From positions 6,475 through 70,474 of the forward strand of contig CAYYYS010000012.1 of NCBI GenBank assembly GCA_964476155.1: a stretch of DNA of 64,000 bases. Reading direction: 5' to 3'. This DNA is from an uncultured Fibrobacteraceae bacterium. GTDB lineage: Bacteria > Krumholzibacteriota > Krumholzibacteriia > LZORAL124-64-63. The translations under genes and the position numbers were made by a program. The notes beneath the pieces are model-generated. The model ran no database searches. It saw nothing but the letters and a program-made list of their open reading frames with translations, and had not been told where the DNA came from. Positions within the stretch are counted from its first letter, which is position 1. Every line of letters begins with the position of its first letter. Shown here one piece after another: positions 1 to 64,000 of the stretch.

Positions 1-3000
1 TAGAGATACATGCCCGACGGCATGGCGTCGCCGTTGTCGTTGCGACCGCTCCAGATCACGGTGTGGGTGCCGGGAGCGTATTCGCGGTTGGCAAGCATCG
101 CCACGAGCTGGCCCTTCAGGTCGTAGACACCGAGGCGCACGTGGCCGTCACGGCCGGTCGTGAACTCGATGGTGGTCTGCGGATTGAAAGGGTTTGGCAT
201 GTTCTGGGCCAGAAGAGGCGCACCCGGCACGCCGTCGGCGACCGGGGTCAGGCCGCTGAGATCAACAACCAGGGCCGCTTCGGCATTGACGTAGAAGTCG
301 GCCTGATCCTCGCCCCAGACCATCGCGAAGTCCATCGTCAGCGAATCGCCGACGGCGATGGTGAACGGGCCGGTCGAAGCCGTGACCGACCAGTCGTCGC
401 CGGTCAGGCCGGTGGGCGTATTGATCTGCCCCGAGAGTGATTGCCATTTGACTCGGTCGGTGACAAAGCCGTTCGGGTAGACATCCGTGGGATTGTTGAT
501 GCAGTGGAGGTTGGCCACGGGGCCGTCACCCAGCACGGTGATGCCGTAGTGCGGAGTTCCGGCATTGGTGAACATGACACTCGACCGTCTGGCCGGCAGC
601 GTCGTGGACGAGTTGGCGCCGGCGTCGTCGATGTCGAAGTCGCAGAAGATGCCGCCGTAGTAATCGACGATATCGACCGCACTGTTGTTCCGCACCGTGT
701 AGCGCATGACGACGAAGTCGTCGTTGGGCGCGTCGGTAAAGGCGAAACTTTCCTGGGTCACCACGACATCCAGGGGCGTGAGGTTGCCGCTGTCGTCGAA
801 GATGGCCTGGAAATCCTGGTCGGAAACATCGTTTCCGGCATCCATGACGCGTCCGTTGGGCGTGGTCGTCACGACCCACTCGTAGGGATTGGTCTCTGCG
901 TAGTCGTGGTTGCACAGCGTACCCCGACTGTTGCCACCCCAGAAGGAGCCGATGTACAACCCGTTCTGGCCGGCGGGTCCAAAGCCGTCGCCTTCGGACT
1001 GGTCGGAGCTCATGAAGCCCAACGAGCCCATGTCCGTGACCGTCAGCAGGACGTTGTTCGCGTCATGGGTCTTCCACTCGGGCAAGCCCACGAAATACTC
1101 CACGTCGAAGATCTTTTCGTAGCCGTTCTGGGCGGTAACCGTCAGCAGCATGGTGAAGGCTTCGCCCTGCGCGGCGCCCCCGTCGGCGGTCAGGCTGAAG
1201 ACATCGCCGGTGTTGTCGGCAGTGCCGCCACCCTGGACGATGGTGCCGTAGGCCGCTGCCCCGTCAGTAACCGTCACCGGGTCGCCGGCTTCCACGGCCA
1301 AGGCGCCCGCGACGCTCGTGCCGTCGGTGTTGGGGCTGTTGTTGACCAGCGTGAAGACGATGTCGAAATCCTCGCCCGGATCGATAACGCCGTCGGCGTT
1401 GTTGTCGAGGATCTCATAGCTCAGCCAGGACAGGTGGGGGGTCGTCGGCAACGGCACGGCGATGACCGCGGCGTTACAGTCGATGCGGCCCGAACCATAT
1501 TGGTTGTCTTTGCCGGCGGCACCCAAAGGCAACGCGGTCTGTTCCATGATCGAGTCCATGCCCGCGGGCGACAGGCTCGGATTCTTCGACAGCATCAACG
1601 CGGCGAGACCCGCAGCGTGCGGACACGACATCGAGGTGCCGCTCCAGGAGTTGCCGGAGTAGCCGTTGGGAATGGTCAGGGAGTTGACGTTCACGCCGGG
1701 CGCGCACACGTCGGGCTTGATCAGGCCGTCGCCCGGGTTGTAGGGCCAGTCATACCACGGCGCCACGTTGCCCCAGTGCACGGGGCCGGTCGAGGACGAG
1801 CCGTAGGGGCCGTCGCTATAGTAACCCGTGCCGCCCACGGCGACCACGCCGCCGGTCGACGTGTAGGGCGTCCCGGCCAGGGGATTCCAGGGCGCGGGAC
1901 AACGCGCGGTCAACCCCAGTTCGATGGGCGGGTTGTAGGCGTAGTGGTCGTTGCCCGCGGAGTTGAAGAGCAGGATGCCCGCCACGCGCAGCACGTTCGT
2001 GTTCACGCGCTCGGCCCTCATGTACGAAGCCGGCAGGTCGCCGGGCACGCCCAGCGACATGGTGATCACGCGTGCGCCGTTGATCAGCAGATAGTCGTAG
2101 CCTTCCCAGATCATGCCCAGGGTGCCGCTGCCGCTGCTGTCCTGCGACTTGATGGCCATGATCTTGGCGTCGGGCGCGACACCGGTCACGGTACCGTTGG
2201 TGCCGTCGCCGGCGACGGTGCCCGCGGTGTGGGTGCCGTGGCCCGGACTGGCGGAATCGTCGTTGGGATCGCCGTCATCGTCGCCCACGTCGTAGCCGTG
2301 GATGTCGTCGACGTAGCCGTTGCCGTCGTCGTCGATGGCGTTGCCGGCGATCTCACCAGTGTTGGTCCACAGGTTGTTGGCGATGTCGGGATGGGTCAGC
2401 CAGACACCAGAGTCGATATGGCCCACGACAATGTCGGTGCCCGTGTAACCCAGGTCCCAGGTATGGTCGGCGTCGATCCACTCGATGCTCCAGGCGTTGC
2501 CCTTCTCGGTGGCATCGGCGGCCGCGTCTTCGGGCGGCTTACTGACGCAACTGCCGAGAGTCAGGGCCGTCGGATCGAAGCTCTTGTCGTGATGCAGGAC
2601 ACCGGACACGGCCTTGTCGGCCGCCAGCGCCTCGAGAGCCGCCGCGTCGGCGCGGAAGTTCACGGCGTTGGCCACCAGCAGGGTACGAACCTGCTCGATG
2701 CGGCCCAGGCCCTTCGCGGCCTCGAGACCGGCGAGCGTGCCGGCATGGACGCGATCAAACTGGTGGCGCAGAACGTCGACGACGGCCGCGCGGCGCTCCT
2801 GATGCGTGGCGCCGGCCAGGTCGGCGTCCAGGGCCGCCATGTCGGGGCGATCATCAAGCAACAACAGGACCCGGACAGTCTCACCGGCAGCCTTGCCGGC
2901 CAGGATGTCCTGGAGGTCGGGGGCGATTTCCGCGGCGGGCGCGACGGCGGTCACCGTCAAAGCCAGCAACAGGAACAGGGGCGTGATTAGCCTACGCAAC

Positions 3001-3002
3001 AT
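1..3002 (-). CDS. Secreted subtilisin-like serine protease (peptidase S8) with propeptide and C-terminal T9SS/FlgD-Ig-like sorting domain. It is partial: the 3' end runs off the window start.
   Basis: Minus-strand frame is open from ATG at 3002 (RBS AAGGAG 8 nt upstream) to the window edge, so it is absent from the ORF track. Signal peptide MLRRLITPLFLLLALTVTAVAPA. Catalytic motifs HIDSGV and GHGTHTAGTVAG. C-terminus ...FNPQTTIEFTTGRDGHVRLGVYDLKGQLVAML... matches the CTD seen on other genes here. Confidence 0.85.
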   Translation of the reverse strand, partial: MLRRLITPLFLLLALTVTAVAPAAEIAPDLQDILAGKAAGETVRVLLLLDDRPDMAALDADLAGATHQERRAAVVDVLRHQFDRVHAGTLAGLEAAKGLGRIEQVRTLLVANAVNFRADAAALEALAADKAVSGVLHHDKSFDPTALTLGSCVSKPPEDAAADATEKGNAWSIEWIDADHTWDLGYTGTDIVVGHIDSGVWLTHPDIANNLWTNTGEIAGNAIDDDGNGYVDDIHGYDVGDDDGDPNDDSASPGHGTHTAGTVAGDGTNGTVTGVAPDAKIMAIKSQDSSGSGTLGMIWEGYDYLLINGARVITMSLGVPGDLPASYMRAERVNTNVLRVAGILLFNSAGNDHYAYNPPIELGLTARCPAPWNPLAGTPYTSTGGVVAVGGTGYYSDGPYGSSSTGPVHWGNVAPWYDWPYNPGDGLIKPDVCAPGVNVNSLTIPNGYSGNSWSGTSMSCPHAAGLAALMLSKNPSLSPAGMDSIMEQTALPLGAAGKDNQYGSGRIDCNAAVIAVPLPTTPHLSWLSYEILDNNADGVIDPGEDFDIVFTLVNNSPNTDGTSVAGALAVEAGDPVTVTDGAAAYGTIVQGGGTADNTGDVFSLTADGGAAQGEAFTMLLTVTAQNGYEKIFDVEYFVGLPEWKTHDANNVLLTVTDMGSLGFMSSDQSEGDGFGPAGQNGLYIGSFWGGNSRGTLCNHDYAETNPYEWVVTTTPNGRVMDAGNDVSDQDFQAIFDDSGNLTPLDVVVTQESFAFTDAPNDDFVVMRYTVRNNSAVDIVDYYGGIFCDFDIDDAGANSSTTLPARRSSVMFTNAGTPHYGITVLGDGPVANLHCINNPTDVYPNGFVTDRVKWQSLSGQINTPTGLTGDDWSVTASTGPFTIAVGDSLTMDFAMVWGEDQADFYVNAEAALVVDLSGLTPVADGVPGAPLLAQNMPNPFNPQTTIEFTTGRDGHVRLGVYDLKGQLVAMLANREYAPGTHTVIWSGRNDNGDAMPSGMYL

Positions 3003-3356
3003 GGCGGCTTCTCCTTAAGTCAGGGGCAGGGTCCGTACGCGAGACGCACGGATCCTAGTGCAGGCATCTGGATGGCGGGGCGGGATGGAGTCTGTCTATC
3101 TCCCTCTCAGACGCATTTCTCCCAAATTTCTCGTATAGGATAGCAAATTTGAGGGGGGAATACAACGGGGGCGCTCTTCGGGGGCGCTCTTCGAAACGAT
3201 TCAGGAAGGTGCGGGCGGCGGCGTTATCACATCACTCGGCCGCCAAGGAGACACGCAGAATGTGTTCTGTGAACATGCGTGAGATCTTTCCCACCTGTTG
3301 CCATCAAAACGTCCAAATAAGCAAAAGTCTACACGCGTACGCTTTGAAATCGAATA

Positions 3357-3615
3357 TCACCCGTCAGCCAGGCGAGCCGCTTCCACAAACCTGCCCAGCT
3401 TCTCGATGTCCAGTGCTCCATTCGTACGAACGCCGGAGTCGAGCAGCAGGGCGTCGGCGGTCTCGGCTGCGCGCACAGCTTCGTTGATCGAATCGTCGTC
3501 GCGGACATGAACAACCTGCACCAACGAAACGCCGGGCATCGGCGCCCAGGCGCACGGCCCGGCCGGCTTCCTCGACCGAGGCAATGCAGCAGATCTTGAC
3601 GCGGGTCATGTTCAT
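3357..3615 (-). pseudogene. trpF: Degenerate phosphoribosylanthranilate isomerase (TrpF) remnant with a frameshift and internal deletions
   Basis: N-terminal frame MNMTRVKICCIASVEEAGRAVRLGADA (TrpF N-terminus). It then shifts frame to ...SLVQVVHVRDDDSINEAVRAAETADALLLDSGVRTNGALDIEKLG...*. Total is under 100 aa versus about 210 aa for intact TrpF. Confidence 0.45.
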
Positions 3616-3675
3616 ACTCCGAGTTGTGTGAGCAGGCCCGTCCCGTCCCACTCACCCCGGCGCTCGACGCTCCGA

Positions 3676-4221
3676 TCAGGCCTCGGCCTCAGCCGGATAA
3701 AGCGCGTCGTTCTTGAACGGTATGAGCGCCATGATCACGCCGTGCTCATAAAGTCCCCGGCGATCGATCACGTTTCCGGTCAACAAACCGATGGCGCCGT
3801 CCTTCTGCTTGGAGTTCTCGCGGCCGAACGCGATGTCGTCGGCCGCGCCCAGTTCCAGGCCGCCGCGCACGAGGTTGGCCACGTCGTCGGGTAGGAAGAA
3901 CGAAGCGGTCTTGCCTTGGCCAAAGCCGCGTGTCGACAAGGCGACGATCCACGCGAAGGCCTCCATCCCGGCCGGCGAGTCCTCGATACCGCCCTCGATG
4001 CCGACCCAGTAGTCGGCGTCCGGCAGAGCCGCCTTCGCGGCCCGCGCCCGGTTGACGGCGCCCTTACGCGTCTCATCGCTGGTATCCGGCTGATCGGAAA
4101 CGCCCGACTCGACACTCACCGGTCGAATCTCAACATCCCGCTCGGGAAACATGCACCGAAAGGCCTGTTCGACAGCCAGGGCCTTGATGGGGTTATGCGA
4201 CGCCACCGCCACGCGTGTCAT
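3676..4221 (-). CDS. yjjX: Inosine/xanthosine triphosphatase (non-canonical purine NTP phosphatase, YjjX family)
   Basis: Internal Met of the 283-aa track ORF. The 182-aa product MTRVAVASHNPIKALAVEQAFRCMF...WVGIEGGIED...FGRENSKQKDGAIGLLTG matches YjjX. The upstream 100 aa of the track ORF is low-complexity extension. Confidence 0.8.
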   Translation of the reverse strand: MTRVAVASHNPIKALAVEQAFRCMFPERDVEIRPVSVESGVSDQPDTSDETRKGAVNRARAAKAALPDADYWVGIEGGIEDSPAGMEAFAWIVALSTRGFGQGKTASFFLPDDVANLVRGGLELGAADDIAFGRENSKQKDGAIGLLTGNVIDRRGLYEHGVIMALIPFKNDALYPAEAEA

Positions 4222-4372
4222 AGGTCTCTCTTTCGGTTCGTATCCAGGATCCGCGCAAGAGCAATGAAAACCGCGTCGCGAACCTCTTCGATACGCAACG
4301 CCTCCCGATATCCGAGAATCACCCGATCCCGATCCGCAAGGCGCGCCGGCTCCACCTGAAGCGCGTAGGCAT

Positions 4373-4636
4373 TCACGTGGCGATCCGATAGTCGACCACG
4401 CCGACACCGTGATCGGGCAGCGGTGCAAGATTCCCCGGACCGGATTGCGCATCGTGTACGAAATGCCCGCAACAACACTGGAGCGTGAAGCAGCACGGAC
4501 GGTCGTTGAAACGAGCGCCGAGGTCACGGATAGGCGCGTCGATCAGCGACGGTTCGAGCTCCGAGAGCTCATGGATGCGCGCCTCGGTAAACCGGGGATC
4601 GTCGACCAGGGGCTTGGCCGGTGCGAAGGTCTCCAT
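4373..4636 (-). CDS. Small Cys-rich hypothetical protein (Mss4-like/Gfa- or MsrB-like Cys cluster RPCCFTLQCCCGHFVHD)
   Basis: High GC3 on the minus strand. It overlaps other short ORFs (4543..4731 with a signal-peptide-like N-terminus in another frame), so the region may be frameshifted. Confidence 0.3.
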   Translation of the reverse strand: METFAPAKPLVDDPRFTEARIHELSELEPSLIDAPIRDLGARFNDRPCCFTLQCCCGHFVHDAQSGPGNLAPLPDHGVGVVDYRIAT

Positions 4637-4902
4637 GTGGTCCACTCTACACAATCAGCGTCTATCACGGCAAGGGCGGCTTGGGTCAGGATCACCATGG
4701 CGGCGATGGTCATCAGGGATAGTGTCTTCATCTGATAATCCTATTCTTCGACAGGACCGTGATCTGATCGGCTTAATCGCATTGTGATCATATCGCGAAC
4801 AGAATCCACATCCAGCCGAGCTTCAAGGGCCCGCCGGATGACTCCGGCGGGCCCCGCGTTGAGATGATTCATGGCGAATCACCCGCTCATGACGATGGAC
4901 CG

Positions 4903-5328
4903 TCAGGAGCCTTTCTTGCCGCAGCCGCTGTGGGCCTTTCCGTGGGACGAACAGCCCGCGGACTTCTTGGCGTGGGCGGAACAGCCCTTGCCGCCATCGG
5001 CCTTGACGCTGCATCCATCGGCCTTGTCGCCATGGGCACAGCAGCACTTGCCGTCCTCGGCATGCGGACAGTTCGCCATGTCTTCCTTGCTGCACGGCTT
5101 GCCCTTCTCGGCCTTGGCGCAGCAGCATTTGCAGGTCTTGCCGTCGGTGGACTTGCATATCTCCGCGCAGGTCTTTCCCTCGGCGTCACAACACTTGACG
5201 GCCGCGGCCTTACACGCCTCGGACTTGGCCTTGGCACGGCAGTCGTCCCCGGCCAGGGCCGAGAATCCGGTCATCAGGATCACGGCCGCCATGAATACGG
5301 CCATCAGGTTTCGCTTGGTCGTCGGCAT
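4903..5328 (-). CDS. Secreted Cys/Lys-rich metallothionein-like metal-binding protein
   Basis: RBS GAGGAG 6 nt before ATG at 5328. Signal peptide MPTTKRNLMAVFMAAVILMTGFSALA. The mature region has about 30 Cys in CKCCC / KCCC / GC repeats interspersed with Lys and His. Confidence 0.7.
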   Translation of the reverse strand: MPTTKRNLMAVFMAAVILMTGFSALAGDDCRAKAKSEACKAAAVKCCDAEGKTCAEICKSTDGKTCKCCCAKAEKGKPCSKEDMANCPHAEDGKCCCAHGDKADGCSVKADGGKGCSAHAKKSAGCSSHGKAHSGCGKKGS

Positions 5329-5377
5329 TGCCGACTCCTCTCGGTAATGGGTTGGTATTACACGATGAATCGAGGAG

Positions 5378-5806
5378 TCAGGCCGACTGCGGAGGGGGCA
5401 CCGGCGGCTTGAAGAGATTGACGGGAGCCGCCTGGTCGGGCGGCGGAATCAGCGGGTCGGCAAGTGCGAAGTCGAAGTCGAAACAGCCGGGGTTGACGAA
5501 GACGAGATGGTCACCCGCCGTGAGACACCGGCTGCAGGTGCGCGGAGAAGGGCAATCCCGTGATGGGCGCTCGCCGCAACCACCGGTCGATGTGCCACAG
5601 CAAACGTCCGGTGGCGTTGTCGCGCAGCTCGTGGCACAGGACTGCTCGCAGGCGTGAGGGGCGTGGCGCGCCTCGGCGGTCTGCCGACAGGCGTCGATGA
5701 TGATGTCCGGAACGGCGTCGGGCATCTCGAGCAGGGGGATACACACGGCCCAGACGGCCAAGGTCAGCTGGAAAATGCGTTTGGTGGTTTTCGTGATCCG
5801 TGTCAC
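5378..5806 (-). CDS. Cys-rich membrane-anchored hypothetical protein (first gene of the metallothionein-like operon)
   Basis: GTG start at 5806 downstream of an extended -10 element. N-terminal TM/signal anchor IFQLTLAVWAVCIPLL. Cys-rich segment CEQSCATSCATTPPDVCCGTSTGGCGE...CSRC. Same strand as, and 50 nt upstream of, 4903..5328. Confidence 0.5.
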   Translation of the reverse strand: MTRITKTTKRIFQLTLAVWAVCIPLLEMPDAVPDIIIDACRQTAEARHAPHACEQSCATSCATTPPDVCCGTSTGGCGERPSRDCPSPRTCSRCLTAGDHLVFVNPGCFDFDFALADPLIPPPDQAAPVNLFKPPVPPPQSA

Positions 5807-5850
5807 GCGATTCCCTGCGTTATATGAAGTCGCTCCCGGGTTGAGACATA

Positions 5851-5859
5851 ATTATAGCA
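5851..5859 (-). promoter_or_regulatory. Extended -10 promoter element TGcTATAAT (minus strand) for the 5806..4903 Cys-rich operon
   Basis: Minus-strand sequence ggtgTGcTATAATtatg lies about 45 nt upstream of the GTG at 5806, in an AT-rich intergenic stretch. Confidence 0.35.
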
Positions 5860-5929
5860 CACCACAGGTATATAGGTTCCCGAGAATCCAGGGCTCAGAT
5901 CGACACCTTCAACGCCGATTGAAACGCAA

Positions 5930-6160
5930 TTGAACCAGGCCCAGGACCAAGCGTGCAACATCATGACGTTGATCGGTCGGAAAAATCAACAGATCTCGGA
6001 CAATGTTCAGGGCAATCTCGGACTGGTTGCCATGCCCCTGATCGATCAGCTGCGGACGACCGCCACGGATGTCCAGATGGAAATCCTCGATGTCCTGGAG
6101 AACCGGATCAAACATGTGACCCGCAAACTGGGCCTCACGACCGGGTCCGGCCTGCTCTGA
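5930..6160 (+). CDS. Small hypothetical protein (76 aa)
   Basis: ORF with fairly high GC3 in a lower-GC intergenic region. No clear RBS. The overlapping antisense ORF 5909..6187 is equally possible. Confidence 0.25.
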   Translation: MNQAQDQACNIMTLIGRKNQQISDNVQGNLGLVAMPLIDQLRTTATDVQMEILDVLENRIKHVTRKLGLTTGSGLL

Positions 6161-6244
6161 ATGAGCCGACTCTGATAACCTGGACACGTTACTCGACAGT
6201 CTTATTTGACGCGTATATTACACCGTGTGAATCTCGGCCGCGAT

Positions 6245-6655
6245 CTACTCCACAACATATTCGTGCGAAATCTCCGCCGTCTTTTCCAGCATCCGCCCCA
6301 CCGAACAAAACGTCTCCGCCGACAGCTTGATCGCCCGCGCCAGCTTCTTCTCCGGCACTTCGCCGGTCACCAGGTACTTCAGTCGAATGGCCGTGAATAC
6401 CTTGGGGTGATTTTCCGCCCGCTCGAACTCGATCTCCACCCGCAAGGACTCGGCCGGACAGCGCATCTTCTCCAGGATCGCCACCACGTCCACGCAGGAA
6501 CACGCCGCCAGGGAATGCAGCACGGCTTCTATCGGAGTCGGCGCGGTGCCCTCTCCTCCCTGTTTGACGGGAATGTCGAATTTCGATTCCAGCCCCGTGG
6601 GCGTGATCCCGGTAAACCTGCGATTCCCATCCCAGGTCACCATATGTTTGCTCAT
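6245..6655 (-). CDS. osmC: OsmC/Ohr family peroxiredoxin-like protein
   Basis: RBS AAGGAG 7 nt before ATG at 6655. MSKHMVTWDGNRRFTGITPTG...GGEGTAPTPIEAVLHSLAACSCVDVV...AIRLKYLVTGEVPEKKL is typical of OsmC. Confidence 0.85.
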   Translation of the reverse strand: MSKHMVTWDGNRRFTGITPTGLESKFDIPVKQGGEGTAPTPIEAVLHSLAACSCVDVVAILEKMRCPAESLRVEIEFERAENHPKVFTAIRLKYLVTGEVPEKKLARAIKLSAETFCSVGRMLEKTAEISHEYVVE

Positions 6656-6665
6656 CGATGTCTCC

Positions 6666-7553
6666 TTATTTGTGCACGCGATCACGGATGCGACCCCGCA
6701 CGCGGGGCAGGTCCTCGTAATGATCCATCCGCCGCATCAGCGCGTTGATCTCGGCGCCCAGCAGGAAGATGAACCCCGACAGCCACAGCCAGACCATCAT
6801 GATGATGACCGCGGCGATCGATCCGTAGGTCACGTTGTAGGCGCTGAAGTTGCGCAAGAAGAGGCGGAACAGGGACGAGACGACGAACCAGCCGACCGTG
6901 GCGAAGACCGTTCCCGGCAGGATCCACACGTAGCGCTGTTTCGCTTCGGAGGCGAAGTGGTAGAGGATCGACACGGCGCCCAGGTTCAGCAGCAGGACCA
7001 GGGGCAGGCGCAGGGTCGTCCAGAAATTGTGGCTGTCGCCGGCAAGGCCGAGGAACTGGAAAAACTTGTGGGACAGACCCGGGCCGAGCAGCACCAGCAG
7101 GGTCGACAGGATAACGAAGCAGCTCAGCACCAGGGTCAACAGGATGGAGATCAGTTTCTGATAGGCGATGTTGCGCTTGGGATGAATATTGTAGACGCGG
7201 TTGATCGTTGTGATCAGCACGCCCACCCCCATCGACCCCGACCACAGCGCGGCCAGCAGACCGAACCCGAGAATGCTGCCCTCACGCTCGCTCAACACGG
7301 TGCGAACGGTACCCGAGACCAGGTCGAAGGCGGGCGGCGGCAGGGCTTCCTGCAGGCTGTTCAAGACCTGGTCGGGCTCGAGAATGGGCAGAAAGCTGAT
7401 CAGGCTCAGGATGAACAGCAGGAACGGGAAGATGGCGAGCATCACGAAGTACGCGATCTGCGCGGCCATGCCCATGCAGTCGTCGTAGCCGATCTCGCGT
7501 TGGAGGCGGCGCAGGAACAGGCCCGCCCTGGTTAGTCTTCTCTGGTAGTCCAT
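6666..7553 (-). CDS. yihY: YihY/BrkB (virulence factor BrkB) family inner-membrane protein
   Basis: 295 aa with multiple TM helices and the YihY signature region ...AAQIAYFVMLAIFPFLLFILSL...GSIAAVIIMMVWLWLSGFIFLLGAEINA. Same strand as the OsmC gene, 11 nt upstream. Confidence 0.85.
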   Translation of the reverse strand: MDYQRRLTRAGLFLRRLQREIGYDDCMGMAAQIAYFVMLAIFPFLLFILSLISFLPILEPDQVLNSLQEALPPPAFDLVSGTVRTVLSEREGSILGFGLLAALWSGSMGVGVLITTINRVYNIHPKRNIAYQKLISILLTLVLSCFVILSTLLVLLGPGLSHKFFQFLGLAGDSHNFWTTLRLPLVLLLNLGAVSILYHFASEAKQRYVWILPGTVFATVGWFVVSSLFRLFLRNFSAYNVTYGSIAAVIIMMVWLWLSGFIFLLGAEINALMRRMDHYEDLPRVRGRIRDRVHK

Positions 7554-7789
7554 GGTGGAATAGAATGAGGGGTTGTTGGGGAAAAATCAATGGTGGGCCG
7601 AGGTGAGGTGTGGGGGGCGCTCGCCGAGACGGTCGCTACGCCTCGGCAAGCGCCCCTCACACCACACCTCTCCGCATCGATAATTCCCAACAATCCCGTA
7701 TTCTATTCCGTATGGGTGGAGCTTGCCCAAGATCCACTTGCGTGGCAGAATGGCGCGACTGTTCCCTACGACCCTACCTGGAGGCTTTC

Positions 7790-10327
7790 ATGAGGATCGC
7801 TGCTGTCGTCCTTTTGGTTATTTTGTTGTTCAGCGTCGCTTCGCTCGCTGAGGAGGTGGAGGAGGAGGAGGAAAAGCCGACACTGTCCATCGATACTTGG
7901 CTGTACAAGGCTCCCGTGAAGCTTGACTTGCCGGCCTTCCACGACGAGAAGCCGGGCGAGTTCACGGTAGACGATTTACTCGAAGCGCCGACGCCCGGCG
8001 CGGCCTCCCTGCGGCCCGCGGCCAAGACGAAGGGCTGGTCCAGGGACGACGGCACCATCGCGCTCGACTACCAGGGCGTGGTGGAAACCTGGCTGGCCAC
8101 CTACGTGACGGCCGATCGCTTTCTCGCAGTGCAACTGCAGCTACCGTTGGCCTGCAAAGCCACAGCCTGGTTGGATGGCGAAGCCGTATCCCTGTCGGGC
8201 GACGAACCCGCGGGCGAGCTCTCGCTCCAGAGCGGCACGAGCCTATTGCTGGTGCGCGTGATCCTGGGCGACGACGTGGCGGCCAAGGCGAAGCTGCAAG
8301 CCGACCTGAAGGGCGAGTTGGTCTTCGAGGACGAGGCCTTGCTCGAAGCCGTCACCTTCGACACCGACCCCACCCGCCCGGTCGACATCAACGACATCCT
8401 CGACGCCCCCAGGATCTCTTCGATCGCCCTGTCGCCCGATGGCGCCCATGTGGCCGTTTCCCTCGGCGCCTACGGACCCGGCGGCGAGCGCGAGACCTGG
8501 CTGGAGATTCGCGATACCAAGGACGGCGACCTGATTCGCTCCTGGCGCGGTGTCGACGGTCCCGGTCGCGTGCAGTGGCTGCCCACGACGCGAGCCGTTT
8601 CCTATACTTCCAACGACGACGACAAGACCACCGTGTGGGTCTACGACCTGGAGAAGGAAACCGTCACACCCGTCTTGCGCGGTGTCGAGGACTTCTCCCG
8701 CTACGCCTGGAATCCCGACGGCGAGTCGCTCGTCTACGCCTTCAGCGTCGAGGCCGAAGACGACGACCGTCAGGTCAAACGCCTCGAGGCCATCGAAGAC
8801 CGCTGGCCCTGGTGGCGCGGCCGCAGCTACCTGGTGGAGGTCGCCTATCCGGGCGGCGAGGCGCGGCGCCTGACCGCCGGCGACGTGAGCGCGTCGGGCT
8901 GGGCCTTCAGTCCCACCGGCAGCCACCTGCTCTTCTCGCGCACCTGGCCCGATCCGCAGAACCGGCCCTACTCGCGCACCGAATGGTACGAGATGACCCT
9001 CGACAACCTGCGCGTGGAAACCGTGCTGGCCGAACGCTGGATCAGCGATGTGAGCTACGGCCGGGATCGCGACACTTTCGTGCTGATCGGCTCGCCGTCC
9101 GCGTTCGACGGACTCGGACGCGACCTGCCCGAGGGCGTCATCCCCAACGATTACGGCGGACAGCTTTTCCTTTACGACCGCAAGACATCCACCCCCACAC
9201 CGCTCAGCCGCGACTTCGACCCCACCGTGCAGGGCGCGGTGTGGCACGACAGCGGCCGTATCGTCACGCGGGTTCTGGACAAGCAGTACCAACGCATCGC
9301 CATCTGTTCGACCCGGGGCGATTGGGAAATCTACGACACGGGTGTCGACGTGGTGGCCAACTGGGAAGTCTCGCGCAGGGCCAAGACCGTGGTCACCGTC
9401 GGCACCAGCGCCACCGGTCCGCAGCAGCTCACGGCCTTCGCGCTGAAAGGTCGCAAGCCGCGCGTGCTGCTCGACCCCGGCGCCGAGCGCTACGAGCCCG
9501 TAGCGTTCGGCAAGGTGGAGCCGTTCGTCGCCACCCTGTCCGACGGCATGGAACTCGACGGCCGCGTCTACTATCCGCTCGACTATGATCCCGCGCGCAA
9601 GTACCCGGTGATCGTCTACTACTACGGCGGCACCTACCCCATCACGCGTGACTTCGGCGGCCGTTATCCCAAGAACATCTGGGCGGGCCACGACTACTTC
9701 GTCTACACGCCCAACCCGAGCGGCGCCCTGGGCTACGGACAGGAGTTCGCGGCACGACACGTGAACGACTGGGGCAAGCTCACCGCGGGTGAAGTGATCG
9801 CGGGCACCGAGGCCTTCCTGAAGGCCTACCCCGCGGCCGACGCCGACGCTGTCGGTTGCATCGGCGCCAGCTACGGCGGTTTCCTCACCATGTACCTGGT
9901 CACCCAGACCGACATGTTCTCCGCGGCGGTCGCCCACGCGGGCATCTCCAACATCAGCAGCTATTGGGCCGAGGGATACTGGGGCTACGGCTACGGCGCG
10001 CGGGCGCTGGCCAACTCGTTCCCCTGGAACGCGCGCGATCTGTACGTGGAGCAAAGTCCGCTCTTCCACGCCGACAAGATCGACACGCCGCTGCTCCTGC
10101 TGCACGGTTTCGACGACACCAACGTGCCCAAGGGCGAGAGCGACGGTCTGTACATCGCCCTGACAATGCTCGGCAAAGAGGTCGAGTACGTGCAGGTCGA
10201 GGGACAAGACCATCACATCCTCGAGCACGACCGGAGGGTGGAATGGAACGATACGATCCTGGCCTGGTTCGCGCGGGAATTAAAAGCGCGACCCGGCTGG
10301 TGGGATGACATGTATCCATCTGAATAA
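7790..10327 (+). CDS. Secreted S9 family serine peptidase (prolyl oligopeptidase/acylaminoacyl-peptidase-like) with N-terminal beta-propeller
   Basis: RBS GGAGG 6 nt before ATG at 7790. Signal peptide MRIAAVVLLVILLFSVASLA. Catalytic Ser in GASYGG, Asp in HGFDDTNV, and a C-terminal His. The upstream 60 aa of the track ORF (GTG start) is unsupported. Confidence 0.9.
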   Translation: MRIAAVVLLVILLFSVASLAEEVEEEEEKPTLSIDTWLYKAPVKLDLPAFHDEKPGEFTVDDLLEAPTPGAASLRPAAKTKGWSRDDGTIALDYQGVVETWLATYVTADRFLAVQLQLPLACKATAWLDGEAVSLSGDEPAGELSLQSGTSLLLVRVILGDDVAAKAKLQADLKGELVFEDEALLEAVTFDTDPTRPVDINDILDAPRISSIALSPDGAHVAVSLGAYGPGGERETWLEIRDTKDGDLIRSWRGVDGPGRVQWLPTTRAVSYTSNDDDKTTVWVYDLEKETVTPVLRGVEDFSRYAWNPDGESLVYAFSVEAEDDDRQVKRLEAIEDRWPWWRGRSYLVEVAYPGGEARRLTAGDVSASGWAFSPTGSHLLFSRTWPDPQNRPYSRTEWYEMTLDNLRVETVLAERWISDVSYGRDRDTFVLIGSPSAFDGLGRDLPEGVIPNDYGGQLFLYDRKTSTPTPLSRDFDPTVQGAVWHDSGRIVTRVLDKQYQRIAICSTRGDWEIYDTGVDVVANWEVSRRAKTVVTVGTSATGPQQLTAFALKGRKPRVLLDPGAERYEPVAFGKVEPFVATLSDGMELDGRVYYPLDYDPARKYPVIVYYYGGTYPITRDFGGRYPKNIWAGHDYFVYTPNPSGALGYGQEFAARHVNDWGKLTAGEVIAGTEAFLKAYPAADADAVGCIGASYGGFLTMYLVTQTDMFSAAVAHAGISNISSYWAEGYWGYGYGARALANSFPWNARDLYVEQSPLFHADKIDTPLLLLHGFDDTNVPKGESDGLYIALTMLGKEVEYVQVEGQDHHILEHDRRVEWNDTILAWFARELKARPGWWDDMYPSE

Positions 10328-10343
10328 TACCCTGTTACGCGAT

Positions 10344-10380
10344 CAGGGCGGGCTTATGTCCGCCCCGGTTCTTCAATCTT
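10344..10380 (+). terminator. Rho-independent terminator after the S9 peptidase gene
   Basis: GC hairpin cagggcgggcTTATgtccgccccgg followed by a T-rich run ttcttcaatcttgtcgcttt. Confidence 0.45.
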
Positions 10381-10404
10381 GTCGCTTTGTGTTATGGTTA
10401 GATT

Positions 10405-10415
10405 TGTGTTATAAT
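10405..10415 (+). promoter_or_regulatory. Extended -10 promoter TGtTATAAT upstream of 10465
   Basis: Perfect TATAAT with TG at -15/-14, about 50 nt upstream of the ATG at 10465. Rare in this 68% GC DNA. Confidence 0.4.
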
Positions 10416-10464
10416 TATACGCAGAGGTTGACGCTAACCGCAGACGGAGCTTAGTTATCTGCCT

Positions 10465-11181
10465 ATGAAGCTGAACCGGTTATTGACCATTCTGCTCATG
10501 ATGATCCTCGTCACCACCGCCCATGGCGGTATACATAGGGGATCATCCGCTTCCATGCGCCTGGACGCCGAGCCGCCCCAGATCGGGATCGTCACCGCGC
10601 CCGAGGGCGAAACCTTCATCGCCGGCGACACGCTGCACTTCGCCTGGTGGGCGAGCGACAGCTACCCCGCGCTCCACGATTCGAACCGGGTAGCCGCCGT
10701 GCTGGTGCGCGAAGCGCTTCAGGATTCCACTACCTACACCGTCACCCTCGACCACACGTGGGACTGGATCGCCCCGGAGGTGAGTTCCGCCAATTGCGTT
10801 TTTGAAGTGACCGTGCGCGACGAGTTCGGCAACACCGCCACCACACGCAGCGACGTCTTCCGCCTCCTGCGCTCCGACACCGCGGCTCCCGATACACCCG
10901 CGACGATACGTTTGGCCGCACCCGCACCCAACCCATTCAATCCGCAGACGACTATCACCTTCGCGCTGCCCGAATCGGGACCGGTCGACCTGTCGGTCTA
11001 CGATCTGCACGGTCGGCTGGTGCGCCGTCTGCATCAGGGCGCGCTGCCCGCCGGCTCCCACACCCGCACCTGGAACGGCCGCGACGACGACGGACGCCGC
11101 GTCGCCGGTGGTCCGTACATGGTTCGCCTATTGGCCGGCGGCGGCTTCAACGAGGCCCGAAAAGTGGTGTTGTTACCATGA
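10465..11181 (+). CDS. Secreted hypothetical protein with C-terminal T9SS/FlgD-Ig-like sorting domain
   Basis: Signal peptide MKLNRLLTILLMMILVTTAHG. CTD ...APAPNPFNPQTTITFALPESGPVDLSVYDLHGRLVRRL...GPYMVRLLAGGGFNEARKVVLLP. Confidence 0.75.
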   Translation: MKLNRLLTILLMMILVTTAHGGIHRGSSASMRLDAEPPQIGIVTAPEGETFIAGDTLHFAWWASDSYPALHDSNRVAAVLVREALQDSTTYTVTLDHTWDWIAPEVSSANCVFEVTVRDEFGNTATTRSDVFRLLRSDTAAPDTPATIRLAAPAPNPFNPQTTITFALPESGPVDLSVYDLHGRLVRRLHQGALPAGSHTRTWNGRDDDGRRVAGGPYMVRLLAGGGFNEARKVVLLP

Positions 11182-12677
11182 CGATCCGACTGCTCACCAT
11201 AGCGCTGTTGATGATGGGCGTCGCCGCGTACGCCGCCGATCCGGTAGTGAGCAACATCTCATCCGCACAGCGGACCGACGGCAGCATGCTCGTGGACATC
11301 TACTACGACCTGGCCGACACCGATACCTGTCGTGTCAGCATCAACATATCCGATGACGATGGTCAGACCTGGCTCTATCCCGGTATCACGCTGACCGGCG
11401 ACGCTGGCGACGGCGTCGCACCGGGCGTCGGCAAACACGCCGTCTGGGATTTCGGCAGGGATCACGCGGGGACCTGGGGCGACGGCTTCCAGGTACAGGT
11501 GATCGCCAGTAACACACGCCTCGACTGGCGCGCCCACTCGCCGAACACCTACGCCGCCCACCACTGGGGACCATCCGGTTGGGAATCCTCGGAGCTGCCC
11601 GAACAGCTCGCGCGCGCGGACGTGGTAACCATCACCGCACGCGTCTACTGGGACAACGGCCCCATGGAAGCACTCGGGATCGTCGATGCCATCAAGGCCA
11701 TCAATCCCGACTGCACGGTGCTGGGCTATGTCCCGGTCCATGGCATCCCGCATTTTTACGGGACCGAACCCGAAGGATCCTTCGGCAGGCAGCTCTACGA
11801 CGCTACCCTGTCCTACTGGTCATACACGACCACCGGCGACACGCTTTCGAGCTGGCCGGCCGTGGTGGAGGTGAACATTCTCGACCCGGACTGCCGCGCG
11901 GCCATGGTCTCGACCTACGTCGACTATTACGCGCAGAGTGTGACCAAATTCGACGGCATCTTCTGGGACTACTTCCCCGACGCTGTCTGGATCCCGGATT
12001 TTGTGGGCTGCGAGGGTGAAGCCGACATGGACGAGGACGGCATTCCCCAACAGGAGGACCCCGACGAGATGGCCGCCTACGACGCGGCCCAGGAAGACTT
12101 CATCGCACTCATGCGCGGCGCCATGGGCGACACCTTTCCGCTGGTCTTCAACGGTGTGCGCGCCCAGCGAGACTCCGTCTTCGCGGCTTTGAGCGACGGC
12201 ATCAACTACGAGATCTTCCCGACCCTGCGCTTCCCTGAACCCCGCACCGACGCGGCCATGGATGTCGATCTGGAGTACAGCCTGTGGCACTCCACCACCT
12301 GGCCACGCACGCAGGCCGGAGGACCGTTCATCCTGCTCGAGGACATCCAGCGCTACAATTATGTGGACCACGAAGGACAGATCACCCGACTCGAGTCCGG
12401 CAACATCTTCCGTGTGATCGGCCTGCTCATAGACAACATCTACCCGGTATGGGAGCCCGCGGGCAGTCACGCATTCGGCTGGCCCGAGTTACCTTTGAGC
12501 CTGGGCGACCCCCTGGGTCCCACCGTCATCAACGGGGACGTCTACACGCGCCAGTACACCTACGGGGATGTGTGGATGGAGATGAAGGGCGGAGATTGGC
12601 CGGATCCATTCCGATACCGGATCACCATCGACGGCGAGATCGTCGAGGAACTCGACAGACCCTACCACCATCCATAG
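11178..12677 (+). CDS. Secreted hypothetical protein, possibly a TIM-barrel glycoside-hydrolase-like fold (GH114-like; speculative)
   Basis: ATGA overlap with the previous gene. Signal peptide MTIRLLTIALLMMGVAAYA. The N-terminal domain PVVSNISSAQRTDGSMLVDIYYDL is followed by about 400 aa with no recognisable catalytic motif. Confidence 0.7.
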   Translation: MTIRLLTIALLMMGVAAYAADPVVSNISSAQRTDGSMLVDIYYDLADTDTCRVSINISDDDGQTWLYPGITLTGDAGDGVAPGVGKHAVWDFGRDHAGTWGDGFQVQVIASNTRLDWRAHSPNTYAAHHWGPSGWESSELPEQLARADVVTITARVYWDNGPMEALGIVDAIKAINPDCTVLGYVPVHGIPHFYGTEPEGSFGRQLYDATLSYWSYTTTGDTLSSWPAVVEVNILDPDCRAAMVSTYVDYYAQSVTKFDGIFWDYFPDAVWIPDFVGCEGEADMDEDGIPQQEDPDEMAAYDAAQEDFIALMRGAMGDTFPLVFNGVRAQRDSVFAALSDGINYEIFPTLRFPEPRTDAAMDVDLEYSLWHSTTWPRTQAGGPFILLEDIQRYNYVDHEGQITRLESGNIFRVIGLLIDNIYPVWEPAGSHAFGWPELPLSLGDPLGPTVINGDVYTRQYTYGDVWMEMKGGDWPDPFRYRITIDGEIVEELDRPYHHP

Positions 12678-12680
12678 ACC

Positions 12681-13412
12681 CTATAGACCTTCACCACCGT
12701 CGATATTGATCGTCTGCCCCGTGACCGCCGGACAGCCCAGCAGGAACTGCAGGGCGTCGGCCGCGTCTGCGGGCGTGGGAAAGCGGTCGAGCGGAAGCTC
12801 GGCACGCGCGACGTGCTCGTAACCCTCGGGCGGCACGACCGGCGGCAACACCGCGCCCAGGGCGATCTCGTTGACGCGGATCCGCGGCGCCAGGGCGGTG
12901 GCCAGGTTGCCGGTCAGCACGTGTAGCGAGGCCTTGCTGTGCGTGTAGGCGAAGTAGTCGGCGCGCGGGTTCAGGGCATGAATGTCGTTGAGGTTGATGA
13001 TGTCACCCTCCCGATCGGCGGGCAATGCGGCGGCGAACACCCGGCTCAGCAGCAGCGGCGCGCGCAGGTTGATCCGCTGCATACGGCTCCATGACTGGAG
13101 ATCGAGGTCGGCAAAGCCGCCCTGTTCGAAGATGGACGCGTTGTTCACCAGGATGTCCAGGTGACCAAAGGCCTCGACGGTCTCGGCGATGGCCCGGTCG
13201 GCCGTCTCCGCCTCGATCAGGTCGCCGGTCACCAGGGCCGCACGCACGCCGAGCGCCGCGATCTCGCGGGCGGTCTCGTCGGCCGCGCCGCTCTCGTCAC
13301 GCGACAGGATGGCCACATCGGCGCCCAGTTGCGCCAGTCGCAACGACAGGGTTTTTCCCACCCTCACGCCGCCGCCGGTTACCAGGGCTGTGCGTCCCTT
13401 CAAATCGTTCAT
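12681..13412 (-). CDS. SDR family NAD(P)-dependent oxidoreductase
   Basis: MNDLKGRTALVTGGGVRVGK (TGxxxGxG Rossmann motif), the NNAS segment and the YTHSK active-site motif. The internal Met at 13412 is preferred over the longer track ORF. Confidence 0.85.
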   Translation of the reverse strand: MNDLKGRTALVTGGGVRVGKTLSLRLAQLGADVAILSRDESGAADETAREIAALGVRAALVTGDLIEAETADRAIAETVEAFGHLDILVNNASIFEQGGFADLDLQSWSRMQRINLRAPLLLSRVFAAALPADREGDIINLNDIHALNPRADYFAYTHSKASLHVLTGNLATALAPRIRVNEIALGAVLPPVVPPEGYEHVARAELPLDRFPTPADAADALQFLLGCPAVTGQTINIDGGEGL

Positions 13413-13792
13413 CGCTTGCCTTTCTGCAGCACGATCACCAACGCGCCCTCGCCGCCCCAATCGCGCGGGGCCGGGCGCCAGCTCGCGATCGCTTCGGGAT
13501 GCTCTTTGATCCAGCGTCGGGTCAAGTCGCCGAGAATCGGTCCATGCTCGGAGCCCATCCCCTTGCCGTGGACGATCAGCAGTTCGCGCGTGCCTTGGCG
13601 ACGATGCGCCTCGACCTCACGCGCCAACAGCGCCAGCGCCTCGTCGGCACGTAACCGACGCAGGTGCACGCTCGCCGGCGGTTCGCCCGACGGATAGCCG
13701 CGCTGCGCTTCGTCCGACTCGTGTCGGATCGAGCGGCCCATGCCCTTGGTACGGCCGGTCTTGCCGGGTCGTCTATTCTTGAACCGTCCCAC
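13409..13792 (-). CDS. Smr domain protein (MutS2-C-terminal-like small nuclease domain), first of two tandem paralogs
   Basis: ...LRADEALALLAREVEAHRRQGTRELLIVHGKGMGSEHGP... Smr signature. The start is uncertain (13792 or 13741). Confidence 0.65.
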   Translation of the reverse strand: MGRFKNRRPGKTGRTKGMGRSIRHESDEAQRGYPSGEPPASVHLRRLRADEALALLAREVEAHRRQGTRELLIVHGKGMGSEHGPILGDLTRRWIKEHPEAIASWRPAPRDWGGEGALVIVLQKGKR

Positions 13793-14048
13793 TGTCGTCC
13801 TTTGGCTTCAAGCGAACCACGGTCGCTCCCCAGGAACTCGCGTCGCCGGGGTGGCCGTATCCAGCCACGTCCGCGCGCCTGTCCAGCACCGCGCGAACCG
13901 TCTCGCGTAGCGCGCCGCTCCCCTTGCCGTGAATGATGCGCACATCGAGAATCCCGCGCTCGCGGCACTCGTCAAGATAGTCGCCGACGAGGTCCTTCAC
14001 ATCCTTCGGCCGGAACATGTGCAGATCCAGCACGCCGTCGATGTCCAT
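13773..14048 (-). CDS. Smr domain protein, second tandem paralog
   Basis: Internal Met after the DASS transporter stop. MDIDGVLDLHMFRPKDVKDLVGDYLDECRERGILDVRIIHGKGSGALRETVRAVL. The N-terminal 120 aa of the track ORF overlap the transporter gene and are spurious. Confidence 0.7.
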   Translation of the reverse strand: MDIDGVLDLHMFRPKDVKDLVGDYLDECRERGILDVRIIHGKGSGALRETVRAVLDRRADVAGYGHPGDASSWGATVVRLKPKDDSGTVQE

Positions 14049-14056
14049 CTCATCGG

Positions 14057-15577
14057 TCACGGCGTCACCGCCCACGTCGGTGTTACGTCCATGGCGCCGC
14101 CGAAGGCCGCCGCGCCCAGCAGGTAGATGGCCACGGTGATCACCAGCGCACCCACGATGTTCAGCAACAGGCCGGCGCGCGCCATCTCGCGGATCGTGAC
14201 CATTTCGGTGCCGAAGATAATGGCGTTGGGCGGCGTCGCCACCGGCAACATGAAGGCGCACGAGGCCGACAGGGTCGCCGGCACCATCAACAGCAGCGGA
14301 TTCATGTCGACCGCGATCGCAACGCTCGCCACCACCGGCAGCGCCATCTGGGTCGTGGCGGTGTTGCTGGTCAGCTCGGTCAGGAACGTCATGATCAGGC
14401 AGATGCACAGAATCATCAGCACCGGCGGCAGGTCCGACAGGCCGGTCATACGCTCACCCAGCCAGTCGCTCAAGCCCGCGTCGACGAAACCCTTGGCCAG
14501 GGCGAACCCGCCGCCGAAAAGCAGGACGATCGCCCACGGCAGCTTGCGCGCGGTGCGCCAGTCCATTACGCGCCGGCCGGCGATGTTGTGGCTGGGGACA
14601 ACGAAGAGCAGGAGGGCCATGACGATCGCGACGGTGCCGTCATCGACGAGCGTGCCGTCGGGCAGAAGCGCCGACCAGCCGGGGATGTCGATGTCGCCGA
14701 TGCGCAATCCGGTACGCGTCAACCACAACGCCGCCAACAGGACGAAGTCGACAAAGACCACCTTCTCCTCGAAACTCGGCGGCCCGAGCACGTCGCGTTC
14801 GCGGGTGAAGACCTGGTGATCGATCAGTCCCTCCATGCGGCGCAACCTGAACATGGCGGTCAGCAACACCCAGATCACCGCCAGCATGACGATGCAGACG
14901 GGCAGGCCGATCACCATCCAGCCGGCAAACGAGATCTCGGGCGCGTCAGGGAAAATCAGGCCGAGGTTGCTGACCAGCAGCGGGTTGGGCGGCGTGCCGA
15001 TCAGGGTCGCCAGACCGCCGACCGAGCAGCCGTAGGCAGTGCCGAGCAGCAGGGCCACGGCAAAGCGGCGGGTTTCGGCCCGGTTGTCCTCGTGCCCCAC
15101 GCCCTTGACCACGGCCAGGGCGATCGGCGCCATCATCATGGCCGTCGCCGTGTTGCTGATCCACATCGATAGAAACGCCGCGGCGAGCATGAACCCGAGC
15201 ACGATGCGGTTGGGCCCGCCGCCGACCAGGGTGATGATGCGCAGCGCGATCCGCCGGTGCAGATTCCAGCGCTCCATGGCCAGCGCCACCATGAAACCGC
15301 CCAGGAACAGGAAGATGATGCTGTTGAAGTAGTACGGCGCGACGGCCTTGCCCGACATGATGCCGAGCAGCGGGTAGAGGGCCACCGGCAGCAACGCCGT
15401 GATCGCGAGGGGCACCGCCTCGGTCATCCACCATACGGCCATCCAGACGGCGACCGCCGCCATGGCCGTTACCGACACGCGCTCGGGGTCGAGGTCGGTG
15501 AACGCGAGGATCAATACGGCAGCAAGGGGTCCCAGCCAAGTGCCGAGGGTCGACGGCCGCCAGCGTGACCACATCAT
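14057..15577 (-). CDS. DASS/ArsB-NhaD superfamily anion (di/tricarboxylate or sulfate-type) transporter
   Basis: 506 aa with about 12 or more TM helices. ...AVPLAITALLPVALYPLLGIMS...SNTATAMMMAPIA...GTPPNPLLVSN.. motifs are characteristic of the SLC13/DASS family. Confidence 0.85.
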   Translation of the reverse strand: MMWSRWRPSTLGTWLGPLAAVLILAFTDLDPERVSVTAMAAVAVWMAVWWMTEAVPLAITALLPVALYPLLGIMSGKAVAPYYFNSIIFLFLGGFMVALAMERWNLHRRIALRIITLVGGGPNRIVLGFMLAAAFLSMWISNTATAMMMAPIALAVVKGVGHEDNRAETRRFAVALLLGTAYGCSVGGLATLIGTPPNPLLVSNLGLIFPDAPEISFAGWMVIGLPVCIVMLAVIWVLLTAMFRLRRMEGLIDHQVFTRERDVLGPPSFEEKVVFVDFVLLAALWLTRTGLRIGDIDIPGWSALLPDGTLVDDGTVAIVMALLLFVVPSHNIAGRRVMDWRTARKLPWAIVLLFGGGFALAKGFVDAGLSDWLGERMTGLSDLPPVLMILCICLIMTFLTELTSNTATTQMALPVVASVAIAVDMNPLLLMVPATLSASCAFMLPVATPPNAIIFGTEMVTIREMARAGLLLNIVGALVITVAIYLLGAAAFGGAMDVTPTWAVTP

Positions 15578-16410
15578 GGCGCGTCTCCGTGGACAGCGAC
15601 TTTGTAGCCGGTGAACTTGCGCACGTTGATCACGCCCGTGTCGAAGATCAGATACTGCCCCTTGATGCCCTGCAGAACGCCGCCGACCGTGGGCGTCTTG
15701 TCCAGGTTGTGACTCTTGACCTTATCCGGGTAGGCGAGCACCGGGTAACGGAAGACGTGTTCGATACGGTCGTCCTCGGGCAGTTCGTCGACGCCCATCT
15801 CCTCCAGTTCATCCAGGACGGTCTCGGCCATCTCGGCCAGATCGCCTTCGGGCGCCTCCTCTTTCAGCATACGTATCCAGTGGGTGCGGTCGGCGAAGGA
15901 TTCGGCCAGTTCATGTTCGACAAGCCCGACCTCGCGGCGACTCGGCAGCTCGGCCAGCGGAATCGCACGCACCGCGCCCTGGTCGATCCAGCGCGAGGGG
16001 ATGTTCGTGCGCCGCGTAATGCCCACCTTCAGGCCACTGGTCAGCGATGCGTAAAGAATGTGCGGCGCGAAGCATTTCGACTGGGCGAAGGCGTCATCGC
16101 GGCAGGGGTTGCCGGTGTCGAAGTAATGGCAGAGCTCGGGCTTGACCATGCAGATGTCGGCCTCGGCCCGCGACTGGGCGCAGGGAAAGCAAAAGCCCTG
16201 GTTGAAGGTTTTTTTGGTTTTGCGACCGCAGTAGACGCAATGGATCTCGCCGTCGAAGTACAGGTCGACCGCGCGACCGAGCAGGGCGTTCATGGTCAGC
16301 TCGTCGACGCGCGCGGCGGGATCATGCCAGCCGTCGCGCAGGAAATACGAGACGGGGTCGTCGTGGACGACGCGCATCTTCGTAAGGGAGCCGCGCCAGA
16401 GCTCTGTCAC
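15574..16410 (-). CDS. DUF2797-like zinc-ribbon protein
   Basis: CVYCGRKTKKTFNQGFCFPC...C..C Cys4 cluster. 4-nt overlap with the transporter start suggests co-transcription. Confidence 0.7.
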   Translation of the reverse strand: MTELWRGSLTKMRVVHDDPVSYFLRDGWHDPAARVDELTMNALLGRAVDLYFDGEIHCVYCGRKTKKTFNQGFCFPCAQSRAEADICMVKPELCHYFDTGNPCRDDAFAQSKCFAPHILYASLTSGLKVGITRRTNIPSRWIDQGAVRAIPLAELPSRREVGLVEHELAESFADRTHWIRMLKEEAPEGDLAEMAETVLDELEEMGVDELPEDDRIEHVFRYPVLAYPDKVKSHNLDKTPTVGGVLQGIKGQYLIFDTGVINVRKFTGYKVAVHGDAP

Positions 16411-16412
16411 GC

Positions 16413-16658
16413 TCAGGCTCCCGGCAGCTGATCGACGAAGCTGGGCAGGACGTCCTTCAGGATGTGGCCGAGGATCAACAGCAGGATGCCCTGGAAGAGG
16501 ACCTTCTTGCCCTTGGCGCTCAGACCGATCTGGGGCTTTCGCGTCGGCGAGTGTTCGTCGGCGTGCAGGTGCGTGTTGAGCAGCAGGCTGCGGATGACCA
16601 GGATGCCGCCGCCGGCCACCGCGATCCAGCCGAAAATATCGAGGATGGATCTAGTCAC
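16413..16658 (-). CDS. Small two-TM membrane protein (hypothetical)
   Basis: GTG start overlapping the stop of the gamma-CA gene. VTRSILDIFGWIAVAGGGILVIRSLL...KKVLFQGILLLILGHIL. The N-terminal part of the track ORF is the shadow of the upstream gene. Confidence 0.35.
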   Translation of the reverse strand: MTRSILDIFGWIAVAGGGILVIRSLLLNTHLHADEHSPTRKPQIGLSAKGKKVLFQGILLLILGHILKDVLPSFVDQLPGA

Positions 16659-17229
16659 TGCCGAACATCTTCCGATAGCCGGCGAGCAGTTCCTGGTTCT
16701 CCGCCGCGATGGCGTCGAGCAGGCTGCGCTCGTCGTCGGACACCTTGCGCAGGCCGTCGACCTGCTCTTGCGTCGTGATCGCGGCGCCGGGCGGCACGAA
16801 CACACCGGCGGGCAGGGTCACGTCCTGCACCACGGCGCCGGCCGAGACCATCACCCCCTCGCCCAGGTCGCTCTTGAAGACGACGGCGCCGAAGCCGACA
16901 AAGCCGCCGTCCGACACCGTGCAGGGTCCGTGCACCTTGCAGCCATGCGCGAGACTGCAGCCCGCACCAACGATTGCCGACGTGCCCGCCAGTGCGTGGA
17001 TGATCACACCGTCCTGGACGTTGGTGCCGGGGCCGATCTCCACCGGGGAGACTTCGCCGTTCAACGTTTCGTCCGCGCGCAGGATCGCGTTGGCGCAGAC
17101 CAGCACATCGGCGCCGACGCGTACGTTGCCGATCAGTTGTGCGGTCGGGTGTAGCCAGGCCGCGGCATCGACCATGGGCAGGTGGCCGGTGGGGGCGGGT
17201 TGAAGCAGGGTTTTGAAGACGTCTCTCAT
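16651..17229 (-). CDS. Gamma-class carbonic anhydrase / left-handed beta-helix (hexapeptide repeat) family protein
   Basis: RBS GGAGG before ATG at 17229. Hexapeptide repeats ...IGNVRVGADVLVCANAILRADE...IGPGTNVQDGVIIH... The longer 820-aa minus-strand track ORF here is spurious. Confidence 0.8.
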   Translation of the reverse strand: MRDVFKTLLQPAPTGHLPMVDAAAWLHPTAQLIGNVRVGADVLVCANAILRADETLNGEVSPVEIGPGTNVQDGVIIHALAGTSAIVGAGCSLAHGCKVHGPCTVSDGGFVGFGAVVFKSDLGEGVMVSAGAVVQDVTLPAGVFVPPGAAITTQEQVDGLRKVSDDERSLLDAIAAENQELLAGYRKMFGSD

Positions 17230-17335
17230 GTGTAGTACCTCCAGGGGGAGCATCCCATAATCGGGCCGACATCTCAACAATGACCATGACAGTCCCGGGA
17301 CCCCCCGCTAGACTCGGATCCGAACGGGAGGACTC

Positions 17336-18565
17336 ATGCTCAACAAGATCTGGTCCGGTTTCTTCTTCATCGCCCTGCTCGCCGCCCTGATCCAGGCCAT
17401 CTTCCTGGGCAACCCCGGCGTCTTCGGCGACATGGTCGGCGCCACCTTCGACCTGGCCCGCACCGCCTTCGAGATCGCTCTCGGCCTCACGGGCGTCATG
17501 TGTCTGTGGCTCGGCTTCATGAAGCTGGGCGAAAAAGGCGGCGCCGTAGACCTGCTCACGCGCCTCTTCGCCCCCCTCTTCCGCCGTCTCTTCCCGTCGG
17601 TGCCCGACGGCCACCCCGCCCAGGGTGCCGTCACCATGAACATGGCCGCCAACATGCTGGGGCTCGACAACGCCGCCACCCCACTCGGCCTCAAGGCCAT
17701 GCGCGAGCTGCAGACCCTCAACCCCAGCGACGACACCGCCAGCAACGACCAGATCCTCTTCCTGGTGATCAATACCTCCGCGGTGACCATCCTGCCGGTC
17801 ACCATCTTCACCTACCGCGCCCAGATGGGCGCCGCCGATCCGACCGACGTGTTCCTGCCCATTCTCATCGCCACCTTCTGCAGCACCCTGGCCGGCCTGC
17901 TGGTGACCGGACTGGTCCAGCGCCGCCGCCTGCACGACCCGGTGATCCTGGGCTACCTGGGCGCCATGACCGCGGTGGTTGCCGGGCTGGTGGCCTACTT
18001 CGCCGGCCTCGAACGCGAGGCCGTGCAGACCCAGTCGGCCCTGCTGGCCAACATGCTGATCTTCCTGGTGATCGTGGGATTCGTGGGCGGGGCGGTCCGG
18101 CGCCGCGTGCCGGTCTTCGAAACCTTCGTCGACGGGGCCAAGGAAGGGTTCGGCGTGGCCGTGGGGATCATCCCCTACCTGGTGGCCATGTTGGTGGCCA
18201 TCGGCGTGTTCCGCGCCAGCGGTGCGCTCGACCTGCTGCTGGACGGGGTGCGTCACGGCGCCGCGGCGGTCGGCCTGGACGCGCGCTGGGTCGACGGACT
18301 GCCCACCGCGCTGATGAAACCCCTGTCGGGCAGCGGCGCGCGCGGCATGCTGATCGAGACCATGGAGATCCACGGCGCGGACTCGTTCGCGGGCCGCCTC
18401 GCCAGCGTGGTGCAAGGCAGCACCGAGACCACCTTCTACGTGCTGGCCGTGTACTTCGGCAGCGTCGGCATCCGGCGCACGCGCCACGCCCTGGCCTGCG
18501 GGCTGGCGGCGGACGCGACGGGGATCCTGGCGGCGGTCTTCGTCACCTACCTCTTCTTCGGATAG
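17336..18565 (+). CDS. Nucleoside recognition (Gate) domain membrane protein, fused SpmA/SpmB-like
   Basis: RBS GGGAGG before ATG at 17336. Two Gate-domain halves (...NMLGLDNAATPLGLKAM... and ...MKPLSGSGARGMLIETM...) and 409 aa are typical of the spore-maturation-protein A/B family in non-sporulators. Confidence 0.85.
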   Translation: MLNKIWSGFFFIALLAALIQAIFLGNPGVFGDMVGATFDLARTAFEIALGLTGVMCLWLGFMKLGEKGGAVDLLTRLFAPLFRRLFPSVPDGHPAQGAVTMNMAANMLGLDNAATPLGLKAMRELQTLNPSDDTASNDQILFLVINTSAVTILPVTIFTYRAQMGAADPTDVFLPILIATFCSTLAGLLVTGLVQRRRLHDPVILGYLGAMTAVVAGLVAYFAGLEREAVQTQSALLANMLIFLVIVGFVGGAVRRRVPVFETFVDGAKEGFGVAVGIIPYLVAMLVAIGVFRASGALDLLLDGVRHGAAAVGLDARWVDGLPTALMKPLSGSGARGMLIETMEIHGADSFAGRLASVVQGSTETTFYVLAVYFGSVGIRRTRHALACGLAADATGILAAVFVTYLFFG

Positions 18566-18574
18566 GATTACGGC

Positions 18575-19090
18575 ATGGCTATCGAGCGTCCCGATCCGGC
18601 GACCTACGCCCGGTATTTCCAGCAGTATGTCGACCAGGTGCCCGAAGGGGATCTGCTGTTCACGCTCACCAGCCAGGTCGAAGCCACCTGCGCCCTGGTC
18701 GCGGGGTTCGGCGAGGAGGGGGCGCTGCATCGCTATGCCGAGGGCAAGTGGAGCGTGAAGGAAGTAGTCGGGCACGTGATCGACATGGAGCGGCTCTTCG
18801 GGTACCGCGCCCTGAGCTATGCGCGAGGAGATACGACGCCCCTGCCAAACGTCGAAGAGGACGAGTGGGCCGCCGCGTCCAACGCGAACACTCTCTCCCT
18901 GGCCGACCTGTTGGACGAACTGCTGTCGGTGCGTCGCGCCACGGTTGCTTTCTTCGCCAACCTGGACGCGGCGGCCTTGTCGCGGAATGGGATCGCCGGG
19001 GAGAACAAGTTGACCGTGGCCTGCATGGCCTGGGTTTTGGCGGGGCATGAGATTCATCATGGGGGGGTTGTTCGGGAGCGGTATAAATAG
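18575..19090 (+). CDS. DinB/YfiT-like (DinB_2) metal-dependent hydrolase superfamily protein
   Basis: 171 aa with conserved His residues (HVIDMER ... GHEIHHGG) in the characteristic four-helix-bundle spacing. Confidence 0.75.
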   Translation: MAIERPDPATYARYFQQYVDQVPEGDLLFTLTSQVEATCALVAGFGEEGALHRYAEGKWSVKEVVGHVIDMERLFGYRALSYARGDTTPLPNVEEDEWAAASNANTLSLADLLDELLSVRRATVAFFANLDAAALSRNGIAGENKLTVACMAWVLAGHEIHHGGVVRERYK

Positions 19091-19351
19091 CGTTGGGCAC
19101 ATGAAGAAAAGAACCACAAGGTTGAATCTGGTAGCTGTAAACTGGTGTATATTTTGAGGCCGCGTTTGGAGATGTCGGTGGTCATATGTCTTCCCGCCAC
19201 CTGTCTCCCTCCTTGGATTTCAGGCTGGATCCTTGGCTAAGTGTGAATTGTCGATCCCGGCGTATCCAAGACATAACATGTTGGTATATACCACATTGCC
19301 TCGTTTACCACCAAGCTTCAAGGCCTCAACGACCTAGTTGTCTTGGATAAA

Positions 19352-21018
19352 TCATATCCCGTCGGGAAGATCCCACTCCGGAACTGATCGTGATCCCCTG
19401 TTCTTGAGTAGACCGTCACGGCGAAGTGCCTGTAACAGGTTCTTCACCTTGTACTTCTTCTGCTCCATCGTGAGATGATCGGGCAGTTTCGACAACAAAG
19501 CATCATCGACATCGCGTCGGCCGACTGGCCCATGCTCCCTCACCAACTCCATGATCACGTCCAAGTAGTACTGCCGATCAAAACCTCGTTCACGAATATG
19601 CCGGCCCGCACCACCAGCCGCCTTGGCCACTTCCGCCGCTACAAAGAGGTTTGGGTACCGCCCCTCCACCAACCCCGCTTTCTTTAGCTTTCGATGCTCG
19701 TCCTTGGAAACCCGCACCTTCTTCTGCACCCTGTCCAAGAGCATGACATCAGCCAGATCTAGATCTGTTTGGGCCATCAGGAGCCGGCAGTACTTTTCGT
19801 CGAGGATCTCTCCCCGAATAGTCACAGACACTCTGTCTGCCACCGAGAGGTCATAGTCGGGTAGCGGAAAAACCGCTCCCTCTGGTGGACATACATCTTC
19901 CTGATGCCACCACCCTGAGTGTCGATCATGTTGAGGTTCACCATGGCCTCGGCCAGGAATGGATTCCGATAGGTTTCCTGGGGCGCATCCTGGCGAATAA
20001 CTGACTCCACATCCCCCGGCAGGAAGTCGCCAGCGTTTCTGAACAATACGCGATCGGGCGTTTCCGCGATGTTGATCCGCCCCCTCAGGCCATAATCCTG
20101 ATGCGCGATACAGTTATGCAACGCCTCGCGCAAAACCCATGGCTCGTACTGGGTGAACTCCCTTGGAAACAAAGTGCCGCTGGGTAGCGCCCGCAACGTC
20201 AGGTTCCGAATCTTCCCGGTAACACGGTCGACCTGTAATAGGAACGGCGGGAAGAAGTGCTCGTAGTCGAGATCCAGGTTCTTGCCATCCCTTAGAGTCC
20301 AAGTAATCTTCGCCACGGCCGGAGACAACAGCGTCGAAGATTCGTTCTTGCCGAGCAGAAGCATGGCTGTGTTCGTCACCCGACCGTTAATCGTGAGCTT
20401 GGATTTGTTCAGGAAGACTTCGTCGTCCCAACCGTCGATGTCCTCGCTCTGAGTCGGGTGCTTGATCCTGAACTGCTCACGAGCCTCGGCGATTGCGCTT
20501 GAGTCGAGATGTTCGAGATCAGCTTGCTCGCAGATGTCAGCTGACCAGTCATGGCCACTCGTCAGGATGGCTCTGAGGACTTCGGGGTGGTTGCGCAGGT
20601 TCGTTTTGCAGGAGCCTATGCGGGCGAAGGCCTCACTCTTGAAGTAGACGGGGCGACCTTGCGCTGCTCGGACGGTGAATACGACAACTCGGCCGTCAGG
20701 GTGATCCACGATTTCGACGTTGAAGCCTGGATTCGGATCGAGGCTCGTATTCAACCAGATCAGGAGGTCTTGATTGCCCACGGCCTTGACATTGTAGGGA
20801 TCGAAAACCGAGCCCACAACTTCGTGTGTTCCGTCGTGGATTCCGAAAACGAGGTAACCTTGGGGTTTGCACTTCCACGCGGCTGTGTTAGAGAGCGCAG
20901 ACAGATATTCGCCCAGCTCTTGGGGCTGATATCGGTTCGCCTTGAACTCGAACCATTCGCGCTCGGCGGGCTCAGCACGGAGGCGATCGATGAGGTCGAT
21001 GAGTTGCTGATGGGTCAT
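19352..21018 (-). pseudogene. AlbA_2 (Schlafen-like) + HATPase_c_4 'divergent AAA/RecG-C-terminal' putative transcriptional regulator, split by a 1-nt frameshift
   Basis: ORF 19822..21018 (398 aa; ...HNCIAHQDY...GGGIRKM...) and ORF 19352..19843 (163 aa; winged-helix C-terminus) overlap by 22 nt. The -1 frame gives a seamless ...QRERFFPLPDYDLSVADRVSVTIRGEIL... junction at a T5/A5 run (19868..19872). Sum is about 560 aa, the family's normal length. Confidence 0.7.
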
Positions 21019-21067
21019 GGTCGCCTCCTTTTCCGACTTTGTTTCAGTGTCGCAGATATTCTGATCA

Positions 21068-23116
21068 TCAACGAACCAAAACCGCCTTCATGGTATCGGA
21101 CACTCCCCGATTTCCCCTCACCCGCACGAAATACACACCTGACGGCACATCGCGCCCACGCGCACCTCGTCCATCCCACTTTACCGTGTGAATTCCCGGC
21201 TCGACCAATCCAAGCAAGACGGTCTTGATGAGCCGGCCGGCGACATCGTGGATCTCGAGGATCATCTTATCGGGAACCTGGCTTGTGAAGGCGATTTCGA
21301 TCGACGGGTTAAAGGGGTTGGGAGCCAGGGAATTGATCTCGTGTAGACGAGGGGATGAGATCGCGTGGGGCTCCGGGTCGTTGACTGCGGTCAAAGGGTC
21401 GCGGGTTAGGCCGAGGTTGAGATCAAAACCGGCTTCGACGGATATGAAATGCCAGTTCGCGGGCGGGGACGTATTAACCGCCATGTACATATCTCCCCCC
21501 CAGGCCAATCCTGTGCCGTCGCTCTTGACGGCCAGACTGTGACTCAGCCCCGCTGAGATCGCCACGAAATCGGTATTGGGCTCAGGCACGTCACATTGTC
21601 CAAAATCGTTCCACCCCCAGGCCTCTATCGAGCCGTCCGATCGCAGCGCCAGACTGTGCCCCCCTGCTGCAATTGCCATGTAGCCGGAATTGGGTAAGGG
21701 CACTTCGGCTTGACTATTTTCATGACCCCAAGCCGTGATCGATCCATCGGATTTTAGAGCCATGGCAGTCCCACAGCTTATCGAAATAGCAACAAAATCG
21801 GCATTCGGATCGGGAAGCTCCGACAACGAATGGTTTCCCGGCCCCCATGTCACGATCGTCCCGTCGGATTTCAATCCCACGCTCCAGAAACACGAAGCCT
21901 CAACTGCCACAAAACCCGCATTGGGTTCGGGAATCGTGCCCAAATCTGCGCCTTCTTCCCCCCATGTCACGACCGACCCGTCGGATTTCAGCGCGATGGT
22001 ATGCTCCTCACCCTCGGCGATGGACACGAAGTCGGCGTTCGGCTCTGGGATTTCACACCGGTTGAAATCGCACTCCTCCCCCCAGGACAGGATCGTGCCA
22101 TCAGACTTGAGAACGAAGTAGCGATAGAATCCCGCAGCGATCTCGACGATGTCAGTACTGAGCGGGGGTGCGAGATGCTGACAATTCCATGATTCCCCTC
22201 CCCACCCCATCACGGCGCCGTCGGATTTGATCCCGGCACTGTTCTGGTAACCGGCTGCGATCGTTACAAAATCCGCGTTCGGCTCGGGGACATCACACTG
22301 GCCGAAGTCGTTGCTCCCCCAGACCACGATCGTGCCATCGGACTTGAGTCCCATGCTGTGAAAGGTATACGCGGCGATCTTCACGAAATCCGTGTTCGGT
22401 TCGGGGATGTCACACTGGCCGTATCCATTCCACCCCCAGGCTACGATCGTGCCGTCGGACTTCAGACCGAGGCTATGGGCGCCACCCGAGGCGATGGCGA
22501 TGAAATCAATATTGGGCTCGGGGACATCACCTTGGCCGTATCCATTCCATCCCCAGGTCACGATCGAGCCGTCGGGCCTCAGACCCAGGTTGGAGGAACC
22601 GCAGGCCGAGAAAGCCGTGAAGCCCAAGTTCGGTTCGGGAATGTCGAGTCGCCCATATGTGCTATCGCCCCAGGCGACGATCGAACCGTCTGTTTTGAGC
22701 GCAAGAATGTGTTTGTAGCCGGCGTCGATATCGACGAAGCCGGTGTTCGGTTCGGGAACATCACTCACGTCGATGACTATGCTGTTGGTCCAGACCTCGA
22801 TCGAACCGTTCGTTTTCAAGCCGGCGCTGAAACGTTGACCCGCCGCGACTGCCGAATAACCAACGGCCGGGATCGGCAGATCGCACTGGACATCAGAGTT
22901 CGCGCCCCAGGCCACGATCGAACCATCGGAATTCAAGGCGATGGAGTGACCCTCGCCCATATCGATGTCGACGGGATGGGTGAAGAGTGTGGCATCCGCG
23001 ATGATGAAACGCGGCCATGCCACAAGGGAGCCGTTCTCCTGACCGAGAGCAAGGTTACCGACGATAAAAAACAGGCACAGAGTCAGTGAAGATATAGACA
23101 ATACGGATCGCCTCAT
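21068..23116 (-). CDS. Secreted RCC1 (regulator of chromosome condensation)-repeat beta-propeller protein with C-terminal T9SS/FlgD-Ig-like sorting domain
   Basis: Signal peptide MRRSVLSISSLTLCLFFIVGNLALG. About 10 repeats of ...SDGSIVAWGWNGYGQCDIPEPN.... CTD ...LAPNPFNPSIEIAFTS...IHDVAGRLIKTV...GVYFVRVRGNRG...KAVLVR. Confidence 0.85.
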   Translation of the reverse strand: MRRSVLSISSLTLCLFFIVGNLALGQENGSLVAWPRFIIADATLFTHPVDIDMGEGHSIALNSDGSIVAWGANSDVQCDLPIPAVGYSAVAAGQRFSAGLKTNGSIEVWTNSIVIDVSDVPEPNTGFVDIDAGYKHILALKTDGSIVAWGDSTYGRLDIPEPNLGFTAFSACGSSNLGLRPDGSIVTWGWNGYGQGDVPEPNIDFIAIASGGAHSLGLKSDGTIVAWGWNGYGQCDIPEPNTDFVKIAAYTFHSMGLKSDGTIVVWGSNDFGQCDVPEPNADFVTIAAGYQNSAGIKSDGAVMGWGGESWNCQHLAPPLSTDIVEIAAGFYRYFVLKSDGTILSWGEECDFNRCEIPEPNADFVSIAEGEEHTIALKSDGSVVTWGEEGADLGTIPEPNAGFVAVEASCFWSVGLKSDGTIVTWGPGNHSLSELPDPNADFVAISISCGTAMALKSDGSITAWGHENSQAEVPLPNSGYMAIAAGGHSLALRSDGSIEAWGWNDFGQCDVPEPNTDFVAISAGLSHSLAVKSDGTGLAWGGDMYMAVNTSPPANWHFISVEAGFDLNLGLTRDPLTAVNDPEPHAISSPRLHEINSLAPNPFNPSIEIAFTSQVPDKMILEIHDVAGRLIKTVLLGLVEPGIHTVKWDGRGARGRDVPSGVYFVRVRGNRGVSDTMKAVLVR

Positions 23117-23198
23117 GGAACTCCCTTTCCGTGGCGGTAATATTGCATCGATTTATATGAGATTACATTATCTGCCCTTTCCGTGAAATGGCCTAATA

Positions 23199-23228
23199 CA
23201 AAAACCCCACCTCCAAAGAGGCGGGGCA
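23199..23228 (-). terminator. Rho-independent terminator downstream of the lipoprotein gene 23250..24539
   Basis: Minus-strand hairpin ccccgcctc-tttg-gaggtgggg followed by TTTTT (plus 23200-23204 aaaaa). Confidence 0.55.
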
Positions 23229-23249
23229 CTTTACACGTGTAAAACCGAA

Positions 23250-24539
23250 CTAATCCCGCGGCTTGTCCGGCGGAAAAATCCCGAACCCCACCTGCGTCAT
23301 CGTCCCATCGAACCCGATCAGGTTCAGCATCAGCACCCCTGGTCCATAGAGGCGCATGTACTCACCCCACAGCGGCATCAGATCGAAGACGAATTCGTCC
23401 TCGAACCATGCGTCGCAATCCTCCTCGACCTCGTGCACCAGCACCACATTGATCTGCGGCGGATCTGATTCCATGAATCCGCCGCTCGCATAGAGCGTGA
23501 ACGGCTGGTCCGGCTGGCAGCCCGAGAATCCAACGTGCATCCTCAGATGATGCTCGCCCTCGATCTCGGCGCCGATCAGCACCCAATGGCCGAAGTGCAG
23601 TTCTTCCGGCGGCAAGGGAGTGAACAGGATTTCCGTGTTCTGGGGAGGCCCGGCAGAGCACAGACCGAAGTGGGCCTCGTCGAAACCGTGGGGCAAACCG
23701 TCGGGACCCGGCGTCAACAACACGTCCAGGGGGTTGGGCGTGGTGAAACAGGGGTCCAGGGGCGGCATCCAGGCCCGGTTGCACTGAAGCCGATAGAGAC
23801 CGGCGGTCTCGACCGGCAGGGCCCAATGGCCGTCGGGATCAGTAGCGAGATGGACGACATCGCCGTCGGGTAGCGAGACCGCGATGAAGGCGGGGCCCAT
23901 GGGCGGTTCGGTCGGTTCAGGCCAACCGTTATTGTTCTCGTCCACGAAACAACGGCCGGCGATGCGCGGCCGGTCGGGCTCGGTGCCGAACTCGGCCCAG
24001 CCTTGGAAGGAGAATGACCCCAGGCCGGGATCATGGAAGATCCAGGTCTTGGCGGTCGACGTCTCCCCGTACTCCAGGATGTCGTCGTCGCCCATCAGGT
24101 CCGAGTAGTCGAAACCGAAACGCACGAAGTGGACGAAGGTGTCCTGCTTCCCTTCGGCGGGCGGAACGATGGCATAATCCGCGTTGATCAGACTCACGGT
24201 TTCCGGTACGAAGCGCTCCACCCAGACCACGGCCGGTGCGTATAGCGGATAGGGATGCTGGCTGCGGATGGCCACATCCAGGCTGACCTGCTCGTTGGTC
24301 GGGTCGGCAACCAGGTTGGAGCCGATCAACTCTATCACGGCGGCAGGGCCATCCCAGGGCGGCGGCATCTGCAAGGTTTTCAGGACAAAAGTGCCGTCGG
24401 CGGGATCCATGTCGCCCTCTGCGCCGACGCGCGCCAGGGTGCCATCGTCACCGGACGGAGCTGTGGAGTCGGAACAGCCGGATAGCGCTAAAATCGACAG
24501 CAGCCCCAGAAGGAGCAGGGCGCGAAAAGGTCGCAACAT
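23250..24539 (-). CDS. Hypothetical lipoprotein
   Basis: Lipobox MLRPFRALLLLGLLSILALSGC. 429 aa with no recognisable domain. Co-directional with, and 128 nt downstream of, the PorV-like OMP gene. Confidence 0.75.
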   Translation of the reverse strand: MLRPFRALLLLGLLSILALSGCSDSTAPSGDDGTLARVGAEGDMDPADGTFVLKTLQMPPPWDGPAAVIELIGSNLVADPTNEQVSLDVAIRSQHPYPLYAPAVVWVERFVPETVSLINADYAIVPPAEGKQDTFVHFVRFGFDYSDLMGDDDILEYGETSTAKTWIFHDPGLGSFSFQGWAEFGTEPDRPRIAGRCFVDENNNGWPEPTEPPMGPAFIAVSLPDGDVVHLATDPDGHWALPVETAGLYRLQCNRAWMPPLDPCFTTPNPLDVLLTPGPDGLPHGFDEAHFGLCSAGPPQNTEILFTPLPPEELHFGHWVLIGAEIEGEHHLRMHVGFSGCQPDQPFTLYASGGFMESDPPQINVVLVHEVEEDCDAWFEDEFVFDLMPLWGEYMRLYGPGVLMLNLIGFDGTMTQVGFGIFPPDKPRD

Positions 24540-24666
24540 CGCATGACCTCCGAAGGAGATGTGGGGTACATATGGGCGGGGTGGCGACGACCGGCCCTTA
24601 AAAAGAGCCTAGCCCACACAGAATATCACAGGCAGGGCGGGAATACCACCGAGCCGGAAGCCGGAA

Positions 24667-25749
24667 TCAGAAATCGAGCGAGACTGCAGCACTGTAACGA
24701 TCGAGGCGTTTCTTGACGATCGGGTCACTGCTCTTCAGATCTGGGTCGTACGGTACGCTGGCCCAGTCGGCGCGGACCCCGAAGCGGCCAATCTGTGGGA
24801 AAAGCCGCAAACCGGCTCCATATGTGATGCCATTCTTGACATGGCCTTCGCCCCAATCAACCTGGCCGACCCGACCCGAAACCAGACCGAACATCGTCAA
24901 TTCGGCGCCGTAGCGATTCACGGTCGAGTTTGACCATTCGTTGTCGAGGCGACCCTTTTCCCGGTCGGCGGTGATCAGCCAGCGCAGGCGATGGCCCTGG
25001 CCGTGGTGCCACCCGTGTCGACCTTCCAGCGCGAACCCGGCGCGACCGCGTTGCATAAGGGTGAGGGGGGCGGATTTGGTTTCGATCACCGTCCAGTCGA
25101 TTTCGACCTCGGCCCGATCGGTATTGGTCAGGACACCACCCAGTCGCCAGCCGACCCAACCCCGATGAACGTCGTCGGAGTCGCCCAGGAAGAAACGAGT
25201 GCCGAACATGAAGCCCGCATCCTTGTCAGAGGCTTTGGCAAAGGTCTCGTTTTCCCAGCTGGATTCGAGGGTCTTGAAATTGACGCCCAAGCTGGCGAAG
25301 AGCGTGGTCTCGTCGCCGAAGATCAGCCGCCCCAGATCGATGGCCAGCCCCACGGCGCGTGCGTGAATTCTGAAATCTTCCAATGTGCCCTGATCGAAAG
25401 TGTCGGTCGTAGTATCCCAGGCCAATTCGTTCTGATAAGCCCCAAGACGCAGATAGCCGATTTCAACCGCGGCGCCAAGTGCCGAGAATTTCAGATCATC
25501 GATGAACTGGTCGGCTTGATGGTACCCCACGGCCACCGTATGGCCCTCGAGCTGGGTTGCCGGATTCCAGAAGAGACCCGCCGGGCCTTCCGCCACGGCG
25601 GTGAACGCCATGCCCATCCCCTCGCTGCGGGCATCGGGCGCATAGGCCTGTCCGGTGAATGAGTCCGAGTAGATACGCTCGTACTCGTCCGCACAAGCCG
25701 CGGACACAAGCACCATGGCCATCAAGATCAGAACAACACTCGATTTCAT
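24667..25749 (-). CDS. Outer-membrane beta-barrel protein, PorV/PorQ (LptO)-like T9SS-associated family
   Basis: RBS GGAGAGG before ATG at 25749. Signal peptide MKSSVVLILMAMVLVSAACA. N-terminal ...GMGMAFTAVAEGPAGLFWNPA... resembles the PorV/FadL-like signature. C-terminal ...AAVSLDF ends in Phe, as for OMPs. Confidence 0.6.
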   Translation of the reverse strand: MKSSVVLILMAMVLVSAACADEYERIYSDSFTGQAYAPDARSEGMGMAFTAVAEGPAGLFWNPATQLEGHTVAVGYHQADQFIDDLKFSALGAAVEIGYLRLGAYQNELAWDTTTDTFDQGTLEDFRIHARAVGLAIDLGRLIFGDETTLFASLGVNFKTLESSWENETFAKASDKDAGFMFGTRFFLGDSDDVHRGWVGWRLGGVLTNTDRAEVEIDWTVIETKSAPLTLMQRGRAGFALEGRHGWHHGQGHRLRWLITADREKGRLDNEWSNSTVNRYGAELTMFGLVSGRVGQVDWGEGHVKNGITYGAGLRLFPQIGRFGVRADWASVPYDPDLKSSDPIVKKRLDRYSAAVSLDF

Positions 25750-25926
25750 CGACCTCTCCTGACGATTCATCCAACCATGCGTCGGAAATTCTAATCACTG
25801 GACGGCCGGGGATCAAGTCGGTCCGACCGAGTGCCGAGTAATATGGATGTCTCAGGGGAGTGGGACCTGTATACTCCGGCCCGGTCGACTAATTCCGAAC
25901 GTCACAAGACAAGGGACAGAACCCAC

Positions 25927-26685
25927 ATGACCGACGACATCAAGAAGAAGGAAGCCGAGTACTTCGACGACTACACCGAGTCCCTCGTCCGCGCCCCGCT
26001 GTGGAAATACTATGCCATCAGCCGCCGCAGCAAGGACGACTACCGCCACGCCGAGTTCTCGCGCTGTCCCGGCGCCGAGGTGCTCGACTACGGCTGTGGC
26101 GCGGGCCATCACTCCCTGGAACTGGTCGAGGCGGGGGCTGCGAAAGTGGTCGGTATCGACATCTCGCCGCGGTCTATCGACGTGGCCCGCGAAGGCGCCG
26201 CCAAGGCGGGCGCCGACAACACCGAGTTCCACGCCATGGACGCCGAATCGATGGACTTTCCCGATGACAGCTTCGACCTGATCACCGGCCTGGCCATCCT
26301 CCACCATCTCGATCTCGACGTGGCCGGCCGCGAACTGGCGTGCGTGCTCAAGCCCGGCGGCACGGCCGTCTTCTCCGAACCCCTGGGCCACAACCCGGCG
26401 CTCAACCTCTTTCGCAAAGTCACTCCGTCCATGCGTACCGACGACGAGCATCCCCTGGTGCGCGGCGACGTGAAGATCCTCGAGCGCCATTTCGACCAGG
26501 TCGTGACCCGTTGCTTCCACATGTCCACGCTGCTGGCGGTGCCGGTCTGCAAGTGGCCGCGGATCGCCGAGCCGGTCATCACCATGCTGGACGGACTCGA
26601 CCGCGCCCTCTTCGCGGTGGTCCCGCCCCTGCGCTGGTGGGGTTGGTACGCGACGCTCGAATTCTCCAAACCGCACAAAGCTTGA
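25927..26685 (+). CDS. Class I SAM-dependent methyltransferase (Methyltransf_11/25)
   Basis: VLDYGCGAGHHS (motif I), ...DLITG... and LKPGGTAVFSEP motifs. The internal Met at 25927 is preferred. The upstream 32 aa of the track ORF cannot be excluded. Confidence 0.75.
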   Translation: MTDDIKKKEAEYFDDYTESLVRAPLWKYYAISRRSKDDYRHAEFSRCPGAEVLDYGCGAGHHSLELVEAGAAKVVGIDISPRSIDVAREGAAKAGADNTEFHAMDAESMDFPDDSFDLITGLAILHHLDLDVAGRELACVLKPGGTAVFSEPLGHNPALNLFRKVTPSMRTDDEHPLVRGDVKILERHFDQVVTRCFHMSTLLAVPVCKWPRIAEPVITMLDGLDRALFAVVPPLRWWGWYATLEFSKPHKA

Positions 26686-26747
26686 CCTGGTGGTCCCCAA
26701 GCCTATCTTAGCGCGGCTCGCAACCGAGATGTCACTGGACCGAGAAG

Positions 26748-26843
26748 ATGGACATGAGCCTGAAGATCATCCTGCGCGCCGCGGTATCGATATTCCTGCC
26801 GCTGGCCCTGGCCTTGGCCTCGGCCGCCCTGGCCAACGCCTGA
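26748..26843 (+). CDS. Possible 31-aa hydrophobic micropeptide MDMSLKIILRAAVSIFLPLALALASAALANA
   Basis: Short ORF between the methyltransferase and the bidirectional terminator. Weak RBS. Speculative. Confidence 0.2.
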   Translation: MDMSLKIILRAAVSIFLPLALALASAALANA

Positions 26844-26871
26844 TCGCGTGCGGATTCGCATAGATATATAA

Positions 26872-26910
26872 GACGGGGAAGCCTTGGCAGGCCTCCCCGT
26901 CTTCTTGTCG
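26872..26910. terminator. Bidirectional Rho-independent terminator between 25927..26685(+) and sod(-)
   Basis: Hairpin gacggggaagcc-ttggca-ggcctccccgtc (11/12 bp). T-rich on the plus side (ttcttgtcg) and A/T-rich on the minus side (ttatatat). Confidence 0.5.
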
Positions 26911-26924
26911 AAACCCTGCCGAAA

Positions 26925-27506
26925 CTAGCCGAAGTTCTTGGCCACGAAATCCCAGTTCACCAGATTCCACCAGTTCCCCACGTACTTGGGCCGCGCGTTG
27001 CGCGTGTCCACGTAGTAGGCGTGCTCCCAGACGTCGACCACCAGCAGCGGCGTCACGTCGGAGGTCAGGGCGGAGCCGGCGTTGCCGGTGTTGAGGATCT
27101 CCACGCCGCCGGCGGCGGTCTTCACCAGCCAGGTCCAGCCGGAACCGAAGTTGCCGACCGCGGACGCCGCGAATTTCTCCTTGAACTCGGCGAAGGAACC
27201 GAAGGCCGCGTTGATGGCGTCGGCCACCGCGCCGGTGGGCTCGCCGCCGCCGCTGGGGCTCATGCCGTTCCAGTAGAAGGTGTGGTTCCACACCTGGGCG
27301 GCGTTGTTGAAGATTCCGCCGGCGGGCGCCGACTTGACGATCTCCTCGAGGGACTTGCCCTCGAACTCGGTCCCGGGAACCAGGTTGTTCAGGTTGGTCA
27401 CGTAGGCCGCGTGGTGCTTGCCGTAATGGTAGTCAAGCGTCTCGGCCGAGATGTGGGGCTCCAGCGCGTCCTTGGCGTACGGCAGATCCGGTAGTTCGAA
27501 GGTCAT
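26925..27506 (-). CDS. sodB: Fe/Mn superoxide dismutase
   Basis: [35 protein letters not shown]...DVWEHAYY are unmistakable SOD motifs. 193 aa. Confidence 0.95.
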
Positions 27507-27682
27507 GGCAACGTCCTTTTGTTATCCGTCATGGTCGGTTGAATTCGATTCTGATTGTCAGGATAGTATTACTCCGCGGGGTTCGCCAGTCTTGAAATAC
27601 CATCATCTTTCACCGGCTCCCGTGAGACTTGATGAACCAGATCCTGGCATCCTTTTATGCCATGATCAGGCAATATCAATAT

Positions 27683-27695
27683 CTTGTCTGACAAG
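27683..27695. promoter_or_regulatory. Candidate operator: perfect 6-1-6 inverted repeat CTTGTC-T-GACAAG in the AT-rich sod/27867 divergent intergenic region
   Basis: Seen directly. Located in a 360-bp, about 45% GC promoter region. Confidence 0.25.
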
Positions 27696-27866
27696 TGATT
27701 ACACCCAGGAATGTCGTCATACGGCCTCCATTTCACCTAAATGTATGAAAATGACCTGTAAATATCTCGTGAGACGGGCACACCGGCTAAACAAATCAGA
27801 CGTAATCACTGTGAAACCAGGCCCCATGGAAAACCCGCAACAGTCCGAACCAGGGGAGGAAGCACA

Positions 27867-28127
27867 ATGAAAAGGTCACTGAACTGGAAATGGCTGGCTT
27901 GTCTGACGGTCGTCGTCGTCGCCATGGCCGCCACCGCGCTCGCCCAGCCCGAAATCGATTACGAGCTCGCGAGCGTCGACGTGCTCACCGCCAAGGAGAT
28001 CGGGCAGTTCCAACTGCTCCAACATCCGGAGGGCTCCTTCGTGTCTCGGGGCCGCGCTACCGCCGTAACGCCCTCGCCGTATCGATCGAGTAGAGGATCA
28101 GCGCCAACCAGATCAACCCGAAACTGA
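27867..28127 (+). CDS. Small secreted hypothetical protein
   Basis: Strong RBS GGGGAGGAAG 4 nt before ATG. Signal peptide MKRSLNWKWLACLTVVVVAMAATALA. The 3' end overlaps rarD convergently by 70 nt with a low-complexity tail, so the true end is uncertain. Confidence 0.35.
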   Translation: MKRSLNWKWLACLTVVVVAMAATALAQPEIDYELASVDVLTAKEIGQFQLLQHPEGSFVSRGRATAVTPSPYRSSRGSAPTRSTRN

Positions 28128-28947
28128 TGGCGTGGGTGCGCGTGAAGGGCTCACCGAACGCGAGGGTCGCCAGGAGAAATTGACCGGTGGGCGCCAGGTA
28201 CTGCAGGAAGGCGATCGAGACCAGCCGCAGCCGTCGCGCGCTTTCGGCGAACCAGATCAGCGGCAACGCCGTGACGACACCCGCCGAGATCAGCAGCCCG
28301 TCGATACGCATACCCGCATGCGTGAAGTGCAGCAGGCCCTGGGACTCGCGCCAGATCAGCCAGGCCACGGCCGGCGGCGTCAACAGGAGGGTCTCGACGG
28401 TGAGGCCCTGCACGCCGCTGGCTCGTGTCCGTTTCCGCAACAGCCCGTAGAGACCGAAGCTCAGGGCCAGCACGATGGAGATCGCGGGCAGCTTGCCGTA
28501 CGCGACGGTCAACCACACGATGCCGGCGGTCGCCAACACCACCGCCGCGATCTGCAGGGGGCGCAGTCGCTCGCGCAGGAAAACGAAGCCTAGCGCCACG
28601 TTGACCAGTGGGTTGATGAAATAACCGAGGCTGGCCTCGAGCAGACGATCGTTGGCGACCGCCCAGATGAAGATCCCCCAGTTCAGGGCGATCAGACAGG
28701 TCGTGTAAGCCAAGGTCAGGCGTAAGCGCGCGTCTCGGAGCAGGTCGATCAGTTCGCGCAGCCCGCCGCGCAGGACCGTCACGATCCCCAACAGGACCAG
28801 TGACCACACGATACGGTGGGCGAGCACTTCCAGGGGCGGCACGGACACGACGGCCTTGAAGTACAGGGGCGACAGGCCCCAGGCCCCGAAGGCGGCAATA
28901 CCGTAGACAACGCCGAGGCGTGTCTTGCCGGTGAAGTCGTTGTCCAT
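28057..28947 (-). CDS. rarD: EamA/RarD family transporter
   Basis: 296 aa, 10 TM helices, duplicated EamA domains. ...GVVYGIAAFGAWGLSPLYFK... resembles the RarD N-terminus. Confidence 0.85.
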   Translation of the reverse strand: MDNDFTGKTRLGVVYGIAAFGAWGLSPLYFKAVVSVPPLEVLAHRIVWSLVLLGIVTVLRGGLRELIDLLRDARLRLTLAYTTCLIALNWGIFIWAVANDRLLEASLGYFINPLVNVALGFVFLRERLRPLQIAAVVLATAGIVWLTVAYGKLPAISIVLALSFGLYGLLRKRTRASGVQGLTVETLLLTPPAVAWLIWRESQGLLHFTHAGMRIDGLLISAGVVTALPLIWFAESARRLRLVSIAFLQYLAPTGQFLLATLAFGEPFTRTHAISFGLIWLALILYSIDTARALRR

Positions 28948-28959
28948 ATGAATGCTTTC

Positions 28960-29386
28960 CTACTTGTACCCGATGAGCCGGATATTGAGGATGGCCCGCA
29001 CGGGGGCGAGATCGGCGAGGGCCCGCCGCGGTTTCGCCGGCAGTCCGCTCAACACGCGCTCCAAGAGGCGGGGGAGCCATGGTCCGATATCCACGTAGCG
29101 GCCCTTGGCGCCGACGCGACAACGCAGTCGCGAAAATCCCACCATGCGGAACATATCCACCAGTTCGGCTACAGTGTACTCCTTGAGATGGAATCCTGTC
29201 GCCACCGTATCGAAATGCCGCGACACGTCGTGGGGGCCGTTGCTCCGCGGGTGACGACTTGCGTATGAGTTGGTAATGATCGGGGACGCGACGGAAAAGT
29301 TCGTCGTAGAGTTCGGAATAGAGCGTACGCCGTTCTTCGACGGCCGCCGAAATAATATGGTATAATAGCCTCGGGAAAAACTCCAT
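28960..29386 (-). pseudogene. Truncated and frameshifted remnant of a class I methyltransferase C-terminal region
   Basis: Two overlapping frames on the minus strand: MEFFPRLLYHIISAAVEERRTLYSELYDELFRRVPDHYQLI... and ...RHFDTVATGFHLKEYTVAELVDMFRMVGFSRL.... No SAM-binding N-terminal domain. Confidence 0.3.
29336..29366 (+). promoter_or_regulatory. Sigma-70-type promoter with extended -10 (TTCGAC-19-TGgTATAAT)
   Basis: Perfect TGGTATAAT at 29358..29366. It lies 37 nt upstream of the TTG-start leader ORF at 29403 and 475 nt upstream of the PLD-like gene. Confidence 0.4.
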
Positions 29387-29840
29387 CAACCTGGCGGTTT
29401 CCTTGCAAGACCCGATAGCGGAACACACCGTATTGACGCACCCCGACGGCCGCGCCCTCATGACACCCCTGGCCGACGGCCGCTGGCGTTTGGCTATCGA
29501 AACAGATACGCCTTTCGCGTGGCCGCGGCCCGTGGCCTGGGAGACCGGTTACCCGCCAGCCTTGGTCAAGACGCTGATGAATGTGAAAGGCCCACGCCGG
29601 GTCATCGACGAGATCCGCCGCGACGAGGATCCCATCTATGTGGAGAACGACCTCAGGCACGACCTCTTCTCCTTCGTCGCGCCCGAGGACCTGGTCGGCC
29701 GAACAGCGCGCGGCCCGGCGTTTCTCGCGCTACGATCACCGCGGCGACACCTGGCCCGAATTGCTGCGCGCGGGCGTGCGCGGCGGCACCGGTGGCGAGA
29801 CGCTGGCGTTTCGCAAGGAGTCTTAACGAGAGAGTCTAAA

Positions 29841-32273
29841 ATGCGTACTATGCTTATTGCCGCCGTCGTCCTGCTGGTCGCCGTGTCCGCCGCGGCCATC
29901 CCCATCTCCGACCTGCACGTCAACTACGCCAACGGCACGCCGACCCTGCTGGGTCAGACGGTCACGGTGAGCGGCGTGGTCACGGTACCCACGTACCTGC
30001 TCAACGGCTATACGCTCGAGGTGTTCGTGCAGGACGACACGGGCGGCATCAACGTCTACGTGACCGGCGGCGCGTCGAGCTGGAACCTGGCCCTGGGCGA
30101 CAGCGTGACCGTCACCTCACGTGTGGCCCAGTACAACGGGCTGACCGAGCTGGGCACGGCCACCAGCTACACGACCATCACGAATCACGGCCCGGCTTCG
30201 GCCATACCCGAGCCACAGGCCATGAGCTGCACCAGCGTGAACGACGCCTTCCTGGCCAACAACCGCGACCCGGACGAGAGCCGGCTCGTGCGCCTGGACA
30301 ACCTGAACATCACCAGCGGCGCGTGGCCGGTGACCGCCGGCGGCAACACGGTACTCACGGTCAACGACGGCGGCGGGTCCTGTCTGCTGTACATCGACCA
30401 GGACACGGACCTGAACGGCAGTCCCGATCCCGGCGCCAACTTCTCGGTGATCGGCGTGATCAAGCAGTACGACTACTCGAGTCCCTACACGACGGGGTAT
30501 GAGGTCATGCCGCGCTACCTGAGCGACGTGTTCCCCACGAGCTCGGGTCCCGTGGTGACCGGCGACGTTACCGTGATGAACATCACGTCCACCGGGGCCG
30601 GCGTCCTCTTCTTCACCCAGGGCGACGGCAGCACCGAGGTGGAATACGGCCTGACGCCGAGCTACGGTCAGACCGCCGGCTTTCCCGACGTTCGTGTCAC
30701 CGCCCACGTGGTCACGCTGACCGACCTGGTGCCCAACTCGGTCTACTACTTCCGCGCCAAATCCACCAACGACTACGGCACCTCTTACGGACCCGACCAG
30801 GTCTTCGTGACCCCGAGCGAAATCCCCGGCGAGATCCACGTCTACATGAAAGGCTCGGCCGATCACGACTATTCCCTCGACGGCCTCACATTCGTGAACG
30901 ACAACGAATCCCTGTCGGGACGCCTGATCGACCTGATCGGCGACGCCGAAGCCTCGGTGGACGCCTGTCTCTACAGCTTCAGCCTGGACAGCGTGCGCGA
31001 CGCCCTGATCGCCGCCCACAACCGCGGTTGCCAGGTGCGCTTGATCATCGACCAGGACAACTCGCACGCCGACGCCGATGTCTGCCAGGCGGCGGGCATC
31101 CCCTACATCGACAGCGGCTTCGGGGGCAACCACGCCAGCGGCGCCATGCACAACAAGTTCGTGGTGATCGACGGACGCGACGTGGACAAGTACAACGACT
31201 GGACCTGGACCGGCAGCGCCAACATGAGCATCTCGGGCGACAACGACCTGAACAACGCCCTGGCCATTCGCGACTTCGGCCTGGCCCAGGCCTACACCCT
31301 GGAGTTCAACGAGATGTGGGGCAGCGACACCCAAACCGCCAACGGAACCCTGGCCCGCATGGGCGACGCCAAGCTGGACAACACGCCGCACGTGTTCACC
31401 ATCAACGGTCTCGACGTCGAACAGTACATGAGTCCCAGCGACGAGGTGACCGACCGCGTGATCGAGGCCATCGGCACCGCCGAGCAGAACATCTACTTCG
31501 CCATGCTGGCGTTCACCCACAACGACATTTCCGACGCCATGCGCGACCAACGCGACGCGGTGCCGACCCTGGGCCTGGCCGGTGTCTTCGAACAGGATCA
31601 GAGCGATTGCACCAGCGGCGGCGAGTACTGGCGCATGCATGGCGACGCCTGCGCGCCCGACCCCTGGTCGCCGGCGGCCGATGTGTGGCTGGACACCGCT
31701 CTGCCGGGCAGCGTCCTGCTGCACCACAAGTACCTGCTGATCGACGCGCCCGGCGATCCCCAGACCAGTCTGCCGAAAAGCGGCGGAGCCTTCGACGCGA
31801 TGGTCTTCACCGGCAGCCACAACTGGAGCTACAGCGCCGAATCGATCAACGACGAGAACACCCTGGTGATCCACGACTATGTAATCGCCAACCTGTTCCT
31901 GCAGGAGTTCGCGGCGCGTTACGCCGAGTCCGGCGGGTCCGAGCACCTGGGCTGGGCCACCGGTGTGGAGGACGGCCCCGACGCGGCGCCCCGACTGCTC
32001 GCCGGCCTGCGCGCCTGGCCGAATCCCTTCAATCCCCAGGTGAGTTTCTCGTTCATGACCGGCACGACGGCCCGGGTCGACGTGAGCGTGCACGACGCGC
32101 GGGGGCGGCTTGTGCGCTCGCTATACGGCGGGAAGGACCTGGCGGCTGGACTGCATGTGCTGGGGTGGGATGGACGCACCACTGACGGGCGGGCGGCCGC
32201 GAGCGGCGCCTATTTCCTGCGCGTGAGTGGCGGCGGGGAAACGATCACCGAACGGGTGACGTTGGTTCGCTGA
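29841..32273 (+). CDS. Secreted phospholipase-D superfamily enzyme (two HKD motifs) with FN3-like domain and C-terminal T9SS/FlgD-Ig-like sorting domain
   Basis: Signal peptide MRTMLIAAVVLLVAVSAAA at an internal ATG. HKD motifs AMHNKFVVIDG and LLHHKYLLIDAP. FN3-like ...VYYFRAKSTNDYG.... CTD AWPNPFNPQVSFSF...VSVHDARGRLVRSL...GAYFLRVSGGGETITERVTLVR. The in-frame upstream 146 codons (29403..29840) look like a decayed leader ORF. Confidence 0.85.
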   Translation: MRTMLIAAVVLLVAVSAAAIPISDLHVNYANGTPTLLGQTVTVSGVVTVPTYLLNGYTLEVFVQDDTGGINVYVTGGASSWNLALGDSVTVTSRVAQYNGLTELGTATSYTTITNHGPASAIPEPQAMSCTSVNDAFLANNRDPDESRLVRLDNLNITSGAWPVTAGGNTVLTVNDGGGSCLLYIDQDTDLNGSPDPGANFSVIGVIKQYDYSSPYTTGYEVMPRYLSDVFPTSSGPVVTGDVTVMNITSTGAGVLFFTQGDGSTEVEYGLTPSYGQTAGFPDVRVTAHVVTLTDLVPNSVYYFRAKSTNDYGTSYGPDQVFVTPSEIPGEIHVYMKGSADHDYSLDGLTFVNDNESLSGRLIDLIGDAEASVDACLYSFSLDSVRDALIAAHNRGCQVRLIIDQDNSHADADVCQAAGIPYIDSGFGGNHASGAMHNKFVVIDGRDVDKYNDWTWTGSANMSISGDNDLNNALAIRDFGLAQAYTLEFNEMWGSDTQTANGTLARMGDAKLDNTPHVFTINGLDVEQYMSPSDEVTDRVIEAIGTAEQNIYFAMLAFTHNDISDAMRDQRDAVPTLGLAGVFEQDQSDCTSGGEYWRMHGDACAPDPWSPAADVWLDTALPGSVLLHHKYLLIDAPGDPQTSLPKSGGAFDAMVFTGSHNWSYSAESINDENTLVIHDYVIANLFLQEFAARYAESGGSEHLGWATGVEDGPDAAPRLLAGLRAWPNPFNPQVSFSFMTGTTARVDVSVHDARGRLVRSLYGGKDLAAGLHVLGWDGRTTDGRAAASGAYFLRVSGGGETITERVTLVR

Positions 32274-32339
32274 GACGATAAATGTCGTACGTTCCACAAT
32301 ACTGACGGGGCCGCCCGAATGCGGCCCCAACGCTCCAGA

Positions 32340-33647
32340 TCAGGGCTTCCCCAGCAATTTGAACATCTCTTTTTTATAAGCCTCAACCCCCGGCTGATCA
32401 AAGGGATTGACCCCCAGCATTCGTCCGCTCACCGCCACGGCCTTCTCGTAGAAGAAGAGCAGGCCGCCCAGGGACCACTCGTCCAGGGCCTGCATCTCCA
32501 GGGAGAGCACCGGCACGCCGCCGGCGATATGCGCGGCGCGAGTGCCTTCGAACGCCTTGCGGTTGATGTCGTCGAGGCTGCGACCGACCAGGTAGCCGAG
32601 ACCGTCGCGATTCAGGTCCGCGCCATCGGGGCCGGGATCGGCCGGCACCACGAGCTCCGGTGCGCCGGAATCGACCACCAGGAAAGTCTCGAAGAGCTCG
32701 CGACGTCCGTCCTGTATGTACTGCCCCAGGCTGTGCAGATCGGTGGTGAAGCGACAGGACGCGGGGAAGATACCCTTGCCCTGCTTGCCTTCGCTCTCGC
32801 CGAAGAGCTGCTTCCACCACTCCTGCACGTAGCCCAGGTCGCTGTGGAAGGTGCTGAGCACCTCGGTGGTGTAGCCCTTGTTGTAGAGAGCGTTGCGGAC
32901 GGCGGCGTAGAGGTAGGCGGGGTTGGCGTCCTGGATGTCGTTCTCGCAGACCACCGACATGTCGCCGGCGCCCTCGAGCAGGGCGTGCAGATCGAGACCG
33001 GCCACGGCCAACGGCCACAAGCCGACCGGCGTCAGGACCGAGAAGCGGCCGCCCACGTCGTCGGGGATCACGTAGGTATCGTAGCCTTCCGCGTCAGCCA
33101 GGGTGCGCAGGGCGCCACGCGAGGAATCGGTAACCGCGGTGATGCGACGGCGCGCATTGTCCGTCCCATAGCGCTCCTCGAGCAGGCCGCGGAAGAGCCG
33201 GAAACTCACGGCCGGCTCCAGGGTCGTTCCCGACTTGGAGATCACGCAGAGACGCAGGTCGCGGTCACCGATGCTCTTAATCAGACGGGTCAGGCCCGCG
33301 GAGCACAGGTGGGTGCCGGCGAAGATGATCTCGGGACCGGAGGTGCGATCGGCCAGGGCCGACAGAACGGCCCGGGCGCCCAGGTATGAACCGCCGATTC
33401 CGATCACCACGACCACGTCGCAATCCTCGCGGGCGTGCTCGGCGGCGTCCTCGAGGCGTTGCAATTCTGGTCCAACCATGATCCGCGGCAGGTCCAACCA
33501 GCCCAGATAATCGGCGCCCGGGCCCTCCTTGCGACCGAGCTCCGCTCCTGCGGCCCGGGCCAGACTGGACAGGGCGGACACGTCCTCGTCCGCGATAAAG
33601 TCCTGTAAGCCCTCGATTTGCAGATTGAAAGCGCCCTTATTGGACAT
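32340..33647 (-). CDS. pgi: Glucose-6-phosphate isomerase
   Basis: 435 aa. ...VVVIGIGGSYLGARAV..., ...CVISKSGTTLEP... and ...GGRFSVLTPVGLWP... are classic PGI motifs. Confidence 0.95.
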   Translation of the reverse strand: MSNKGAFNLQIEGLQDFIADEDVSALSSLARAAGAELGRKEGPGADYLGWLDLPRIMVGPELQRLEDAAEHAREDCDVVVVIGIGGSYLGARAVLSALADRTSGPEIIFAGTHLCSAGLTRLIKSIGDRDLRLCVISKSGTTLEPAVSFRLFRGLLEERYGTDNARRRITAVTDSSRGALRTLADAEGYDTYVIPDDVGGRFSVLTPVGLWPLAVAGLDLHALLEGAGDMSVVCENDIQDANPAYLYAAVRNALYNKGYTTEVLSTFHSDLGYVQEWWKQLFGESEGKQGKGIFPASCRFTTDLHSLGQYIQDGRRELFETFLVVDSGAPELVVPADPGPDGADLNRDGLGYLVGRSLDDINRKAFEGTRAAHIAGGVPVLSLEMQALDEWSLGGLLFFYEKAVAVSGRMLGVNPFDQPGVEAYKKEMFKLLGKP

Positions 33648-33812
33648 ATTTGGTCACCTTTGCTGCGTTCTGTTCTCGCCAGATCAGAGCTTTTAGTCCA
33701 TTGTGTGCTACTCGATTCCCGTGAGCTACCGCCCTCATTTTGTGCCCAAAACGAATGAGAGACAACCCGGTTCTTTGTGAACGCAACGCGTCTTCGAGAC
33801 GACGGCTTGGAC

Positions 33813-35969
33813 ATGACACACGATCGCCCCACACACAGCGCGCTTGCCGCCGGCCTGTTGTTCGTATGGATGCTGATACCTTGCGTCGTGTTTGGCGTGT
33901 CCAACGGCGAGGTGCCGATCGACTCGTGGATGCTGGAGGGCAAGGGCATCCCCTGTCGCGGTCACGCCAAGGGCCTGGGACCGAACAAGGCCCCCGAAAA
34001 CCATCCGTCCCAGGACCTGATCGATGTCCTGCACTACGCGAATTATTTCATGCTGAATTTCGCCACCCAGGACATCCAGGGCGCACAGCTGATCACCTTC
34101 TCTCCTCTGCAGGGGGCCGTGACCGAGCTGGTCCTGGATTTCGTTGACGAGATGTCTTTTACGTCGGCGGCCCTGAACTCCTCCAATTACGCGCCTCTCC
34201 CTTTCGTTCACGCCAACGACCGCGTGACGATCTCACTGCCCTTTGAGGGCCAGGCCACCACCGATACGATCACGGTCATACTGACCTTCGAGGGCGCGCC
34301 GCAGCCTGACGGAATCTACGGTTTCCGGTTCGTCGAGCGCGAAGACGGTAAACTGGTGGCGGCCAACGTCAGCGAGCCCTGGAGCGCGCGTTCATGGTGG
34401 CCCTGCAAGGACGACCCGCGCGACAAGGCCACGTTCGGCACATCCCTCTATTCGCCCGCCGGCGTGACCGGTGTCTCGAACGGAGTAGAGCTTTCCTCGG
34501 GGCCCGTAAACCCGTACCTGGACGATGACGAGAAAACACGTCTCGAAGATCACCTGGCGGTTCTGCTCGGCGACAAGACCGAGTATGTGGCCGCGTACTG
34601 GCAGGAAACACATCCCATCTCCACGTATCATTTTTCGGTGGCGGCCTCCGAGTACACGCGCCTGGACGACATCTACATCGACGCCCAGGGCGACACGTTG
34701 CAGATCACCAATTACATCTATCCCGATCTGGTCCCCCAGGCCGAGATCGACTTCGCGCCGCTGTCGGACATGCTCGCCTGGTGCGAGGACACGTTCGGGG
34801 CCTACCCCTTCCCTGGCGAGAAATACGGTCATGCCCTCTTCGAGTGGGACGGCGCCATGGAGCATCCCACCGTCGCCACTTATTCGTCCCACTTTGTGAC
34901 CGGCGACAACAATTTCGACTCGATTGTCATGCACGAACTGGCCCATCAGTGGTTCGGCAATCTCGTCACCTGCGCCGACTGGTCCCATACCTGGCTGAAC
35001 GAGGGGTTCGCCACCTACGCCGAAGGTCTCTGGCGCGAGCACTCCGTGGGCGGGAGTTCGCTGAAATGGTTCATGTACCAGCGCAGCATTTTCACCTGGT
35101 GGGGGGGGGCCCTGGTCCGCGACATCCGCAATGACGACCCCTGGTACTTCTTCGCCAACATGGTCTACTACAAGGGTGCCTGGCTGCTGCACATGCTGCG
35201 TCGCGAGATCGGCGACACGGATTTTTTCGAGATTCTCAGACTCTATCCCCACGCGCGCGGCATGTCCTACGGTACCGCGACGACCGACGAATTCGTGCGC
35301 TTCTGCGAGGTATACCTGCGACGCAGCATGTCGACGTTCTTCAACCAGTGGCTCTACCGCGAAACCTATCCCGAACTGAACGTGCAATGGATGAATACCG
35401 GAACCGGGGGCGCTTCGAGCATATGGCTCGACATCAACCAGATCCAGCCCACCGACCCCTATGCCGGTGACGAACCTTTCCTTTTCAAGATCGACGTCCG
35501 CCTGGAAACCGCCGGCGGCAACGTCACCCACGTCGTCGAAGTGGACCGCCGCCACATGTTCGTGACGCTGGACGCACCGGCCAACGTGGACAACGTGGTC
35601 CTCGACCCCGACGGCTGGATGCTCTTCACTGCGGACGTGACCACGGCGGTGGATCCCCTCGCTTCCACCACCCGCGTATTGCGCCTGCGCAAGCCGGAGC
35701 CCAACCCCTTCACCGGACGCGGCATCATCGCCTGGACGACGCCCTTGTCCGGCGGCGACGAGCTGGCCGTCTACGACACGCGCGGCCGGCGCCTGCGCGA
35801 CTGGAAACTCTCCCCCGCCGAACCCGGACAGCGCAGCATCGCCTGGGACGGTCGCGACCGTAACGGTCGTCGCGTGTCGGCGGGCACCTATGTCTACACC
35901 GTCATCTCCCGCCCCACCGACGGCGGCGCGCCCCTGCGCGAAACCGGCAAGATCACACTCGCGCGCTGA
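33813..35969 (+). CDS. Secreted M1 family aminopeptidase (aminopeptidase N-like) with C-terminal T9SS/FlgD-Ig-like sorting domain
   Basis: Signal anchor MTHDRPTHSALAAGLLFVWMLIPCVVFG. GAMEH exopeptidase motif, HEXXH zincin motif VMHELAHQWFGN and the downstream LNEGFATY Glu. CTD ...PEPNPFTGRGIIAWTT...ELAVYDTRGRRLRDW...GTYVYTVISRP...GKITLAR. Confidence 0.9.
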   Translation: MTHDRPTHSALAAGLLFVWMLIPCVVFGVSNGEVPIDSWMLEGKGIPCRGHAKGLGPNKAPENHPSQDLIDVLHYANYFMLNFATQDIQGAQLITFSPLQGAVTELVLDFVDEMSFTSAALNSSNYAPLPFVHANDRVTISLPFEGQATTDTITVILTFEGAPQPDGIYGFRFVEREDGKLVAANVSEPWSARSWWPCKDDPRDKATFGTSLYSPAGVTGVSNGVELSSGPVNPYLDDDEKTRLEDHLAVLLGDKTEYVAAYWQETHPISTYHFSVAASEYTRLDDIYIDAQGDTLQITNYIYPDLVPQAEIDFAPLSDMLAWCEDTFGAYPFPGEKYGHALFEWDGAMEHPTVATYSSHFVTGDNNFDSIVMHELAHQWFGNLVTCADWSHTWLNEGFATYAEGLWREHSVGGSSLKWFMYQRSIFTWWGGALVRDIRNDDPWYFFANMVYYKGAWLLHMLRREIGDTDFFEILRLYPHARGMSYGTATTDEFVRFCEVYLRRSMSTFFNQWLYRETYPELNVQWMNTGTGGASSIWLDINQIQPTDPYAGDEPFLFKIDVRLETAGGNVTHVVEVDRRHMFVTLDAPANVDNVVLDPDGWMLFTADVTTAVDPLASTTRVLRLRKPEPNPFTGRGIIAWTTPLSGGDELAVYDTRGRRLRDWKLSPAEPGQRSIAWDGRDRNGRRVSAGTYVYTVISRPTDGGAPLRETGKITLAR

Positions 35970-36030
35970 CCGCTGGCGTCTCCCCGCAGCCCTGTTACAT
36001 TTGTCCGGTGACCAACACTGGAGGATAGCC

Positions 36031-37269
36031 GTGCCCGAAGCCCAGCCCGCGTCCACAGCCTTGTCCGTAATCGCCGCCCATTACGCCGAGATCGCCCTCA
36101 AGGGGCGCAACCGGAACATGTTCGTCAAGCGCCTGAAGAACAACATGTTCACGGCCCTGCGTGGCGAACCCGTCCGTGCCATCAATCACGTGGAGAGCCG
36201 GTTGCTGGTGAGGTTGGAGGACCACGAAGCCGTCGAACGGGTCGTCGACAAGCTGGGCCGCGTGTTCGGCATCCAGTGGCTGTCGGCCGCGACGCCGGTC
36301 TTGCGCACCGATGATCACGAGGCCGACCTGGACCGCGTCACCGAAACGGCGATCAATCTTGCGCGTCGCGACGCCGCCGACGCCACCAGCTTCCGCGTGG
36401 ACGCCCGTCGCTCGGACAAGTCCTTCCCCATGAACTCGCAGGCCATCAACACGCGCGTGGGCGGCGCCCTGCAGCCGGTCCTCGATTTGCCCGTCAATCT
36501 GAAGCACGCCGACTTTGCGGCCCACCTGCTGGTGCTGCAAAAGGAGATTCTGGTCTTCACCGCCCGGATCCGCTGCGGCGGCGGTCTGCCCGTGGGCGTG
36601 AGCGGCCGACTCGCGGTCCTCCTCTCGGGCGGCATCGACTCGCCGGTAGCGGCGTGGATGATGATGAAACGCGGCTGTCGTCCCGAGTTCGTGCATTTTT
36701 TTCCCGGACGCTCGCGCGACGAGGCCGTCGTCGACAAGATCATACGGGTGGCGTCCATCCTCGCGACCTGGTCGCCGCGACCGATCACCCTGCACCTGGT
36801 GCCGGCCTATCCCTACGAGTCGCGCGCGGTCGGCGTGGTGGAGGACGCCTTCGACATGGTGCTCTTCCGCCGCTACATGGTGAAGACGGCGGAGCGCATC
36901 GCCCGCCGCGAGAACTGTCTGGCCCTGGTGACCGGCGACAGCGTCGGCCAGGTGGCCAGCCAGACCCTGCACAACCTGCGCGCCATCAGCCCCGACCTCA
37001 CGCTGCCGATCCTGCGGCCGCTGGTGGGGCTGGACAAGATCGAGATCACCGACCTGAGCCGTCGCATCGGCGTCTTCGAGACGTCGATCGAACCGTACCG
37101 CGACTGCTGCTCGATCCGCTCGCCCAAGCCCGTGCTCAACGCGCATCCCAACGAGGTGCTGGCACAATCCGAGACGATGGGGATGGACGAGGCGGTGGAC
37201 GAGGCGGTCAAGACGTCGGAGAAGATCAAGGTGGGGCCGGAGGGAATCGTCGAAGCTAACTCGCAATAA
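36031..37269 (+). CDS. thiI: tRNA 4-thiouridine(8) synthase ThiI
   Basis: GTG start with RBS GGAGG 6 nt upstream. THUMP-domain N-terminus ...AAHYAEIALKGRNRNMF.... PP-loop SGGIDSPVAA. C-terminal ...CCSIRSPKP.... Confidence 0.9.
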   Translation: MPEAQPASTALSVIAAHYAEIALKGRNRNMFVKRLKNNMFTALRGEPVRAINHVESRLLVRLEDHEAVERVVDKLGRVFGIQWLSAATPVLRTDDHEADLDRVTETAINLARRDAADATSFRVDARRSDKSFPMNSQAINTRVGGALQPVLDLPVNLKHADFAAHLLVLQKEILVFTARIRCGGGLPVGVSGRLAVLLSGGIDSPVAAWMMMKRGCRPEFVHFFPGRSRDEAVVDKIIRVASILATWSPRPITLHLVPAYPYESRAVGVVEDAFDMVLFRRYMVKTAERIARRENCLALVTGDSVGQVASQTLHNLRAISPDLTLPILRPLVGLDKIEITDLSRRIGVFETSIEPYRDCCSIRSPKPVLNAHPNEVLAQSETMGMDEAVDEAVKTSEKIKVGPEGIVEANSQ

Positions 37270-37861
37270 CGCGTCTGACCGCCTTCACCCGCTGCCGCCA
37301 CCACCCGTTGTCGATGCTGTCGATGCGAATGTGCTTGCCCGTACCCGGCGCGTGGACGAACTGGCCCTTGCCCACATAGATGCCCACGTGGGAAATAACA
37401 TCCCGATCGATACGGAAGAAGATCAGGTCGCCCCGCAGCATGGTGCGCAGGGTCGTGGTGCGGCCGGAGCGCGACTGGTTGCGCGCGGTGCGCGGCAGAT
37501 TCACGCCCACTTCGCGATAGACGTACTGGACGAGGCCGCTGCAGTCGAAGCCCTGGGGCGTGGTGCCGCCGTAGACGTACGGGACGCCCAGGAACGACAG
37601 GGCCATGTCGCAAACCAGGTCGGACGGGGGCTGGGTGCGGTCGATGTCCTGCCACTGGATCCGTGAAGTGGGACGATCCTGAGCGGGGGGGGGGATAATG
37701 CGATCGCGGGCCGGGGGGGCCGGATCCGTCCGGGAGACGGGGGTGGACGCGGGCAGCTTGCCACGCCAATGCGGGGCGCATCCGGACAGCAAAAGCAGTG
37801 CGGACAACAGGATAACCGTTGCCGCCGCCAGGGACGTCCGTGTCCGCTTGCCAGCATCCAT
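37256..37861 (-). CDS. NlpC/P60 (C40) family cell-wall peptidase lipoprotein
   Basis: Lipobox MDAGKRTRTSLAAATVILLSALLLLSGC. C40 catalytic region ...GVPYVYGGTTPQGFDCSGLVQYVY...H.GIYVG. Confidence 0.8.
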   Translation of the reverse strand: MDAGKRTRTSLAAATVILLSALLLLSGCAPHWRGKLPASTPVSRTDPAPPARDRIIPPPAQDRPTSRIQWQDIDRTQPPSDLVCDMALSFLGVPYVYGGTTPQGFDCSGLVQYVYREVGVNLPRTARNQSRSGRTTTLRTMLRGDLIFFRIDRDVISHVGIYVGKGQFVHAPGTGKHIRIDSIDNGWWRQRVKAVRRVIAS

Positions 37862-37988
37862 ACTGGAGAGTGTAGATAAAGTCCGGTTCATTGTCACGGC
37901 CTGGACTTGCAAGAATCGTGCACGGGGTAAATACGGTCGACCCGCCTTGGCAGCAAGGGCGGGGGCTGTTAGATTCAAACTCGGATTA

Positions 37989-38145
37989 TTCATGAATGAG
38001 CGTGGCGAGGGTGTGTATGCTCAAGTCTGACAGGGCGCCCGCAAGGTTTTGGGACCGAGGCGTGCCTGTAGGCACGTTGAGGGAGCAAAACCGAGGACGT
38101 GCTGTCAGACTTGAGCATACGCGACCGCAGTAGCTCATTTATGAA
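37989..38145. repeat. Long structured inverted-repeat element: perfect 19-bp arms GTATGCTCAAGTCTGACAG (38015..38033 / 38102..38120), extended imperfectly to about 45 bp, enclosing a 68-nt core with an inner palindrome CGTGCC-TGTA-GGCACG
   Basis: Seen directly in the intergenic region between the NlpC/P60 gene (-) and the rlmD-like gene (+). No coding potential. Compatible with a MITE, a cis-regulatory RNA or a protein-binding site. Confidence 0.55.
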
Positions 38146-38183
38146 TAGTCCGGGTTAGCCACCTTTCAACTCGAGGAGTCAGG

Positions 38184-39548
38184 ATGAACGAGACCACCGG
38201 CCCGACCGGCACCGACACCGGCCCGCAGCCCGGCGACATCGTCGAGATCACCATCGACAAGCTGGTGACCGGCGGCAACGGCCTCGGCCGTACCTCCGAA
38301 GGCCTGGCCGCTTTCGTACCGGGCACCATCCCCGGTGAACGGGCGAGCGCGCGTGTGATCCGTTGCAAGAAGGGATTCGTGCAGACGGACCTGATCGAAA
38401 TCCTCGAGGCCTCCCCCGATCGCATCGAGCCGCCCCTGGGCGAGATCGGCGCCCTGTCCGGCTGCGACCTGCAGCACATGAGCGACGAAGCCCAACGTCG
38501 TGCCAAGACGGACATCGTCCGCGACTGTTTCGAACGACTGGGCAAGCTGGAAATGGGCGACAAGCTGACCGGCCCCGAACCCGCCGGCCCTCCGCTCGGC
38601 TACCGCAACAAACTGCGCCTGTGGCGGTCGCCCACCGGCCAGTACGGCGTGCGACGCAAAGGCAGCCACGACATCCTGGAAGTCACAACCCACGGACTGA
38701 TGCCCGATCTGTTCAACGAGCAGGTCATGCCCTTCCTGCGGACCATGCCGCCGGTGGACGAAGCCGTCGCGCGGTTGGACGGACAAGGCGGCTTCCTGTT
38801 GGCGCTCTTCGGACCGCCGGAACGCCTGCGTACCTTGAAGGCCATACTCAAGGCCTTGCCCGACGGCGAACCGCCCCACCCGGCCTGCGTCGGCATCCTC
38901 TACAACAATCGGCCCGCCTGGGGACGCGATCATCTGCTGGCCAAGACGGCCGGCCACACCTACCGCGTGCAGGCCGGCAGTTTTTTCCAGGTGAATTACG
39001 CCGAGGCTACGGCGGCCGTGGCCCTGGCGAGCACCTGGCTCGACGAAGCCGGCGTCACACGGGACGCGCGTGGCGGCGCCCTGGCCGACCTCTATTGCGG
39101 TGTGGGTTTGTTCGCCCTGGCCCTGGGCGACCGGTTCGAGCGGGTAATCGGCATTGAAAACGACGAGCGTGCCGTGCGCGACGCCCTGAACAACCTGAAA
39201 CGCGCCGACCGCGAAGCCGAGATCGTCAAGGCCGACACGACGAAGGTGTTGTCCCGTTGGCGAGAGGGTCCATGGCGTGACGGCGACCGTCGTTTTGAGG
39301 CCCCGGACTGGCCGAACACCACGATCATGCTGGACCCCCCGCGCACCGGACTCGGCGACGCGGCGACCGGCCACCTGGCGGACATGTCCCCCGCCCGCAT
39401 CATCTATATGAGCTGCGATCCCGCCACCCTGGCGCGCGACTGCGGTAAGCTGTGCGGCAGCGGTTACGATTTGAAGCGGGTCCGGGTCATCGACATGTTC
39501 CCTCAGACGGGGCACATAGAATGCCTGGCCGAACTGGTGCGCACATAA
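38184..39548 (+). CDS. rlmD: TRAM-domain class I SAM-dependent RNA (uracil-5-)-methyltransferase, RlmD/RumA-like
   Basis: RBS GAGGAG. N-terminal TRAM (...GDIVEITIDKLVTGGNGLGR...). C-terminal MTase with ...DLYCGVGLFAL.., ..MLDPPRTG.. and ..YMSCDPATLARD.. motifs. Confidence 0.85.
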   Translation: MNETTGPTGTDTGPQPGDIVEITIDKLVTGGNGLGRTSEGLAAFVPGTIPGERASARVIRCKKGFVQTDLIEILEASPDRIEPPLGEIGALSGCDLQHMSDEAQRRAKTDIVRDCFERLGKLEMGDKLTGPEPAGPPLGYRNKLRLWRSPTGQYGVRRKGSHDILEVTTHGLMPDLFNEQVMPFLRTMPPVDEAVARLDGQGGFLLALFGPPERLRTLKAILKALPDGEPPHPACVGILYNNRPAWGRDHLLAKTAGHTYRVQAGSFFQVNYAEATAAVALASTWLDEAGVTRDARGGALADLYCGVGLFALALGDRFERVIGIENDERAVRDALNNLKRADREAEIVKADTTKVLSRWREGPWRDGDRRFEAPDWPNTTIMLDPPRTGLGDAATGHLADMSPARIIYMSCDPATLARDCGKLCGSGYDLKRVRVIDMFPQTGHIECLAELVRT

Positions 39549-39570
39549 GCATGACGGGGGTCGAGCGGCC

Positions 39571-41157
39571 TTGCCTGCAAGCCGACTTCGCGAATACAAA
39601 CCGGCCCTCCTGTTGGCGGCAGCCGCCCTGCTCCTGCGCATCGCGGTCCTGCTCTGGCGGAGCCAGAACGACCCCCTCTGGCACGAACCGCTGAACGACG
39701 CCGCCCACTACGACGCCTGGGCGAAAGCCCTTGCGTCCGGCCTCGGCCACGGCCCCGCCCACGCTCCCTATTACATGCCGCCCCTGTATCCGCACCTGCT
39801 CGTCCTGCTCCAGCGGATCGGCGGCGCGTGGGGACCGACGATCTTCCAGATGCTCTGCGGCGTGGCGACCGTCGTCGGGATCCAGGATCTGGGCCGACGC
39901 CTCTACGGAGCCCGCGCAGGACTGTGGGCCGGACTCCTGGCCCTGTACTTCGCGCCGTCCATCTGGTTCGAGGGCTGGCTCCTGCCGACCACGCTCAACC
40001 TGTTCCTGCTCGTGGTGATCCTGGACCTGGCTGTCGCGTGTCGGCAACGCGGCGATGATCGGCGACTGCTGCCCTGGCTGGGCCTGCTGCTCGGGTTGGC
40101 GATCATCAACCGTCCCCAGCATCTGCTGTTGCTGGCCGGCGTGCTCGTCTGGCGTGGCTGGTCGGCGCGACGGCGACCGGTCGAAGCGTTCGTGCCGCTC
40201 CTGTTGATCGTGCTGGGCGCGGTCATCGTCATCGCGCCCGTGACTCTCCGCAACATCCGGGTAAGCGGCGAACCGGTGCCGGTGTCGGTCAACGGCGGGA
40301 TCAACTTCTACCTGGGCAATTTTCAGGGGGCGACGGGCCGCTTCGATCTCCCCCCCGATTTACCGACGGACATCGCCGGCCAACAGGAGGCATCCCTGCG
40401 TCTGGCCCGGGCCGGCGCGGGTCGCTCTCTCGACTGGCGCGGCGCGTCGACCTACTGGTTCGAGCGGGGAATCCGCGAGCTGACCGCCGACCCCACGGGC
40501 ACACTGCGCCTATACGCGCGCAAGCTGCGCCTGATCTTCGCCTGGCGCGAGATGGAGCACAATTTCCTGGCGAGCTGGGTGCATCGACACACCGGCCCGG
40601 GACGCTGGTTGATTCCCTCGTTGGGCCTGTTGTGGCTGCTGGCGATTCCGGGATTGGCGGCGGCCCTGCGCGAACGACGCGGCGAGATCGTCCCCCTGCT
40701 GCTGCTGACCGGCACCACCGTGCTGACGTGTCTGCTTTTCTGGGTCAACACACGCCACCGCCTGCCGCTGATAATCCCGTTGAGCGTGTTCGCGGGTGCG
40801 GCGCTGGCGACGCCGAGGACGTGGCTCTCGAAGATCGCGGTGGTGACCGTGCTGGTCGTCGCGGTGACGGTGTTCTGGCCGACCGGCGACCACGAGGGGG
40901 CGTCCTTCCACGCGAGCCTCGGCCGGGTGTACGCCCAGCGCGGAGCGTTCACCGAGGCGCGTGGAGCCTACGAAGACGCCCTGGCCCTGCAGCCCGGCCA
41001 CCCCCAGGCCCGCAACGGTATCGCACTGACCTATATGGAGCAGGGGGACGCCGCAACAGCCGAGCGGCTGTTGCGAGAACTGCTGGACGATCATCCGGGC
41101 TATGGGATCGCGCGCCGCAACCTCGAACTCATCCTCCAGGGTCGCAACCGTCCCTGA
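39571..41157 (+). CDS. Glycosyltransferase family 39-like (PMT_2/ArnT-type) membrane glycosyltransferase with C-terminal TPR repeats
   Basis: Multi-TM N-terminal region with the extracytoplasmic loop motif ...DAAHYDAWAKAL.... C-terminal TPR ...YEDALALQPGHPQARNGIALTYMEQGD.... Start codon is uncertain (TTG in track). Confidence 0.7.
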   Translation: MPASRLREYKPALLLAAAALLLRIAVLLWRSQNDPLWHEPLNDAAHYDAWAKALASGLGHGPAHAPYYMPPLYPHLLVLLQRIGGAWGPTIFQMLCGVATVVGIQDLGRRLYGARAGLWAGLLALYFAPSIWFEGWLLPTTLNLFLLVVILDLAVACRQRGDDRRLLPWLGLLLGLAIINRPQHLLLLAGVLVWRGWSARRRPVEAFVPLLLIVLGAVIVIAPVTLRNIRVSGEPVPVSVNGGINFYLGNFQGATGRFDLPPDLPTDIAGQQEASLRLARAGAGRSLDWRGASTYWFERGIRELTADPTGTLRLYARKLRLIFAWREMEHNFLASWVHRHTGPGRWLIPSLGLLWLLAIPGLAAALRERRGEIVPLLLLTGTTVLTCLLFWVNTRHRLPLIIPLSVFAGAALATPRTWLSKIAVVTVLVVAVTVFWPTGDHEGASFHASLGRVYAQRGAFTEARGAYEDALALQPGHPQARNGIALTYMEQGDAATAERLLRELLDDHPGYGIARRNLELILQGRNRP

Positions 41158-41240
41158 TATCAGCATTTCATGGATATAAAAATGGCGGCGGCCCCTTCAG
41201 CCCAAAGTAAACCCCCCAATCAACAAGGGATGTACAGATT

Positions 41241-41269
41241 TTGCAGATAGGTGCTGGCTGTGGTATAAT
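41241..41269 (+). promoter_or_regulatory. Near-consensus sigma-70 promoter TTGCAG-17-TGgTATAAT
   Basis: The -35 TTGCAG (41241-46), 17-nt spacer ending in TG, and -10 TATAAT (41264-69). A hairpin-plus-T-run (41273..41300) follows immediately, about 100 nt before the ATG at 41369. Confidence 0.5.
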
Positions 41270-41368
41270 TAAGCAAGCGGACCGGAGTTTTCCGGCCGCT
41301 TTTGTATCCCGTACCTTGATTCAGGGGCCTCCCGCTATCCCCGACCCCAAGCCCGAGGAAGTGTCCGC

Positions 41369-43396
41369 ATGATCGATCGCACTCGTCGTGTCTTCACAGC
41401 CACGCCGCTCTTTGCCCTGACGCTGCTGGTCGCATCCGCGTCCGCCCAGACCCCGCTGGACATCGGCAACTGGACGCTCGATCAGGAAAATTCGACACAA
41501 AGCTACACGATCCCCGGCGGCACCATCGTGCAACCCGGCGGCTACGTGATCATCTGCCGCGACCAGGACCAGGCGGCCTTCGAGAGCTACTACGGCGTGT
41601 CGTTGGGTTCGAACGTGACCTACCTGCGCTCGAACAACTCGGCGCCCATGATCAATGGCGACGAGACCTACGAACTGCGCAACGCGTCCAGCGGTCTGGT
41701 GGACGGGCCCACCGACGCGATCACGACCACGCGACGCTCGTACCATCGCGCCAATCCCGAGAGCCAGGCCTGGACGGCCACCAACGAGGTCCCGTCCCCC
41801 GGCTCGGGAGTCGAGGCGCCGGACGGCGTGATGTCGGGCCTGGTCATCAGCGAAGTGACCGACCCCGACTCGTATACGTACGAGTTCGTGGAGCTGTACT
41901 ACGACGCGTCCACCGGCAGCGGCAACCAGGTGCCGGTGATCAGCGGCGCCGGCGTCGTGCCGACCGATCCCGTGCAGTACGACGACCTGACCGTCTCGGC
42001 GACGGTGACCGACAGCGACGGCACGGTGACGGCGGTCACCTGCTACTACCGCACCGACGGCGGCACTTTCCTGACCCAGACGATGACCAACACCGGCGGC
42101 GACACCTACGCGACCACGTTCTACAGCCAGCCCGGCAACGTGGACTTCGACTACTACCTGCGCGCCCAGGACGACGAGAGCGGCGTGTCCTACGCCCCGG
42201 CCGGCGCCCCCGCGAGCTACTACACGGTGTGGATCGAGGGCCCGCCCACGGCCGATCGCGTGGTGCTGTTCGACCATTCACACGACCAGGACGCCGGCAG
42301 CAACGGCAACTGGCGCGTCGACAACAACTATCCCGATCCCTACCCCACCGATCCCACGAGCGAGACCGCGTGGAGCGGCCAGCTTTCCGAGTGGGGCTAT
42401 GAGCTCTATCTCGCGGGACATACGGTGCAGAGCAACACGGCGGCCCTGAGCACGTCGGTTCTGTCGGGCGTCGACCTGCTGATCATCCCCGAGCCCCAGA
42501 ACCCGTTCACCGCCGCCGAGAAGGAAGCGGTGCGGCAGTTCGTCTACGACGGCGGCTCGCTGTTCATGGTCGCGGACCACAATTCGAGCGACCGCAACAA
42601 CAATGGCTGGGACAGCCCGAGCATCTTCGGCGGCTACTCCGTACCGCACATCACCGTGCCGGTAGGCGGCGACACCGAGACCTTCGCCGGCGCCCTTTTC
42701 GGCCTGCACTTCCACGTGAAGGACGAGGGCAACAACTCGATTACCGGCACCTTCACCAACATCACCGCCGCCACGGGCAACCCGGTCATCGAGGGCGACT
42801 ACGGCGACGTGAACGCGGTCATCTACCACGTGGGCAACGTCATGACCCTGTGGCCGACCGCCAACCCGTACCTGACCGATGTGGGCTCGTTGATCAGCAA
42901 GGCCGAAGGCTCACCCCACGTGGCGGCCTGGTCACGCTACGGCAGCGGCAAGATCGTGGGTTACGGCGACTCGTCGAGCATGGCCGACGGGACCGGCACC
43001 GAATCCCACGAGGACAACTGGACCGAAGCCGGCAGCAACAACCGGGAATTTTTCCTGAACGCTTGCGTGTGGTTGTTGGATGATCCGGGGACCGGGGTTG
43101 AGGACGAGGTGCCGTATAACCTCGGATTGGGTCTGCGGGTTTATCCGAATCCGTTCAATCCGCGGACGACGGTTTCGTTTGTGATGCCTCGGGATGGGGT
43201 TGTCGAGGTTACGGTGCATGATTTGCAGGGACGGAATTTGCGGACTTTGCATAGCGGATACTTGACGGCCGGGGCGCAAGGGATGACCTGGAGCGGGATG
43301 GACAACGCGGGGCTACCGATGGCCAGCGGCGTCTACCTGGTGCGAGCGACAGGAGTGGGGCTGGTCAATTATACAAAGGTCGTGCTAGCCCGATAG
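41369..43396 (+). CDS. Secreted protein with N-terminal lamin-tail-like domain, central ThuA/GATase1-like region and C-terminal T9SS/FlgD-Ig-like sorting domain
   Basis: RBS GAGGAAG. Signal peptide MIDRTRRVFTATPLFALTLLVASASA. LTD motif GLVISEVTDPDSYTYEFVELYYD. CTD ...YPNPFNPRTTVSFVMPRDGVVEVTVHDLQGRNLRTL...GVYLVRATGVGLVNYTKVVLAR. Confidence 0.8.
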   Translation: MIDRTRRVFTATPLFALTLLVASASAQTPLDIGNWTLDQENSTQSYTIPGGTIVQPGGYVIICRDQDQAAFESYYGVSLGSNVTYLRSNNSAPMINGDETYELRNASSGLVDGPTDAITTTRRSYHRANPESQAWTATNEVPSPGSGVEAPDGVMSGLVISEVTDPDSYTYEFVELYYDASTGSGNQVPVISGAGVVPTDPVQYDDLTVSATVTDSDGTVTAVTCYYRTDGGTFLTQTMTNTGGDTYATTFYSQPGNVDFDYYLRAQDDESGVSYAPAGAPASYYTVWIEGPPTADRVVLFDHSHDQDAGSNGNWRVDNNYPDPYPTDPTSETAWSGQLSEWGYELYLAGHTVQSNTAALSTSVLSGVDLLIIPEPQNPFTAAEKEAVRQFVYDGGSLFMVADHNSSDRNNNGWDSPSIFGGYSVPHITVPVGGDTETFAGALFGLHFHVKDEGNNSITGTFTNITAATGNPVIEGDYGDVNAVIYHVGNVMTLWPTANPYLTDVGSLISKAEGSPHVAAWSRYGSGKIVGYGDSSSMADGTGTESHEDNWTEAGSNNREFFLNACVWLLDDPGTGVEDEVPYNLGLGLRVYPNPFNPRTTVSFVMPRDGVVEVTVHDLQGRNLRTLHSGYLTAGAQGMTWSGMDNAGLPMASGVYLVRATGVGLVNYTKVVLAR

Positions 43397-43457
43397 GGCC
43401 CGGTTCTGGAGAAGGCCCAGAACCCGCCGGAGAGTACGCCTTCAACTGGTTATCCAC

Positions 43458-43537
43458 ACCCACGGCCCCACGTGGGACCCCGTTTTTGATGTGGGGGGCT
43501 GCCCACGGCCCACCGGGTGACCCTATTTTTGATGCGG
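43458..43537 (+). repeat. Two imperfect direct repeats (about 36 bp each) each containing a GC palindrome followed by TTTTTGATG; probably tandem intrinsic terminators
   Basis: cccacggccccacgtgggaccccgtttttgatgtgg and cccacggcccaccgggtgaccctatttttgatgcgg, separated by 8 nt and lying 60 nt after the stop of 41369..43396. Confidence 0.4.
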
Positions 43538-43715
43538 AATAAGCTTCTTGCTATGCCATCCCTTCACAACCCCATTCAAGTGCGGATAAGACACGCCCAA
43601 ACGAATTTCTAATTCGCTTTGGGTCCGCCCATGCGCCCGAATTAATAATGAAGAAATACCACCCCCCCCGCGTCTATATGGGTGACGATGGTAATCGAGG
43701 TGATACTCTGGAGGC

Positions 43716-43902
43716 ATGATGCTCACGCAACCGCAACAAGCCCCGACCCGGATCCCGACCGAAGACGCCTTCGCGGCTCTTGTCGACCGCGATCTGGATC
43801 GCCGAGGTCCTGGATATTCCGCCCGGTACCGTCGCCTCACGCAAACACACGGCGACGCAACGTCTGCGTCGCGAGCTGGAGAGGACCGGCCATGCGTTGT
43901 GA
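43716..43902 (+). pseudogene. Degenerate ECF sigma-70 factor remnant: N-terminal fragment and region 4 only, in different frames
   Basis: Frame A is MMLTQPQQAPTRIPTEDAFAALVDRDLD... Frame C is ...LSTAIWIAEVLDIPPGTVASRKHTATQRLRRELERTGHAL* (sigma region 4.2 HTH), and its stop overlaps the anti-sigma start. About 100 aa of sigma region 2 is absent. Confidence 0.5.
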
Positions 43903-44368
43903 AGACCTGCGTTGTGAAGACCTGCGCGACAAGCTGATCGCCTATGTGGACGGGGAGCTGCCCGAATCCGAGACCGAGGCCTGTGACGGACACATCGCCG
44001 AGTGCGACCCCTGCGCCGACCTCGTCGCCAAGCGGCAAAACGAACGGGATCGATGGCGTACGGCGCTGCGTGACGACGCACCCGCCGACCTGCGCCAAGA
44101 GATCCTCGCCGGGCGCGCCCCCCGCAAGACGCTCCGCTTCGATCGCAAACACACCGGGCGCAAGTCCATGTGGCCCGTTTGGGCGGCGGCCGCGGTGCTC
44201 GCGGTCATCGTGATCGGGCAGGTCGTCACGCGGCTCGACGTTCAGCGCGAGGGCGACGACGTATTCAACAGCCCGGGCGCCGTGGCGTACATCGTGGACG
44301 GCGAGATCATCGGCGCGTTCACCGAGCTGGAAGAAGATTGTCTGGTTCTCGACGGCGGCTTCCTGTAG
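43892..44368 (+). CDS. Anti-sigma factor with zf-HC2 zinc-finger and one TM helix
   Basis: RBS GGAGAGG. MRCEDLRCEDLRDKLIAYVDGELPESETEACDGHIAECDPCADLV (H-x3-C-x2-C). TM helix MWPVWAAAAVLAVIVIGQVV. Contains a perfect 15-bp in-frame tandem duplication (43894..43923). Confidence 0.75.
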   Translation: MRCEDLRCEDLRDKLIAYVDGELPESETEACDGHIAECDPCADLVAKRQNERDRWRTALRDDAPADLRQEILAGRAPRKTLRFDRKHTGRKSMWPVWAAAAVLAVIVIGQVVTRLDVQREGDDVFNSPGAVAYIVDGEIIGAFTELEEDCLVLDGGFL

Positions 44369-44379
44369 GAGGAGACGAC

Positions 44380-45141
44380 ATGTTCATCCGTAATACATTG
44401 ATCATCCTGGCCACGACCCTTCTCGCGACCGCCTGCCTGGCGGCGGACACCAGCGAGGTGGAGCTGACCGGCGGCAAGACCCTGACCGGCGTCCTGCGTC
44501 CGGTGCTCGAAGGACTCTACCTGTTGCAGACCGACGAGACCCTCTATGAGTTGAGCGGCGGCGAGATCAAATCGGTCGATGGCCGTGCGGGCGCGCCACG
44601 GATCGATAACAGCAAGAAGTTCGCTCATTCCAACTCGTACCGCCGACTGCTGCCGAACGGAAACATGGAGATCAGTCAATCCATGACCATCCGCAACCGG
44701 GGCAAGAAGATCCAGACCACCGTCCGGTGGGGCGCGGCGCCCCACGAGCTGTACATGTACGAAGCCATGACGACGCTGGACACCTACGGCAACACCCTGG
44801 ACTACCGGCTCGAGCCCCGGCCCGGTACCGTCAACCACAACATCATCGTCATGCTCGCCGTGCCGGTGATGCCCGGCGAAGACACGGAGCTGATGGTCAA
44901 GACGACACATCGCGACGCCGCCTCCGTCGAGGACGGCGTCTGGAGCTATACCCATTGGGGAGACTACTCAGAAGATCGGCTGCAAAACCTCAAGGTTGAG
45001 CTGCCTGCCGGAGCCGAAGTTCTGTCGGTCAATCCGCCGGTGCGGGTGGTGGAGTACGACGGCAAATCGCTGGTCTTCTGGCGCCGCTACTATCCCAAGC
45101 ACACGCGCTTCCCGTTGACGGTGACCTACAAGTTCGACTGA
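44380..45141 (+). CDS. Secreted hypothetical protein, downstream partner of the anti-sigma factor
   Basis: RBS AGGAGG 8 nt before the internal ATG. Signal peptide MFIRNTLIILATTLLATACLAA. The N-terminal 70 aa of the track ORF (Arg-rich) is spurious. Followed by a terminator. Confidence 0.7.
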   Translation: MFIRNTLIILATTLLATACLAADTSEVELTGGKTLTGVLRPVLEGLYLLQTDETLYELSGGEIKSVDGRAGAPRIDNSKKFAHSNSYRRLLPNGNMEISQSMTIRNRGKKIQTTVRWGAAPHELYMYEAMTTLDTYGNTLDYRLEPRPGTVNHNIIVMLAVPVMPGEDTELMVKTTHRDAASVEDGVWSYTHWGDYSEDRLQNLKVELPAGAEVLSVNPPVRVVEYDGKSLVFWRRYYPKHTRFPLTVTYKFD

Positions 45142-45379
45142 CGCCGCGATCCACAAGGGAACGCGCCGGCTCCCAAACCGGGGGCCGGCACCTTTTTTCC
45201 TGGCTTGCCGGCCAGTCCTTCTTGCGCTCGGCTTCGCGCCACATGGTCACGCCCACCCAGATCAAGGCGATCGGCCACAGCTTGGTCAGATCGCCGATGT
45301 CGAACAGGCCGAGACCGAAATTATCCAGCAGGAAATTGATGCCGACAAGGATGACGAATATGGCGATCAGGCGGTCCAT
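45029..45379 (-). CDS. Small membrane protein (DUF5668/LiaF-N-like two-TM N-terminus) with a low-complexity tail
   Basis: MDRLIAIFVILVGINFLLDNFGLGLFDIGDLTKLWPIALIWVGVTMW is convincingly membrane-embedded. The remaining 65 aa overlaps the convergent gene and terminator and may not be real. Confidence 0.3.
   Translation of the reverse strand: MDRLIAIFVILVGINFLLDNFGLGLFDIGDLTKLWPIALIWVGVTMWREAERKKDWPASQEKRCRPPVWEPARSLVDRGVSRTCRSPSTGSACAWDSSGARRPAICRRTPPPAPAD
45165..45198 (+). terminator. Rho-independent terminator
   Basis: Hairpin gccggctccc-aaac-cgggggccggc followed by cacc-TTTTTT. Confidence 0.55.
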
Positions 45380-45502
45380 GGAGTCCCCTCTCCGGTACGG
45401 TTCTCATGTGCCATGAACATAACCTCTCCCCAGAAACGTGACAACAGCCCCTCGCGGGACGATATTTGAAGCTATACGACAAACCCGAACCGGAGATTCA
45501 CA

Positions 45503-46321
45503 GTGACCGACGATACTCAGGCCGCAACGCCGAACCTCGACAACATCACCTTCGTGCTGAGCCGCACGACCGAGCCCATGAACGTCGGCGCGGCCGCACG
45601 TGCCCTAAAAACAATGGGCCTGTCCAAGCTCACGCTGATCAAGCCGCGCGAGCCGTTCAGCCATCGTTCGCGCGTGGTGGCCCATGGTTCCGAGGACGTG
45701 CTCGACAATGCGCGCGTGGTGCTTGATCACAAGGCGGCCATCCGCGAAATGATCGTCGTGGCCGGTTCGACGGCCCGGCCCCGCGAGCTGCGCAAGGGCG
45801 CCCTGCTCGCGCCCCACGAACTGGCGCGCAAGCTGGTCGATGCGTCCGCCGAGGGACCCGTCGCCATGATGTTCGGCACCGAACGGTCGGGTCTGACCAA
45901 CGAGGAAGTCTACGACTGCCGCTACGTCTCGCGCATCGACGCCAGCGCCGAGCACACCTCCCTGAACCTGGCCCAGGCCGTGATGATCTACGCCTACGAG
46001 ATCCGCAAGGCCTGGCTCGAAACACAGGCCAAGCCGGCGCGGCCCAACAGTCGCCCGCCCGAGATGCGCGTGTCGCATCCGCACCGTTCGACCAAGCTGC
46101 CCGCCCAGGCCGACCTGGACATCATGTACGGCCACGTGGGCGCGGCCATGGACGCGGTCGGTTACGAGCCCGACGAGCGCGACAAGTTCGTCACCTACCT
46201 ACGTCACATGCACATGCGCGCGGGGATCGTGGACTGGGAGATGCAGATCTATCACCTGTTCGCCCGCAAGATCCTGCGCGCCGTCGGCGCCGAGCCTTTC
46301 ATGAGGAGAAACAACAGATGA
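45503..46321 (+). CDS. trmJ: SpoU-class tRNA (cytidine/uridine-2'-O)-methyltransferase TrmJ
   Basis: GTG start. ...ITFVLSRTTEPMNVGAAARALKTMGLSKLTLIKPRE... SPOUT N-terminal motif. C-terminal extension typical of TrmJ. Confidence 0.8.
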   Translation: MTDDTQAATPNLDNITFVLSRTTEPMNVGAAARALKTMGLSKLTLIKPREPFSHRSRVVAHGSEDVLDNARVVLDHKAAIREMIVVAGSTARPRELRKGALLAPHELARKLVDASAEGPVAMMFGTERSGLTNEEVYDCRYVSRIDASAEHTSLNLAQAVMIYAYEIRKAWLETQAKPARPNSRPPEMRVSHPHRSTKLPAQADLDIMYGHVGAAMDAVGYEPDERDKFVTYLRHMHMRAGIVDWEMQIYHLFARKILRAVGAEPFMRRNNR

Positions 46322-47109
46322 CCGCGCGTCGATATCTGCTGCTGATTTTCGCGACCGCCGTGACGAGCGCCCTTGTCTTCGGCCTGATCCGGCGCGACGA
46401 GACACCGGTGCCGCCGGCCGCCGAGACGGCTGCCGCGCCCGTGGATCCCGCCAAGGAGGAAGCCGCGGCGGCGCATATCCTGATCGCCCACGTCGAGAGT
46501 ACCCCGTCCATCGCAGGCGTGACGCGCACCCGCCTGGAAGCCCAGGACCAGGCCCTGCGGGTCGCCGCGGCCCTGCAAAGCAAGCGGGCCCCCTTCGCGG
46601 ACCTGGCCCGTCAGTATTCTGATGATCCCAACGTGGAGATCAACGACGGCTACCTGGGCATCTTCAAGCGCGGGGATCTGCCTCTGCCCCTGGAGGTTCC
46701 CCTCTTCGAGCTGGCCGTGGGACACTTCGACGCGACCGTCGAGACCAGGCGCGGATTTCACCTGCTCATGCGGCAACCCGTGCGACGGGCGGTCGCTCGC
46801 CACATCCTGATCTCCTGGTCGGGCGCCCGCGACGCGACGGCCGGCTTGCGACGCAACCGCGCCCAGGCCGAACTGCTCGTCGACGAAGTGCTGGCCATGT
46901 TCGCCACCGACGAAGTGGATTTCTGCGATCTGTCGTCACGGTTCTCCGACGATCCGGAGAGTCGCTTCGAGTGCGGGTTGCTTGGCGTGATCGAGCCGGC
47001 GGTTCTTCCCCGACCCATGGAAGCGGAGTTGTTCAGTTTGAGGCCGGGTGAAGTATCCGGAAAGATCGAGACGGAGTTTGGCTTCCATATCCTGAAACGA
47101 GACGATTAG
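46318..47109 (+). CDS. Periplasmic parvulin-type peptidyl-prolyl cis-trans isomerase (PpiC/SurA-like, two PPIase domains)
   Basis: ATGA overlap with trmJ. N-terminal TM/signal MTARRYLLLIFATAVTSALVFG. Two PPIase domains ending in GFHLL / GFHIL. Confidence 0.85.
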   Translation: MTARRYLLLIFATAVTSALVFGLIRRDETPVPPAAETAAAPVDPAKEEAAAAHILIAHVESTPSIAGVTRTRLEAQDQALRVAAALQSKRAPFADLARQYSDDPNVEINDGYLGIFKRGDLPLPLEVPLFELAVGHFDATVETRRGFHLLMRQPVRRAVARHILISWSGARDATAGLRRNRAQAELLVDEVLAMFATDEVDFCDLSSRFSDDPESRFECGLLGVIEPAVLPRPMEAELFSLRPGEVSGKIETEFGFHILKRDD

Positions 47110-47127
47110 CAGCTTGAAACGGCGCAC

Positions 47128-47163
47128 AAAAAGTAAGTGGGAGAAGCCATTGGCTTCTCCCAC
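47128..47163 (-). terminator. Rho-independent terminator (perfect 12-bp stem) downstream of 47228..48190
   Basis: gtgggagaagcc-att-ggcttctcccac with a T-rich run on the minus strand (plus aaaaagtaa). Confidence 0.6.
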
Positions 47164-47227
47164 TTCACCTCTACGCCGTCCCGCGAGCCTTGGGGGAGGG
47201 CACTCGGACCGTCGCAGGGGGTCCGAT

Positions 47228-48190
47228 TTACCGGTACAGACTCTTCACATCGCCCCAGGCCTTTTCATCGGTCGGGATGACGATGGTCAGGTACGCAACC
47301 CCACCATCGGAGTCGAACTGGTAGGCGTTGTTGTCCGCCACCATCGGGGCACCGTAGGCCGGGTGGCTCGTGATTGTCAGAGGCGCGTCCGTCATGAGGT
47401 TGTCGAACGTCATCAGGTCCAGGCTGTAGAGCAGACCCACGTTGCCACCGAAGACGGGCAGGTAGGAATACAGACCCATCTCGACGCCGGTGGTCAGCGA
47501 ACCCAGAACCAGGGCGTCGGCGTGCACGGCGTTGCCGAGCATGATCAACGGATCCAGCTCCAGCTTGAAGGCGGCGCCGCCAACCAGCATCTCGGCGTTC
47601 GAGACGAGGATATAGGCCTGGTGGATGACACCGACACCACCGTTGGTAACCAAGGCAGGCTCGGTACCGGCCTCATTGAAGTACACACTGATCTTCGGCG
47701 TACTGTGGATGGTCAGGCACGAGGTCAGACCCTCGGCATCGTACTGGACGCCACCGCTATCGGCGACCTTGGGAGCATCATAGTTGGGATGGGCACCCAC
47801 GGTGATCGTGCCGCCCAGCACGGACGTGGGCGAGTAGAAGTTGAACGTGGCCAGGAGGGCCGTGTCCGTGGGGTCAAAGACCGGAATAAAGCTGTACAGA
47901 CCGACTTCACAGCCGCTCTCGTCGCCGAGATACAGACCCTGATCCGTCATCGGACTCCAGCTGTACATAAGGTCCGGATCGATGTCGACGGAGAACGCGG
48001 CACCACCGACCAGCATGTCGGCGTCCTTAATCATGACATAACCCGTACACATGTCGGGCAAGAGCTCGACGGCGTAGTCGAGGTTGGTGCCGGCTTCGTC
48101 GAAGTAGACACCGATGGTGGGCTGGGCGACCGACAGGCTCGCGAAGGCGAGGACCGCAACGGCCGCGAAGGCACATTTCCAATTCTTCAT
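47228..48190 (-). CDS. Secreted protein with internally duplicated about 150-aa domain and conserved C-terminal ...AWGDVKSLYR tail (paralog family A)
   Basis: Signal peptide MKNWKCAFAAVAVLAFASLSVAQP at an internal ATG (RBS AAGGGA). Repeats start IGVYFDEAGTNLDY... and ISVYFNEAGTEPAL.... The C-terminal motif is shared with 56536..57123 and 59634..60044. Confidence 0.8.
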   Translation of the reverse strand: MKNWKCAFAAVAVLAFASLSVAQPTIGVYFDEAGTNLDYAVELLPDMCTGYVMIKDADMLVGGAAFSVDIDPDLMYSWSPMTDQGLYLGDESGCEVGLYSFIPVFDPTDTALLATFNFYSPTSVLGGTITVGAHPNYDAPKVADSGGVQYDAEGLTSCLTIHSTPKISVYFNEAGTEPALVTNGGVGVIHQAYILVSNAEMLVGGAAFKLELDPLIMLGNAVHADALVLGSLTTGVEMGLYSYLPVFGGNVGLLYSLDLMTFDNLMTDAPLTITSHPAYGAPMVADNNAYQFDSDGGVAYLTIVIPTDEKAWGDVKSLYR

Positions 48191-48571
48191 CCCTGATTCC
48201 CTTTCATTTGGTCCGTCCTGGACCAGTGACCGAGCGGGCCGGTCGAGCCGGACCCTGGTGAACTCCAATGAAGTCCTTCGGCAAAGGGCATGCCCGCTTT
48301 AGGGATTTTTGTCAGCAAGTGATCAGGTTGCGAAGCACCCTGGGATCCGCGCCCATCCCACGAGCTGGCGCGATTGTAACTGCTTTAATATCAAATTATT
48401 AAAGGAGCCGCCACTACGCCAGTTATTCTCCGGGTGATGGGACGGGCGATCAAATTCGAAATGATTTATTGAACCCGATTCCGGGGACCCGGTCCTTGAA
48501 AACGCAATATGCCATGTCAGCGACGCCGGCGGTTGGCAGATCGAAGGAACGGAAGGGTGTCGATCAGAAAG

Positions 48572-49423
48572 TCATACCAGATACAGGTCGATCAGAACGC
48601 AACCCAGCACGGCCGCGCCGATCCACGAGTTTATCGCGAAGAAAGCCTTGTCGATGCGGCTCAAATCGCCCCCCCGCACCAGCCGATGTTCCTGGATGAG
48701 CAGGGTCGCCATCACGCCGGCGCCGGCCAGAGACGCCGGCCCCAGTACCGATATACTCGAAAAAGCCAGGGCCAGACAGGCCACCGACAACACATGTAGC
48801 GCACGAGCTGTCCGGAGGGCGCCCGTCACGCCGAAGGCCACCGGTATCGAATGCAACCCTTCGCGACGATCGAAGTCGATATCCTGGCAGGCGTAGATCA
48901 CGTCGAAGCCGCCCACCCAGAGCATGACCGCGGCCGCCAGCCACAGGGGAAACGTCGCGAAGGAGCCGGTGGCGGCCAACCAGGCCCCGACCGGCGCCAC
49001 GGCCAGCCCCAGTCCCAGAATCAGATGGGCCCAGCGGGTAATACGCTTGGTGTAGGAGTAGCCCAGCACCACCAGCAAGGCCACCGGCGACAGGGCGAAG
49101 CAGAGCGTGTTGAGCCGACTGGCCGCGAACACCAGAACCGCCGCGGCGACAAACGTGAAGACGGCGGCGCCGCGCGGCGACACCTCCCCCGCGGGAATGT
49201 GACGCGCGGAGGTGCGGGGATTCTGGGCGTCGAGGTGGCGGTCGGCCAGACGGTTGAAAGCCATCGCCGCGCTGCGGGCGCCCACCATGGCGACAACCAC
49301 CCACAGCATGGTGTGCGGACTGGGCCGACCCTGTGTCGCCACGAGCAGCGACACCAGCGCGAAGGGCATGGCGAACAGCGTGTGCTCGAACTTGACGAGC
49401 CCCAGGTAGCGACCGGCGATCAC
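48572..49423 (-). CDS. ubiA: UbiA family polyprenyltransferase (4-hydroxybenzoate polyprenyltransferase-like)
   Basis: GTG start. 9 TM helices. ...FNRLADRHLDAQNPRT... and ...YACQDIDFDRREG... Asp-rich motifs. Confidence 0.85.
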   Translation of the reverse strand: MIAGRYLGLVKFEHTLFAMPFALVSLLVATQGRPSPHTMLWVVVAMVGARSAAMAFNRLADRHLDAQNPRTSARHIPAGEVSPRGAAVFTFVAAAVLVFAASRLNTLCFALSPVALLVVLGYSYTKRITRWAHLILGLGLAVAPVGAWLAATGSFATFPLWLAAAVMLWVGGFDVIYACQDIDFDRREGLHSIPVAFGVTGALRTARALHVLSVACLALAFSSISVLGPASLAGAGVMATLLIQEHRLVRGGDLSRIDKAFFAINSWIGAAVLGCVLIDLYLV

Positions 49424-50019
49424 GCGTCGCCTCCCCAGCGCGGGGTCAGGTCGACGTCCACGCCGAGTTGATCGCAGACGCGCTGCACCACGAAGTCGAC
49501 CAGGTCGTCAACGCTTTGTGGGCCATGATAGAAACCGGGCATGGCCGGCAGGATGATCGCGCCCTCGGCGCTCAGGCGGGTCATGTTCTCCAGATGATGA
49601 GTGGCCAAAGGGGTCTCGCGCGGCACCAGGATGAGCGTGCGCCGCTCCTTGAGACTAACGTCGGCGGCGCGGTGCAGCAGGTCGTCGCCCGAGCCGGTGG
49701 CGATGCGCCCGAGCGTACTCATGGTGCAGGGGCAGACCACCAGGCCACTGCCCTGGGCTGAACCGCTGGCCACCGGCGCGGTGAATTCTTTCGGTCCGTA
49801 CTCGGTGAGGGTCGTGCCGTGTTTCTCGGCGGTGAGGCACAGATCCGCGATGATCTCCGCGGGCGGACGCCCCATTTCCACCGGTGCGGTCTGCTCGACG
49901 GCCTCGCTGCGCAGCAGGGTCACATCACGGTCAGCTTGGAGCAGGACCTCGACGAGCCGAACGCCATAGGCGAGCCCGCTGGCGCCGGTCCAGGCCACGG
50001 TGATGGTGCGGTCTTTCAC
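49420..50019 (-). CDS. ubiX: Flavin prenyltransferase UbiX
   Basis: GTG start with RBS GGAGG. ...ITVAWTGASGLAYGVRLVE... and ...LVVCPCTMSTLGRIA... The N-terminal 100 aa of the track ORF is spurious. Confidence 0.85.
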   Translation of the reverse strand: MKDRTITVAWTGASGLAYGVRLVEVLLQADRDVTLLRSEAVEQTAPVEMGRPPAEIIADLCLTAEKHGTTLTEYGPKEFTAPVASGSAQGSGLVVCPCTMSTLGRIATGSGDDLLHRAADVSLKERRTLILVPRETPLATHHLENMTRLSAEGAIILPAMPGFYHGPQSVDDLVDFVVQRVCDQLGVDVDLTPRWGGDA

Positions 50020-50765
50020 GCCAACCTCCCCCCTACCAGATGCGAAATGCCGAAGGTCTGTCTCTCTACGAAGGTATCGACGAAACCGTGTGCCACCAGA
50101 AGATCCACGAACCCGTCCGGCGTGACGAAGCGTGCCATGCTCTCGGTCAGGTAGGCGTAGGCGGCGCGATCGCGGCCGAGCAGGCGACCGGCGGCCGGCA
50201 CGGCGCGGTCGAGCCACCAGTGCAGCGGCGCCGGCTTGCCGCGGGAGTCGCCGGTCGAGGCGGGATCGTCGCGGAAGAATTCGAGCAGCAGCAGCCGTCC
50301 GCCGGGGCGCAGCACGCGAGCGCACTCGCCAAGCCCCAGACCCAGGTCGGCCCAGTTGCGCACGCCGAAACCCACGACCACCGCGTCGACGCAGGCGTCG
50401 CGCAGGGGCAGGCTCTGGGCATCGGCGCCGAGGGCGGGCACACGGTCGACCAGGCCCTTGTCCCGACCGGCGGCCATCATGTCAACGCAGAAGTCGGCGG
50501 CGAACGCGTTGCGGGCCCGGCCGGCGCCAAGGGCCGCCAGGGCCAGGTCGCCGGTGCCGGCGCAGAGGTCGAGCAGGTCCCGGGTGTCGGGATCGAGACG
50601 GCGCACCAGGTTGCGACGCCAGGCGCGGTCGCGGTTGAAGCTCAGGGCGTGGTTCATGAAGTCGTAGACGCCGCTGATGCGCGAGAACATGGCGCGCACG
50701 GCCTGGTCGTGGGCGGTCGGGTCGTTGACCGAACCGTCGGTGCCGCGCTGGTGGATGCGACTCAC
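50016..50765 (-). CDS. ubiE: Ubiquinone/menaquinone biosynthesis C-methyltransferase UbiE/MenG
   Basis: GTG start overlapping the ubiD stop (GTGA). ...AVRAMFSRISGVYDFMNHALSFNRDRAWRR...LDLCAGTGD.... Confidence 0.85.
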   Translation of the reverse strand: MSRIHQRGTDGSVNDPTAHDQAVRAMFSRISGVYDFMNHALSFNRDRAWRRNLVRRLDPDTRDLLDLCAGTGDLALAALGAGRARNAFAADFCVDMMAAGRDKGLVDRVPALGADAQSLPLRDACVDAVVVGFGVRNWADLGLGLGECARVLRPGGRLLLLEFFRDDPASTGDSRGKPAPLHWWLDRAVPAAGRLLGRDRAAYAYLTESMARFVTPDGFVDLLVAHGFVDTFVERQTFGISHLVGGRLA

Positions 50766-52303
50766 TGTTTCTCCAGACGGGACAGCAGGTCGCCCCACTC
50801 GCGGTCCACGTCGGCCCGCACGTCTTCGCTCATGCGGACGATGGGCGGCCACTCGCGCTCGAACCCCTCTTCGCCCGCGAGCTTGCTCGTGGCGTCGAGG
50901 CCCATCTTGCCGCCGACGAACTGGGTGCTCACCGCGTGGTCCAGGTGATCGACCGGTCCGTCCACGAAGAAGGTGTCGCGCCTGGGGTCTATGGAATTGG
51001 TCACCCGCCACAGCACCTGGTTCATGTCGTGCACGTCGACATCCTCGTCCACCACGATGATCGTCTTGCAGAACATCATCTGGCCGAGACCCCACAGGGC
51101 GTGACACACCTTGCGCCCATGTCCGGGATACTGCTTGCGGATCGCCACGACGGCCAGGTTGTGGAAGCAGGCGGCCGGCGGCAGATGATAGTCGACGATC
51201 TCGGGCAGGGTCTTCTGTAGCAGGGGCAGGAAAAGGCGCTCGGTGGCCCATCCCAGCACCGCGTCCTCCATGGGCGGCACACCCACGATGCACGTGGGAT
51301 AGACCGGCTTGCGGCGCGAAGTGATGGCCGTCACGTGCAGGACGGGAAAGTCTTCCGGCAACGTATAGAAACCGGTGTGATCGCCGAACGGTCCTTCGCT
51401 ACGCCGCTCGCCGGGCTCCACGAACCCTTCGATGACGAACTCGGCCTCGGCCGGCACCTGCAGGTTGTTGGTCACCGCTTTGGTCCAGGTCACGGGCCGC
51501 CCCGTGACGAATCCCGTGAAGAGCGCTTCGTCCACATCGGGCGGCAGGGGCGCAGTGGCGCCGTAGATCAGCGACGGCGGGCCGCCCAGGGCCACACACA
51601 CGGGCATGCGTTCGTTGCGCGCCTCGTGCTCGCGATAGTGATCGGCGCCGGTCTTGTGTAGCTGCCAGTGCATGCCGGTGGTCCGGCCGTCGTAGACCTG
51701 CATGCGGTACATGCCGATGTTGCGGCGGCCGTTTTCGGGATTGCGGGTGATCACCAGCGGGTAGGTGATAAAGGGGCCGCCATCCTCGGGCCAGGTCTTC
51801 AGGACGGGCATCATGTCCAGCAAGCCGCGGCGTTGCAACGCCTCACCCTGGATCACGACCTCCTGGCAGGGGCCGCCCTTGACCTCGCGAGGCATCCCGG
51901 CACTCCAGTCCCGCGCCTTGCCGAGCATTTTGAATTTATCCCAAAGACCGTCCGGCGCGCCGAGGTTCAGGGGCTCGCGGATACGGGCGACGGCGTCTTC
52001 GAGATCCTCACACCCCATCGCCCAGGCCAGCCGACGGCGCGAAGCAAAGAGGTTGATCACCAACGGCACGGGCCGGCCGTCACCATCGACGGCAGGCGTC
52101 TCGAGACCGGCGGCGCGGCCGTACTTGCCCGGAACGGGGTTTTCGAAGAGCAGGGCCGGGGTCTCACCCGCCTTCACGAAGCGGTCCGCGATCTCGGTCA
52201 CTTCCAGACAGGGATCGACCGGTTTGCTTACGCGCACCAGTTCGCCGTTTCTTTCCAGATGGGCCAGGAAGGATTGCAGATTGTCGCCGGGAATGGTGGC
52301 CAT
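50762..52303 (-). CDS. ubiD: UbiD family (prenylated-FMN dependent) decarboxylase
   Basis: 513 aa. ...GGPFITYPLVITRNPENGRRNIGMYRMQ... and ...GVPPMEDAVLGWATERLF... First gene of the ubiD-ubiE-ubiX-ubiA operon. Confidence 0.9.
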   Translation of the reverse strand: MATIPGDNLQSFLAHLERNGELVRVSKPVDPCLEVTEIADRFVKAGETPALLFENPVPGKYGRAAGLETPAVDGDGRPVPLVINLFASRRRLAWAMGCEDLEDAVARIREPLNLGAPDGLWDKFKMLGKARDWSAGMPREVKGGPCQEVVIQGEALQRRGLLDMMPVLKTWPEDGGPFITYPLVITRNPENGRRNIGMYRMQVYDGRTTGMHWQLHKTGADHYREHEARNERMPVCVALGGPPSLIYGATAPLPPDVDEALFTGFVTGRPVTWTKAVTNNLQVPAEAEFVIEGFVEPGERRSEGPFGDHTGFYTLPEDFPVLHVTAITSRRKPVYPTCIVGVPPMEDAVLGWATERLFLPLLQKTLPEIVDYHLPPAACFHNLAVVAIRKQYPGHGRKVCHALWGLGQMMFCKTIIVVDEDVDVHDMNQVLWRVTNSIDPRRDTFFVDGPVDHLDHAVSTQFVGGKMGLDATSKLAGEEGFEREWPPIVRMSEDVRADVDREWGDLLSRLEKQ

Positions 52304-52499
52304 CGGCCCCGCCTTTCCGCGCGGGTGTGAAATGTGTTATGATCAGGACGCCAAGTTAGCAGACCCTTCCGGGGGGGGCAAGACGGCGACGAGGCTGTCG
52401 AGGCGATTGCGGGTCAAATAATATGCCCTTCGCCAACTCGGTGCCTACCCGTCGGTATGAGCGTTCCGGGTCTCCTATACGGCCTTCTCGGGAGAAATA

Positions 52500-53195
52500 A
52501 TGCACTGGTCTGCAAAGAAACTGCTCGACTGGTATTGTACCGTGCGCTGGGTAGACCCCAAGTCGGAGGGGTCGTCTGAGAGCGCACCCACCGAAGCGGG
52601 GGCGTTTCCGAACGAACCCGAGTTGGCTATCCAGAAAGAGAAGATCCGGCTGGCCAAGATCGATCCCGAAACATTCGATTTCTTTTATGTGCACTACTAC
52701 CACCGGATCTTCAGTTTCTGTTATGGGCGGACCCGGCATCGAGACGTGGCGGAAGACCTGACATCCGAGACCTTCACGAAGGCGCTCGACAACATCGGTA
52801 AATACCGCTGGTCCGGAGTGAGTATCGGAGCCTGGCTCTACAGGATCGCCGCAAACGAGATCAAGGGGTACTACAGGACCAGGGCCCGGCGACCCGAAGC
52901 AGAGATACCGACCAACGTTCTGGGCGAGGATCTGCTGGTGGGCAACGAACCGAGCCCGGAACGAAGAGTGGAATTGGCGCAGGAGCGGGCCAAGCTCGCT
53001 GAATACGCGTCGCGACTCGATCTCGACGAACAGAACTATCTGAACCTGCGCTTTCGCGAGGGTTTGTTGATCCGGGAGATCGCGGCGATCGCAGGGAAAC
53101 CCGAAGGATCCATCGCCGCACGAATACACCGAAGTCTTGTCAAGATGCAGAAGATGGGGGAAGAGGAAGCGGAGCAAGGTAATGAGAACCGTTAG
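52500..53195 (+). CDS. ECF-type RNA polymerase sigma-70 factor
   Basis: RBS GGGAGA. Region 2 ...FYVHYYHRIFSFCYGRTRHRDVAEDLTSETFTKAL.... Region 4 ...LNLRFREGLLIREIAAIAGKPEGSIAARIHRSL. Confidence 0.85.
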   Translation: MHWSAKKLLDWYCTVRWVDPKSEGSSESAPTEAGAFPNEPELAIQKEKIRLAKIDPETFDFFYVHYYHRIFSFCYGRTRHRDVAEDLTSETFTKALDNIGKYRWSGVSIGAWLYRIAANEIKGYYRTRARRPEAEIPTNVLGEDLLVGNEPSPERRVELAQERAKLAEYASRLDLDEQNYLNLRFREGLLIREIAAIAGKPEGSIAARIHRSLVKMQKMGEEEAEQGNENR

Positions 53196-53895
53196 CGACA
53201 TGGAGCAGAGACTGCGGGCCACATCCGTGGATCCCGGCGTTCGACAGGAACACTTCGACGCTTTGCGCGCCGAGCTGCAGTCTCGTATGCGCACACGTCG
53301 ATATCGACCGCTGTTTGTGGCGGCTGCTTCGATTGTCTTCATATGCCTGGTGACGTTCCAGGATCAGCCGCTGGAGAGCTTCAACTATCGGCTCGACTAC
53401 TTCGCGGGCGAGGAAAATTCAATTTATTCGTTCATGTCCCACAGGGATGCGTCAACGTCGTGGGGATTTTCCAAATCTGTCGGAGATCTCGAGGCATATG
53501 AACGAGCGCCTATGACCCCGGAAGAGATCGCCCACCGAATACACAAAACTGAAATCAGCCAGGCCATGTTCGAGGCCGGACTCCTCGAGCCGACAAGAGC
53601 ATATGGGCACACCTGGAAAGGACAAACGACGTATTCTGTAATCTTTACAGGTGAATCCGGAGGGCTCGAATTGCAATACACCTCATATATAGATGATATC
53701 ATCCACCCCGAACATACCGACTTCATGGTCAATCATTATGGCGATATCTACATGGCGGCCTTCCGGGGAGAGCTTTCGCCATACGCTTCACAGGTTATTG
53801 CCCATGATAGCCGCGAGTTCATCCTTCACGGCTGGCGTCACGAGGATCCCGTTTACGGCGAAGTCATTATCTGGACAACCCAAGATTTTAACTAA
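53182..53895 (+). CDS. Putative anti-sigma factor-like membrane protein (single TM, periplasmic domain)
   Basis: Overlaps the sigma stop by 14 nt. TM YRPLFVAAASIVFICLVTF. 170-aa periplasmic region with no recognisable domain. Confidence 0.5.
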   Translation: MRTVSDMEQRLRATSVDPGVRQEHFDALRAELQSRMRTRRYRPLFVAAASIVFICLVTFQDQPLESFNYRLDYFAGEENSIYSFMSHRDASTSWGFSKSVGDLEAYERAPMTPEEIAHRIHKTEISQAMFEAGLLEPTRAYGHTWKGQTTYSVIFTGESGGLELQYTSYIDDIIHPEHTDFMVNHYGDIYMAAFRGELSPYASQVIAHDSREFILHGWRHEDPVYGEVIIWTTQDFN

Positions 53896-55351
53896 CAAAA
53901 GTCGATTTCAGGAAGTCGAGGCTCCGCGGGTTGCGTGCCAGGAGCTCTACGTACATGCGCAGGGTTTCCGCCTGGCCGGTCCGCACCGTGGTGCAAACGG
54001 AATCCACCGCTTCCGGCTTCATTCCCCCCCGCTCCCAAGATTCGGCCAACACCGAGAAACAAGCCGAGCAGAGTCGACACGCCCAGCAATCCAAACAGTG
54101 TTCGCCGAATGATTGCTTGAAGCGACTCCAGAGGACTTCCACAGCCTCCAGGTCGAGACCTTCGCTCACGTGACCGATGATCAGCCCGTCTCCCACCCGC
54201 TCACACGGTTGATAGGCCCCATCGGCACGCACGTGCAGGCGACGTTGGCCGGGCCGGCAGCAACCGCCTGGTGAGATCGCGTCGCCCAGCGTCTCGCGGA
54301 AACGATGATAGAAGGAAACCAGTCCATCGTCGAAAAGAGCAGCCAAAATGGGGCCGGGAGTCCGACCGGCCACACGGGTATCGACATAACGCTGTCGAGC
54401 TGCGAGCAGATCGTCACGAAAACGACCCTTGTCTTCCGTCGTGATGCCGATATCGCCCGGATTGATCCCGGTGAGGTCGACGATGCTGGCGCCAACAGAC
54501 GGCGCCTCTTTGATTCCCGCCTTCCGGTAGGGCGGAAAGTCCGCAAAGTAGGTGTCGACACGCTCAACCTCTGTGGGCGGCGCCAGGGTTACCTGGAAGC
54601 GCAACTGCTCGTGGGCGCGCGATGAAACGGCCAGGAGTCGGCCTATTCCCGCTTCGACTTCGGCATGTGACGGGCCTCCGCCCCGATGAGATCTATGTCG
54701 GTCATGAATGTCCGTGGGGCCGTCAAGACTGATCTGCAGATGGACGCCCTCGGTCACGATGAAAGCGCAGACCTCTTCACTGAGCAGGGTGCCGTTCGTG
54801 TCGATTATGAAGCGGTAGTCGTCGCACGGTCCCTCTCGACGCACCAGATCGACGATCTCGCGGATCAGATCGAACTCGAGAAGAGGTTCACCGCCGTAGA
54901 ACGAGATGGACGGTGTTTCCACATCGCGGCTGCGCGTCAGAAACTCGCGCACGGCCTTGCGTGCCACACTCGGTGACATCCGTTCATCCTGGTGAGATCG
55001 AATCCAGCCCAACTCATGGCCGTGGGGACAATATCCGCACCGCAGGTTGCATTGCTCGCTCACCGAGAGCGTAAGCTGCCCGACCTGGCCGTCGTACCCA
55101 TTCACATCGTGGCAGGCCGGGCATGTGTCGAGGGCCGTTGGTCGGTGAGACAGGAAGAGATTGTGGGCCTCGCGAGCTTCGGCGATTTCACGGTGGGCCG
55201 CCTGCAGGTCTTCGGCCGAAACCCCGGCACCGGCAGGACCGCCAAGCGCGACGGCCATGGCCGAATCGACGGAGATCACATCGCCCGAGTTTACATCATA
55301 GGCATATCGATCTTCATCATGGTCGAAAACGAAGCAAAAAGCGTCTGGCAT
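53888..55351 (-). CDS. Radical SAM / SPASM-domain peptide-modifying enzyme with N-terminal RRE-like extension (putative RiPP maturase)
   Basis: CNLRCGYCPH (CxxxCxxC) about 100 aa from the N-terminus. C-terminal SPASM Cys clusters CCRPG...C...CLDCWACRLCSACFS. Located 12 nt downstream of the Cys-rich precursor ORF. ATG at 55351 (track uses TTG at 55360). Confidence 0.9.
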   Translation of the reverse strand: MPDAFCFVFDHDEDRYAYDVNSGDVISVDSAMAVALGGPAGAGVSAEDLQAAHREIAEAREAHNLFLSHRPTALDTCPACHDVNGYDGQVGQLTLSVSEQCNLRCGYCPHGHELGWIRSHQDERMSPSVARKAVREFLTRSRDVETPSISFYGGEPLLEFDLIREIVDLVRREGPCDDYRFIIDTNGTLLSEEVCAFIVTEGVHLQISLDGPTDIHDRHRSHRGGGPSHAEVEAGIGRLLAVSSRAHEQLRFQVTLAPPTEVERVDTYFADFPPYRKAGIKEAPSVGASIVDLTGINPGDIGITTEDKGRFRDDLLAARQRYVDTRVAGRTPGPILAALFDDGLVSFYHRFRETLGDAISPGGCCRPGQRRLHVRADGAYQPCERVGDGLIIGHVSEGLDLEAVEVLWSRFKQSFGEHCLDCWACRLCSACFSVLAESWERGGMKPEAVDSVCTTVRTGQAETLRMYVELLARNPRSLDFLKSTFVS

Positions 55352-55363
55352 GTCTACCAAGGT

Positions 55364-55561
55364 CTACGTTGGTACGGTGGATTCGAACATCCTGGTATCT
55401 ACTTCATTCCCGGGCGTTCGAGTCGGCGAAGCGGCGGCTTGATCCCCCGTCCTGCAGTTGCAGTTGCATGAGCAGGTGCAGCTGCATGCCATTGCGTTGG
55501 GCTGTTCTTCGGTTGCCGTAGTGGGCTGATGGCCCGGATCCACTTTTTTGTACATAGTCAT
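55364..55561 (-). CDS. Candidate RiPP precursor peptide with alternating Cys core CSCTCSCNCNC
   Basis: MTMYKKVDPGHQPTTATEEQPNAMA-CSCTCSCNCNC-RTGDQAAASPTRTPGNEVDTRMFESTVPT, 65 aa. GGGAG RBS is placed 6 nt before the second ATG (55555). Preceded by an AT-rich promoter region. Confidence 0.6.
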   Translation of the reverse strand: MTMYKKVDPGHQPTTATEEQPNAMACSCTCSCNCNCRTGDQAAASPTRTPGNEVDTRMFESTVPT

Positions 55562-55810
55562 CTCCCTTTTTGTATGGGATATACATCCGTCACTATTGAA
55601 GATACCAAATCTTCCGCGCTTTTTTATTGATTTTTTTAATATTCAATGCAAAGAAATCACTCCCCCGGCATTGTAGCGGATGGACGGAGTAGCGTTGTGG
55701 GGGGTTCTCGATCAATAATCGATTTCTACAACGGCAAGGGCGTGCAAGTTAGCTAAATATTTCCTCCCGCTACAGTCGGGGGACGCCGTATTAGTTTCGC
55801 TCTTTGGGCG

Positions 55811-55842
55811 AGGGGCGACGAGCGTCTCCCGGCGTTTTTTTT
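55811..55842 (+). terminator. Orphan plus-strand hairpin + T8 terminator-like element (no annotated plus-strand gene upstream)
   Basis: gggcgacg-ag-cgtctccc with 7 of 8 bp paired, then ggcgTTTTTTTT. Lies in the 310-bp AT-rich gap between the methyltransferase and the precursor gene. Confidence 0.3.
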
Positions 55843-55869
55843 AGGGAAGAGTCGAATCGAGCCGGATAA

Positions 55870-56529
55870 TTAGCGACGGCGGGCTGCCAGCTCCACATCG
55901 CCGTGCCGATGCTCCGGTCCATCTCCGTGTCGATGCACGGGGCCCAAGGTCTCGTCGTGGCTCAGGATCTCCCACCCACGCAGCAGATCACGGATTTCCC
56001 GACGCGCCAGATAGGTGCGGTAGTCACCGTCCGGACTGCGGAAGCTATGGCGACCAGCCGGCGTCCACGTGTCCCGGTAGGTCTCGTACGAGGGATCGTC
56101 CACGTGCCAGGCGACCAGCAGAAGGATCGCGCCAGGGGCGGTCCAGCGCTGGAAACGATACAGGAGGCCGGCGATCTCGGCGCGTGAGAGGATCTGTAGC
56201 AGACCGAAGCATAGCACCGTGTCGAAGGGCGCCGACGGCTCGTAAGCCAGGACCCCTCCCCGCCACAGTTCGAGATCGAGACCCGCCTCGCGAGCCCGGC
56301 GCTCGGCCTGGGCGATGGACGCGGCTGACGGGTCGATCCCGGTCACACGCATGCCGGCCGCGGCCAGGGGCAGCGCGTTGCGTCCCTGTCCCACACCCAG
56401 GTCCAGCACGCGACCGCCAGGCTCGAGGTCTCCGGCGAAGCGCGTCAGGAGCGGCGCGGGTTCGGAGCCGAAATAATAGGTGTTGTCGCCATAGGCTTTG
56501 TCGTAATCGTCGGTGCGTTTATCCGCCAT
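55870..56529 (-). CDS. Class I SAM-dependent methyltransferase (TehB/TPMT-like)
   Basis: ...GRVLDLGVGQGRNALPLAAAGMRVTGIDPS... motif I. 219 aa. Co-directional and immediately upstream of the precursor/rSAM pair. Confidence 0.8.
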   Translation of the reverse strand: MADKRTDDYDKAYGDNTYYFGSEPAPLLTRFAGDLEPGGRVLDLGVGQGRNALPLAAAGMRVTGIDPSAASIAQAERRAREAGLDLELWRGGVLAYEPSAPFDTVLCFGLLQILSRAEIAGLLYRFQRWTAPGAILLLVAWHVDDPSYETYRDTWTPAGRHSFRSPDGDYRTYLARREIRDLLRGWEILSHDETLGPVHRHGDGPEHRHGDVELAARRR

Positions 56530-56535
56530 GGGACG

Positions 56536-57123
56536 TCAATCGCCATAGATGGTTTTTACGTCGCCCCAGGCCCGGGGCTCGTCTTCGGCGGCCGAGTTGA
56601 TGGTGAAGGAGGGGAGGTCGTCGGCGCCACAGGGGCTACAGGGGTGCACCATACCGACATCCGAGGCGTAGCCGGGATTGTCCGGCAGGTCGAGGGAGCC
56701 TGGAACCGGTTTGATGTAGAAACGGATGGAATCTTCGTTGAAGGTCAAGACTGAGATCGAGAGCAGCGGAATCACATTGGCGCTGTTGGGCGTGAGGGGA
56801 CTCAGGGCCGTCCCGACCTGGTATTCGGGGCTCGAAGCGAAGTTGAGAGCGCTCTCGCCCAGAATCTGCCAGGTCGCCGACATGTTCTCCTCGCCCGCGA
56901 CCTCGATATAGGCTTGCCAGCCCAGCGCCTGGGATTGCGAAGGATTGACGACGCACAGATAGATCGTCTGCTGCGTGAAGGCGGCGAGGTCGATATTGCC
57001 GCCACACGTGGACTCGGATTCGTTATCCGCGCAGAAACACATGACGTCGGACTGGGCCACCGCGACGGTGGCGAAGACGAGAACGAACAGGCATGTCGAA
57101 AGCACGCCATATACACGATTCAT
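56536..57123 (-). CDS. Secreted Cys-containing domain protein with C-terminal ...AWGDVKTIYGD tail (paralog family B)
   Basis: Signal peptide MNRVYGVLSTCLFVLVFATVAVA (RBS AAGGGAA). Domain QSDVMCFCADNESESTCGGNIDL... is paralogous to the N-terminus of 57277..59595. Confidence 0.75.
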   Translation of the reverse strand: MNRVYGVLSTCLFVLVFATVAVAQSDVMCFCADNESESTCGGNIDLAAFTQQTIYLCVVNPSQSQALGWQAYIEVAGEENMSATWQILGESALNFASSPEYQVGTALSPLTPNSANVIPLLSISVLTFNEDSIRFYIKPVPGSLDLPDNPGYASDVGMVHPCSPCGADDLPSFTINSAAEDEPRAWGDVKTIYGD

Positions 57124-57276
57124 CACGGTATTCCCTTCTGCGATCTGCGAGCGGAGCCCCGGTCGGTTTCTCACGACCGGGGCGAGTCCTTGTATCAGGA
57201 TAAAAGAACCGCCTGCAGGAAACAAGGCCCAGCCGTGGGGCCGGGCCTGTTTGTGGGCTGTTTGCTGCCCTGGCTA

Positions 57277-59595
57277 CTACTTCACCAGGGTCAATTTGGC
57301 CATGGTGTCGGTCCGGACACCATCCAACAGGAGTACGGCGAAGTAGGTTCCGCCGGCGAGTTCGCGACCGGTGTCGTCCAGGCCGCGCCAGGTCTCTGTG
57401 TAAGTCCCTGCCGTTTGTGTGCCCAGATCAAATGCGCGCACGCGGCGGCCACGCAGATCGTAGATCTCGAGGCCGAGCCGACCGGGTAGGCTGCTGGTCA
57501 GCTTGATCTCGGTGCTGGGGTTGAAGGGGTTCGGGTGACTGGTGATGGCGTGGGCGACGGGTCGGTCGGGAGCCGCGGTCAACGCGTCCGGGGAGCGGAA
57601 GGTCACCAGTAAGGGTTCATCGCCTACTTCCAGTACGACCGAGGACTCGTCCTGCATGGACATCACGACCACGCGGTTTTGGTGGGGTAGGTAGATCTGG
57701 GGGTCGGTTTTGTCTGGTAGGGCCGTGCTGTCCCAGTTCAAGACGACCGGGCCGGGTTCCGGGGCTGTTAAGGTGGCGGTCCAGTCGTAGGGCTCCTCGA
57801 TGGGGGCGCGGATGTCGGTGAGGAAGGATGAGCCTACGGCGAGGTCCCATTCGGGGTGTTCGAAGCGGAGTTTGGCCGCGCTTCGGGGGACTGGGGACGC
57901 GGGGGGTTCTGGGAGGTCGTAGCGGGCGTCGAAGGATTCCCGGGCTTGGGAGTTGAATCCCAGGGAGACGCCTTCGGAGCGGCCGTCTACAGAAAAGGCC
58001 AGGCGCCAGGCGTCTGGAGAGTCGAAATCGTCTGTCTTGGGGGTTGTGCCTGGGGGGATTACGGTGGCGTAGTTGAACTTGAGCTGGATGTAACTATCGT
58101 GACAGGCCACCCAGTATCCATACCATGTGTCGAATGTCACTGCATCTACATATGACTCCGAGGCTGAATCGTAGCCGAAGGGGAAGGCCGAGACCCAGCC
58201 TGCGCTCACGGCTTCGCCCCAGGTACGTATATCGTATCCGGATCGTGTCACCATAACACCGTCAAGATCCGTCGAAATCCATAACGGATAGCTAACCATG
58301 TTCCAACCGGGGGTCAGCGGAACGTTGACCTCACTGGTATTCAAGGTTCCACCAGGGATATCCCAGGTGTACGCCTGTGTCGCACCAATCCAATAGGCCT
58401 TGAGCAGGTCGGCCGCATCGCCGAGCTCAAGGAGTCTGTATCCGTTGCCGGGATCATGATCGTAAATGAAAGTCGACCACGCCGCGTTTTGCAGAAACGC
58501 CTGGGAGATAGTCCCGGGACTTGGCGGGATCATCGGCAGGCCGGCCAAAGACCAGCCCGCCGGCAGGTCCCGGGACTGGGGCTCCGGCCCGACCATACCA
58601 GGGGGCCCCACCCACAACTCCAGAGTGCGTGGGATGCCGGGAGTCGGCATATAGTTGAAGCTGTAGCCGATCATACGGACATCCACGGTCCAATCGTCGA
58701 CGGGATCATGGAGATACAAGCCCCAGCCATCATCGAACAAGTCATCCGGCGCGAAATCGAGAGTCATTTGCTGGCTGCGATCGGTCAGGACTTCGAAGGA
58801 CCAGACCTTGAGGTTGTCCAATGGATTATAGGGCTCGCGGTAATCGGTCATGAAGCGGTCGCCCAGGGGTGATGCCCATTCGGGATGCGGGAAATAGAGG
58901 GTCACGTATTCGCTTGGCTGTATCGGCGGTTCGGGGGCATCAAAGGGGGGATCATAAATGTCGGTCGCATTGGTGATCGCGCCGGCGATATTGCCGTTGT
59001 CGTCAAGATTGTCGACATGAGCGCTTAGCTCGACGGAGAACTGCGGAAAGGACGGAGGGGGATCTTCGCCGTTGATGGTGAAGACTGGGATGTCGGGATC
59101 GCCGGAGCAGGTTACGCAAGGAATAGAGAAGCCTGCTTCCGGAAAATAGCCCGGGCTGTCAGGGTAAGACGACGAATCCGGTACTCGCCGAACATGGATA
59201 TTGATTGGGGCGGACGTGTCGATCACCGTAAGCGCTATTTGCAACAACACCATACTTCCATCTGCGTTGGGATGCATCGGGCTCGCGCCAAGTCCGACGA
59301 TATAATTGGAGCCATATCCGATATTGAGGCCTCCGCCAAGAACCTCCCAATCACCGAAGTAGGTCACCGTCGTTACGATCTCGACTTGGGCCTCCCAGGC
59401 CGAAACCTGATAAGCACTTGGATTAGTAATGAGCAGATACAGATTCTGCGTGTGGTACATGTCGACATCCACATTTCCGCCACAAGAGGAATAGCTCTCG
59501 CTATCGGTGCATACACACATCACATCCTGCTGGGCAACGGCGACACCGAAAGCCACGAGACTGAACAGGCAAATAGTGGCTACTAGATTTCGCAT
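57277..59595 (-). CDS. Large secreted protein: N-terminal family-B Cys domain, internal repeats, C-terminal T9SS/FlgD-Ig-like sorting domain
   Basis: Signal peptide MRNLVATICLFSLVAFGVAVA. N-terminal domain QQDVMCVCTDSESYSSCGGNVDV.... CTD ...HPNPFNPSTEIKLTSSLPGRLGLEIYDLRGRRVRAF...GTYFAVLLLDGVRTDTMAKLTLVK. Confidence 0.8.
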   Translation of the reverse strand: MRNLVATICLFSLVAFGVAVAQQDVMCVCTDSESYSSCGGNVDVDMYHTQNLYLLITNPSAYQVSAWEAQVEIVTTVTYFGDWEVLGGGLNIGYGSNYIVGLGASPMHPNADGSMVLLQIALTVIDTSAPINIHVRRVPDSSSYPDSPGYFPEAGFSIPCVTCSGDPDIPVFTINGEDPPPSFPQFSVELSAHVDNLDDNGNIAGAITNATDIYDPPFDAPEPPIQPSEYVTLYFPHPEWASPLGDRFMTDYREPYNPLDNLKVWSFEVLTDRSQQMTLDFAPDDLFDDGWGLYLHDPVDDWTVDVRMIGYSFNYMPTPGIPRTLELWVGPPGMVGPEPQSRDLPAGWSLAGLPMIPPSPGTISQAFLQNAAWSTFIYDHDPGNGYRLLELGDAADLLKAYWIGATQAYTWDIPGGTLNTSEVNVPLTPGWNMVSYPLWISTDLDGVMVTRSGYDIRTWGEAVSAGWVSAFPFGYDSASESYVDAVTFDTWYGYWVACHDSYIQLKFNYATVIPPGTTPKTDDFDSPDAWRLAFSVDGRSEGVSLGFNSQARESFDARYDLPEPPASPVPRSAAKLRFEHPEWDLAVGSSFLTDIRAPIEEPYDWTATLTAPEPGPVVLNWDSTALPDKTDPQIYLPHQNRVVVMSMQDESSVVLEVGDEPLLVTFRSPDALTAAPDRPVAHAITSHPNPFNPSTEIKLTSSLPGRLGLEIYDLRGRRVRAFDLGTQTAGTYTETWRGLDDTGRELAGGTYFAVLLLDGVRTDTMAKLTLVK

Positions 59596-59633
59596 TTCGA
59601 TCTCCCTCCCGGAGACTGGTCATGAATATTCGA

Positions 59634-60210
59634 TTATCTATTCGTATCAAAGAGCGCCTTTACCTCCCCCCAGACCGCATCGTGTGACGCGGTTGGATCG
59701 TCCCAGATCAAGGTCACGATGAGTTCCATATGTGCGGAATCCAGCGGCACGAAAATATCCGCCGGCAAACTGTCTCGCTTGGGCCGCCCTTCGGTCGGAG
59801 TGACGATAACCGCCAGTGGCAGATCCCAGCCCTCCAAGGCCTCGAACGACAGGTAGGCGGTTTGGCCGACCTGATCGGTGTCGATGATCAGCATCCAGTC
59901 CTCGGTCTCGTCTTCCATCTGCAGGGTCGGCCGGAATTCGTCACGCCAGAGGTTGGGAAAGGGTCCCGCGTAACCCGTCATTACAAAATCCAGGCAGAGA
60001 TGGTCTGACGGGGGGGGGCGGTGGTTGGGGCTGATCGTATCCATCGACCAACATCAGGGCGTCGTTGTATACGCCGAAGTGCTGGAGGTCGGAGTCGATG
60101 GCGCCGGTCGTCGCCTGTAGGGAGATGACGATGGATTGGGCGGTGGCGGGCGCGATCAAGCACATCGCGCTCGCGAGCAGGACCGAGACAAAAACTACGA
60201 ATCTATTCAT
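59634..60210 (-). pseudogene. Secreted family member ending in ...AVWGEVKALFDTNR, interrupted by a frameshift at a poly-C/G(9) tract (possible phase-variable gene)
   Basis: ORF 59941..60210 (signal peptide MNRFVVFVSVLLASAMCLIAPATA ... QPQPPPPP) and ORF 59634..60044 are in different frames and overlap at the G9 run 60010..60018 (coding PPP). Confidence 0.5.
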
Positions 60211-60496
60211 GTCGATAATCCGCTTATACGTTTTGGGCGATCCGCGTCTGATTATAGCAGATCTGTGGATTATATGCGTATCGATTTACCTAATAATGGG
60301 GGTGTTTGTACGGGAGGCATTTCTGTGCTTGGTTGGAGGCTTTCGGTGCGCATAAATCATACCCGCGTGCGCCTGTAACTTATAACATAGCATGATGTTA
60401 GCGCTTGCGCTGCTGGTGTTTTTCGGCTATATTGTCTCCATCGAATGCATCCGTTTCGACCTCCCGCGAAACGCTCGTTTTCTGGGAGGTTTTTCT

Positions 60497-61522
60497 ATGT
60501 CAGCCAGCGAAATCCATGCTCGTCTTCAAGCGGCTTTGAGTGAACTTCAGCGGGCGGAGAAGAACGCCGTTCTGTTGTTCGGCGAGATTCTTCGGCGCAA
60601 GTTGTATCGGGATCTTGGTTACTCATCTATTCAGGTTTATGCCGCCGAAGCGCTCGGGTTCTCACCGAGTAAGACTTCGCAGTTTGTGCGACTGGCGGGG
60701 GCGCTCGAAGAGCTGCCGCAGCTGCGTCGATCGGTGGCGGCCGGTGAGTTGGGGTGGACCAAGGCGCGGGAGGTGGCCAAGGTGGCTACGCCCGAAAGTG
60801 AAGAGAGATGGATCGCCGAGGCGGAGCGGTCGAGTAGTCGCAAGTTGGAGCAAACGGTGCGGGCAACACGCAAGCGGGCGCGCCTGGCGCCGCAAGTTGC
60901 GGAGCTGCCTGCGCTGGACCTGGGCGAGCCATCGCCAGCGCTGCCCACGGACGCTCCGCTCTCGGTGAGTACAAAACTCACGGCCGAACAGTACGCCCGC
61001 CACGAGGCTCTGTTCGAGACGATCCGCAAACGAGGCAACCGAAAAAACTCGACAGTACGGGGTATGGACCGCGCCGAGTTGTTGCTCGTCGCGCTGAACG
61101 ATCTGGCGGAGAAGCTCGCGCAAGAGCCGGAAACCAAGATCGTCTCCAGCCCGCCTTATCAAGTCGTAGTTTACACGTGTAAAAAGTGTGGCAAGTCCGA
61201 GGTGCAAACCGACCGCGGTCCAAAGCCCATATCAACTGAAGTTGTGCATTGCGACGCCGTCATCCATGAGCCTAGCCAGCCCAATCGCTCGACCATCCCG
61301 CCGAAAACCCGTCAGGCTGCCATGATCAAGGCCAACCATCGTTGCGAGACACCGGGATGCGGGCGGACACGGTTCCTGGAGGTTCATCATCGGCGTCCGC
61401 GATCGCTGGGGGGCAGCAACGAGGTGACCAACCTCCAGGTGCTATGTTCGAGTTGCCACCAGCTGGTCCATCAACGAGGACAATCGCAACCGGCACAGCA
61501 TCAATATGAGAAAACGGGGTAA
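60497..61522 (+). CDS. HNH endonuclease (DUF222-HNH type)
   Basis: RBS GGGAGG before the internal ATG. C-terminal ...CETPGCGRTRFLEVHHRRPRSLGGSNEVTNLQVLCSSCHQLVH (HNH with Zn Cys). Confidence 0.8.
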   Translation: MSASEIHARLQAALSELQRAEKNAVLLFGEILRRKLYRDLGYSSIQVYAAEALGFSPSKTSQFVRLAGALEELPQLRRSVAAGELGWTKAREVAKVATPESEERWIAEAERSSSRKLEQTVRATRKRARLAPQVAELPALDLGEPSPALPTDAPLSVSTKLTAEQYARHEALFETIRKRGNRKNSTVRGMDRAELLLVALNDLAEKLAQEPETKIVSSPPYQVVVYTCKKCGKSEVQTDRGPKPISTEVVHCDAVIHEPSQPNRSTIPPKTRQAAMIKANHRCETPGCGRTRFLEVHHRRPRSLGGSNEVTNLQVLCSSCHQLVHQRGQSQPAQHQYEKTG

Positions 61523-61587
61523 CCCGTTTCCGGAATACCCCGCCTCTCGCATGTTGATGATCGGTCCGGTGATCCAGGTCTGGCCTG

Positions 61588-62355
61588 CTAGTCACCGCTC
61601 AATAAATCCCCAAGAATCCCCTTCTTCCCCACCAGGCCGCCCACGCCGCGGTGTTCGCCCTTGTTGCGGCCTACCGCCGTGCTGATGCGGTCGACGAGGC
61701 GGCTGAATGGCAGGGTCTGCAGCCAGACCTTGCCCGGACCGGAGAGCGAAGCCAAGAAGAGGCCTTCGCCGCCGAACAGGGCGTTCTTGAAGCCGCCCAC
61801 GAACTGGATGTCGTAGTCGACCGATTCCTGGAACGCCACCAGGCAGCCCGTGTCGACGCGCAGGGTTTCTCCCGGCGCGAGTTCGCGCTCCATGACGGCG
61901 CCGCCGGCGTGGCAGAAAACCATCCCGTCGCCGGTCAGGCGCTGCAGGATGAAGCCCTCGCCGCCAAATAAACCAGCGCCGAGGCGTTTGGTGAAAGCCA
62001 CGTCTATGTCGAGACCATAGGCGCAACAGAGGAAGGCGTCCTTCTGGCAGAGCATGCGGCCGCCGAGGGCCGACAGATTCATGGGGATGATCTTGCCGGG
62101 GTACGGGGCGGCGAAGGCCACGTGGGCCTTGCCCTGGCCGGTGTGCTTGAAGGTGGTGATGAAGAAGCTCTCGCCGGTGAACACGCGTTTGAGTCCGCCG
62201 AAGATGCCGCCTTCGGCGCCGGTGTTCATCTGCACGCCCGGTTCCATGTAGAGCATGGCGCCGGCTTCGGCCTGCACCGCCTCGTCCGGGTCCAGTTCCA
62301 CGATGACCGCCTGCAGGTCGTCGCCCACCAGTTCGTAATCTATCTCGTGCGCCAT
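61588..62355 (-). CDS. TIGR00266/AIM24 (DUF124) family protein
   Basis: 255 aa. ...GAMLYMEPGVQMNTGAEGGIFGGLKRVFTGESFFITTFK... is characteristic. Confidence 0.8.
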   Translation of the reverse strand: MAHEIDYELVGDDLQAVIVELDPDEAVQAEAGAMLYMEPGVQMNTGAEGGIFGGLKRVFTGESFFITTFKHTGQGKAHVAFAAPYPGKIIPMNLSALGGRMLCQKDAFLCCAYGLDIDVAFTKRLGAGLFGGEGFILQRLTGDGMVFCHAGGAVMERELAPGETLRVDTGCLVAFQESVDYDIQFVGGFKNALFGGEGLFLASLSGPGKVWLQTLPFSRLVDRISTAVGRNKGEHRGVGGLVGKKGILGDLLSGD

Positions 62356-62374
62356 GGGTTATCCCTCCGCTTGG

Positions 62375-63949
62375 TTATTGTCGTGTGATGCGGCCGCCCT
62401 CGGCCGCTTCGATCGTGCCTGCTTTTTCGATCGCCTCGATGACCACGTCGGTGATCGAGCCGCCGGCGTTGCGCGTCTCGGGCCGCGCCATGTCCAGGTA
62501 GACTGCCGACTGCATGGCCACGTAGTCGGGACACGCCACCGTATAGACGCGATCGGGATCGACAGGTTGCCCGTCGATGGTCGCTTCGATGATCTCCACG
62601 CCCGCCTCGTCGCCCGAATAGACATAGCGGAGGCCGGCCACCTGCAGGATGCCGTGCTCACCGGACTCGGCGGCCATGGCATTGACCCGCGCGATGTGCA
62701 TCAGCCCGGCTCCGTCTATCTCGAAGGTCACGAGCATGTTGGAGAACGGCAGCATGGTGTGGATGTCCAGCAGGGTCAGGGGGCCCGGCGGGAAGTTGGT
62801 GCGGATGGTGCCCGAGTTGAGCAGGGCCGCGTCGGCATCGGCCGCGGCGCGCAGGGCGTCGCAGATCCAGTCGCCCACGTTGCTCTCCTGGCGGCTGCTG
62901 CGGCGCCAGTTCACGGCGAGTTCGCCGATAACACGACCGTACTCGGCGTCGACGCGCGCGGTGGCGGCGGCCACAGCGGCTTCCAGTTCCGGTGCGGCAG
63001 TGCGCCCCTCGGCCATCAGCGTGATCAGGCGTCCGTCGTACTCGACGATGCGGTCGTCGGACACCTGCAGGTCGAGTCGGCCCAGGTTCTTCATTTTCGA
63101 GCCGGCCTGGACCACCAGGATTTCGCCGATCCGTACCGGGCGGTTCAATCGCGTGTGGGAGTGGCCGCCAACGATCAGGTCGATGCCCGAGCCGTTCAGG
63201 GCCCGAGCGAGCGTGGTATCGGTGTTCGCGCCGTTGTGGGTGATCAGCACGAGCAGGTCGGTCCGGGGGTCGAGCTCGGCGGCCCAGCGGCGCGCGGTCT
63301 CGGCCTGGTCGTCCAGGCGCAGTCCCTTCACGCGCGGCTCGGCGCAGACCTCGAAGAGCCCCTGGCAGGACACGCCCATCACGCCCACGCGCAGGTCGCC
63401 GCGTTCGAGCAGCAGGGGCTCGGCCGGAAACTCCAGATCGCCTTTTTCGTTGCGCAGGTCCAGGGCCATCAAAGGGAAATCGGCACGGCCGGCCAGGGCG
63501 CGGATGTTGGCGCGACCCAGGTCGAACTCGTGGTTGCCGATCACGCCGGCGTCGAAGCCCAGCAGGTTGAGCATATCGATCCAGGCGGCGCCGCGGATTC
63601 CGTCGTCCATCATCTCGCCGAAGGGGTTGCCGGTCATGAAATCGCCGCCGTCCAACAGCAGCGACGGGGCGGCGTCCCGGCGTTGCTCCGTCAGATGCGC
63701 GGCCAATGCCACAACACCGCCCACGGGAGCGCGGTCGTCTCGCCACGTGGCGGGCTCGGGCAGGAAGGTACAGTGGCTGTCGTTGACGTGGAAGACGGTC
63801 AGGTTCCAGGGGCCGTCACCCGGAACGGGGAGCGGCGGGGGCGGCGGCGCATCGCAGACGTCGGTCTTGCAGTTGGGGGCGCAGCCGATTGCGAGTAACG
63901 CGGCCAAGGTCACCAGTATCAAGAACACATGCGGGAATCGGTGTTTCAT
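62375..63949 (-). CDS. Bifunctional metallophosphatase/5'-nucleotidase (UshA family) lipoprotein
   Basis: Lipobox MKHRFPHVFLILVTLAALLAIGC. Metallophos motifs ...VFHVNDSH..., ..GDFMTGNP.., ..GNHEFD.. and ..GGHSH... C-terminal 5'-nucleotidase domain. Confidence 0.85.
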   Translation of the reverse strand: MKHRFPHVFLILVTLAALLAIGCAPNCKTDVCDAPPPPPLPVPGDGPWNLTVFHVNDSHCTFLPEPATWRDDRAPVGGVVALAAHLTEQRRDAAPSLLLDGGDFMTGNPFGEMMDDGIRGAAWIDMLNLLGFDAGVIGNHEFDLGRANIRALAGRADFPLMALDLRNEKGDLEFPAEPLLLERGDLRVGVMGVSCQGLFEVCAEPRVKGLRLDDQAETARRWAAELDPRTDLLVLITHNGANTDTTLARALNGSGIDLIVGGHSHTRLNRPVRIGEILVVQAGSKMKNLGRLDLQVSDDRIVEYDGRLITLMAEGRTAAPELEAAVAAATARVDAEYGRVIGELAVNWRRSSRQESNVGDWICDALRAAADADAALLNSGTIRTNFPPGPLTLLDIHTMLPFSNMLVTFEIDGAGLMHIARVNAMAAESGEHGILQVAGLRYVYSGDEAGVEIIEATIDGQPVDPDRVYTVACPDYVAMQSAVYLDMARPETRNAGGSITDVVIEAIEKAGTIEAAEGGRITRQ

Positions 63950-64000
63950 ATCCACTCCGTAATTTCGGGTATCTTCATTGGCCGGCGCAGACCTGGGCCT

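Follow-up and report, generated by a model that had tools for sequence, protein, structure and literature searches.

The locus examined here raises the question of what a radical-SAM (rSAM) enzyme would do with a peptide in which cysteine occupies every second position of the core, and where on that peptide the six closely spaced sulfurs might be attached. The initial annotation of the window (the whole 64-kb stretch of DNA that was analysed) had drawn attention to a minus-strand ORF at 55364-55561, with the core CSCTCSCNCNC set between a polar leader and a Pro/Thr-containing tail. The ORF is present with the translation MTMYKKVDPGHQPTTATEEQPNAMACSCTCSCNCNCRTGDQAAASPTRTPGNEVDTRMFESTVPT, and core, leader and tail were all found as described. 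The features of the gene and its product are as follows.

55364-55555 (-): precursor gene, 63 aa plus stop; alternative annotated start at 55561.
55562-55567 (-): Shine-Dalgarno-like AGGGAG, 6 nt before the second ATG (55555) and touching the first ATG.
55487-55555 (-): leader (residues 1-23), which carries the conserved motif MY.K[VI][DE]P.H.P.
55454-55486 (-): core CSCTCSCNCNC, six Cys at i, i+2 and so on, the only Cys of the peptide.
55367-55453 (-): C-terminal tail of 29 aa, a candidate acceptor strand or follower, starting x-[ST]-G-D-Q-A and ending x-P-x.

Translation had been proposed to begin at the second Met, and both the ribosome-binding site and the relatives agree with that choice. 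Purine-rich GGAG-like boxes occur at the equivalent position in relatives of the gene. Since the homologues all begin at the equivalent of the second Met (MY.K in subfamily A and MIKI in subfamily B, as defined below) and the spacing of the Shine-Dalgarno-like box fits, the 63-residue form is taken as the product. The alternating six-Cys run is unique among all six frames of the 64-kb window, and 200 composition-matched random windows generated by a first-order Markov model contained a mean of 0 runs of six Cys and 0.005 runs of five. The peptide gave no Pfam or NCBIfam match at E<=0.1, metallothionein families included, and a word-index homologue search with the single peptide returned no match.

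Homologues were therefore sought via the neighbouring rSAM gene, and the ORFs beside rSAM homologues were aligned into a profile. The profile retrieved 13 called proteins from a set of 5.8 billion, and an exhaustive phmmer search with the window peptide over 1.84 billion representatives gave only 9 matches; judged from these searches, the family is real but rare. Altogether 19 distinct homologous sequences with 5 or 6 alternating Cys were obtained, and they fall into three subfamilies.

Subfamily A (includes the window copy): 11 sequences, 6 Cys; leader MY.K[VI][DE]P.H.P; tail of 29 aa in 10 of 11, ending x-P-x.
Subfamily B: 7 sequences, 5 Cys; leader MIKIVEPDHRP; tail of 31 aa in all 7, ending LP.I.GKR...
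Subfamily C: 1 sequence, 6 Cys (CSCSCGCPCGC); leader MIERQNPGHE...; tail of 32 aa.

Every Cys of every one of the 19 members falls inside the alternating run. The leader motif M-x-K-x-V-[DE]-P-x-H-x-P is common to subfamilies A and B, where M1, P7, H9 and P11 are invariant, and is looser in C, and x-[ST]-G-D-Q-A follows the last Cys directly in all three subfamilies. The near-constant elements of the family are thus the i, i+2 register of the Cys, the leader motif, the Gly-Asp turn, the length of the tail and a Pro near the C terminus. Loss of the ORF from relatives that keep the rSAM gene was looked for in the syntenic loci (L161/L162, L163/L164, L165, L166, L167, L001, L170, L171, L172 and L173), and in 11 of 11 distinct contexts the rSAM gene proved to be directly preceded by an intact small ORF built in the same way, at rSAM identities down to 41%. 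The two genes are separated by 12 nt in the window and by 0-15 nt in the relatives, or overlap there, with a longer gap of 175 nt in L161. Pairwise divergence between precursor genes reaches a pS of 0.6-0.8, which is near saturation, at a pN of 0.3-0.45 (pN/pS 0.37-0.66), and relatives exchange TGC with TGT codons for Cys and AGC with TCN codons for Ser while the Cys themselves are kept. Because synonymous sites are near saturation and the Cys and Ser codons have been swapped, selection has acted on the protein and not on a DNA repeat. On this evidence the precursor ORF is a genuine conserved gene.

The gene that follows the precursor encodes its partner maturase.

53888-55351 (-): maturase, 487 aa, comprising an RRE-like domain, a radical-SAM core and a SPASM domain; in the frame of the precursor and 12 nt past its stop.

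The maturase has more than 1,000 homologues. Its radical-SAM motif CxxxCxxC (C101, C105 and C108), within a matched Pfam PF04055 domain, is invariant in 30 homologues, as are seven Cys of the SPASM region (C365, C383, C419, C422, C428, C431 and C453), which aligns to the SPASM domain of CteB. In a SPASM domain, seven conserved Cys serve two auxiliary [4Fe-4S] clusters. In an AF2 model of the maturase (pLDDT 92, pTM 0.90) the N terminus forms a module of three strands followed by helices, and Foldseek returned CteB as the best solved structure (E 2e-19, about 510 aligned columns). Profile comparison likewise aligns the maturase to CteB from residue 3 onwards, residues 3-100 corresponding to the N-terminal domain of CteB, which is said, from work of Grove et al. 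in 2017, to be a leader-binding RRE. The modelled N-terminal domain is accordingly described here as RRE-like, and would bind the leader. Among curated families the best full-length match is CcpM (TIGR04068) at 223.4 bits, against a cutoff of 500, followed by RumMC at 178 bits (far under its cutoff of 720), the lachnocin rSAM at 154, QhpD at 130, PapB at 123 and the SCIFF maturase at 101 bits. These best-matching families are Cys-directed maturases, and the characterised ones form thioethers.

The active site was compared by means of a catalytic-site proximity profile of six positions defined on CteB (PMC10288494). The maturase clade reads P/L-Y-D-S-E-R, and this matches neither CteB (F-F-T-S-H-Q) nor StsB (Y-T-I-S-K-L). 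A true CcpM, that of locus L004, which scores 613 bits against TIGR04068, reads V-Y-T-S-E-R, so that Y, S and E-R/K are common to it and to the maturase clade. The six residues make no distinction between sacti- and ranthi-synthases for the maturase. Judged by these residues the active site is most like the CcpM type, yet the enzyme lies outside that curated family; against TIGR04068 the enzyme of subfamily B reaches 172 bits and that of subfamily C 215 bits.

The suggestion that a RiPP-type precursor is coupled here to a SPASM radical-SAM enzyme is supported by these observations, and we consider the ORF very probably the substrate of the adjacent rSAM. Thioether formation, giving a multi-thioether peptide of the sacti or ranthi type, is the chemistry that the relatives of the enzyme make probable, and a hairpin ladder is a possible but tentative topology, proposed by analogy. 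In the scheme that we propose, the 63-aa peptide would be translated from the second ATG, a step backed by conservation, and its leader MY.KVDP.H.P would be bound by the N-terminal RRE-like domain of the maturase. By way of a 5'-deoxyadenosyl radical the enzyme would then link Cys sulfurs to acceptor carbons, producing five or six thioether bridges. Three conserved features, namely the i, i+2 Cys, the Gly-Asp turn that directly follows them and a tail of constant length, suggest that the acceptors more probably lie in this C-terminal tail than within the Cys run; a hairpin ladder would require just such donors at beta-strand spacing, a Gly-Asp turn and a length-constrained segment behind it. 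By analogy with StsA (C2-G15, C4-G13, C6-G11) a beta-hairpin ladder would result, and in many members the last Cys and the conserved Asp form a PapB-like C-x3-D pair. Neither GxGxG nor a periodic conserved acceptor pattern was found in the tails of the 19 members, and the enrichment of Ser, Thr and Asn between the Cys leaves room for local acceptors.

Several other readings of the same locus were weighed against thioether formation. The maturase might carry out a different rSAM chemistry, such as formation of formylglycine (as in anSME), epimerisation, C-methylation-independent cross-linking or S-methylation together with the neighbouring TehB-like methyltransferase. This is unlikely, though it retains some weight: anSME and the epimerase EpeE are among the structural and sequence matches of the maturase, its catalytic-site profile is unlike those of CteB and StsB, and a chalcogen-type methyltransferase is nearly always a neighbour. 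The strongest full-length family matches, however, are all thioether-forming peptide maturases, the maturase lacks the C-x-[AP]-x-R motif of anSME, and the methyltransferase gene, about 300 nt from the precursor, is absent in L165. The methyltransferase may be a tailoring enzyme or a mere neighbour.

The initial annotation had placed the acceptors within the run itself, so that each Cys would bond to a Ser, Thr or Asn beside it, at the beta or gamma carbon, and the product would be a ranthipeptide with very small local rings. Enteropeptins, for which adjacent-residue sactionine (thiomorpholine) rings have been reported, offer a precedent for rings of this kind. That the residues between the Cys are all Ser, Thr or Asn holds for the window copy (S, T, S, N, N) and does not extend to the family, in which these three residues occupy 62 of the 88 between-Cys positions of the 19 members (70%). 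This share is far above background, and the first between-Cys residue is always Ser or Thr in subfamily A, both of which favour local rings. The remaining positions, however, hold Gly (11), Arg (4), Ala (3), Val (2), Ile (2) and one each of Glu, Asp, Phe and Pro; subfamily B has Gly or Asn at its first between-Cys position and Ile, Ala or Thr at its third; and no between-Cys position is Ser, Thr or Asn in all 19 members. Since other residues are tolerated at these positions, a mechanism specific to Ser, Thr or Asn side chains cannot operate at every rung, and the proposal cannot be a general rule. Obligatory Ser/Thr/Asn acceptors were accordingly rejected, and small local rings as the structure of the product are, in our estimation, improbable.

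A peptide with six clustered Cys and an invariant His could also be a metallothionein-like or Fe-S/metal(loid)-binding peptide with free thiolates, to which the rSAM would be unrelated or accessory. Nearby lie a TehB-like methyltransferase and, together with a membrane protein, an ECF sigma factor, neighbours typical of stress modules, and the locus has no exporter or protease. We nevertheless give a metal chelator little credence. The ORF always lies within 0-15 nt of the gene for the rSAM with the RRE-like domain or overlaps it, L161 (175 nt) being the exception, and this tight, universal coupling disfavours the chelator; in addition, the peptide matches neither metallothioneins nor any other Pfam or NCBIfam family, and a conserved leader with a fixed tail is a trait of RiPP precursors and not of metallothioneins. 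An azole-type core, as in a thiopeptide or linear azole peptide with cyclodehydrated Cys and Ser/Thr, is very improbable. The cores of thiocillin and GE2270 do alternate Cys with Ser, Thr, Asn or Val, but the constant partner here is an rSAM, and across the 11 distinct contexts the conserved neighbourhood has no cyclodehydratase or dehydrogenase gene, nor does a YcaO cyclodehydratase appear in the roughly 3-4 kb of called genes inspected in each, on which ground the YcaO-type core was rejected. That the ORF is spurious, its TGC-NNN periodicity being a DNA-level repeat, is scarcely credible and was rejected too, for although it is short, belongs to no database family and drew an empty word-index search, the gene was called independently in 13 protein clusters, its protein is conserved despite saturated synonymous change, and its Cys count stays constant with differing codons.

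The surroundings of the precursor and maturase genes were examined next to those of the syntenic loci, and the neighbouring genes in the window are listed here.

52500-53195 (+): ECF-type sigma-70 factor, co-oriented with the membrane-protein gene and a neighbour in all syntenic loci.
53137-53895 (+): single-pass membrane protein, putative anti-sigma factor, convergent with the rSAM gene.
55870-56529 (-): TehB-like SAM-dependent methyltransferase, upstream of the precursor; found in the loci of subfamilies A, B and C, absent in L165.

Loci of subfamilies A, B and C share the order of one or more FlgD-Ig secreted proteins, a paralogue of about 195 aa, the TehB-like methyltransferase, the precursor and the rSAM, and continue beyond the rSAM with a convergent membrane protein of about 235 aa, the ECF sigma factor and then ubiD/ubiE. 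The cassette thus holds one chromosomal position among housekeeping genes, and the retention of this gene order at rSAM identities as low as 41% argues that the cassette has been inherited vertically within a single lineage; the record of L001 is labelled Latescibacterota. The rSAM and membrane-protein genes overlap by 8 nt at their 3' ends (53888-53895), as they also do in L161 through L167 and L170 through L172, the overlap being about 4 nt in L173. An 8-nt overlap leaves no space for a terminator, and the transcripts of the two operons must therefore overlap. Weak homologues of the membrane protein stand beside related rSAMs in unrelated contexts, in L174 (E 0.002) and in L169 (E 1e-5, together with a sigma factor). 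Such similarities hint at a functional link to the sigma system, and any link between the ECF sigma factor and the peptide system is a putative one. No protease or exporter is encoded near the cassette in the syntenic loci.

Two secreted paralogues are encoded at 56536-57225 (-) and 57277-59595 (-), and they have in common an N-terminal domain beginning with the pattern ...VAQ.DVMC.C.D.ES.S.CGGN.D... The longer of them ends in a FlgD-Ig/T9SS-type sorting domain. In all related loci homologues precede the cassette. Farther along, at 60392-61522 (+), the AIM24 and FlgD-Ig genes are separated by a 376-aa ORF whose C terminus (...HHRRPRSLGGSNEVTNLQVLCSSCHQLVH), to judge from its sequence, looks like an HNH nuclease. 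AIM24 is followed directly by the gene of about 195 aa in relatives such as L161 and L163, and the 376-aa ORF may therefore have been inserted here.

The intergenic region upstream of the precursor contains a conserved structured element, whose positions in the window and in the relatives are given below.

55762-55836 (core 55775-55833), strand uncertain: two-helix structured element, upstream of the precursor and conserved.
L161: 2352-2426.
L163: 2516-2590.
L165: 2522-2593.
L166: 2525-2593.
L167: 2519-2593.
L170: 3705-3773.
L171: 3700-3774.
L172: 3699-3773.
L001: 3504-3571.
L173: 3043-3105.

By nhmmer, this element of about 60-75 nt was found upstream of every precursor gene, in a single copy per locus and nowhere else in the window. 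Its two helices covary (P1 of 12-13 bp, P2 of 4-8 bp), it has an invariant loop C(C)CTCGCCC, and Rfam has no match in 53000-57500. In 9 of 9 loci tested it folds more stably on the strand opposite to the precursor (-29 to -41 versus -23 to -35 kcal/mol), and a T-run follows it on that opposite strand in the window and in two relatives. In those three loci the element thereby resembles an intrinsic terminator that would act on transcripts running antisense to the precursor and rSAM genes. Conserved blocks also occur closer to the precursor, at 55646-55707 (-), and comprise an ECF-like (G)GAAC-N17-CGTC (55707-55683), a TACAAT box (55675-55670) and GATTTCTTTGCAT (55658-55646), the last resembling the Bacteroidota-type TAnnTTTG -7 box. 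A sigma-70 consensus scan of the intergenic region upstream of the precursor detected no promoter. A search for the ECF-like GGAAC-N17-CGTC box ahead of the neighbouring sigma gene did not find it, and autoregulation by this sigma factor is for that reason unsupported.

The missing protease and transporter are atypical for secreted sactipeptides. Because neither is encoded nearby and the cassette sits among housekeeping genes beside an ECF sigma factor and a membrane protein, an intracellular role is possible, and, speculatively, the product may act intracellularly or be regulated by envelope stress. In its widest form our reading would be that of a vertically inherited, lineage-wide module of Latescibacterota-like bacteria, as opposed to a sporadic antibiotic cluster, placed between quinone-biosynthesis genes and the ECF sigma factor with its membrane protein and making an intracellular peptide that is either the densest known thioether ladder, of five or six contiguous rungs, or the carrier of a new Cys-directed rSAM modification, that serves as a redox or metal cofactor or as an ECF signal, and that is possibly under antisense or structured-RNA control; this combination as a whole is a long shot, which we put forward as speculation.

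Small ORFs with closely spaced Cys also accompany related rSAM enzymes. Beside sister rSAMs of 38-46% identity, L002 (5486-5695, +) encodes a peptide with ...LCECGCVEP...HWVLNG and L169 (6125-6346, -) one with ...PCECKCKRG...YWDING; both have a Pro-rich leader, CEC[GK]C and a C-terminal [HY]W[VD][LI]NG, and to judge from these common motifs they are likely a second uncatalogued precursor family. Firmicute CcpM and lachnocin-like loci contain peptides with CTCSFQC, CNCMAVCNIGCAC and CACNCRC. In Clostridia, L006 (3594-3752, +) encodes MKKTLKKIGNKNIKNYAVTLACACNCRCSERSQYNHYNSQVVAGYN, with a four-fold alternating Cys core, next to a lachnocin-like rSAM whose 325 bits are below the cutoff of 550, and as read from this ORF the CxCxCxC design exists in Firmicutes too. 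Since related rSAM loci carry such CxC-bearing small ORFs, CxC-type donors are a theme of this enzyme branch, and the window family is the extreme form of it.

Literature searches on the related maturases, on alternating cysteine and on Latescibacter rSAM or RiPP found no description of the precursor family. The precursor is the founding member of an uncurated family within a known class, the rSAM RiPPs, and is not categorically new, Cys-rich precursors beside RRE-rSAM-SPASM enzymes being a large and actively mined class. If the prediction of multiple thioethers holds, no rSAM maturase would be known to act on a longer uninterrupted CxC donor array, and the peptide would offer a small system in which to study how a single active site places five or six close thioethers in order. 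The family also gives a handle on the CcpM-like SPASM branch, and a lineage-fixed chromosomal cassette that has no export or protease genes may indicate that such peptides work in cell physiology (as a cofactor, in stress or in signalling) and not as antibiotics.

Among known systems the closest is CcpM/CLI_3235 ('Clo7bot'; TIGR04068 and TIGR04065; for example SacP23 of Paenibacillus polymyxa), the best curated family for the maturase over its full length. In that system too a short Cys-rich CxC precursor is encoded directly upstream of the rSAM, and the catalytic-site Y, S and E-R are common to the maturase clade. The differences are nonetheless considerable, the maturase falling under the family cutoff with about 24% identity. 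Against the peptide model TIGR04065 (cutoff 26 bits), the window peptide and members of subfamilies A and B gave no match at E<=10, whereas Firmicute peptides of L004, L085 and L086 score 30-35 bits. The precursor described here has a strict (Cx)4-5C run, its locus has no ACP-like, protease or ABC transporter gene, and its hosts are uncultured Latescibacterota-like bacteria, in contrast to the Firmicute hosts of CcpM. SacP23, a CLI_3235 peptide, has antimicrobial activity but no solved structure, and the chemistry of CcpM is itself unsolved (PMC10731318). The activity of SacP23 is the only functional datum for this branch of enzymes.

The best mechanistic analogues are StsA/StsB and BlaA/BlaB, which combine a CxCxC donor motif with an experimentally demonstrated nested S-C-alpha hairpin ladder. 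The three links of StsA named above are made by StsB on a CxCxCx4GxGxG core, and the hairpin sactipeptide BlaA has two rungs where StsA has three (PMC10288494). The alternating pattern had been thought unlike that of any described RiPP class, a view that does not stand beside the CxCxC donors characterised in StsA and BlaA (PMC10288494) and the CxC-rich precursors that accompany the related CcpM and lachnocin-like maturases. StsB differs from the maturase in being MftC-like with a separate RRE protein, the RRE-like domain being fused here, and MftC was absent among the best 25 family matches of the maturase listed. The GxGxG acceptors of StsA, four residues past the last Cys, are absent from the window family, for which five or six rungs would be expected against the three of StsA.

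Ruminococcin C and its maturase RumMC (NF035951) represent the second-best maturase family. In RumC a C-x-C donor pair forms nested sactionines, but this peptide, a bacteriocin secreted by Firmicutes, forms a double hairpin and has its Cys in two separate pairs. SCIFF and its maturase CteB (TIGR03974; PDB 5WGG and 5WHY) have a comparable succession of RRE (RRE-like in the maturase), rSAM and SPASM domains and a precursor with six Cys; the Cys of SCIFF do not alternate, however, and CteB has about 21% identity to the maturase and a catalytic-site profile unlike its P, Y, D, S, E, R. The maturase also matches PapB of the freyrasin system (PapA/PapB; NF047865), and a PapA-like C-x3-D pair, made of the last Cys and x-[ST]-G-D, occurs throughout subfamilies B and C and in 5 of the 11 sequences of subfamily A. 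There is only one such pair per peptide here, and unlike in PapA no Asp stands at that distance from any of the other Cys. Finally, QhpD, which acts on QhpC, the small subunit of quinohemoprotein amine dehydrogenase, aligns to nearly the full length of the maturase. Its precursor is unrelated and no dehydrogenase subunit genes lie near the cassette, yet the QhpC/QhpD system shows that a Cys peptide cross-linked by an rSAM enzyme can remain intracellular, within a protein complex.

Follow-up and report, generated by a model that had tools for sequence, protein, structure and literature searches.

The window analysed here, 64 kb of DNA, carries on its reverse strand a pair of adjacent, co-oriented genes coding for a 195-aa protein (56536..57123) and a 772-aa protein (57277..59595). 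The preliminary description of this locus proposed that the short protein is paralogous to the start of its long neighbour, and pairwise alignment bears this out: both ORFs lie at these coordinates, and BLASTP aligns aa 7-183 of the short protein with aa 5-180 of the long one (73/179 identical residues, 41%; E = 3e-40). Since the alignment spans these residues, the similarity reaches far past the signal peptides; it is not of low complexity, and an origin in signal peptides or low-complexity sequence alone is ruled out by the BLASTP span and E value. The region common to both paralogues amounts to ~155 aa downstream of the signal peptides, and a domain HMM made without signal peptide or tail recognises it at aa 25-177 of the short protein (56593..57051, reverse strand; E = 7e-56) and aa 23-176 of the long protein (59068..59529, reverse strand; E = 9e-53).

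Both proteins begin with a predicted signal peptide. That of the short protein occupies aa 1-23 (MNRVYGVLSTCLFVLVFATVAVA, followed by QSD; 57055..57123, reverse strand); as read by eye, it has a basic n-region, then a hydrophobic core, and AVA preceding the Q, and in the AF2 model aa 5-17 are helical. The ATG start of this gene is backed by orthologues P0002-P0007, which use the same codon. The N-terminus of the long protein reads as a predicted Sec signal peptide (MRNLVATICLFSLVAFGVAVA, followed by QQD). Between the two genes lies a terminator-like hairpin (57225..57248, reverse strand) with a 10-bp stem that includes 8 G-C pairs and is followed by a T-rich run, recognised by its match to the consensus alone.

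The C-termini of the two proteins differ, as had been described: the short protein consists of signal peptide, module and a C-terminal tail containing WGDVK, with EDEPRAWGDVKTIYGD directly preceding the stop codon, and the long protein ends in a FlgD-Ig-like, T9SS-type C-terminal domain (CTD). This CTD covers aa 684-772 (57280..57546, reverse strand), ends in AKLTLVK, and is matched along its entire length by an HMM built from CTDs of family members (E = 7e-30). PF13860 (FlgD_ig) passes its cut-off at aa 707-751 (36.3 bits against 27; E = 5.7e-9), and TIGR04183 (type A sorting domain) scores 15.7 bits on the long protein, under its cut-off of 23. C-terminal domains of the FlgD-Ig type are treated as type IX secretion signals and anchors, and we infer that the FlgD_ig CTDs of these phyla serve a T9SS as well.

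The remainder of the long protein is occupied by two further modules with a central region between them. The first module (X1, aa 190-280; 58756..59028, reverse strand) is a homologue of the 185-aa tail protein whose gene is adjacent: an HMM built from a pair of such 185-aa proteins matches it with an i-E of 1.4e-7, and also matches the corresponding region of 9 other long CTD proteins (1e-6 to 1e-11). The second (X2, aa 531-598; 57802..58005, reverse strand) is an internal repeat of X1, with a local alignment score of 104 against 32.5 +/- 5.5 in 500 shuffles (z = 12.9). The closest locus, L059, shows 58% identity on a 675-aa CTD protein.

The neighbouring 185-aa type gene, third of the cluster (59634..60210, reverse strand), codes for a signal peptide, an X module and a tail ending in AVWGEVKALFDTNR. 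It was delineated in two frames by tblastn with an intact 185-aa orthologue (L001:1136-1693), and in the window it is broken by a frameshift within a run of nine Cs (~60008-60018). Another tail protein, of 320 aa (47228..48190, reverse strand), was found by motif scan; it has a signal peptide and a tail ending in EKAWGDVKSLYR, with two divergent cohesin-like modules between them that the domain HMM detects at aa 25-134 (i-E 1e-5) and aa 167-299 (i-E 1.5e-4). In total the window encodes 6 CTD proteins and 3 tail proteins, and one of the other CTD proteins (41369..43393) does pass TIGR04183, with 29.5 bits. None of the T9SS components SprA, PorV, PorU and GldK/L/M/N was seen among the 42 proteins of the window, which is a small sample of the genome.

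An unannotated family of cohesin-like modules

Word-indexed homologue searches, with either the short protein or an alignment, retrieved 7-8 close orthologues. A full HMM scan of 1.84 billion proteins exposed a much larger family of 280 representatives (E <= 1e-3). Scans with Pfam and NCBIfam matched 0 of 85 module-family members (Pfam E <= 0.01). The module of neither paralogue matches any Pfam family at E <= 1, including PF00963, the cohesin family, and a profile search of PDB sequences gave nothing below E 0.35.

The AF2 model of the short protein has a pLDDT of 91 (96-98 within the module) and a pTM of 0.81, and the best Foldseek matches of the module are cohesins (probability 1.0; target-normalised TM 0.45-0.66; E 4e-4 to 1e-2), which make up more than 40 of the top 50 PDB matches. 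By its modelled fold alone, then, the module is a cohesin-like beta-sandwich, and its family is without annotation. The cohesins of cellulosomal scaffoldins (PF00963; PDB 5lxv, 3ghp, 2vn6, 2jh2) share this beta-sandwich, and the module, like them, is present in 1-4 copies on large, surface-anchored proteins. The differences are that cohesins are hosted by Firmicutes and the module by Gram-negative candidate phyla; that the module, known here from sequence and predicted fold, lacks a sequence match to cohesins (Pfam E > 1; PDB profile E >= 0.35); and that no dockerin was detected.

The shared domain was first described as a Cys domain whose pattern of conserved cysteines is uncharacterised. The domain is indeed uncharacterised, as judged by the Pfam and NCBIfam scans, but the cysteines do not define it: C29, C31, C40, C162 and C165 are invariant in both paralogues and their close orthologues, whereas across the wider family the CxC motif is present in only ~15 of 85 members and the Cys positions are not kept. 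The pattern is a trait of a small local clade; what characterises the family is its cohesin-like beta-sandwich.

A portable C-terminal tail

In the short protein, the linker and tail occupy aa 178-195 (SAAEDEPRAWGDVKTIYGD; 56539..56592, reverse strand), with the core WGDVKTIY at 56545..56568 as located by motif scan. The tail is retained in all orthologues of this protein. Its layout is an acidic, Pro-rich linker followed by [TSA]-W-G-x-V-K-x-[LI]-[YF] and 0-2 further residues, and over its ~18 aa the consensus reads P-V-P-T-E-x-x-[TS]-W-G-x-V-K-[SA]-L-Y-R-COOH. The proteins end 0-2 residues after the [YF] in 88 of 91 family members, with no hydrophobic stretch, and the last residue is mostly Arg. 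The prediction for the tail is a short amphipathic helix, which AF2 places at aa 186-193 of the short protein with moderate confidence (pLDDT ~70). Tail peptides matched nothing in Pfam and NCBIfam at E <= 10, and a search of the literature that is open to searching returned no description of such a tag. The tail is apparently an undescribed C-terminal tag, although an earlier description may exist.

A DNA pattern coding for WGxVKxLYR plus a stop codon, applied to contigs chosen as one genome per species, yielded more than 119 stretches. About 120 of 130 pattern matches are genuine C-termini that have in common a conserved upstream context absent from the pattern itself, and among 41 occurrences of the motif that fall outside the selection by the search pattern, 37 lie at most 5 aa from the stop codon. 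The hosts are MAGs of Eisenbacteria, Krumholzibacteriia, Latescibacterota, Fibrobacteraceae and Gemmatimonadota, and at loci other than the window up to 5 tail proteins are encoded within 8 kb.

The 110 tail proteins collected in this way fall into 74 BLAST clusters, and only 10 of them contain a cohesin-like module. Signal-peptide-like N-termini are present in 99/110, most carriers are not lipoproteins (a few have lipoboxes), and the interquartile range of their lengths is 206-253 aa. The Pfam domains found on them are extracytoplasmic: LTD, CHRD, PD40, FG-GAP, M10 peptidase, CBM_4_9, Cohesin and cupredoxin. In the DNA that codes for the tail, synonymous codons vary freely, Ser is written with codons of both families, each of the three stop codons occurs, and the sequence downstream is not conserved. 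A DNA-level repeat or terminator was rejected on these grounds. The tail is a portable module that is found on at least 74 unrelated families and is under protein-level selection.

These data also bear on the idea that the tail is no tag in its own right: it might belong to the fold of the domain, or merely reflect a conserved DNA element where genes end, for instance a terminator or a repeat. Within the module family such a view has something to recommend it, since 90 of the 101 proteins of up to 230 aa carry the tail and the others are mostly fragments. The long paralogues, however, have the same module without the tail; the idea is already contradicted by the 100 of 110 carriers that have no module, by the diversity of their clusters and by the codon variation, and we regard it as extremely improbable.

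Clustering of all ORFs of at least 110 aa across the 119 tail loci (819 kb) disclosed no dedicated receptor, sortase or secretion component. The only genes to recur there encode Ser/Thr kinase-TPR proteins, ABC-F ATPases and ECF sigma factors, all of them abundant families, or are housekeeping genes.

Tail and CTD alternate on the same domains

Among 156 representatives of the module family, 90 are short proteins with the tail and 47 are long proteins ending in a CTD; the two ends never occur together. In the CTD proteins there are 1-4 modules, the first of which follows immediately after the signal peptide in 45/47. The alternation extends to other domains: in locus L116 two CTD genes and a tail gene between them stand in tandem, with an unrelated domain alternating between the two ends, and tail proteins of loci L018 and L124 match CTD proteins of L089 and L028. 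CTD genes are present in 31 of the 119 tail loci. The locus had been put forward as a natural experiment on two sorting tags carried by one domain. The alternation itself stands, but the experiment is not a clean one: the long class has ~500 extra residues (two X modules and the central region), and the two classes therefore differ by far more than the tag.

The last residues of the two ends resemble each other. CTDs end in K(-6)-[MIL]-x-L-[LVI]-[KR] and tails in K(-5)-[SA]-L-Y-R, so that both have an L-hydrophobic-(K/R)-COOH end with a conserved Lys nearby, and the Lys-to-Leu spacing differs by one residue. Both are also found on the same domain families. Compared with T9SS CTDs (TIGR04183/PF18962 type A, or PF13860-like as in the ~88-aa end of the long protein), however, the tail, at ~18 aa, is too small to make an Ig-like sandwich, and its predicted structure is helical. 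A study of Porphyromonas gingivalis (PMC11285876) gives the C-terminal motif of the CTD, with its conserved Lys, as required for translocation and a C-terminal extension as tolerated; it maps the HBP35 signal to the last 22 residues and reports that T9SS CTDs need an intact Ig-like sandwich.

The arrangement of modules raises the possibility of a miniature cohesin-dockerin system, in which the tail helix would be a docking peptide for the cohesin-like modules. The long CTD proteins would then be surface-anchored scaffolds, with 1-4 modules and the first of them distal, the tail proteins would be cargo, and a protein with a module as well as a tail, like the short paralogue, would serve as an adaptor or as a subunit that polymerises with itself. 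The cohesin fold of the module and its position right after the signal peptide would fit this, as would the diversity of domains on tail proteins, which recalls dockerin-bearing proteins, and the conservation of nearly the full helix circumference, suggestive of a deep binding groove. In the window, moreover, a tail gene stands on either side of the scaffold-like gene, and the bodies of these two tail genes are copies of the first two modules of the scaffold-like gene. Outside this lineage, though, CTD scaffolds with a cohesin-like module are not found beside tail genes; every cohesin-like ORF in the 819 kb of the 119 tail loci is itself a tail protein, and no neighbour that combines such a module with a CTD turned up. 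As for the fold, the match is moderate (E about 1e-3), and the module has no sequence relation to PF00963. Dockerin helices resemble the tail in that either is a short helix able in principle to dock onto a cohesin-type sandwich, but dockerins have ~60-70 aa with two Ca-binding loop-helix repeats, and the tail is a single helix of ~8-10 residues without a Ca-binding motif or the duplicated architecture. We therefore consider a docking role unlikely.

Conservation within the tail

The most conserved residue of the short family is the tail Lys (98.8%), which is K rather than R in 90/91 members. This, together with its position near the C-terminus, brings to mind covalent attachment, with the Lys as nucleophile or acceptor in a cross-link to peptidoglycan, LPS or protein (through an isopeptide bond). 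Braun lipoprotein (Lpp) ends in ...YRK, and its C-terminal Lys is cross-linked to peptidoglycan. The tail Lys, by contrast, sits 4-6 residues before the end, the neighbourhoods at the 119 tail loci revealed no transpeptidase associated with the tail, and the conservation would be explained just as well if the Lys formed a salt bridge inside the pocket of a receptor; covalent attachment seems to us decidedly unlikely.

The predicted helix could also act as a peripheral membrane anchor, lying in the plane of a membrane leaflet and holding exported proteins there, much as the C-terminal helices of PBP5/6 and the membrane-targeting sequence of MinD are amphipathic membrane tethers. Trp, Tyr, Lys and Arg are usual residues of the membrane interface, and carriers that are mostly not lipoproteins would need some other tether, even if a few already have lipoboxes. 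Lipid-binding helices, however, keep their amphipathicity and not their sequence, whereas W, G, V, K, L and Y are near-invariant in the tail across phyla, Lys is almost never replaced by Arg, and the helix is just ~8-10 residues long. Anchoring of this kind is thus improbable. The beta-signal of outer-membrane beta-barrels, in which an aromatic residue closes the last strand of the barrel and hydrophobic residues alternate, was considered and rejected as well: the carriers are of a soluble type (a sandwich with pLDDT 91; LTD, CHRD and CBM domains), the tail is predicted to be a helix, and its last residue is mostly Arg.

Discussion

On balance we favour the reading, which we hold to be somewhat probable, that the tail is a C-terminal address tag, so far undescribed, which serves in place of the CTD. 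That the tail has a sorting role we infer from its distribution over proteins. The small single-module proteins would be exported by Sec, after which the tail would be read by a protein receptor and would direct its carriers to a destination in the cell envelope or at the surface; the CTD would instead export and covalently anchor the large multi-module relatives. The conservation of W, G/S, V, K, L and Y, with Lys almost never exchanged for Arg, argues for a specific binding pocket over generic lipid binding.

In a concrete version of the address-tag reading, the tail would be a minimal signal for the same T9SS-type machinery or for its shuttle proteins. This version is proposed because both tags have the L-hydrophobic-(K/R)-COOH end and a conserved Lys 5-6 residues before its last residue. 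The shortness of the tail, far below what an Ig-like sandwich takes, and its prediction as helix rather than strand speak against this version, as does the one-residue difference in Lys-to-Leu spacing.

Like the tail, the sorting signals LPXTG (sortase), PEP-CTERM (exosortase) and GlyGly-CTERM (rhombosortase) are C-terminal, occur on many unrelated Sec-exported proteins, are limited to certain lineages and are present in many copies per genome. Those signals are built in three parts, with a transmembrane helix between the motif and a basic cluster, whereas the tail lacks any hydrophobic segment and stops 0-2 residues past its aromatic residue. The NCBIfam "Choice-of-anchor" families are made up of proteins in which a single extracytoplasmic domain is combined with differing C-terminal anchors. 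The module family follows the same principle, with an undescribed tag as one of the options; unlike in those families, its choice strictly tracks protein size and architecture.

Each of the C-terminal sorting signals LPXTG, PEP-CTERM and T9SS CTD opened the way to the discovery of an envelope machine dedicated to it. The sharply defined tag described here is borne by a large class of small secreted proteins in phyla with few or no cultured members, and it is short and portable enough for reporter fusions. Separately, the family of cohesin-like modules, with its 280 representative clusters, is without annotation. Should tail and module together make up a Gram-negative analogue of the cellulosome with T9SS-anchored scaffolds, which we doubt, each genome would supply dozens to hundreds of small secreted proteins that attach through a "mini-dockerin" consisting of one helix of ~10 residues, and this would amount to a new surface-display system across at least 5 phyla. 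If the tail is instead an address label, as we favour, it would point to a second surface or secretion route, or to a minimal T9SS signal, and would allow the secretome of tail-bearing organisms to be predicted by a simple rule.

Tandem paralogues with different C-termini

The short and long genes lie in tandem on the minus strand (56536..57123 and 57277..59595), encoding proteins of 195 aa, counted from an ATG that the orthologues use too, and 772 aa, respectively; the 153-nt spacer between them contains a terminator-like hairpin. The preliminary description had taken the two products for paralogs, and pairwise BLASTP alignment establishes that they are (73/179 identities, 41%; E = 3e-40). 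Since it aligns aa 7-183 (short) with aa 5-180 (long), the similarity extends beyond signal peptides and low-complexity sequence, and these alone are ruled out as its source. The two C-termini differ, as had also been described: the short protein ends in EDEPRAWGDVKTIYGD at its stop codon, an ~18-aa tail with the core WGDVKTIY, and the long protein has a FlgD_ig domain at its end (PF13860, 36.3 bits versus a cut-off of 27), here called the CTD. The T9SS type A model, TIGR04183, scored 15.7 against the long protein, under its cut-off of 23.

The long protein consists of a signal peptide (aa 1-21), a cohesin-like module (aa 23-176), an X1 module (aa 190-280), a central region, an X2 module (about aa 531-598) and the CTD (aa 684-772). 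X1 and X2 are mutual repeats, with an alignment score of 104 as compared to 32.5 +/- 5.5 for shuffles (z = 12.9). Upstream of the long gene, a further gene (59634..60210, minus) encodes a signal peptide, an X module and the tail; its intact 185-aa orthologue terminates in AAWGEVKSIYDDE, and an HMM derived from this orthologue matches the X region in nine long CTD proteins (i-E 1e-6 to 1e-11). In the window this gene is split by a frameshift at a run of nine Cs (~60008..60018), within a poly-Pro stretch; its orthologue at L001, a locus from a relative, is unbroken. The frameshift could mean that the homopolymer was misassembled, that the gene is a pseudogene, or that a surface-protein gene varies in phase through slipped strands. 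The cluster is thus ordered as X plus tail, then cohesin-like plus X, the central region, X and CTD, then cohesin-like plus tail. Either small tail protein represents the first or the second module of the long protein as a free copy.

In relatives, the long paralogues may be missing (as in L005), and three other genes stay beside the short gene. These encode a TehB-like methyltransferase (55870..56529, minus, 6 nt downstream of the short gene), a 65-aa Cys-rich peptide (55364..55561, minus; core ACSCTCSCNCNC) and a radical SAM/SPASM enzyme (53888..55360, minus), matched best by CcpM, the "Cys-rich peptide radical SAM maturase" (TIGR04068, E = 5e-66, under the cut-off). The region 53888..56529 (minus) looks like a RiPP cluster, and every relative (L001-L005) has it adjoining the short gene. 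Only in this clade does the cohesin-like module take its Cys-rich form. Also adjoining the radical SAM cluster is an ECF sigma factor gene (52500..53195, plus), overlapped by an ORF (53137..53895, plus) that probably encodes its anti-sigma factor. ECF sigma genes occur near tail genes in 6/119 unrelated loci among the matches listed, which may merely reflect how common they are. A 376-aa protein (60392..61522, plus) probably acts as an HNH endonuclease on its own; the resemblance of its C-terminal HNH region to IscB, an RNA-guided endonuclease, is weak (NF040563, E = 1.4e-11, far under the cut-off). As tandem paralogues, the two genes of the pair are in themselves ordinary.

An unannotated family of cohesin-like modules

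Word-indexed searches retrieved just 7-8 close orthologues of the short protein, each of about 195 aa and all retaining the tail, and the module turned up in 280 proteins (E<=1e-3) when a full HMM scan was run against 1.84 billion representatives. Pfam and NCBIfam models matched none of 85 short members, in agreement with the earlier view of the shared domain as uncharacterised, and a profile search of PDB sequences with the module gave nothing below E 0.35. The AlphaFold model, built with confidence on an 85-sequence alignment, is a beta-sandwich (pLDDT 91, and 96-98 across aa 40-175; pTM 0.81). In a Foldseek search of the PDB with this model, more than 40 of the top 50 matches were cohesin modules at probability 1.0 (TM up to 0.66, target-normalised; E 4e-4 to 1e-2), and an earlier model from a shallower alignment gave the same outcome. 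As judged from the predicted structure, the module resembles cohesins in its fold alone.

The Cys pattern, previously taken as a conserved mark of the domain, is invariant within a small local clade but does not hold across the family: most members have G-x-Y in place of CxC, with Cys there in about 15/85, and C40, C162 and C165 are found in 36, 34 and 7 of the 85, respectively. In the short family, no residue is more conserved than the tail Lys (98.8%).

Among the 156 best representatives, 90 are tail-ended proteins of at most 230 aa, 47 are longer and carry a FlgD-type CTD, a single one of 247 aa has the tail, and the remainder are mostly fragments; none of the 156 carries both. CTD proteins contain 1-4 module copies, the first of which immediately follows the signal peptide in 45/47. 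The suggestion that one domain bears two alternative tags therefore applies family-wide, and the family shows a strict split into short proteins with the tail and long proteins with the CTD.

A portable C-terminal tag

In the window, WG[DE]VKx[LI][YF] stands no more than 7 aa before the stop codon of three unrelated ORFs. When one genome per species was searched with a DNA pattern encoding WGxVKxLYR and a stop, more than 119 stretches matched, and about 120/130 among the matches listed were true C-termini. Upstream positions outside the pattern are conserved as well: P(-8) V/T(-7) P/A(-6) T/V/A(-5) E(-4) x x T/S(-1). The sources among the matches listed are Ca. Eisenbacteria, Krumholzibacteriia, Latescibacteria/ota, uncultured Fibrobacteraceae and Gemmatimonadota MAGs, with many further records labelled just "bacterium". 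Matches in Sediminibacterium and Doudnabacteria look like chance.

Tail proteins of at least 100 aa among the matches listed (110 carriers) are diverse: only 10/110 contain the cohesin-like module, and once the signal peptide and tail are removed they fall into 74 BLAST clusters. About 90 of these 110 listed carriers have no Pfam match, the others including LTD (5 proteins), CHRD (2), and PD40, FG-GAP, Peptidase_M10, CBM_4_9, Cohesin and a cupredoxin domain (once each). Signal-peptide-like N-termini were present in 99/110 of those listed, and convincing lipoboxes in just 2-3. Despite the 74 clusters, the length of the listed carriers is narrowly distributed (interquartile range 206-253 aa), which may point to a size limit of the route or to a common single-sandwich architecture. 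About 44% of the tail proteins among the matches listed have a Cys 9-11 residues ahead of the Trp.

When core motifs were examined in six-frame ORFs outside the pattern selection, 37/41 lay within 5 residues of a stop codon. Within the tail, Gly, Val, Leu and Arg are specified by varying codons and Ser by AGC as well as TCN; tail genes end in any of the three stop codons, and their downstream DNA shows no conservation. Selection on the tail therefore acts at the protein level. This free codon variation, together with the scarcity of the module among the carriers and their many clusters, contradicts the reading of the tail as a fold element or a DNA artefact. Tail genes also form arrays, with five in 8 kb at L032 and four in 8 kb at L027, in which Ile (WGxIK) and Phe (LF, IF) variants are common. 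No Pfam or NCBIfam model matched the tail, source annotations call the proteins "hypothetical" or leave them without a name, and text searches found no description of the tail in the searchable literature. The tail is thus portable, strictly C-terminal, lineage-restricted and under selection as protein sequence.

Tail and CTD side by side

The window encodes six FlgD_ig proteins alongside three tail proteins. The five CTD proteins besides the long protein (3..3002 and 21071..23116, minus; 29403..32270, 33777..35966 and 41369..43396, plus) include a subtilase (S8), an RCC1-like propeller, a PLD-like domain plus DUF5689, and an M1 peptidase; the 675-aa protein at 41369..43396 has no additional recognised domain. 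About one in seven window genes carries a CTD. Elsewhere, 31/119 tail loci among the matches listed have a CTD gene no more than 8 kb from the tail gene. Further domains, too, occur with either end, and L116 offers a second set of tandem paralogues with alternative tags. At L116:1-3637 (minus), proteins of 531 aa (CTD), 221 aa (tail) and 460 aa (CTD) are tandem paralogues (E 1e-11 to 1e-22) built on a CBM_4_9-like domain rather than the cohesin-like module, and ~300 aa are common to tail proteins at L018 and L124 and CTD proteins at L089 and L028.

The two ends also resemble each other, with consensus K(-5)-[SA]-L-Y-R-COOH for the tail and K(-6)-[MIL]-x-L-[LVI]-[KR]-COOH for the CTD. In P. gingivalis, a C-terminal CTD motif with a conserved Lys is required for translocation; the end may carry a short C-terminal extension, and the signal of HBP35 has been mapped to the last 22 residues (PMC11285876). 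T9SS CTDs beyond Bacteroidota have been proposed in Fibrobacter succinogenes (PMC6851124).

Several other roles for the tail can be considered. Docking of the tail onto cohesin-like modules is attractive for this locus, but the neighbourhoods of tail loci elsewhere, among the matches listed, do not support it. The tail might act as a lipid-binding amphipathic helix, against which its near-invariant sequence argues; a rival reading is that it is linked covalently via its invariant Lys. Neighbourhood clustering of the tail loci listed returned abundant families only and no receptor candidate. The tail is a widespread C-terminal tag that fits no described class of sorting signal. We infer that it serves as an address tag, recognised by a protein receptor following Sec export, and takes the place of the CTD on small single-module proteins; its reader may be the T9SS-type apparatus itself.

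What the first reader, a model, noticed from the sequence alone, without database searches (positions are those of the whole stretch)
59990..60030. Poly-G(9) homopolymer splits a secreted family gene: candidate phase-variation switch
A run of nine G (60010..60018; CCCCCCCCC on the coding strand, encoding Pro-Pro-Pro) sits exactly where the two frames of the 59634..60210 gene overlap. A 1-nt change in tract length would restore a single about 190-aa secreted protein carrying the WGEVK tail. Tracts of eight or more G/C are classic slipped-strand phase-variation sites, but also classic sequencing-error sites.
Basis: seen in the sequence. Interest (0 to 1): 0.6.

Follow-up and report, generated by a model that had tools for sequence, protein, structure and literature searches.

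The report
Fixed frameshift in a poly-C run
A run of nine C's that encodes a conserved proline motif has gained one extra base and broken a small secreted-protein gene in every available assembly of this marine bacterium, so it looks like a recent slippage knockout of a dispensable gene and not a working on/off switch.

Summary
G9 lies at 60010..60018 (C9 on the coding minus strand), inside the overlap of a signal-peptide ORF (60210..59941) and a 136-aa ORF (60044..59634). C8 or C11, but not C10, gives one 191/192-aa protein. That protein aligns end to end with an intact ortholog and with about 20 secreted proteins of 176-224 aa. The tract encodes their invariant D-x-P-x-P-P-x-x-P motif.

The break is not an assembly error. 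All nine loci read, from at least seven samples and three assembly sources, show C9. Two equally long runs in the same window are in frame.

Phase variation is not supported. No in-frame allele exists in a collection of about 15 billion proteins. The homopolymer is lineage-specific: orthologs and other family members encode the same prolines with C-runs of 5 or fewer. Long G runs are no commoner than in shuffled sequence. The closest sister lineage has lost the whole gene block.

dN/dS of 0.12 downstream of the tract, with no further lesions, indicates a recent event. The best reading is a young, population-fixed slippage frameshift that could in principle revert. Read-level heterogeneity could not be tested.

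The parts
60010..60018 (-). C9 homopolymer (G9 on the + strand). It covers Pro codons 65-67 of the conserved D-x-P-x-P-P-x-x-P motif and carries one extra C compared with the in-frame state.
59941..60210 (-). ORF1 (89 aa): start codon, Sec-type signal peptide (about residues 1-25, judged by eye), the first two beta-strands of the domain, then 22 out-of-frame codons and a TGA at 59941..59943.
59634..60044 (-). ORF2 (136 aa open frame). From the tract onward it encodes residues 68-191 of the ancestral protein. Gene callers annotate only its last 115 aa (P0001).
59658..59672 (-). C-terminal WGEVK motif (family consensus WGxVKxL[YF]R), predicted as a terminal helix.
57277..59595 (-). Downstream partner gene, 772 aa, intact, with a FlgD_ig/T9SS-like C-terminal domain. 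Its N-terminal domain matches the 195-aa paralog, and it has internal segments similar to the target family.
56536..57123 (-). 195-aa secreted paralog with a WGDVK tail. It belongs to the same conserved cassette.
57275..61588 (.). Block holding the HNH/DUF222 gene, the target gene and the 772-aa gene. It is absent from the closest sister lineage and replaced there by 88 nt.

Best explanation
The gene is an accessory member of an undescribed family of roughly 190-aa Sec-exported single-domain beta-sandwich proteins, in a probable Krumholzibacteriota genome. The family's invariant proline motif (D-x-P-[EQ]-P-P-x-P-P) is normally encoded with mixed Pro codons. In the window's lineage the Pro codon that is CCT in the nearest intact ortholog reads CCC, which together with its neighbours would give a C8 run (direction of change inferred). 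Replication slippage then added one C to give C9 (inferred). Translation therefore leaves the frame after Pro67 and stops 22 codons later. The product would be a signal peptide plus a 64-residue fragment that lacks most of the domain, which is a null allele. This state is the consensus in every available assembly of a nearly clonal population (shown). The event is recent: the downstream frame is still open and shows purifying selection over the divergence from the ortholog (shown). The gene is dispensable in this clade, because the sister lineage has lost it (shown). A C9 run can slip back, so reversion is physically possible. Nothing indicates that the tract is maintained or used as a switch.
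For: Searches give the tract, the two ORFs and the C8/C11 repair. Searches show the intact 197-aa ortholog P0002 in the same synteny. It reads CCA CCG CCT CCC CC(G/T), which is 8 nt, interrupted and in frame, and the only indel in the coding alignment falls in the run. Searches show 20 homologs of 176-224 aa that are colinear with the repaired protein, with invariant residues on both sides of the tract (G46, A51, D56, D59, P61, P63, P64, P67, W88, W105). One search gives an AlphaFold model of the repaired protein with mean pLDDT 89.8 and pTM 0.78, and 10-residue-block pLDDT of 92-98 across residues 31-170, on both sides of the tract; 19 contigs carry the broken product, every locus read has C9, all 16 contigs with the exact 772-aa neighbour and all 7 with the exact HNH neighbour fall into place groups whose shown members carry the 115-aa fragment; no in-frame allele among about 15 billion proteins, and the 90% cluster holds only P0001 and P0002; the contigs differ by 0-5 SNPs over 4-6 kb, so the population is near-clonal; dN/dS is 0.116 downstream of the tract at dS 0.42, with no extra stops or indels; five other family genes encode PPPPP with C-runs of 5 or fewer; a G9 in an M1 peptidase gene and a G10 in an NlpC/P60 gene are in frame in the same assembly; sister lineage L024 (UbiD 97% aa) lacks window 57275..61588; a second lineage-specific lesion, a 362-nt deletion in an ECF sigma gene.
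Against: A low dN/dS and an otherwise perfect ORF are also what an expressed or switchable gene would show. The gene class (secreted), the tract length (9) and its position in the first third of the ORF fit textbook contingency loci (PMC6321876). One contig (L012, JGI 3300008954) ends 6 nt from the tract, which could reflect trouble in the reads at that point. Only consensus sequences were examined, so minority tract lengths are invisible. Retrieval through the broken product P0001 cannot by itself find in-frame alleles. The absence of in-frame alleles rests.
Confidence: 0.65

Rival explanations
1. This is a true slipped-strand phase-variation (contingency) locus caught in the OFF phase. The C9 tract would switch at high frequency between C8 or C11 (ON, secreted protein made) and C9 or C10 (OFF), giving population heterogeneity in a variable secreted-protein island.
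For: The tract length exceeds the cut-off of 7 G/C or more used to call phase-variable genes (PMC6321876). It lies in the 5' third of a gene for an exported protein. The downstream ORF is intact with dN/dS 0.12. The gene sits in a region that differs sharply between close relatives. An intergenic C8 at 43662..43669 differs by one base (C7) in the sister lineage, so such runs do slip in this clade. One contig breaks 6 nt from the tract.
Against: All nine loci read, from at least seven samples, show C9, and no ON allele exists in any assembly. The repeat is not conserved: orthologs and four other family genes use interrupted Pro codons. Variability between homologs is the usual in-silico indicator of phase variation (PMC6321876), and it is absent here. 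At 63% GC, G9 runs occur at the chance rate. Two equal or longer runs sit stably in frame in a peptidase gene and an NlpC/P60 gene.
Confidence: 0.18
2. The frameshift is bypassed during expression. Ribosomes stalled on the five-proline stretch would slip +1 on CCC-CCC-CCC-G, or RNA polymerase would drop one C, so that some full-length protein is still made from the C9 allele.
For: The required shift is +1, and CCC-C(G) is a documented +1-prone site for tRNAPro that is normally held in check by m1G37 and EF-P (PMC4519876, PMC7577736). Re-pairing anywhere within the C9 run is perfect, as the sequence shows. The downstream frame is intact.
Against: Orthologs are in frame, so the shift is not a conserved programmed feature. 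There is no Shine-Dalgarno-like stimulator upstream, and the next 0-frame codon is GUC, not a stop codon. Whether GUC is slow to decode was not tested. Background +1 slippage in wild-type cells is held low by m1G37 and EF-P (PMC4519876, PMC7577736). The transcriptional-slippage study read here concerns A/T runs (PMC6260861).
Confidence: 0.07
3. Sequencing or assembly artefact: the true tract is C8 and the gene is intact.
For: Homopolymers are classic indel-error sites. One contig ends next to the tract.
Against: The same C9 appears in independent assemblies from JGI, ENA and Logan covering at least seven samples. The same window carries G9 and G10 runs that are in frame within Pfam-matched domains or intact genes. 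Eight contigs reproduce the C10-containing NlpC/P60 product.
Confidence: 0.04

Closest known systems
Homopolymer (slipped-strand) frameshift pseudogenes, classed as indel mutations among prokaryotic reading-frame transitions (PMC3711429, listed, abstract only seen)
   Same: A single-base expansion of a mononucleotide run breaks a gene that is intact in relatives. The state is fixed in the population. The gene is dispensable, since the sister lineage has lost it.
   Different: There are no secondary lesions yet and dN/dS is still low, so the event is very young. The run encodes the most conserved motif of the protein.
Poly-G/C contingency loci of Campylobacter, Neisseria and Helicobacter (PMC6321876, PMC5953494, PMC2823697)
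   Same: A G/C run of 9 within the 5' part of an exported-protein gene, where a change in length toggles the frame.
   Different: There is no length variation among assemblies and no conservation of the repeat among orthologs. Repeats are not enriched in the genome. The genome is GC-rich, so such runs arise by chance. The organism is an uncultivated bacterium known only from metagenomes, whose sample labels suggest marine water.
+1 frameshift-prone CCC-C sites decoded by tRNAPro (PMC4519876, PMC7577736, PMC8324841)
   Same: The broken gene needs exactly a +1 shift on a CCC-C context, within a poly-proline stall-prone stretch.
   Different: The site is not conserved, no stimulatory elements were seen, and there is no evidence of expression.

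Membership tests
SSR-mediated phase-variable (contingency) gene | Hypermutable simple repeat (7 or more G/C) inside the ORF or promoter | tested here: met
   C9 at 60010..60018 lies within the ORF. The cut-off is from PMC6321876.
SSR-mediated phase-variable (contingency) gene | A change in repeat number toggles between full-length and truncated product | tested here: met
   C8 and C11 give 191 and 192 aa. C7, C9 and C10 are truncated.
SSR-mediated phase-variable (contingency) gene | Repeat length differs among isolates or assemblies of the same lineage | tested here: not met
   All loci read show C9. No in-frame allele is in the collection. All neighbour-anchored contigs fall into place groups whose shown members carry the broken product.
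SSR-mediated phase-variable (contingency) gene | Mixed tract lengths within a population (read level) | not testable with these tools
   There was no read access. The only hint is one contig ending 6 nt from the tract.
SSR-mediated phase-variable (contingency) gene | The repeat is conserved as a repeat in orthologs or homology-group members | tested here: not met
   The ortholog reads CCG CCT CCC CC(G/T). Other family genes have C-runs of 5 or fewer at the same motif.
SSR-mediated phase-variable (contingency) gene | Long repeats over-represented compared with composition | tested here: not met
   4 matches against 1.94 +/- 1.67 in shuffles, with 16 of 100 shuffles reaching 4 or more.
Frameshift pseudogene | Reading frame disrupted compared with intact orthologs | tested here: met
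Frameshift pseudogene | The lesion is fixed in the population | tested here: met
   Met at consensus level only, in at least seven samples.
Frameshift pseudogene | Relaxed selection or secondary lesions | tested here: not met
   dN/dS is 0.116 downstream and there are no further stops or indels. This is compatible only with a recent event.
Frameshift pseudogene | The gene is dispensable in the clade | tested here: met
   Sister lineage L024 lacks the HNH, target and 772-aa block.
Programmed +1 ribosomal frameshift (prfB-like) | The frameshift is conserved among orthologs | tested here: not met
   All homologs are single-frame.
Programmed +1 ribosomal frameshift (prfB-like) | Slippery P-site codon allowing +1 re-pairing | tested here: met
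   The site is CCC CCC CCC G. CCC-C slipperiness is from PMC4519876.
Programmed +1 ribosomal frameshift (prfB-like) | Stimulators: an upstream SD-like element and a slow or stop codon in the A site | tested here: not met
   The upstream sequence is GATCAGCCCCAACCACCG with no SD-like element, and the next codon is GUC, not a stop. Whether GUC is slow to decode was not tested.
New secreted-protein family (PEPPxPP ... WGxVKxLYR, no Pfam or NCBIfam model) | Colinear homology over the full length, including both sides of the tract | tested here: met
   (no model matched).

The most novel reading that the evidence does not exclude
The C9 run is a functioning contingency switch, or a poly-proline/EF-P-sensitive +1 recoding site. 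It would control one component of a hypervariable secreted-protein cassette in an uncultivated marine Krumholzibacteriota population, where all sampled populations happen to be dominated by the OFF length. That would extend SSR phase variation to a free-living environmental lineage outside the host-associated pathogens in which it has been characterised.
Probability: 0.15. Interest if true: 0.55.

Novelty: new member of a known kind. Interest (0 to 1): 0.2.

Why it matters
Its main use is as a calibration case. A G/C run of 9 that splits a secreted-protein gene looks like a phase-variation switch. In a 63% GC genome, however, such runs arise at chance frequency, and this one is a lineage-specific accident within a conserved proline motif. 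The practical consequence is for annotation: the locus should be marked as a frameshifted gene. Current annotations give a 115-aa fragment plus a probably spurious antisense 85-aa ORF. If reads later show mixed tract lengths, it would be a rare candidate for phase variation in a free-living marine bacterium. The surrounding cassette is of more lasting interest than the tract. It comprises an undescribed secreted family with a shared C-terminal WGxVKxLYR tail, a variable island, and a nearby Cys-rich peptide with a radical SAM maturase.

Tried and rejected
1. Unbiased scans for tract-length variants gave nothing. The search for related loci with the repaired protein in metagenome contigs found no relative. 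The pattern GATCAGCCCCAACCACCG-N{5,14}-GTCAGACCATCTCTGCC had 0 matches in metagenome contigs and in genome contigs. Those collections do not hold this lineage, so the tests are uninformative and not negative.

2. The search for related loci with the 772-aa neighbour in genome contigs gave only 28-29% relatives in other phyla. It said nothing about tract state.

3. Pfam and NCBIfam gave no family for the target or its paralogs.

5. I considered whether the radical SAM/SPASM gene matures the secreted family. This is unlikely, because a Cys-rich 65-aa ORF directly upstream of it is the obvious substrate.

6. HMMER hits to giant multi-repeat proteins (P0014, P0023, P0028) were set aside. P0023 and P0028 are HYR and SdrD_B repeat proteins, and the matches cover only part of the query (residues 57-105 and 75-130 of ORF2). 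P0014 was not checked.

7. P0022, a 111-aa family member that looked like a second break at the same motif, is simply cut by a contig end.

8. The sigma-70 promoter scan found nothing upstream. A TATAAT about 45 nt upstream of the ATG is visible by eye (TACAAT in the ortholog). This was not pursued.

9. A literature search for the sample accessions found nothing.

Full report
**Observation**

Window 60010..60018 is a run of nine G, which reads as C9 on the minus strand. Two minus-strand ORFs overlap at 59941..60044, and the run lies inside that overlap.
- ORF1 runs 60210..59941 (89 aa). It starts MNRFVVFVSVLLASAMCLIAPATAQS, which looks like a Sec signal peptide by eye.
- ORF2 runs 60044..59634 (136 aa) and ends ...AVWGEVKALFDTNR.

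Editing the run in silico shows that C8 (191 aa) or C11 (192 aa) fuses the two ORFs. C7, C9 and C10 do not. The run is not remarkable in itself. The window is 62.9% GC, and GGGGGGGGG matches 4 times against 1.94 +/- 1.67 in dinucleotide-preserving shuffles, with 16 of 100 shuffles reaching 4.

**What the gene is**

Pfam and NCBIfam have no model for it.
- A word-indexed search of 5.8 billion protein clusters found only P0001. This is the 115-aa fragment that gene callers annotate from an internal ATG of ORF2.
- The 90% cluster of P0001 has one other member, P0002 (197 aa). P0002 is an intact ortholog with 85% identity to the repaired protein.
- P0002 lies in the same gene order: 5'-nucleotidase, AIM24, HNH/DUF222, target, a 772-aa FlgD_ig protein, and a 196-aa protein.
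- A full HMMER scan of 1.84 billion cluster representatives with ORF2 found 26 hits. About 20 are proteins of 176-224 aa in which ORF2 aligns to residues of roughly 60-190.

The repaired protein is colinear with these proteins. Invariant columns lie on both sides of the tract: G46, A51, D56, D59, P61, P63, P64, P67, W88 and W105. There is also a near-invariant C-terminal WGxVKxL[YF]R. The tract encodes Pro65-Pro67 of the family's most conserved motif, D-x-P-[EQ]-P-P-x-P-P.

AlphaFold2 on this alignment gives mean pLDDT 89.8 and pTM 0.78. The model has beta-strands between residues 27 and 169, and 10-residue-block pLDDT of 92-98 across residues 31-170 on both sides of the tract. I read this as one domain, but inter-strand contacts were not inspected. 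On that reading neither half-ORF is a domain on its own. Foldseek found no significant PDB match.

The gene belongs to a cassette that recurs in distant relatives. The cassette has a roughly 200-aa CxC-domain protein with the same tail, the target family, and a roughly 720-785-aa FlgD_ig protein. The N-terminus of that large protein matches the 200-aa protein, and it contains segments similar to the target family. Named UbiD homologs at 67-72% identity are all Candidatus Krumholzibacteriia.

**Where the break lies**

The window was aligned with two ortholog loci (L008 and L009; the blastn match is about 83% nucleotide identity). The only coding-region indel falls inside the run. The window reads CCA CCG CCC CCC CCC G. 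The orthologs read CCA CCG CCT CCC CC(G/T). The in-frame state is therefore 8 nt long and interrupted by a T. The window lineage differs by a synonymous T/C change, which would make a C8 run, plus one extra C. The order and direction of these two steps are inferred.

**Is it an artefact?**

- Nineteen contigs carry P0001. The seven distinct places returned come from JGI 3300013118, 3300007510 and 3300007512, ENA ERZ23499048, ERZ23498983 and ERZ23498677, and Logan SRR8062351. All read C9.
- P0001 starts downstream of the tract, so this retrieval is blind only to in-frame lengths.
- Three further checks address in-frame alleles. The exact 191-aa and 192-aa repaired proteins are absent from the roughly 15-billion-sequence collection. 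No other cluster matched the repaired query. All 16 contigs with the exact 772-aa neighbour and all 7 with the exact HNH neighbour group into places whose shown members carry the 115-aa fragment.
- In the same window a G9 (35101..35109) lies in frame inside the Peptidase_M1 domain of a 730-aa gene. A G10 (37685..37694) lies in frame, encoding Pro-Pro-Pro, in an NlpC/P60 lipoprotein gene whose product recurs on 8 contigs.

A systematic homopolymer error is therefore unlikely. One contig (L012, JGI 3300008954) does end 6 nt from the tract. I treat this as a weak hint only.

**Is it a phase-variation switch?**

Points in favour:
- The run is longer than the cut-off of 7 G/C used for calling phase-variable genes (PMC6321876).
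- It lies in the first third of an exported-protein gene.
- The downstream frame is intact, with dN/dS 0.116 at dS 0.42 against the ortholog.
- The neighbourhood is a variable island.
- An intergenic C8 at 43662..43669 is C7 in the sister lineage, so such runs do slip in this clade.

Points against:
- No length variation was seen in any assembly.
- The population is nearly clonal, with 0-5 SNPs per 4-6 kb. The many contigs are therefore replicate readings of one allele.
- The homopolymer is not a conserved feature. The ortholog interrupts it, and three other family genes that encode five consecutive prolines use CCG-rich codons with C-runs of 4 or fewer.
- Runs of this length occur at the chance rate in this GC-rich genome and sit stably in frame in other genes.
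- The closest sister lineage (L024, UbiD 97% aa) lacks window 57275..61588 altogether, that is HNH, target and the 772-aa gene. A more distant lineage keeps an intact but fast-evolving ortholog (P0015, 52% identity over the ORF2 region).
- The window lineage carries a second private lesion, a 362-nt out-of-frame deletion in an ECF sigma gene.

**Mechanism proposed**

A slipped-strand +1C insertion occurred in a neutrally created poly-C run. Translation then terminates 22 codons past the tract, giving a null allele fixed in a near-clonal population. This makes the gene a young pseudogene of a dispensable accessory gene (confidence about 0.65).
- Shown: the lesion, its exact site, its reproducibility, the ancestral architecture, the lineage specificity of the run, and the dispensability of the gene.
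- Inferred: the order of the mutations, loss of function, and the absence of switching.

Rivals:
- True phase variation caught in the OFF state (about 0.18).
- Expression rescue by +1 ribosomal slippage on CCC-C within a poly-proline stall, or by transcriptional slippage (about 0.07). The shift required is indeed +1, and CCC-C(G) is a documented slippery site (PMC4519876, PMC7577736). The site is not conserved and lacks stimulators. The transcriptional-slippage study read here concerns A/T runs (PMC6260861).
- Artefact (about 0.04).

**Novelty and verdict**

This is a new instance of a well-known kind, a homopolymer frameshift allele. It is of low interest in itself. Read pile-ups compared with the two in-frame control runs would settle the remaining question.

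Noticed in passing
window 55364..55561 (-) and 53888..55360 (-): A 65-aa Cys-rich ORF (…AMACSCTCSCNCNCRTGD…) lies directly upstream of a radical SAM/SPASM gene. The best NCBIfam match for that gene is the Cys-rich peptide maturase CcpM (223 bits, below the cut-off). The small ORF is conserved in relatives (62-63 aa in L025 and L027). This is probably an unannotated RiPP precursor with its maturase, next to a methyltransferase at 55870..56529.
   Followed up: partly
window 59658..59672, 56554..56568 and 47243..47257 (all -): Three secreted proteins with no evident sequence similarity outside the tail end with the same tail, [AS]WG[DE]VKx[LI][YF]. They are the target, a 195-aa CxC-domain protein and a 320-aa two-repeat protein. 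The tail is conserved across the target family and in the 208-aa cassette partner of a distant lineage. It is absent from the FlgD_ig/T9SS-type proteins of the window. It may be an undescribed C-terminal sorting or recognition tag.
   Followed up: partly
window 55485..61588 compared with L024 4791..8544: This is a hypervariable island. The sister lineage is 95-99% identical elsewhere, but only 80% over the 195-aa and methyltransferase genes and 68% over the radical SAM gene. It lacks the HNH, target and 772-aa block entirely. Another lineage (L027) has the 772-aa gene duplicated (785 and 774 aa).
   Followed up: partly
window about 43715..43830 compared with L024 18387..18932: The ECF sigma-factor gene upstream of the zf-HC2 anti-sigma gene carries a 362-nt internal deletion bounded by GATC microhomology. 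It also has a 15-nt tandem duplication at the sigma/anti-sigma junction, compared with the sister lineage. This is a second gene-breaking lesion private to the window lineage.
   Followed up: partly
window 43662..43669: An intergenic C8 lies about 50 nt upstream of the ECF sigma gene. It is C7 in the sister lineage, within flanks that differ at only one base. This is a length polymorphism in a promoter-proximal run.
   Followed up: no
window 37685..37694 and 35101..35109: A G10 encodes Pro-Pro-Pro in the linker of an NlpC/P60 lipoprotein gene, and a G9 lies inside the Peptidase_M1 domain of a FlgD_ig-tailed peptidase gene. Both are in frame. They are useful internal controls for homopolymer accuracy, and both are also exported proteins.
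   Followed up: yes
window 60098..60355 (+): Public gene calls place an 85-aa ORF antisense to the signal-peptide half of the broken gene. It is probably a spurious call caused by the frameshift.
   Followed up: no
L006 (JGI 3300007512) compared with window 60500..61800: One contig carries a target gene 100% identical to the window but a much more divergent HNH/DUF222 gene next to it (about 95% identity over the blastn-aligned 2.5 kb, with every mismatch in the HNH region). This suggests a multicopy or mobile HNH element, or a chimeric assembly at this junction.
   Followed up: no
L012 (JGI 3300008954 Ga0115650_1009696), position 1 = window 60003: A 14.9-kb contig ends 6 nt downstream of the C9 run. 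This could reflect a coverage or quality drop, or heterogeneity at the homopolymer in that sample.
   Followed up: partly
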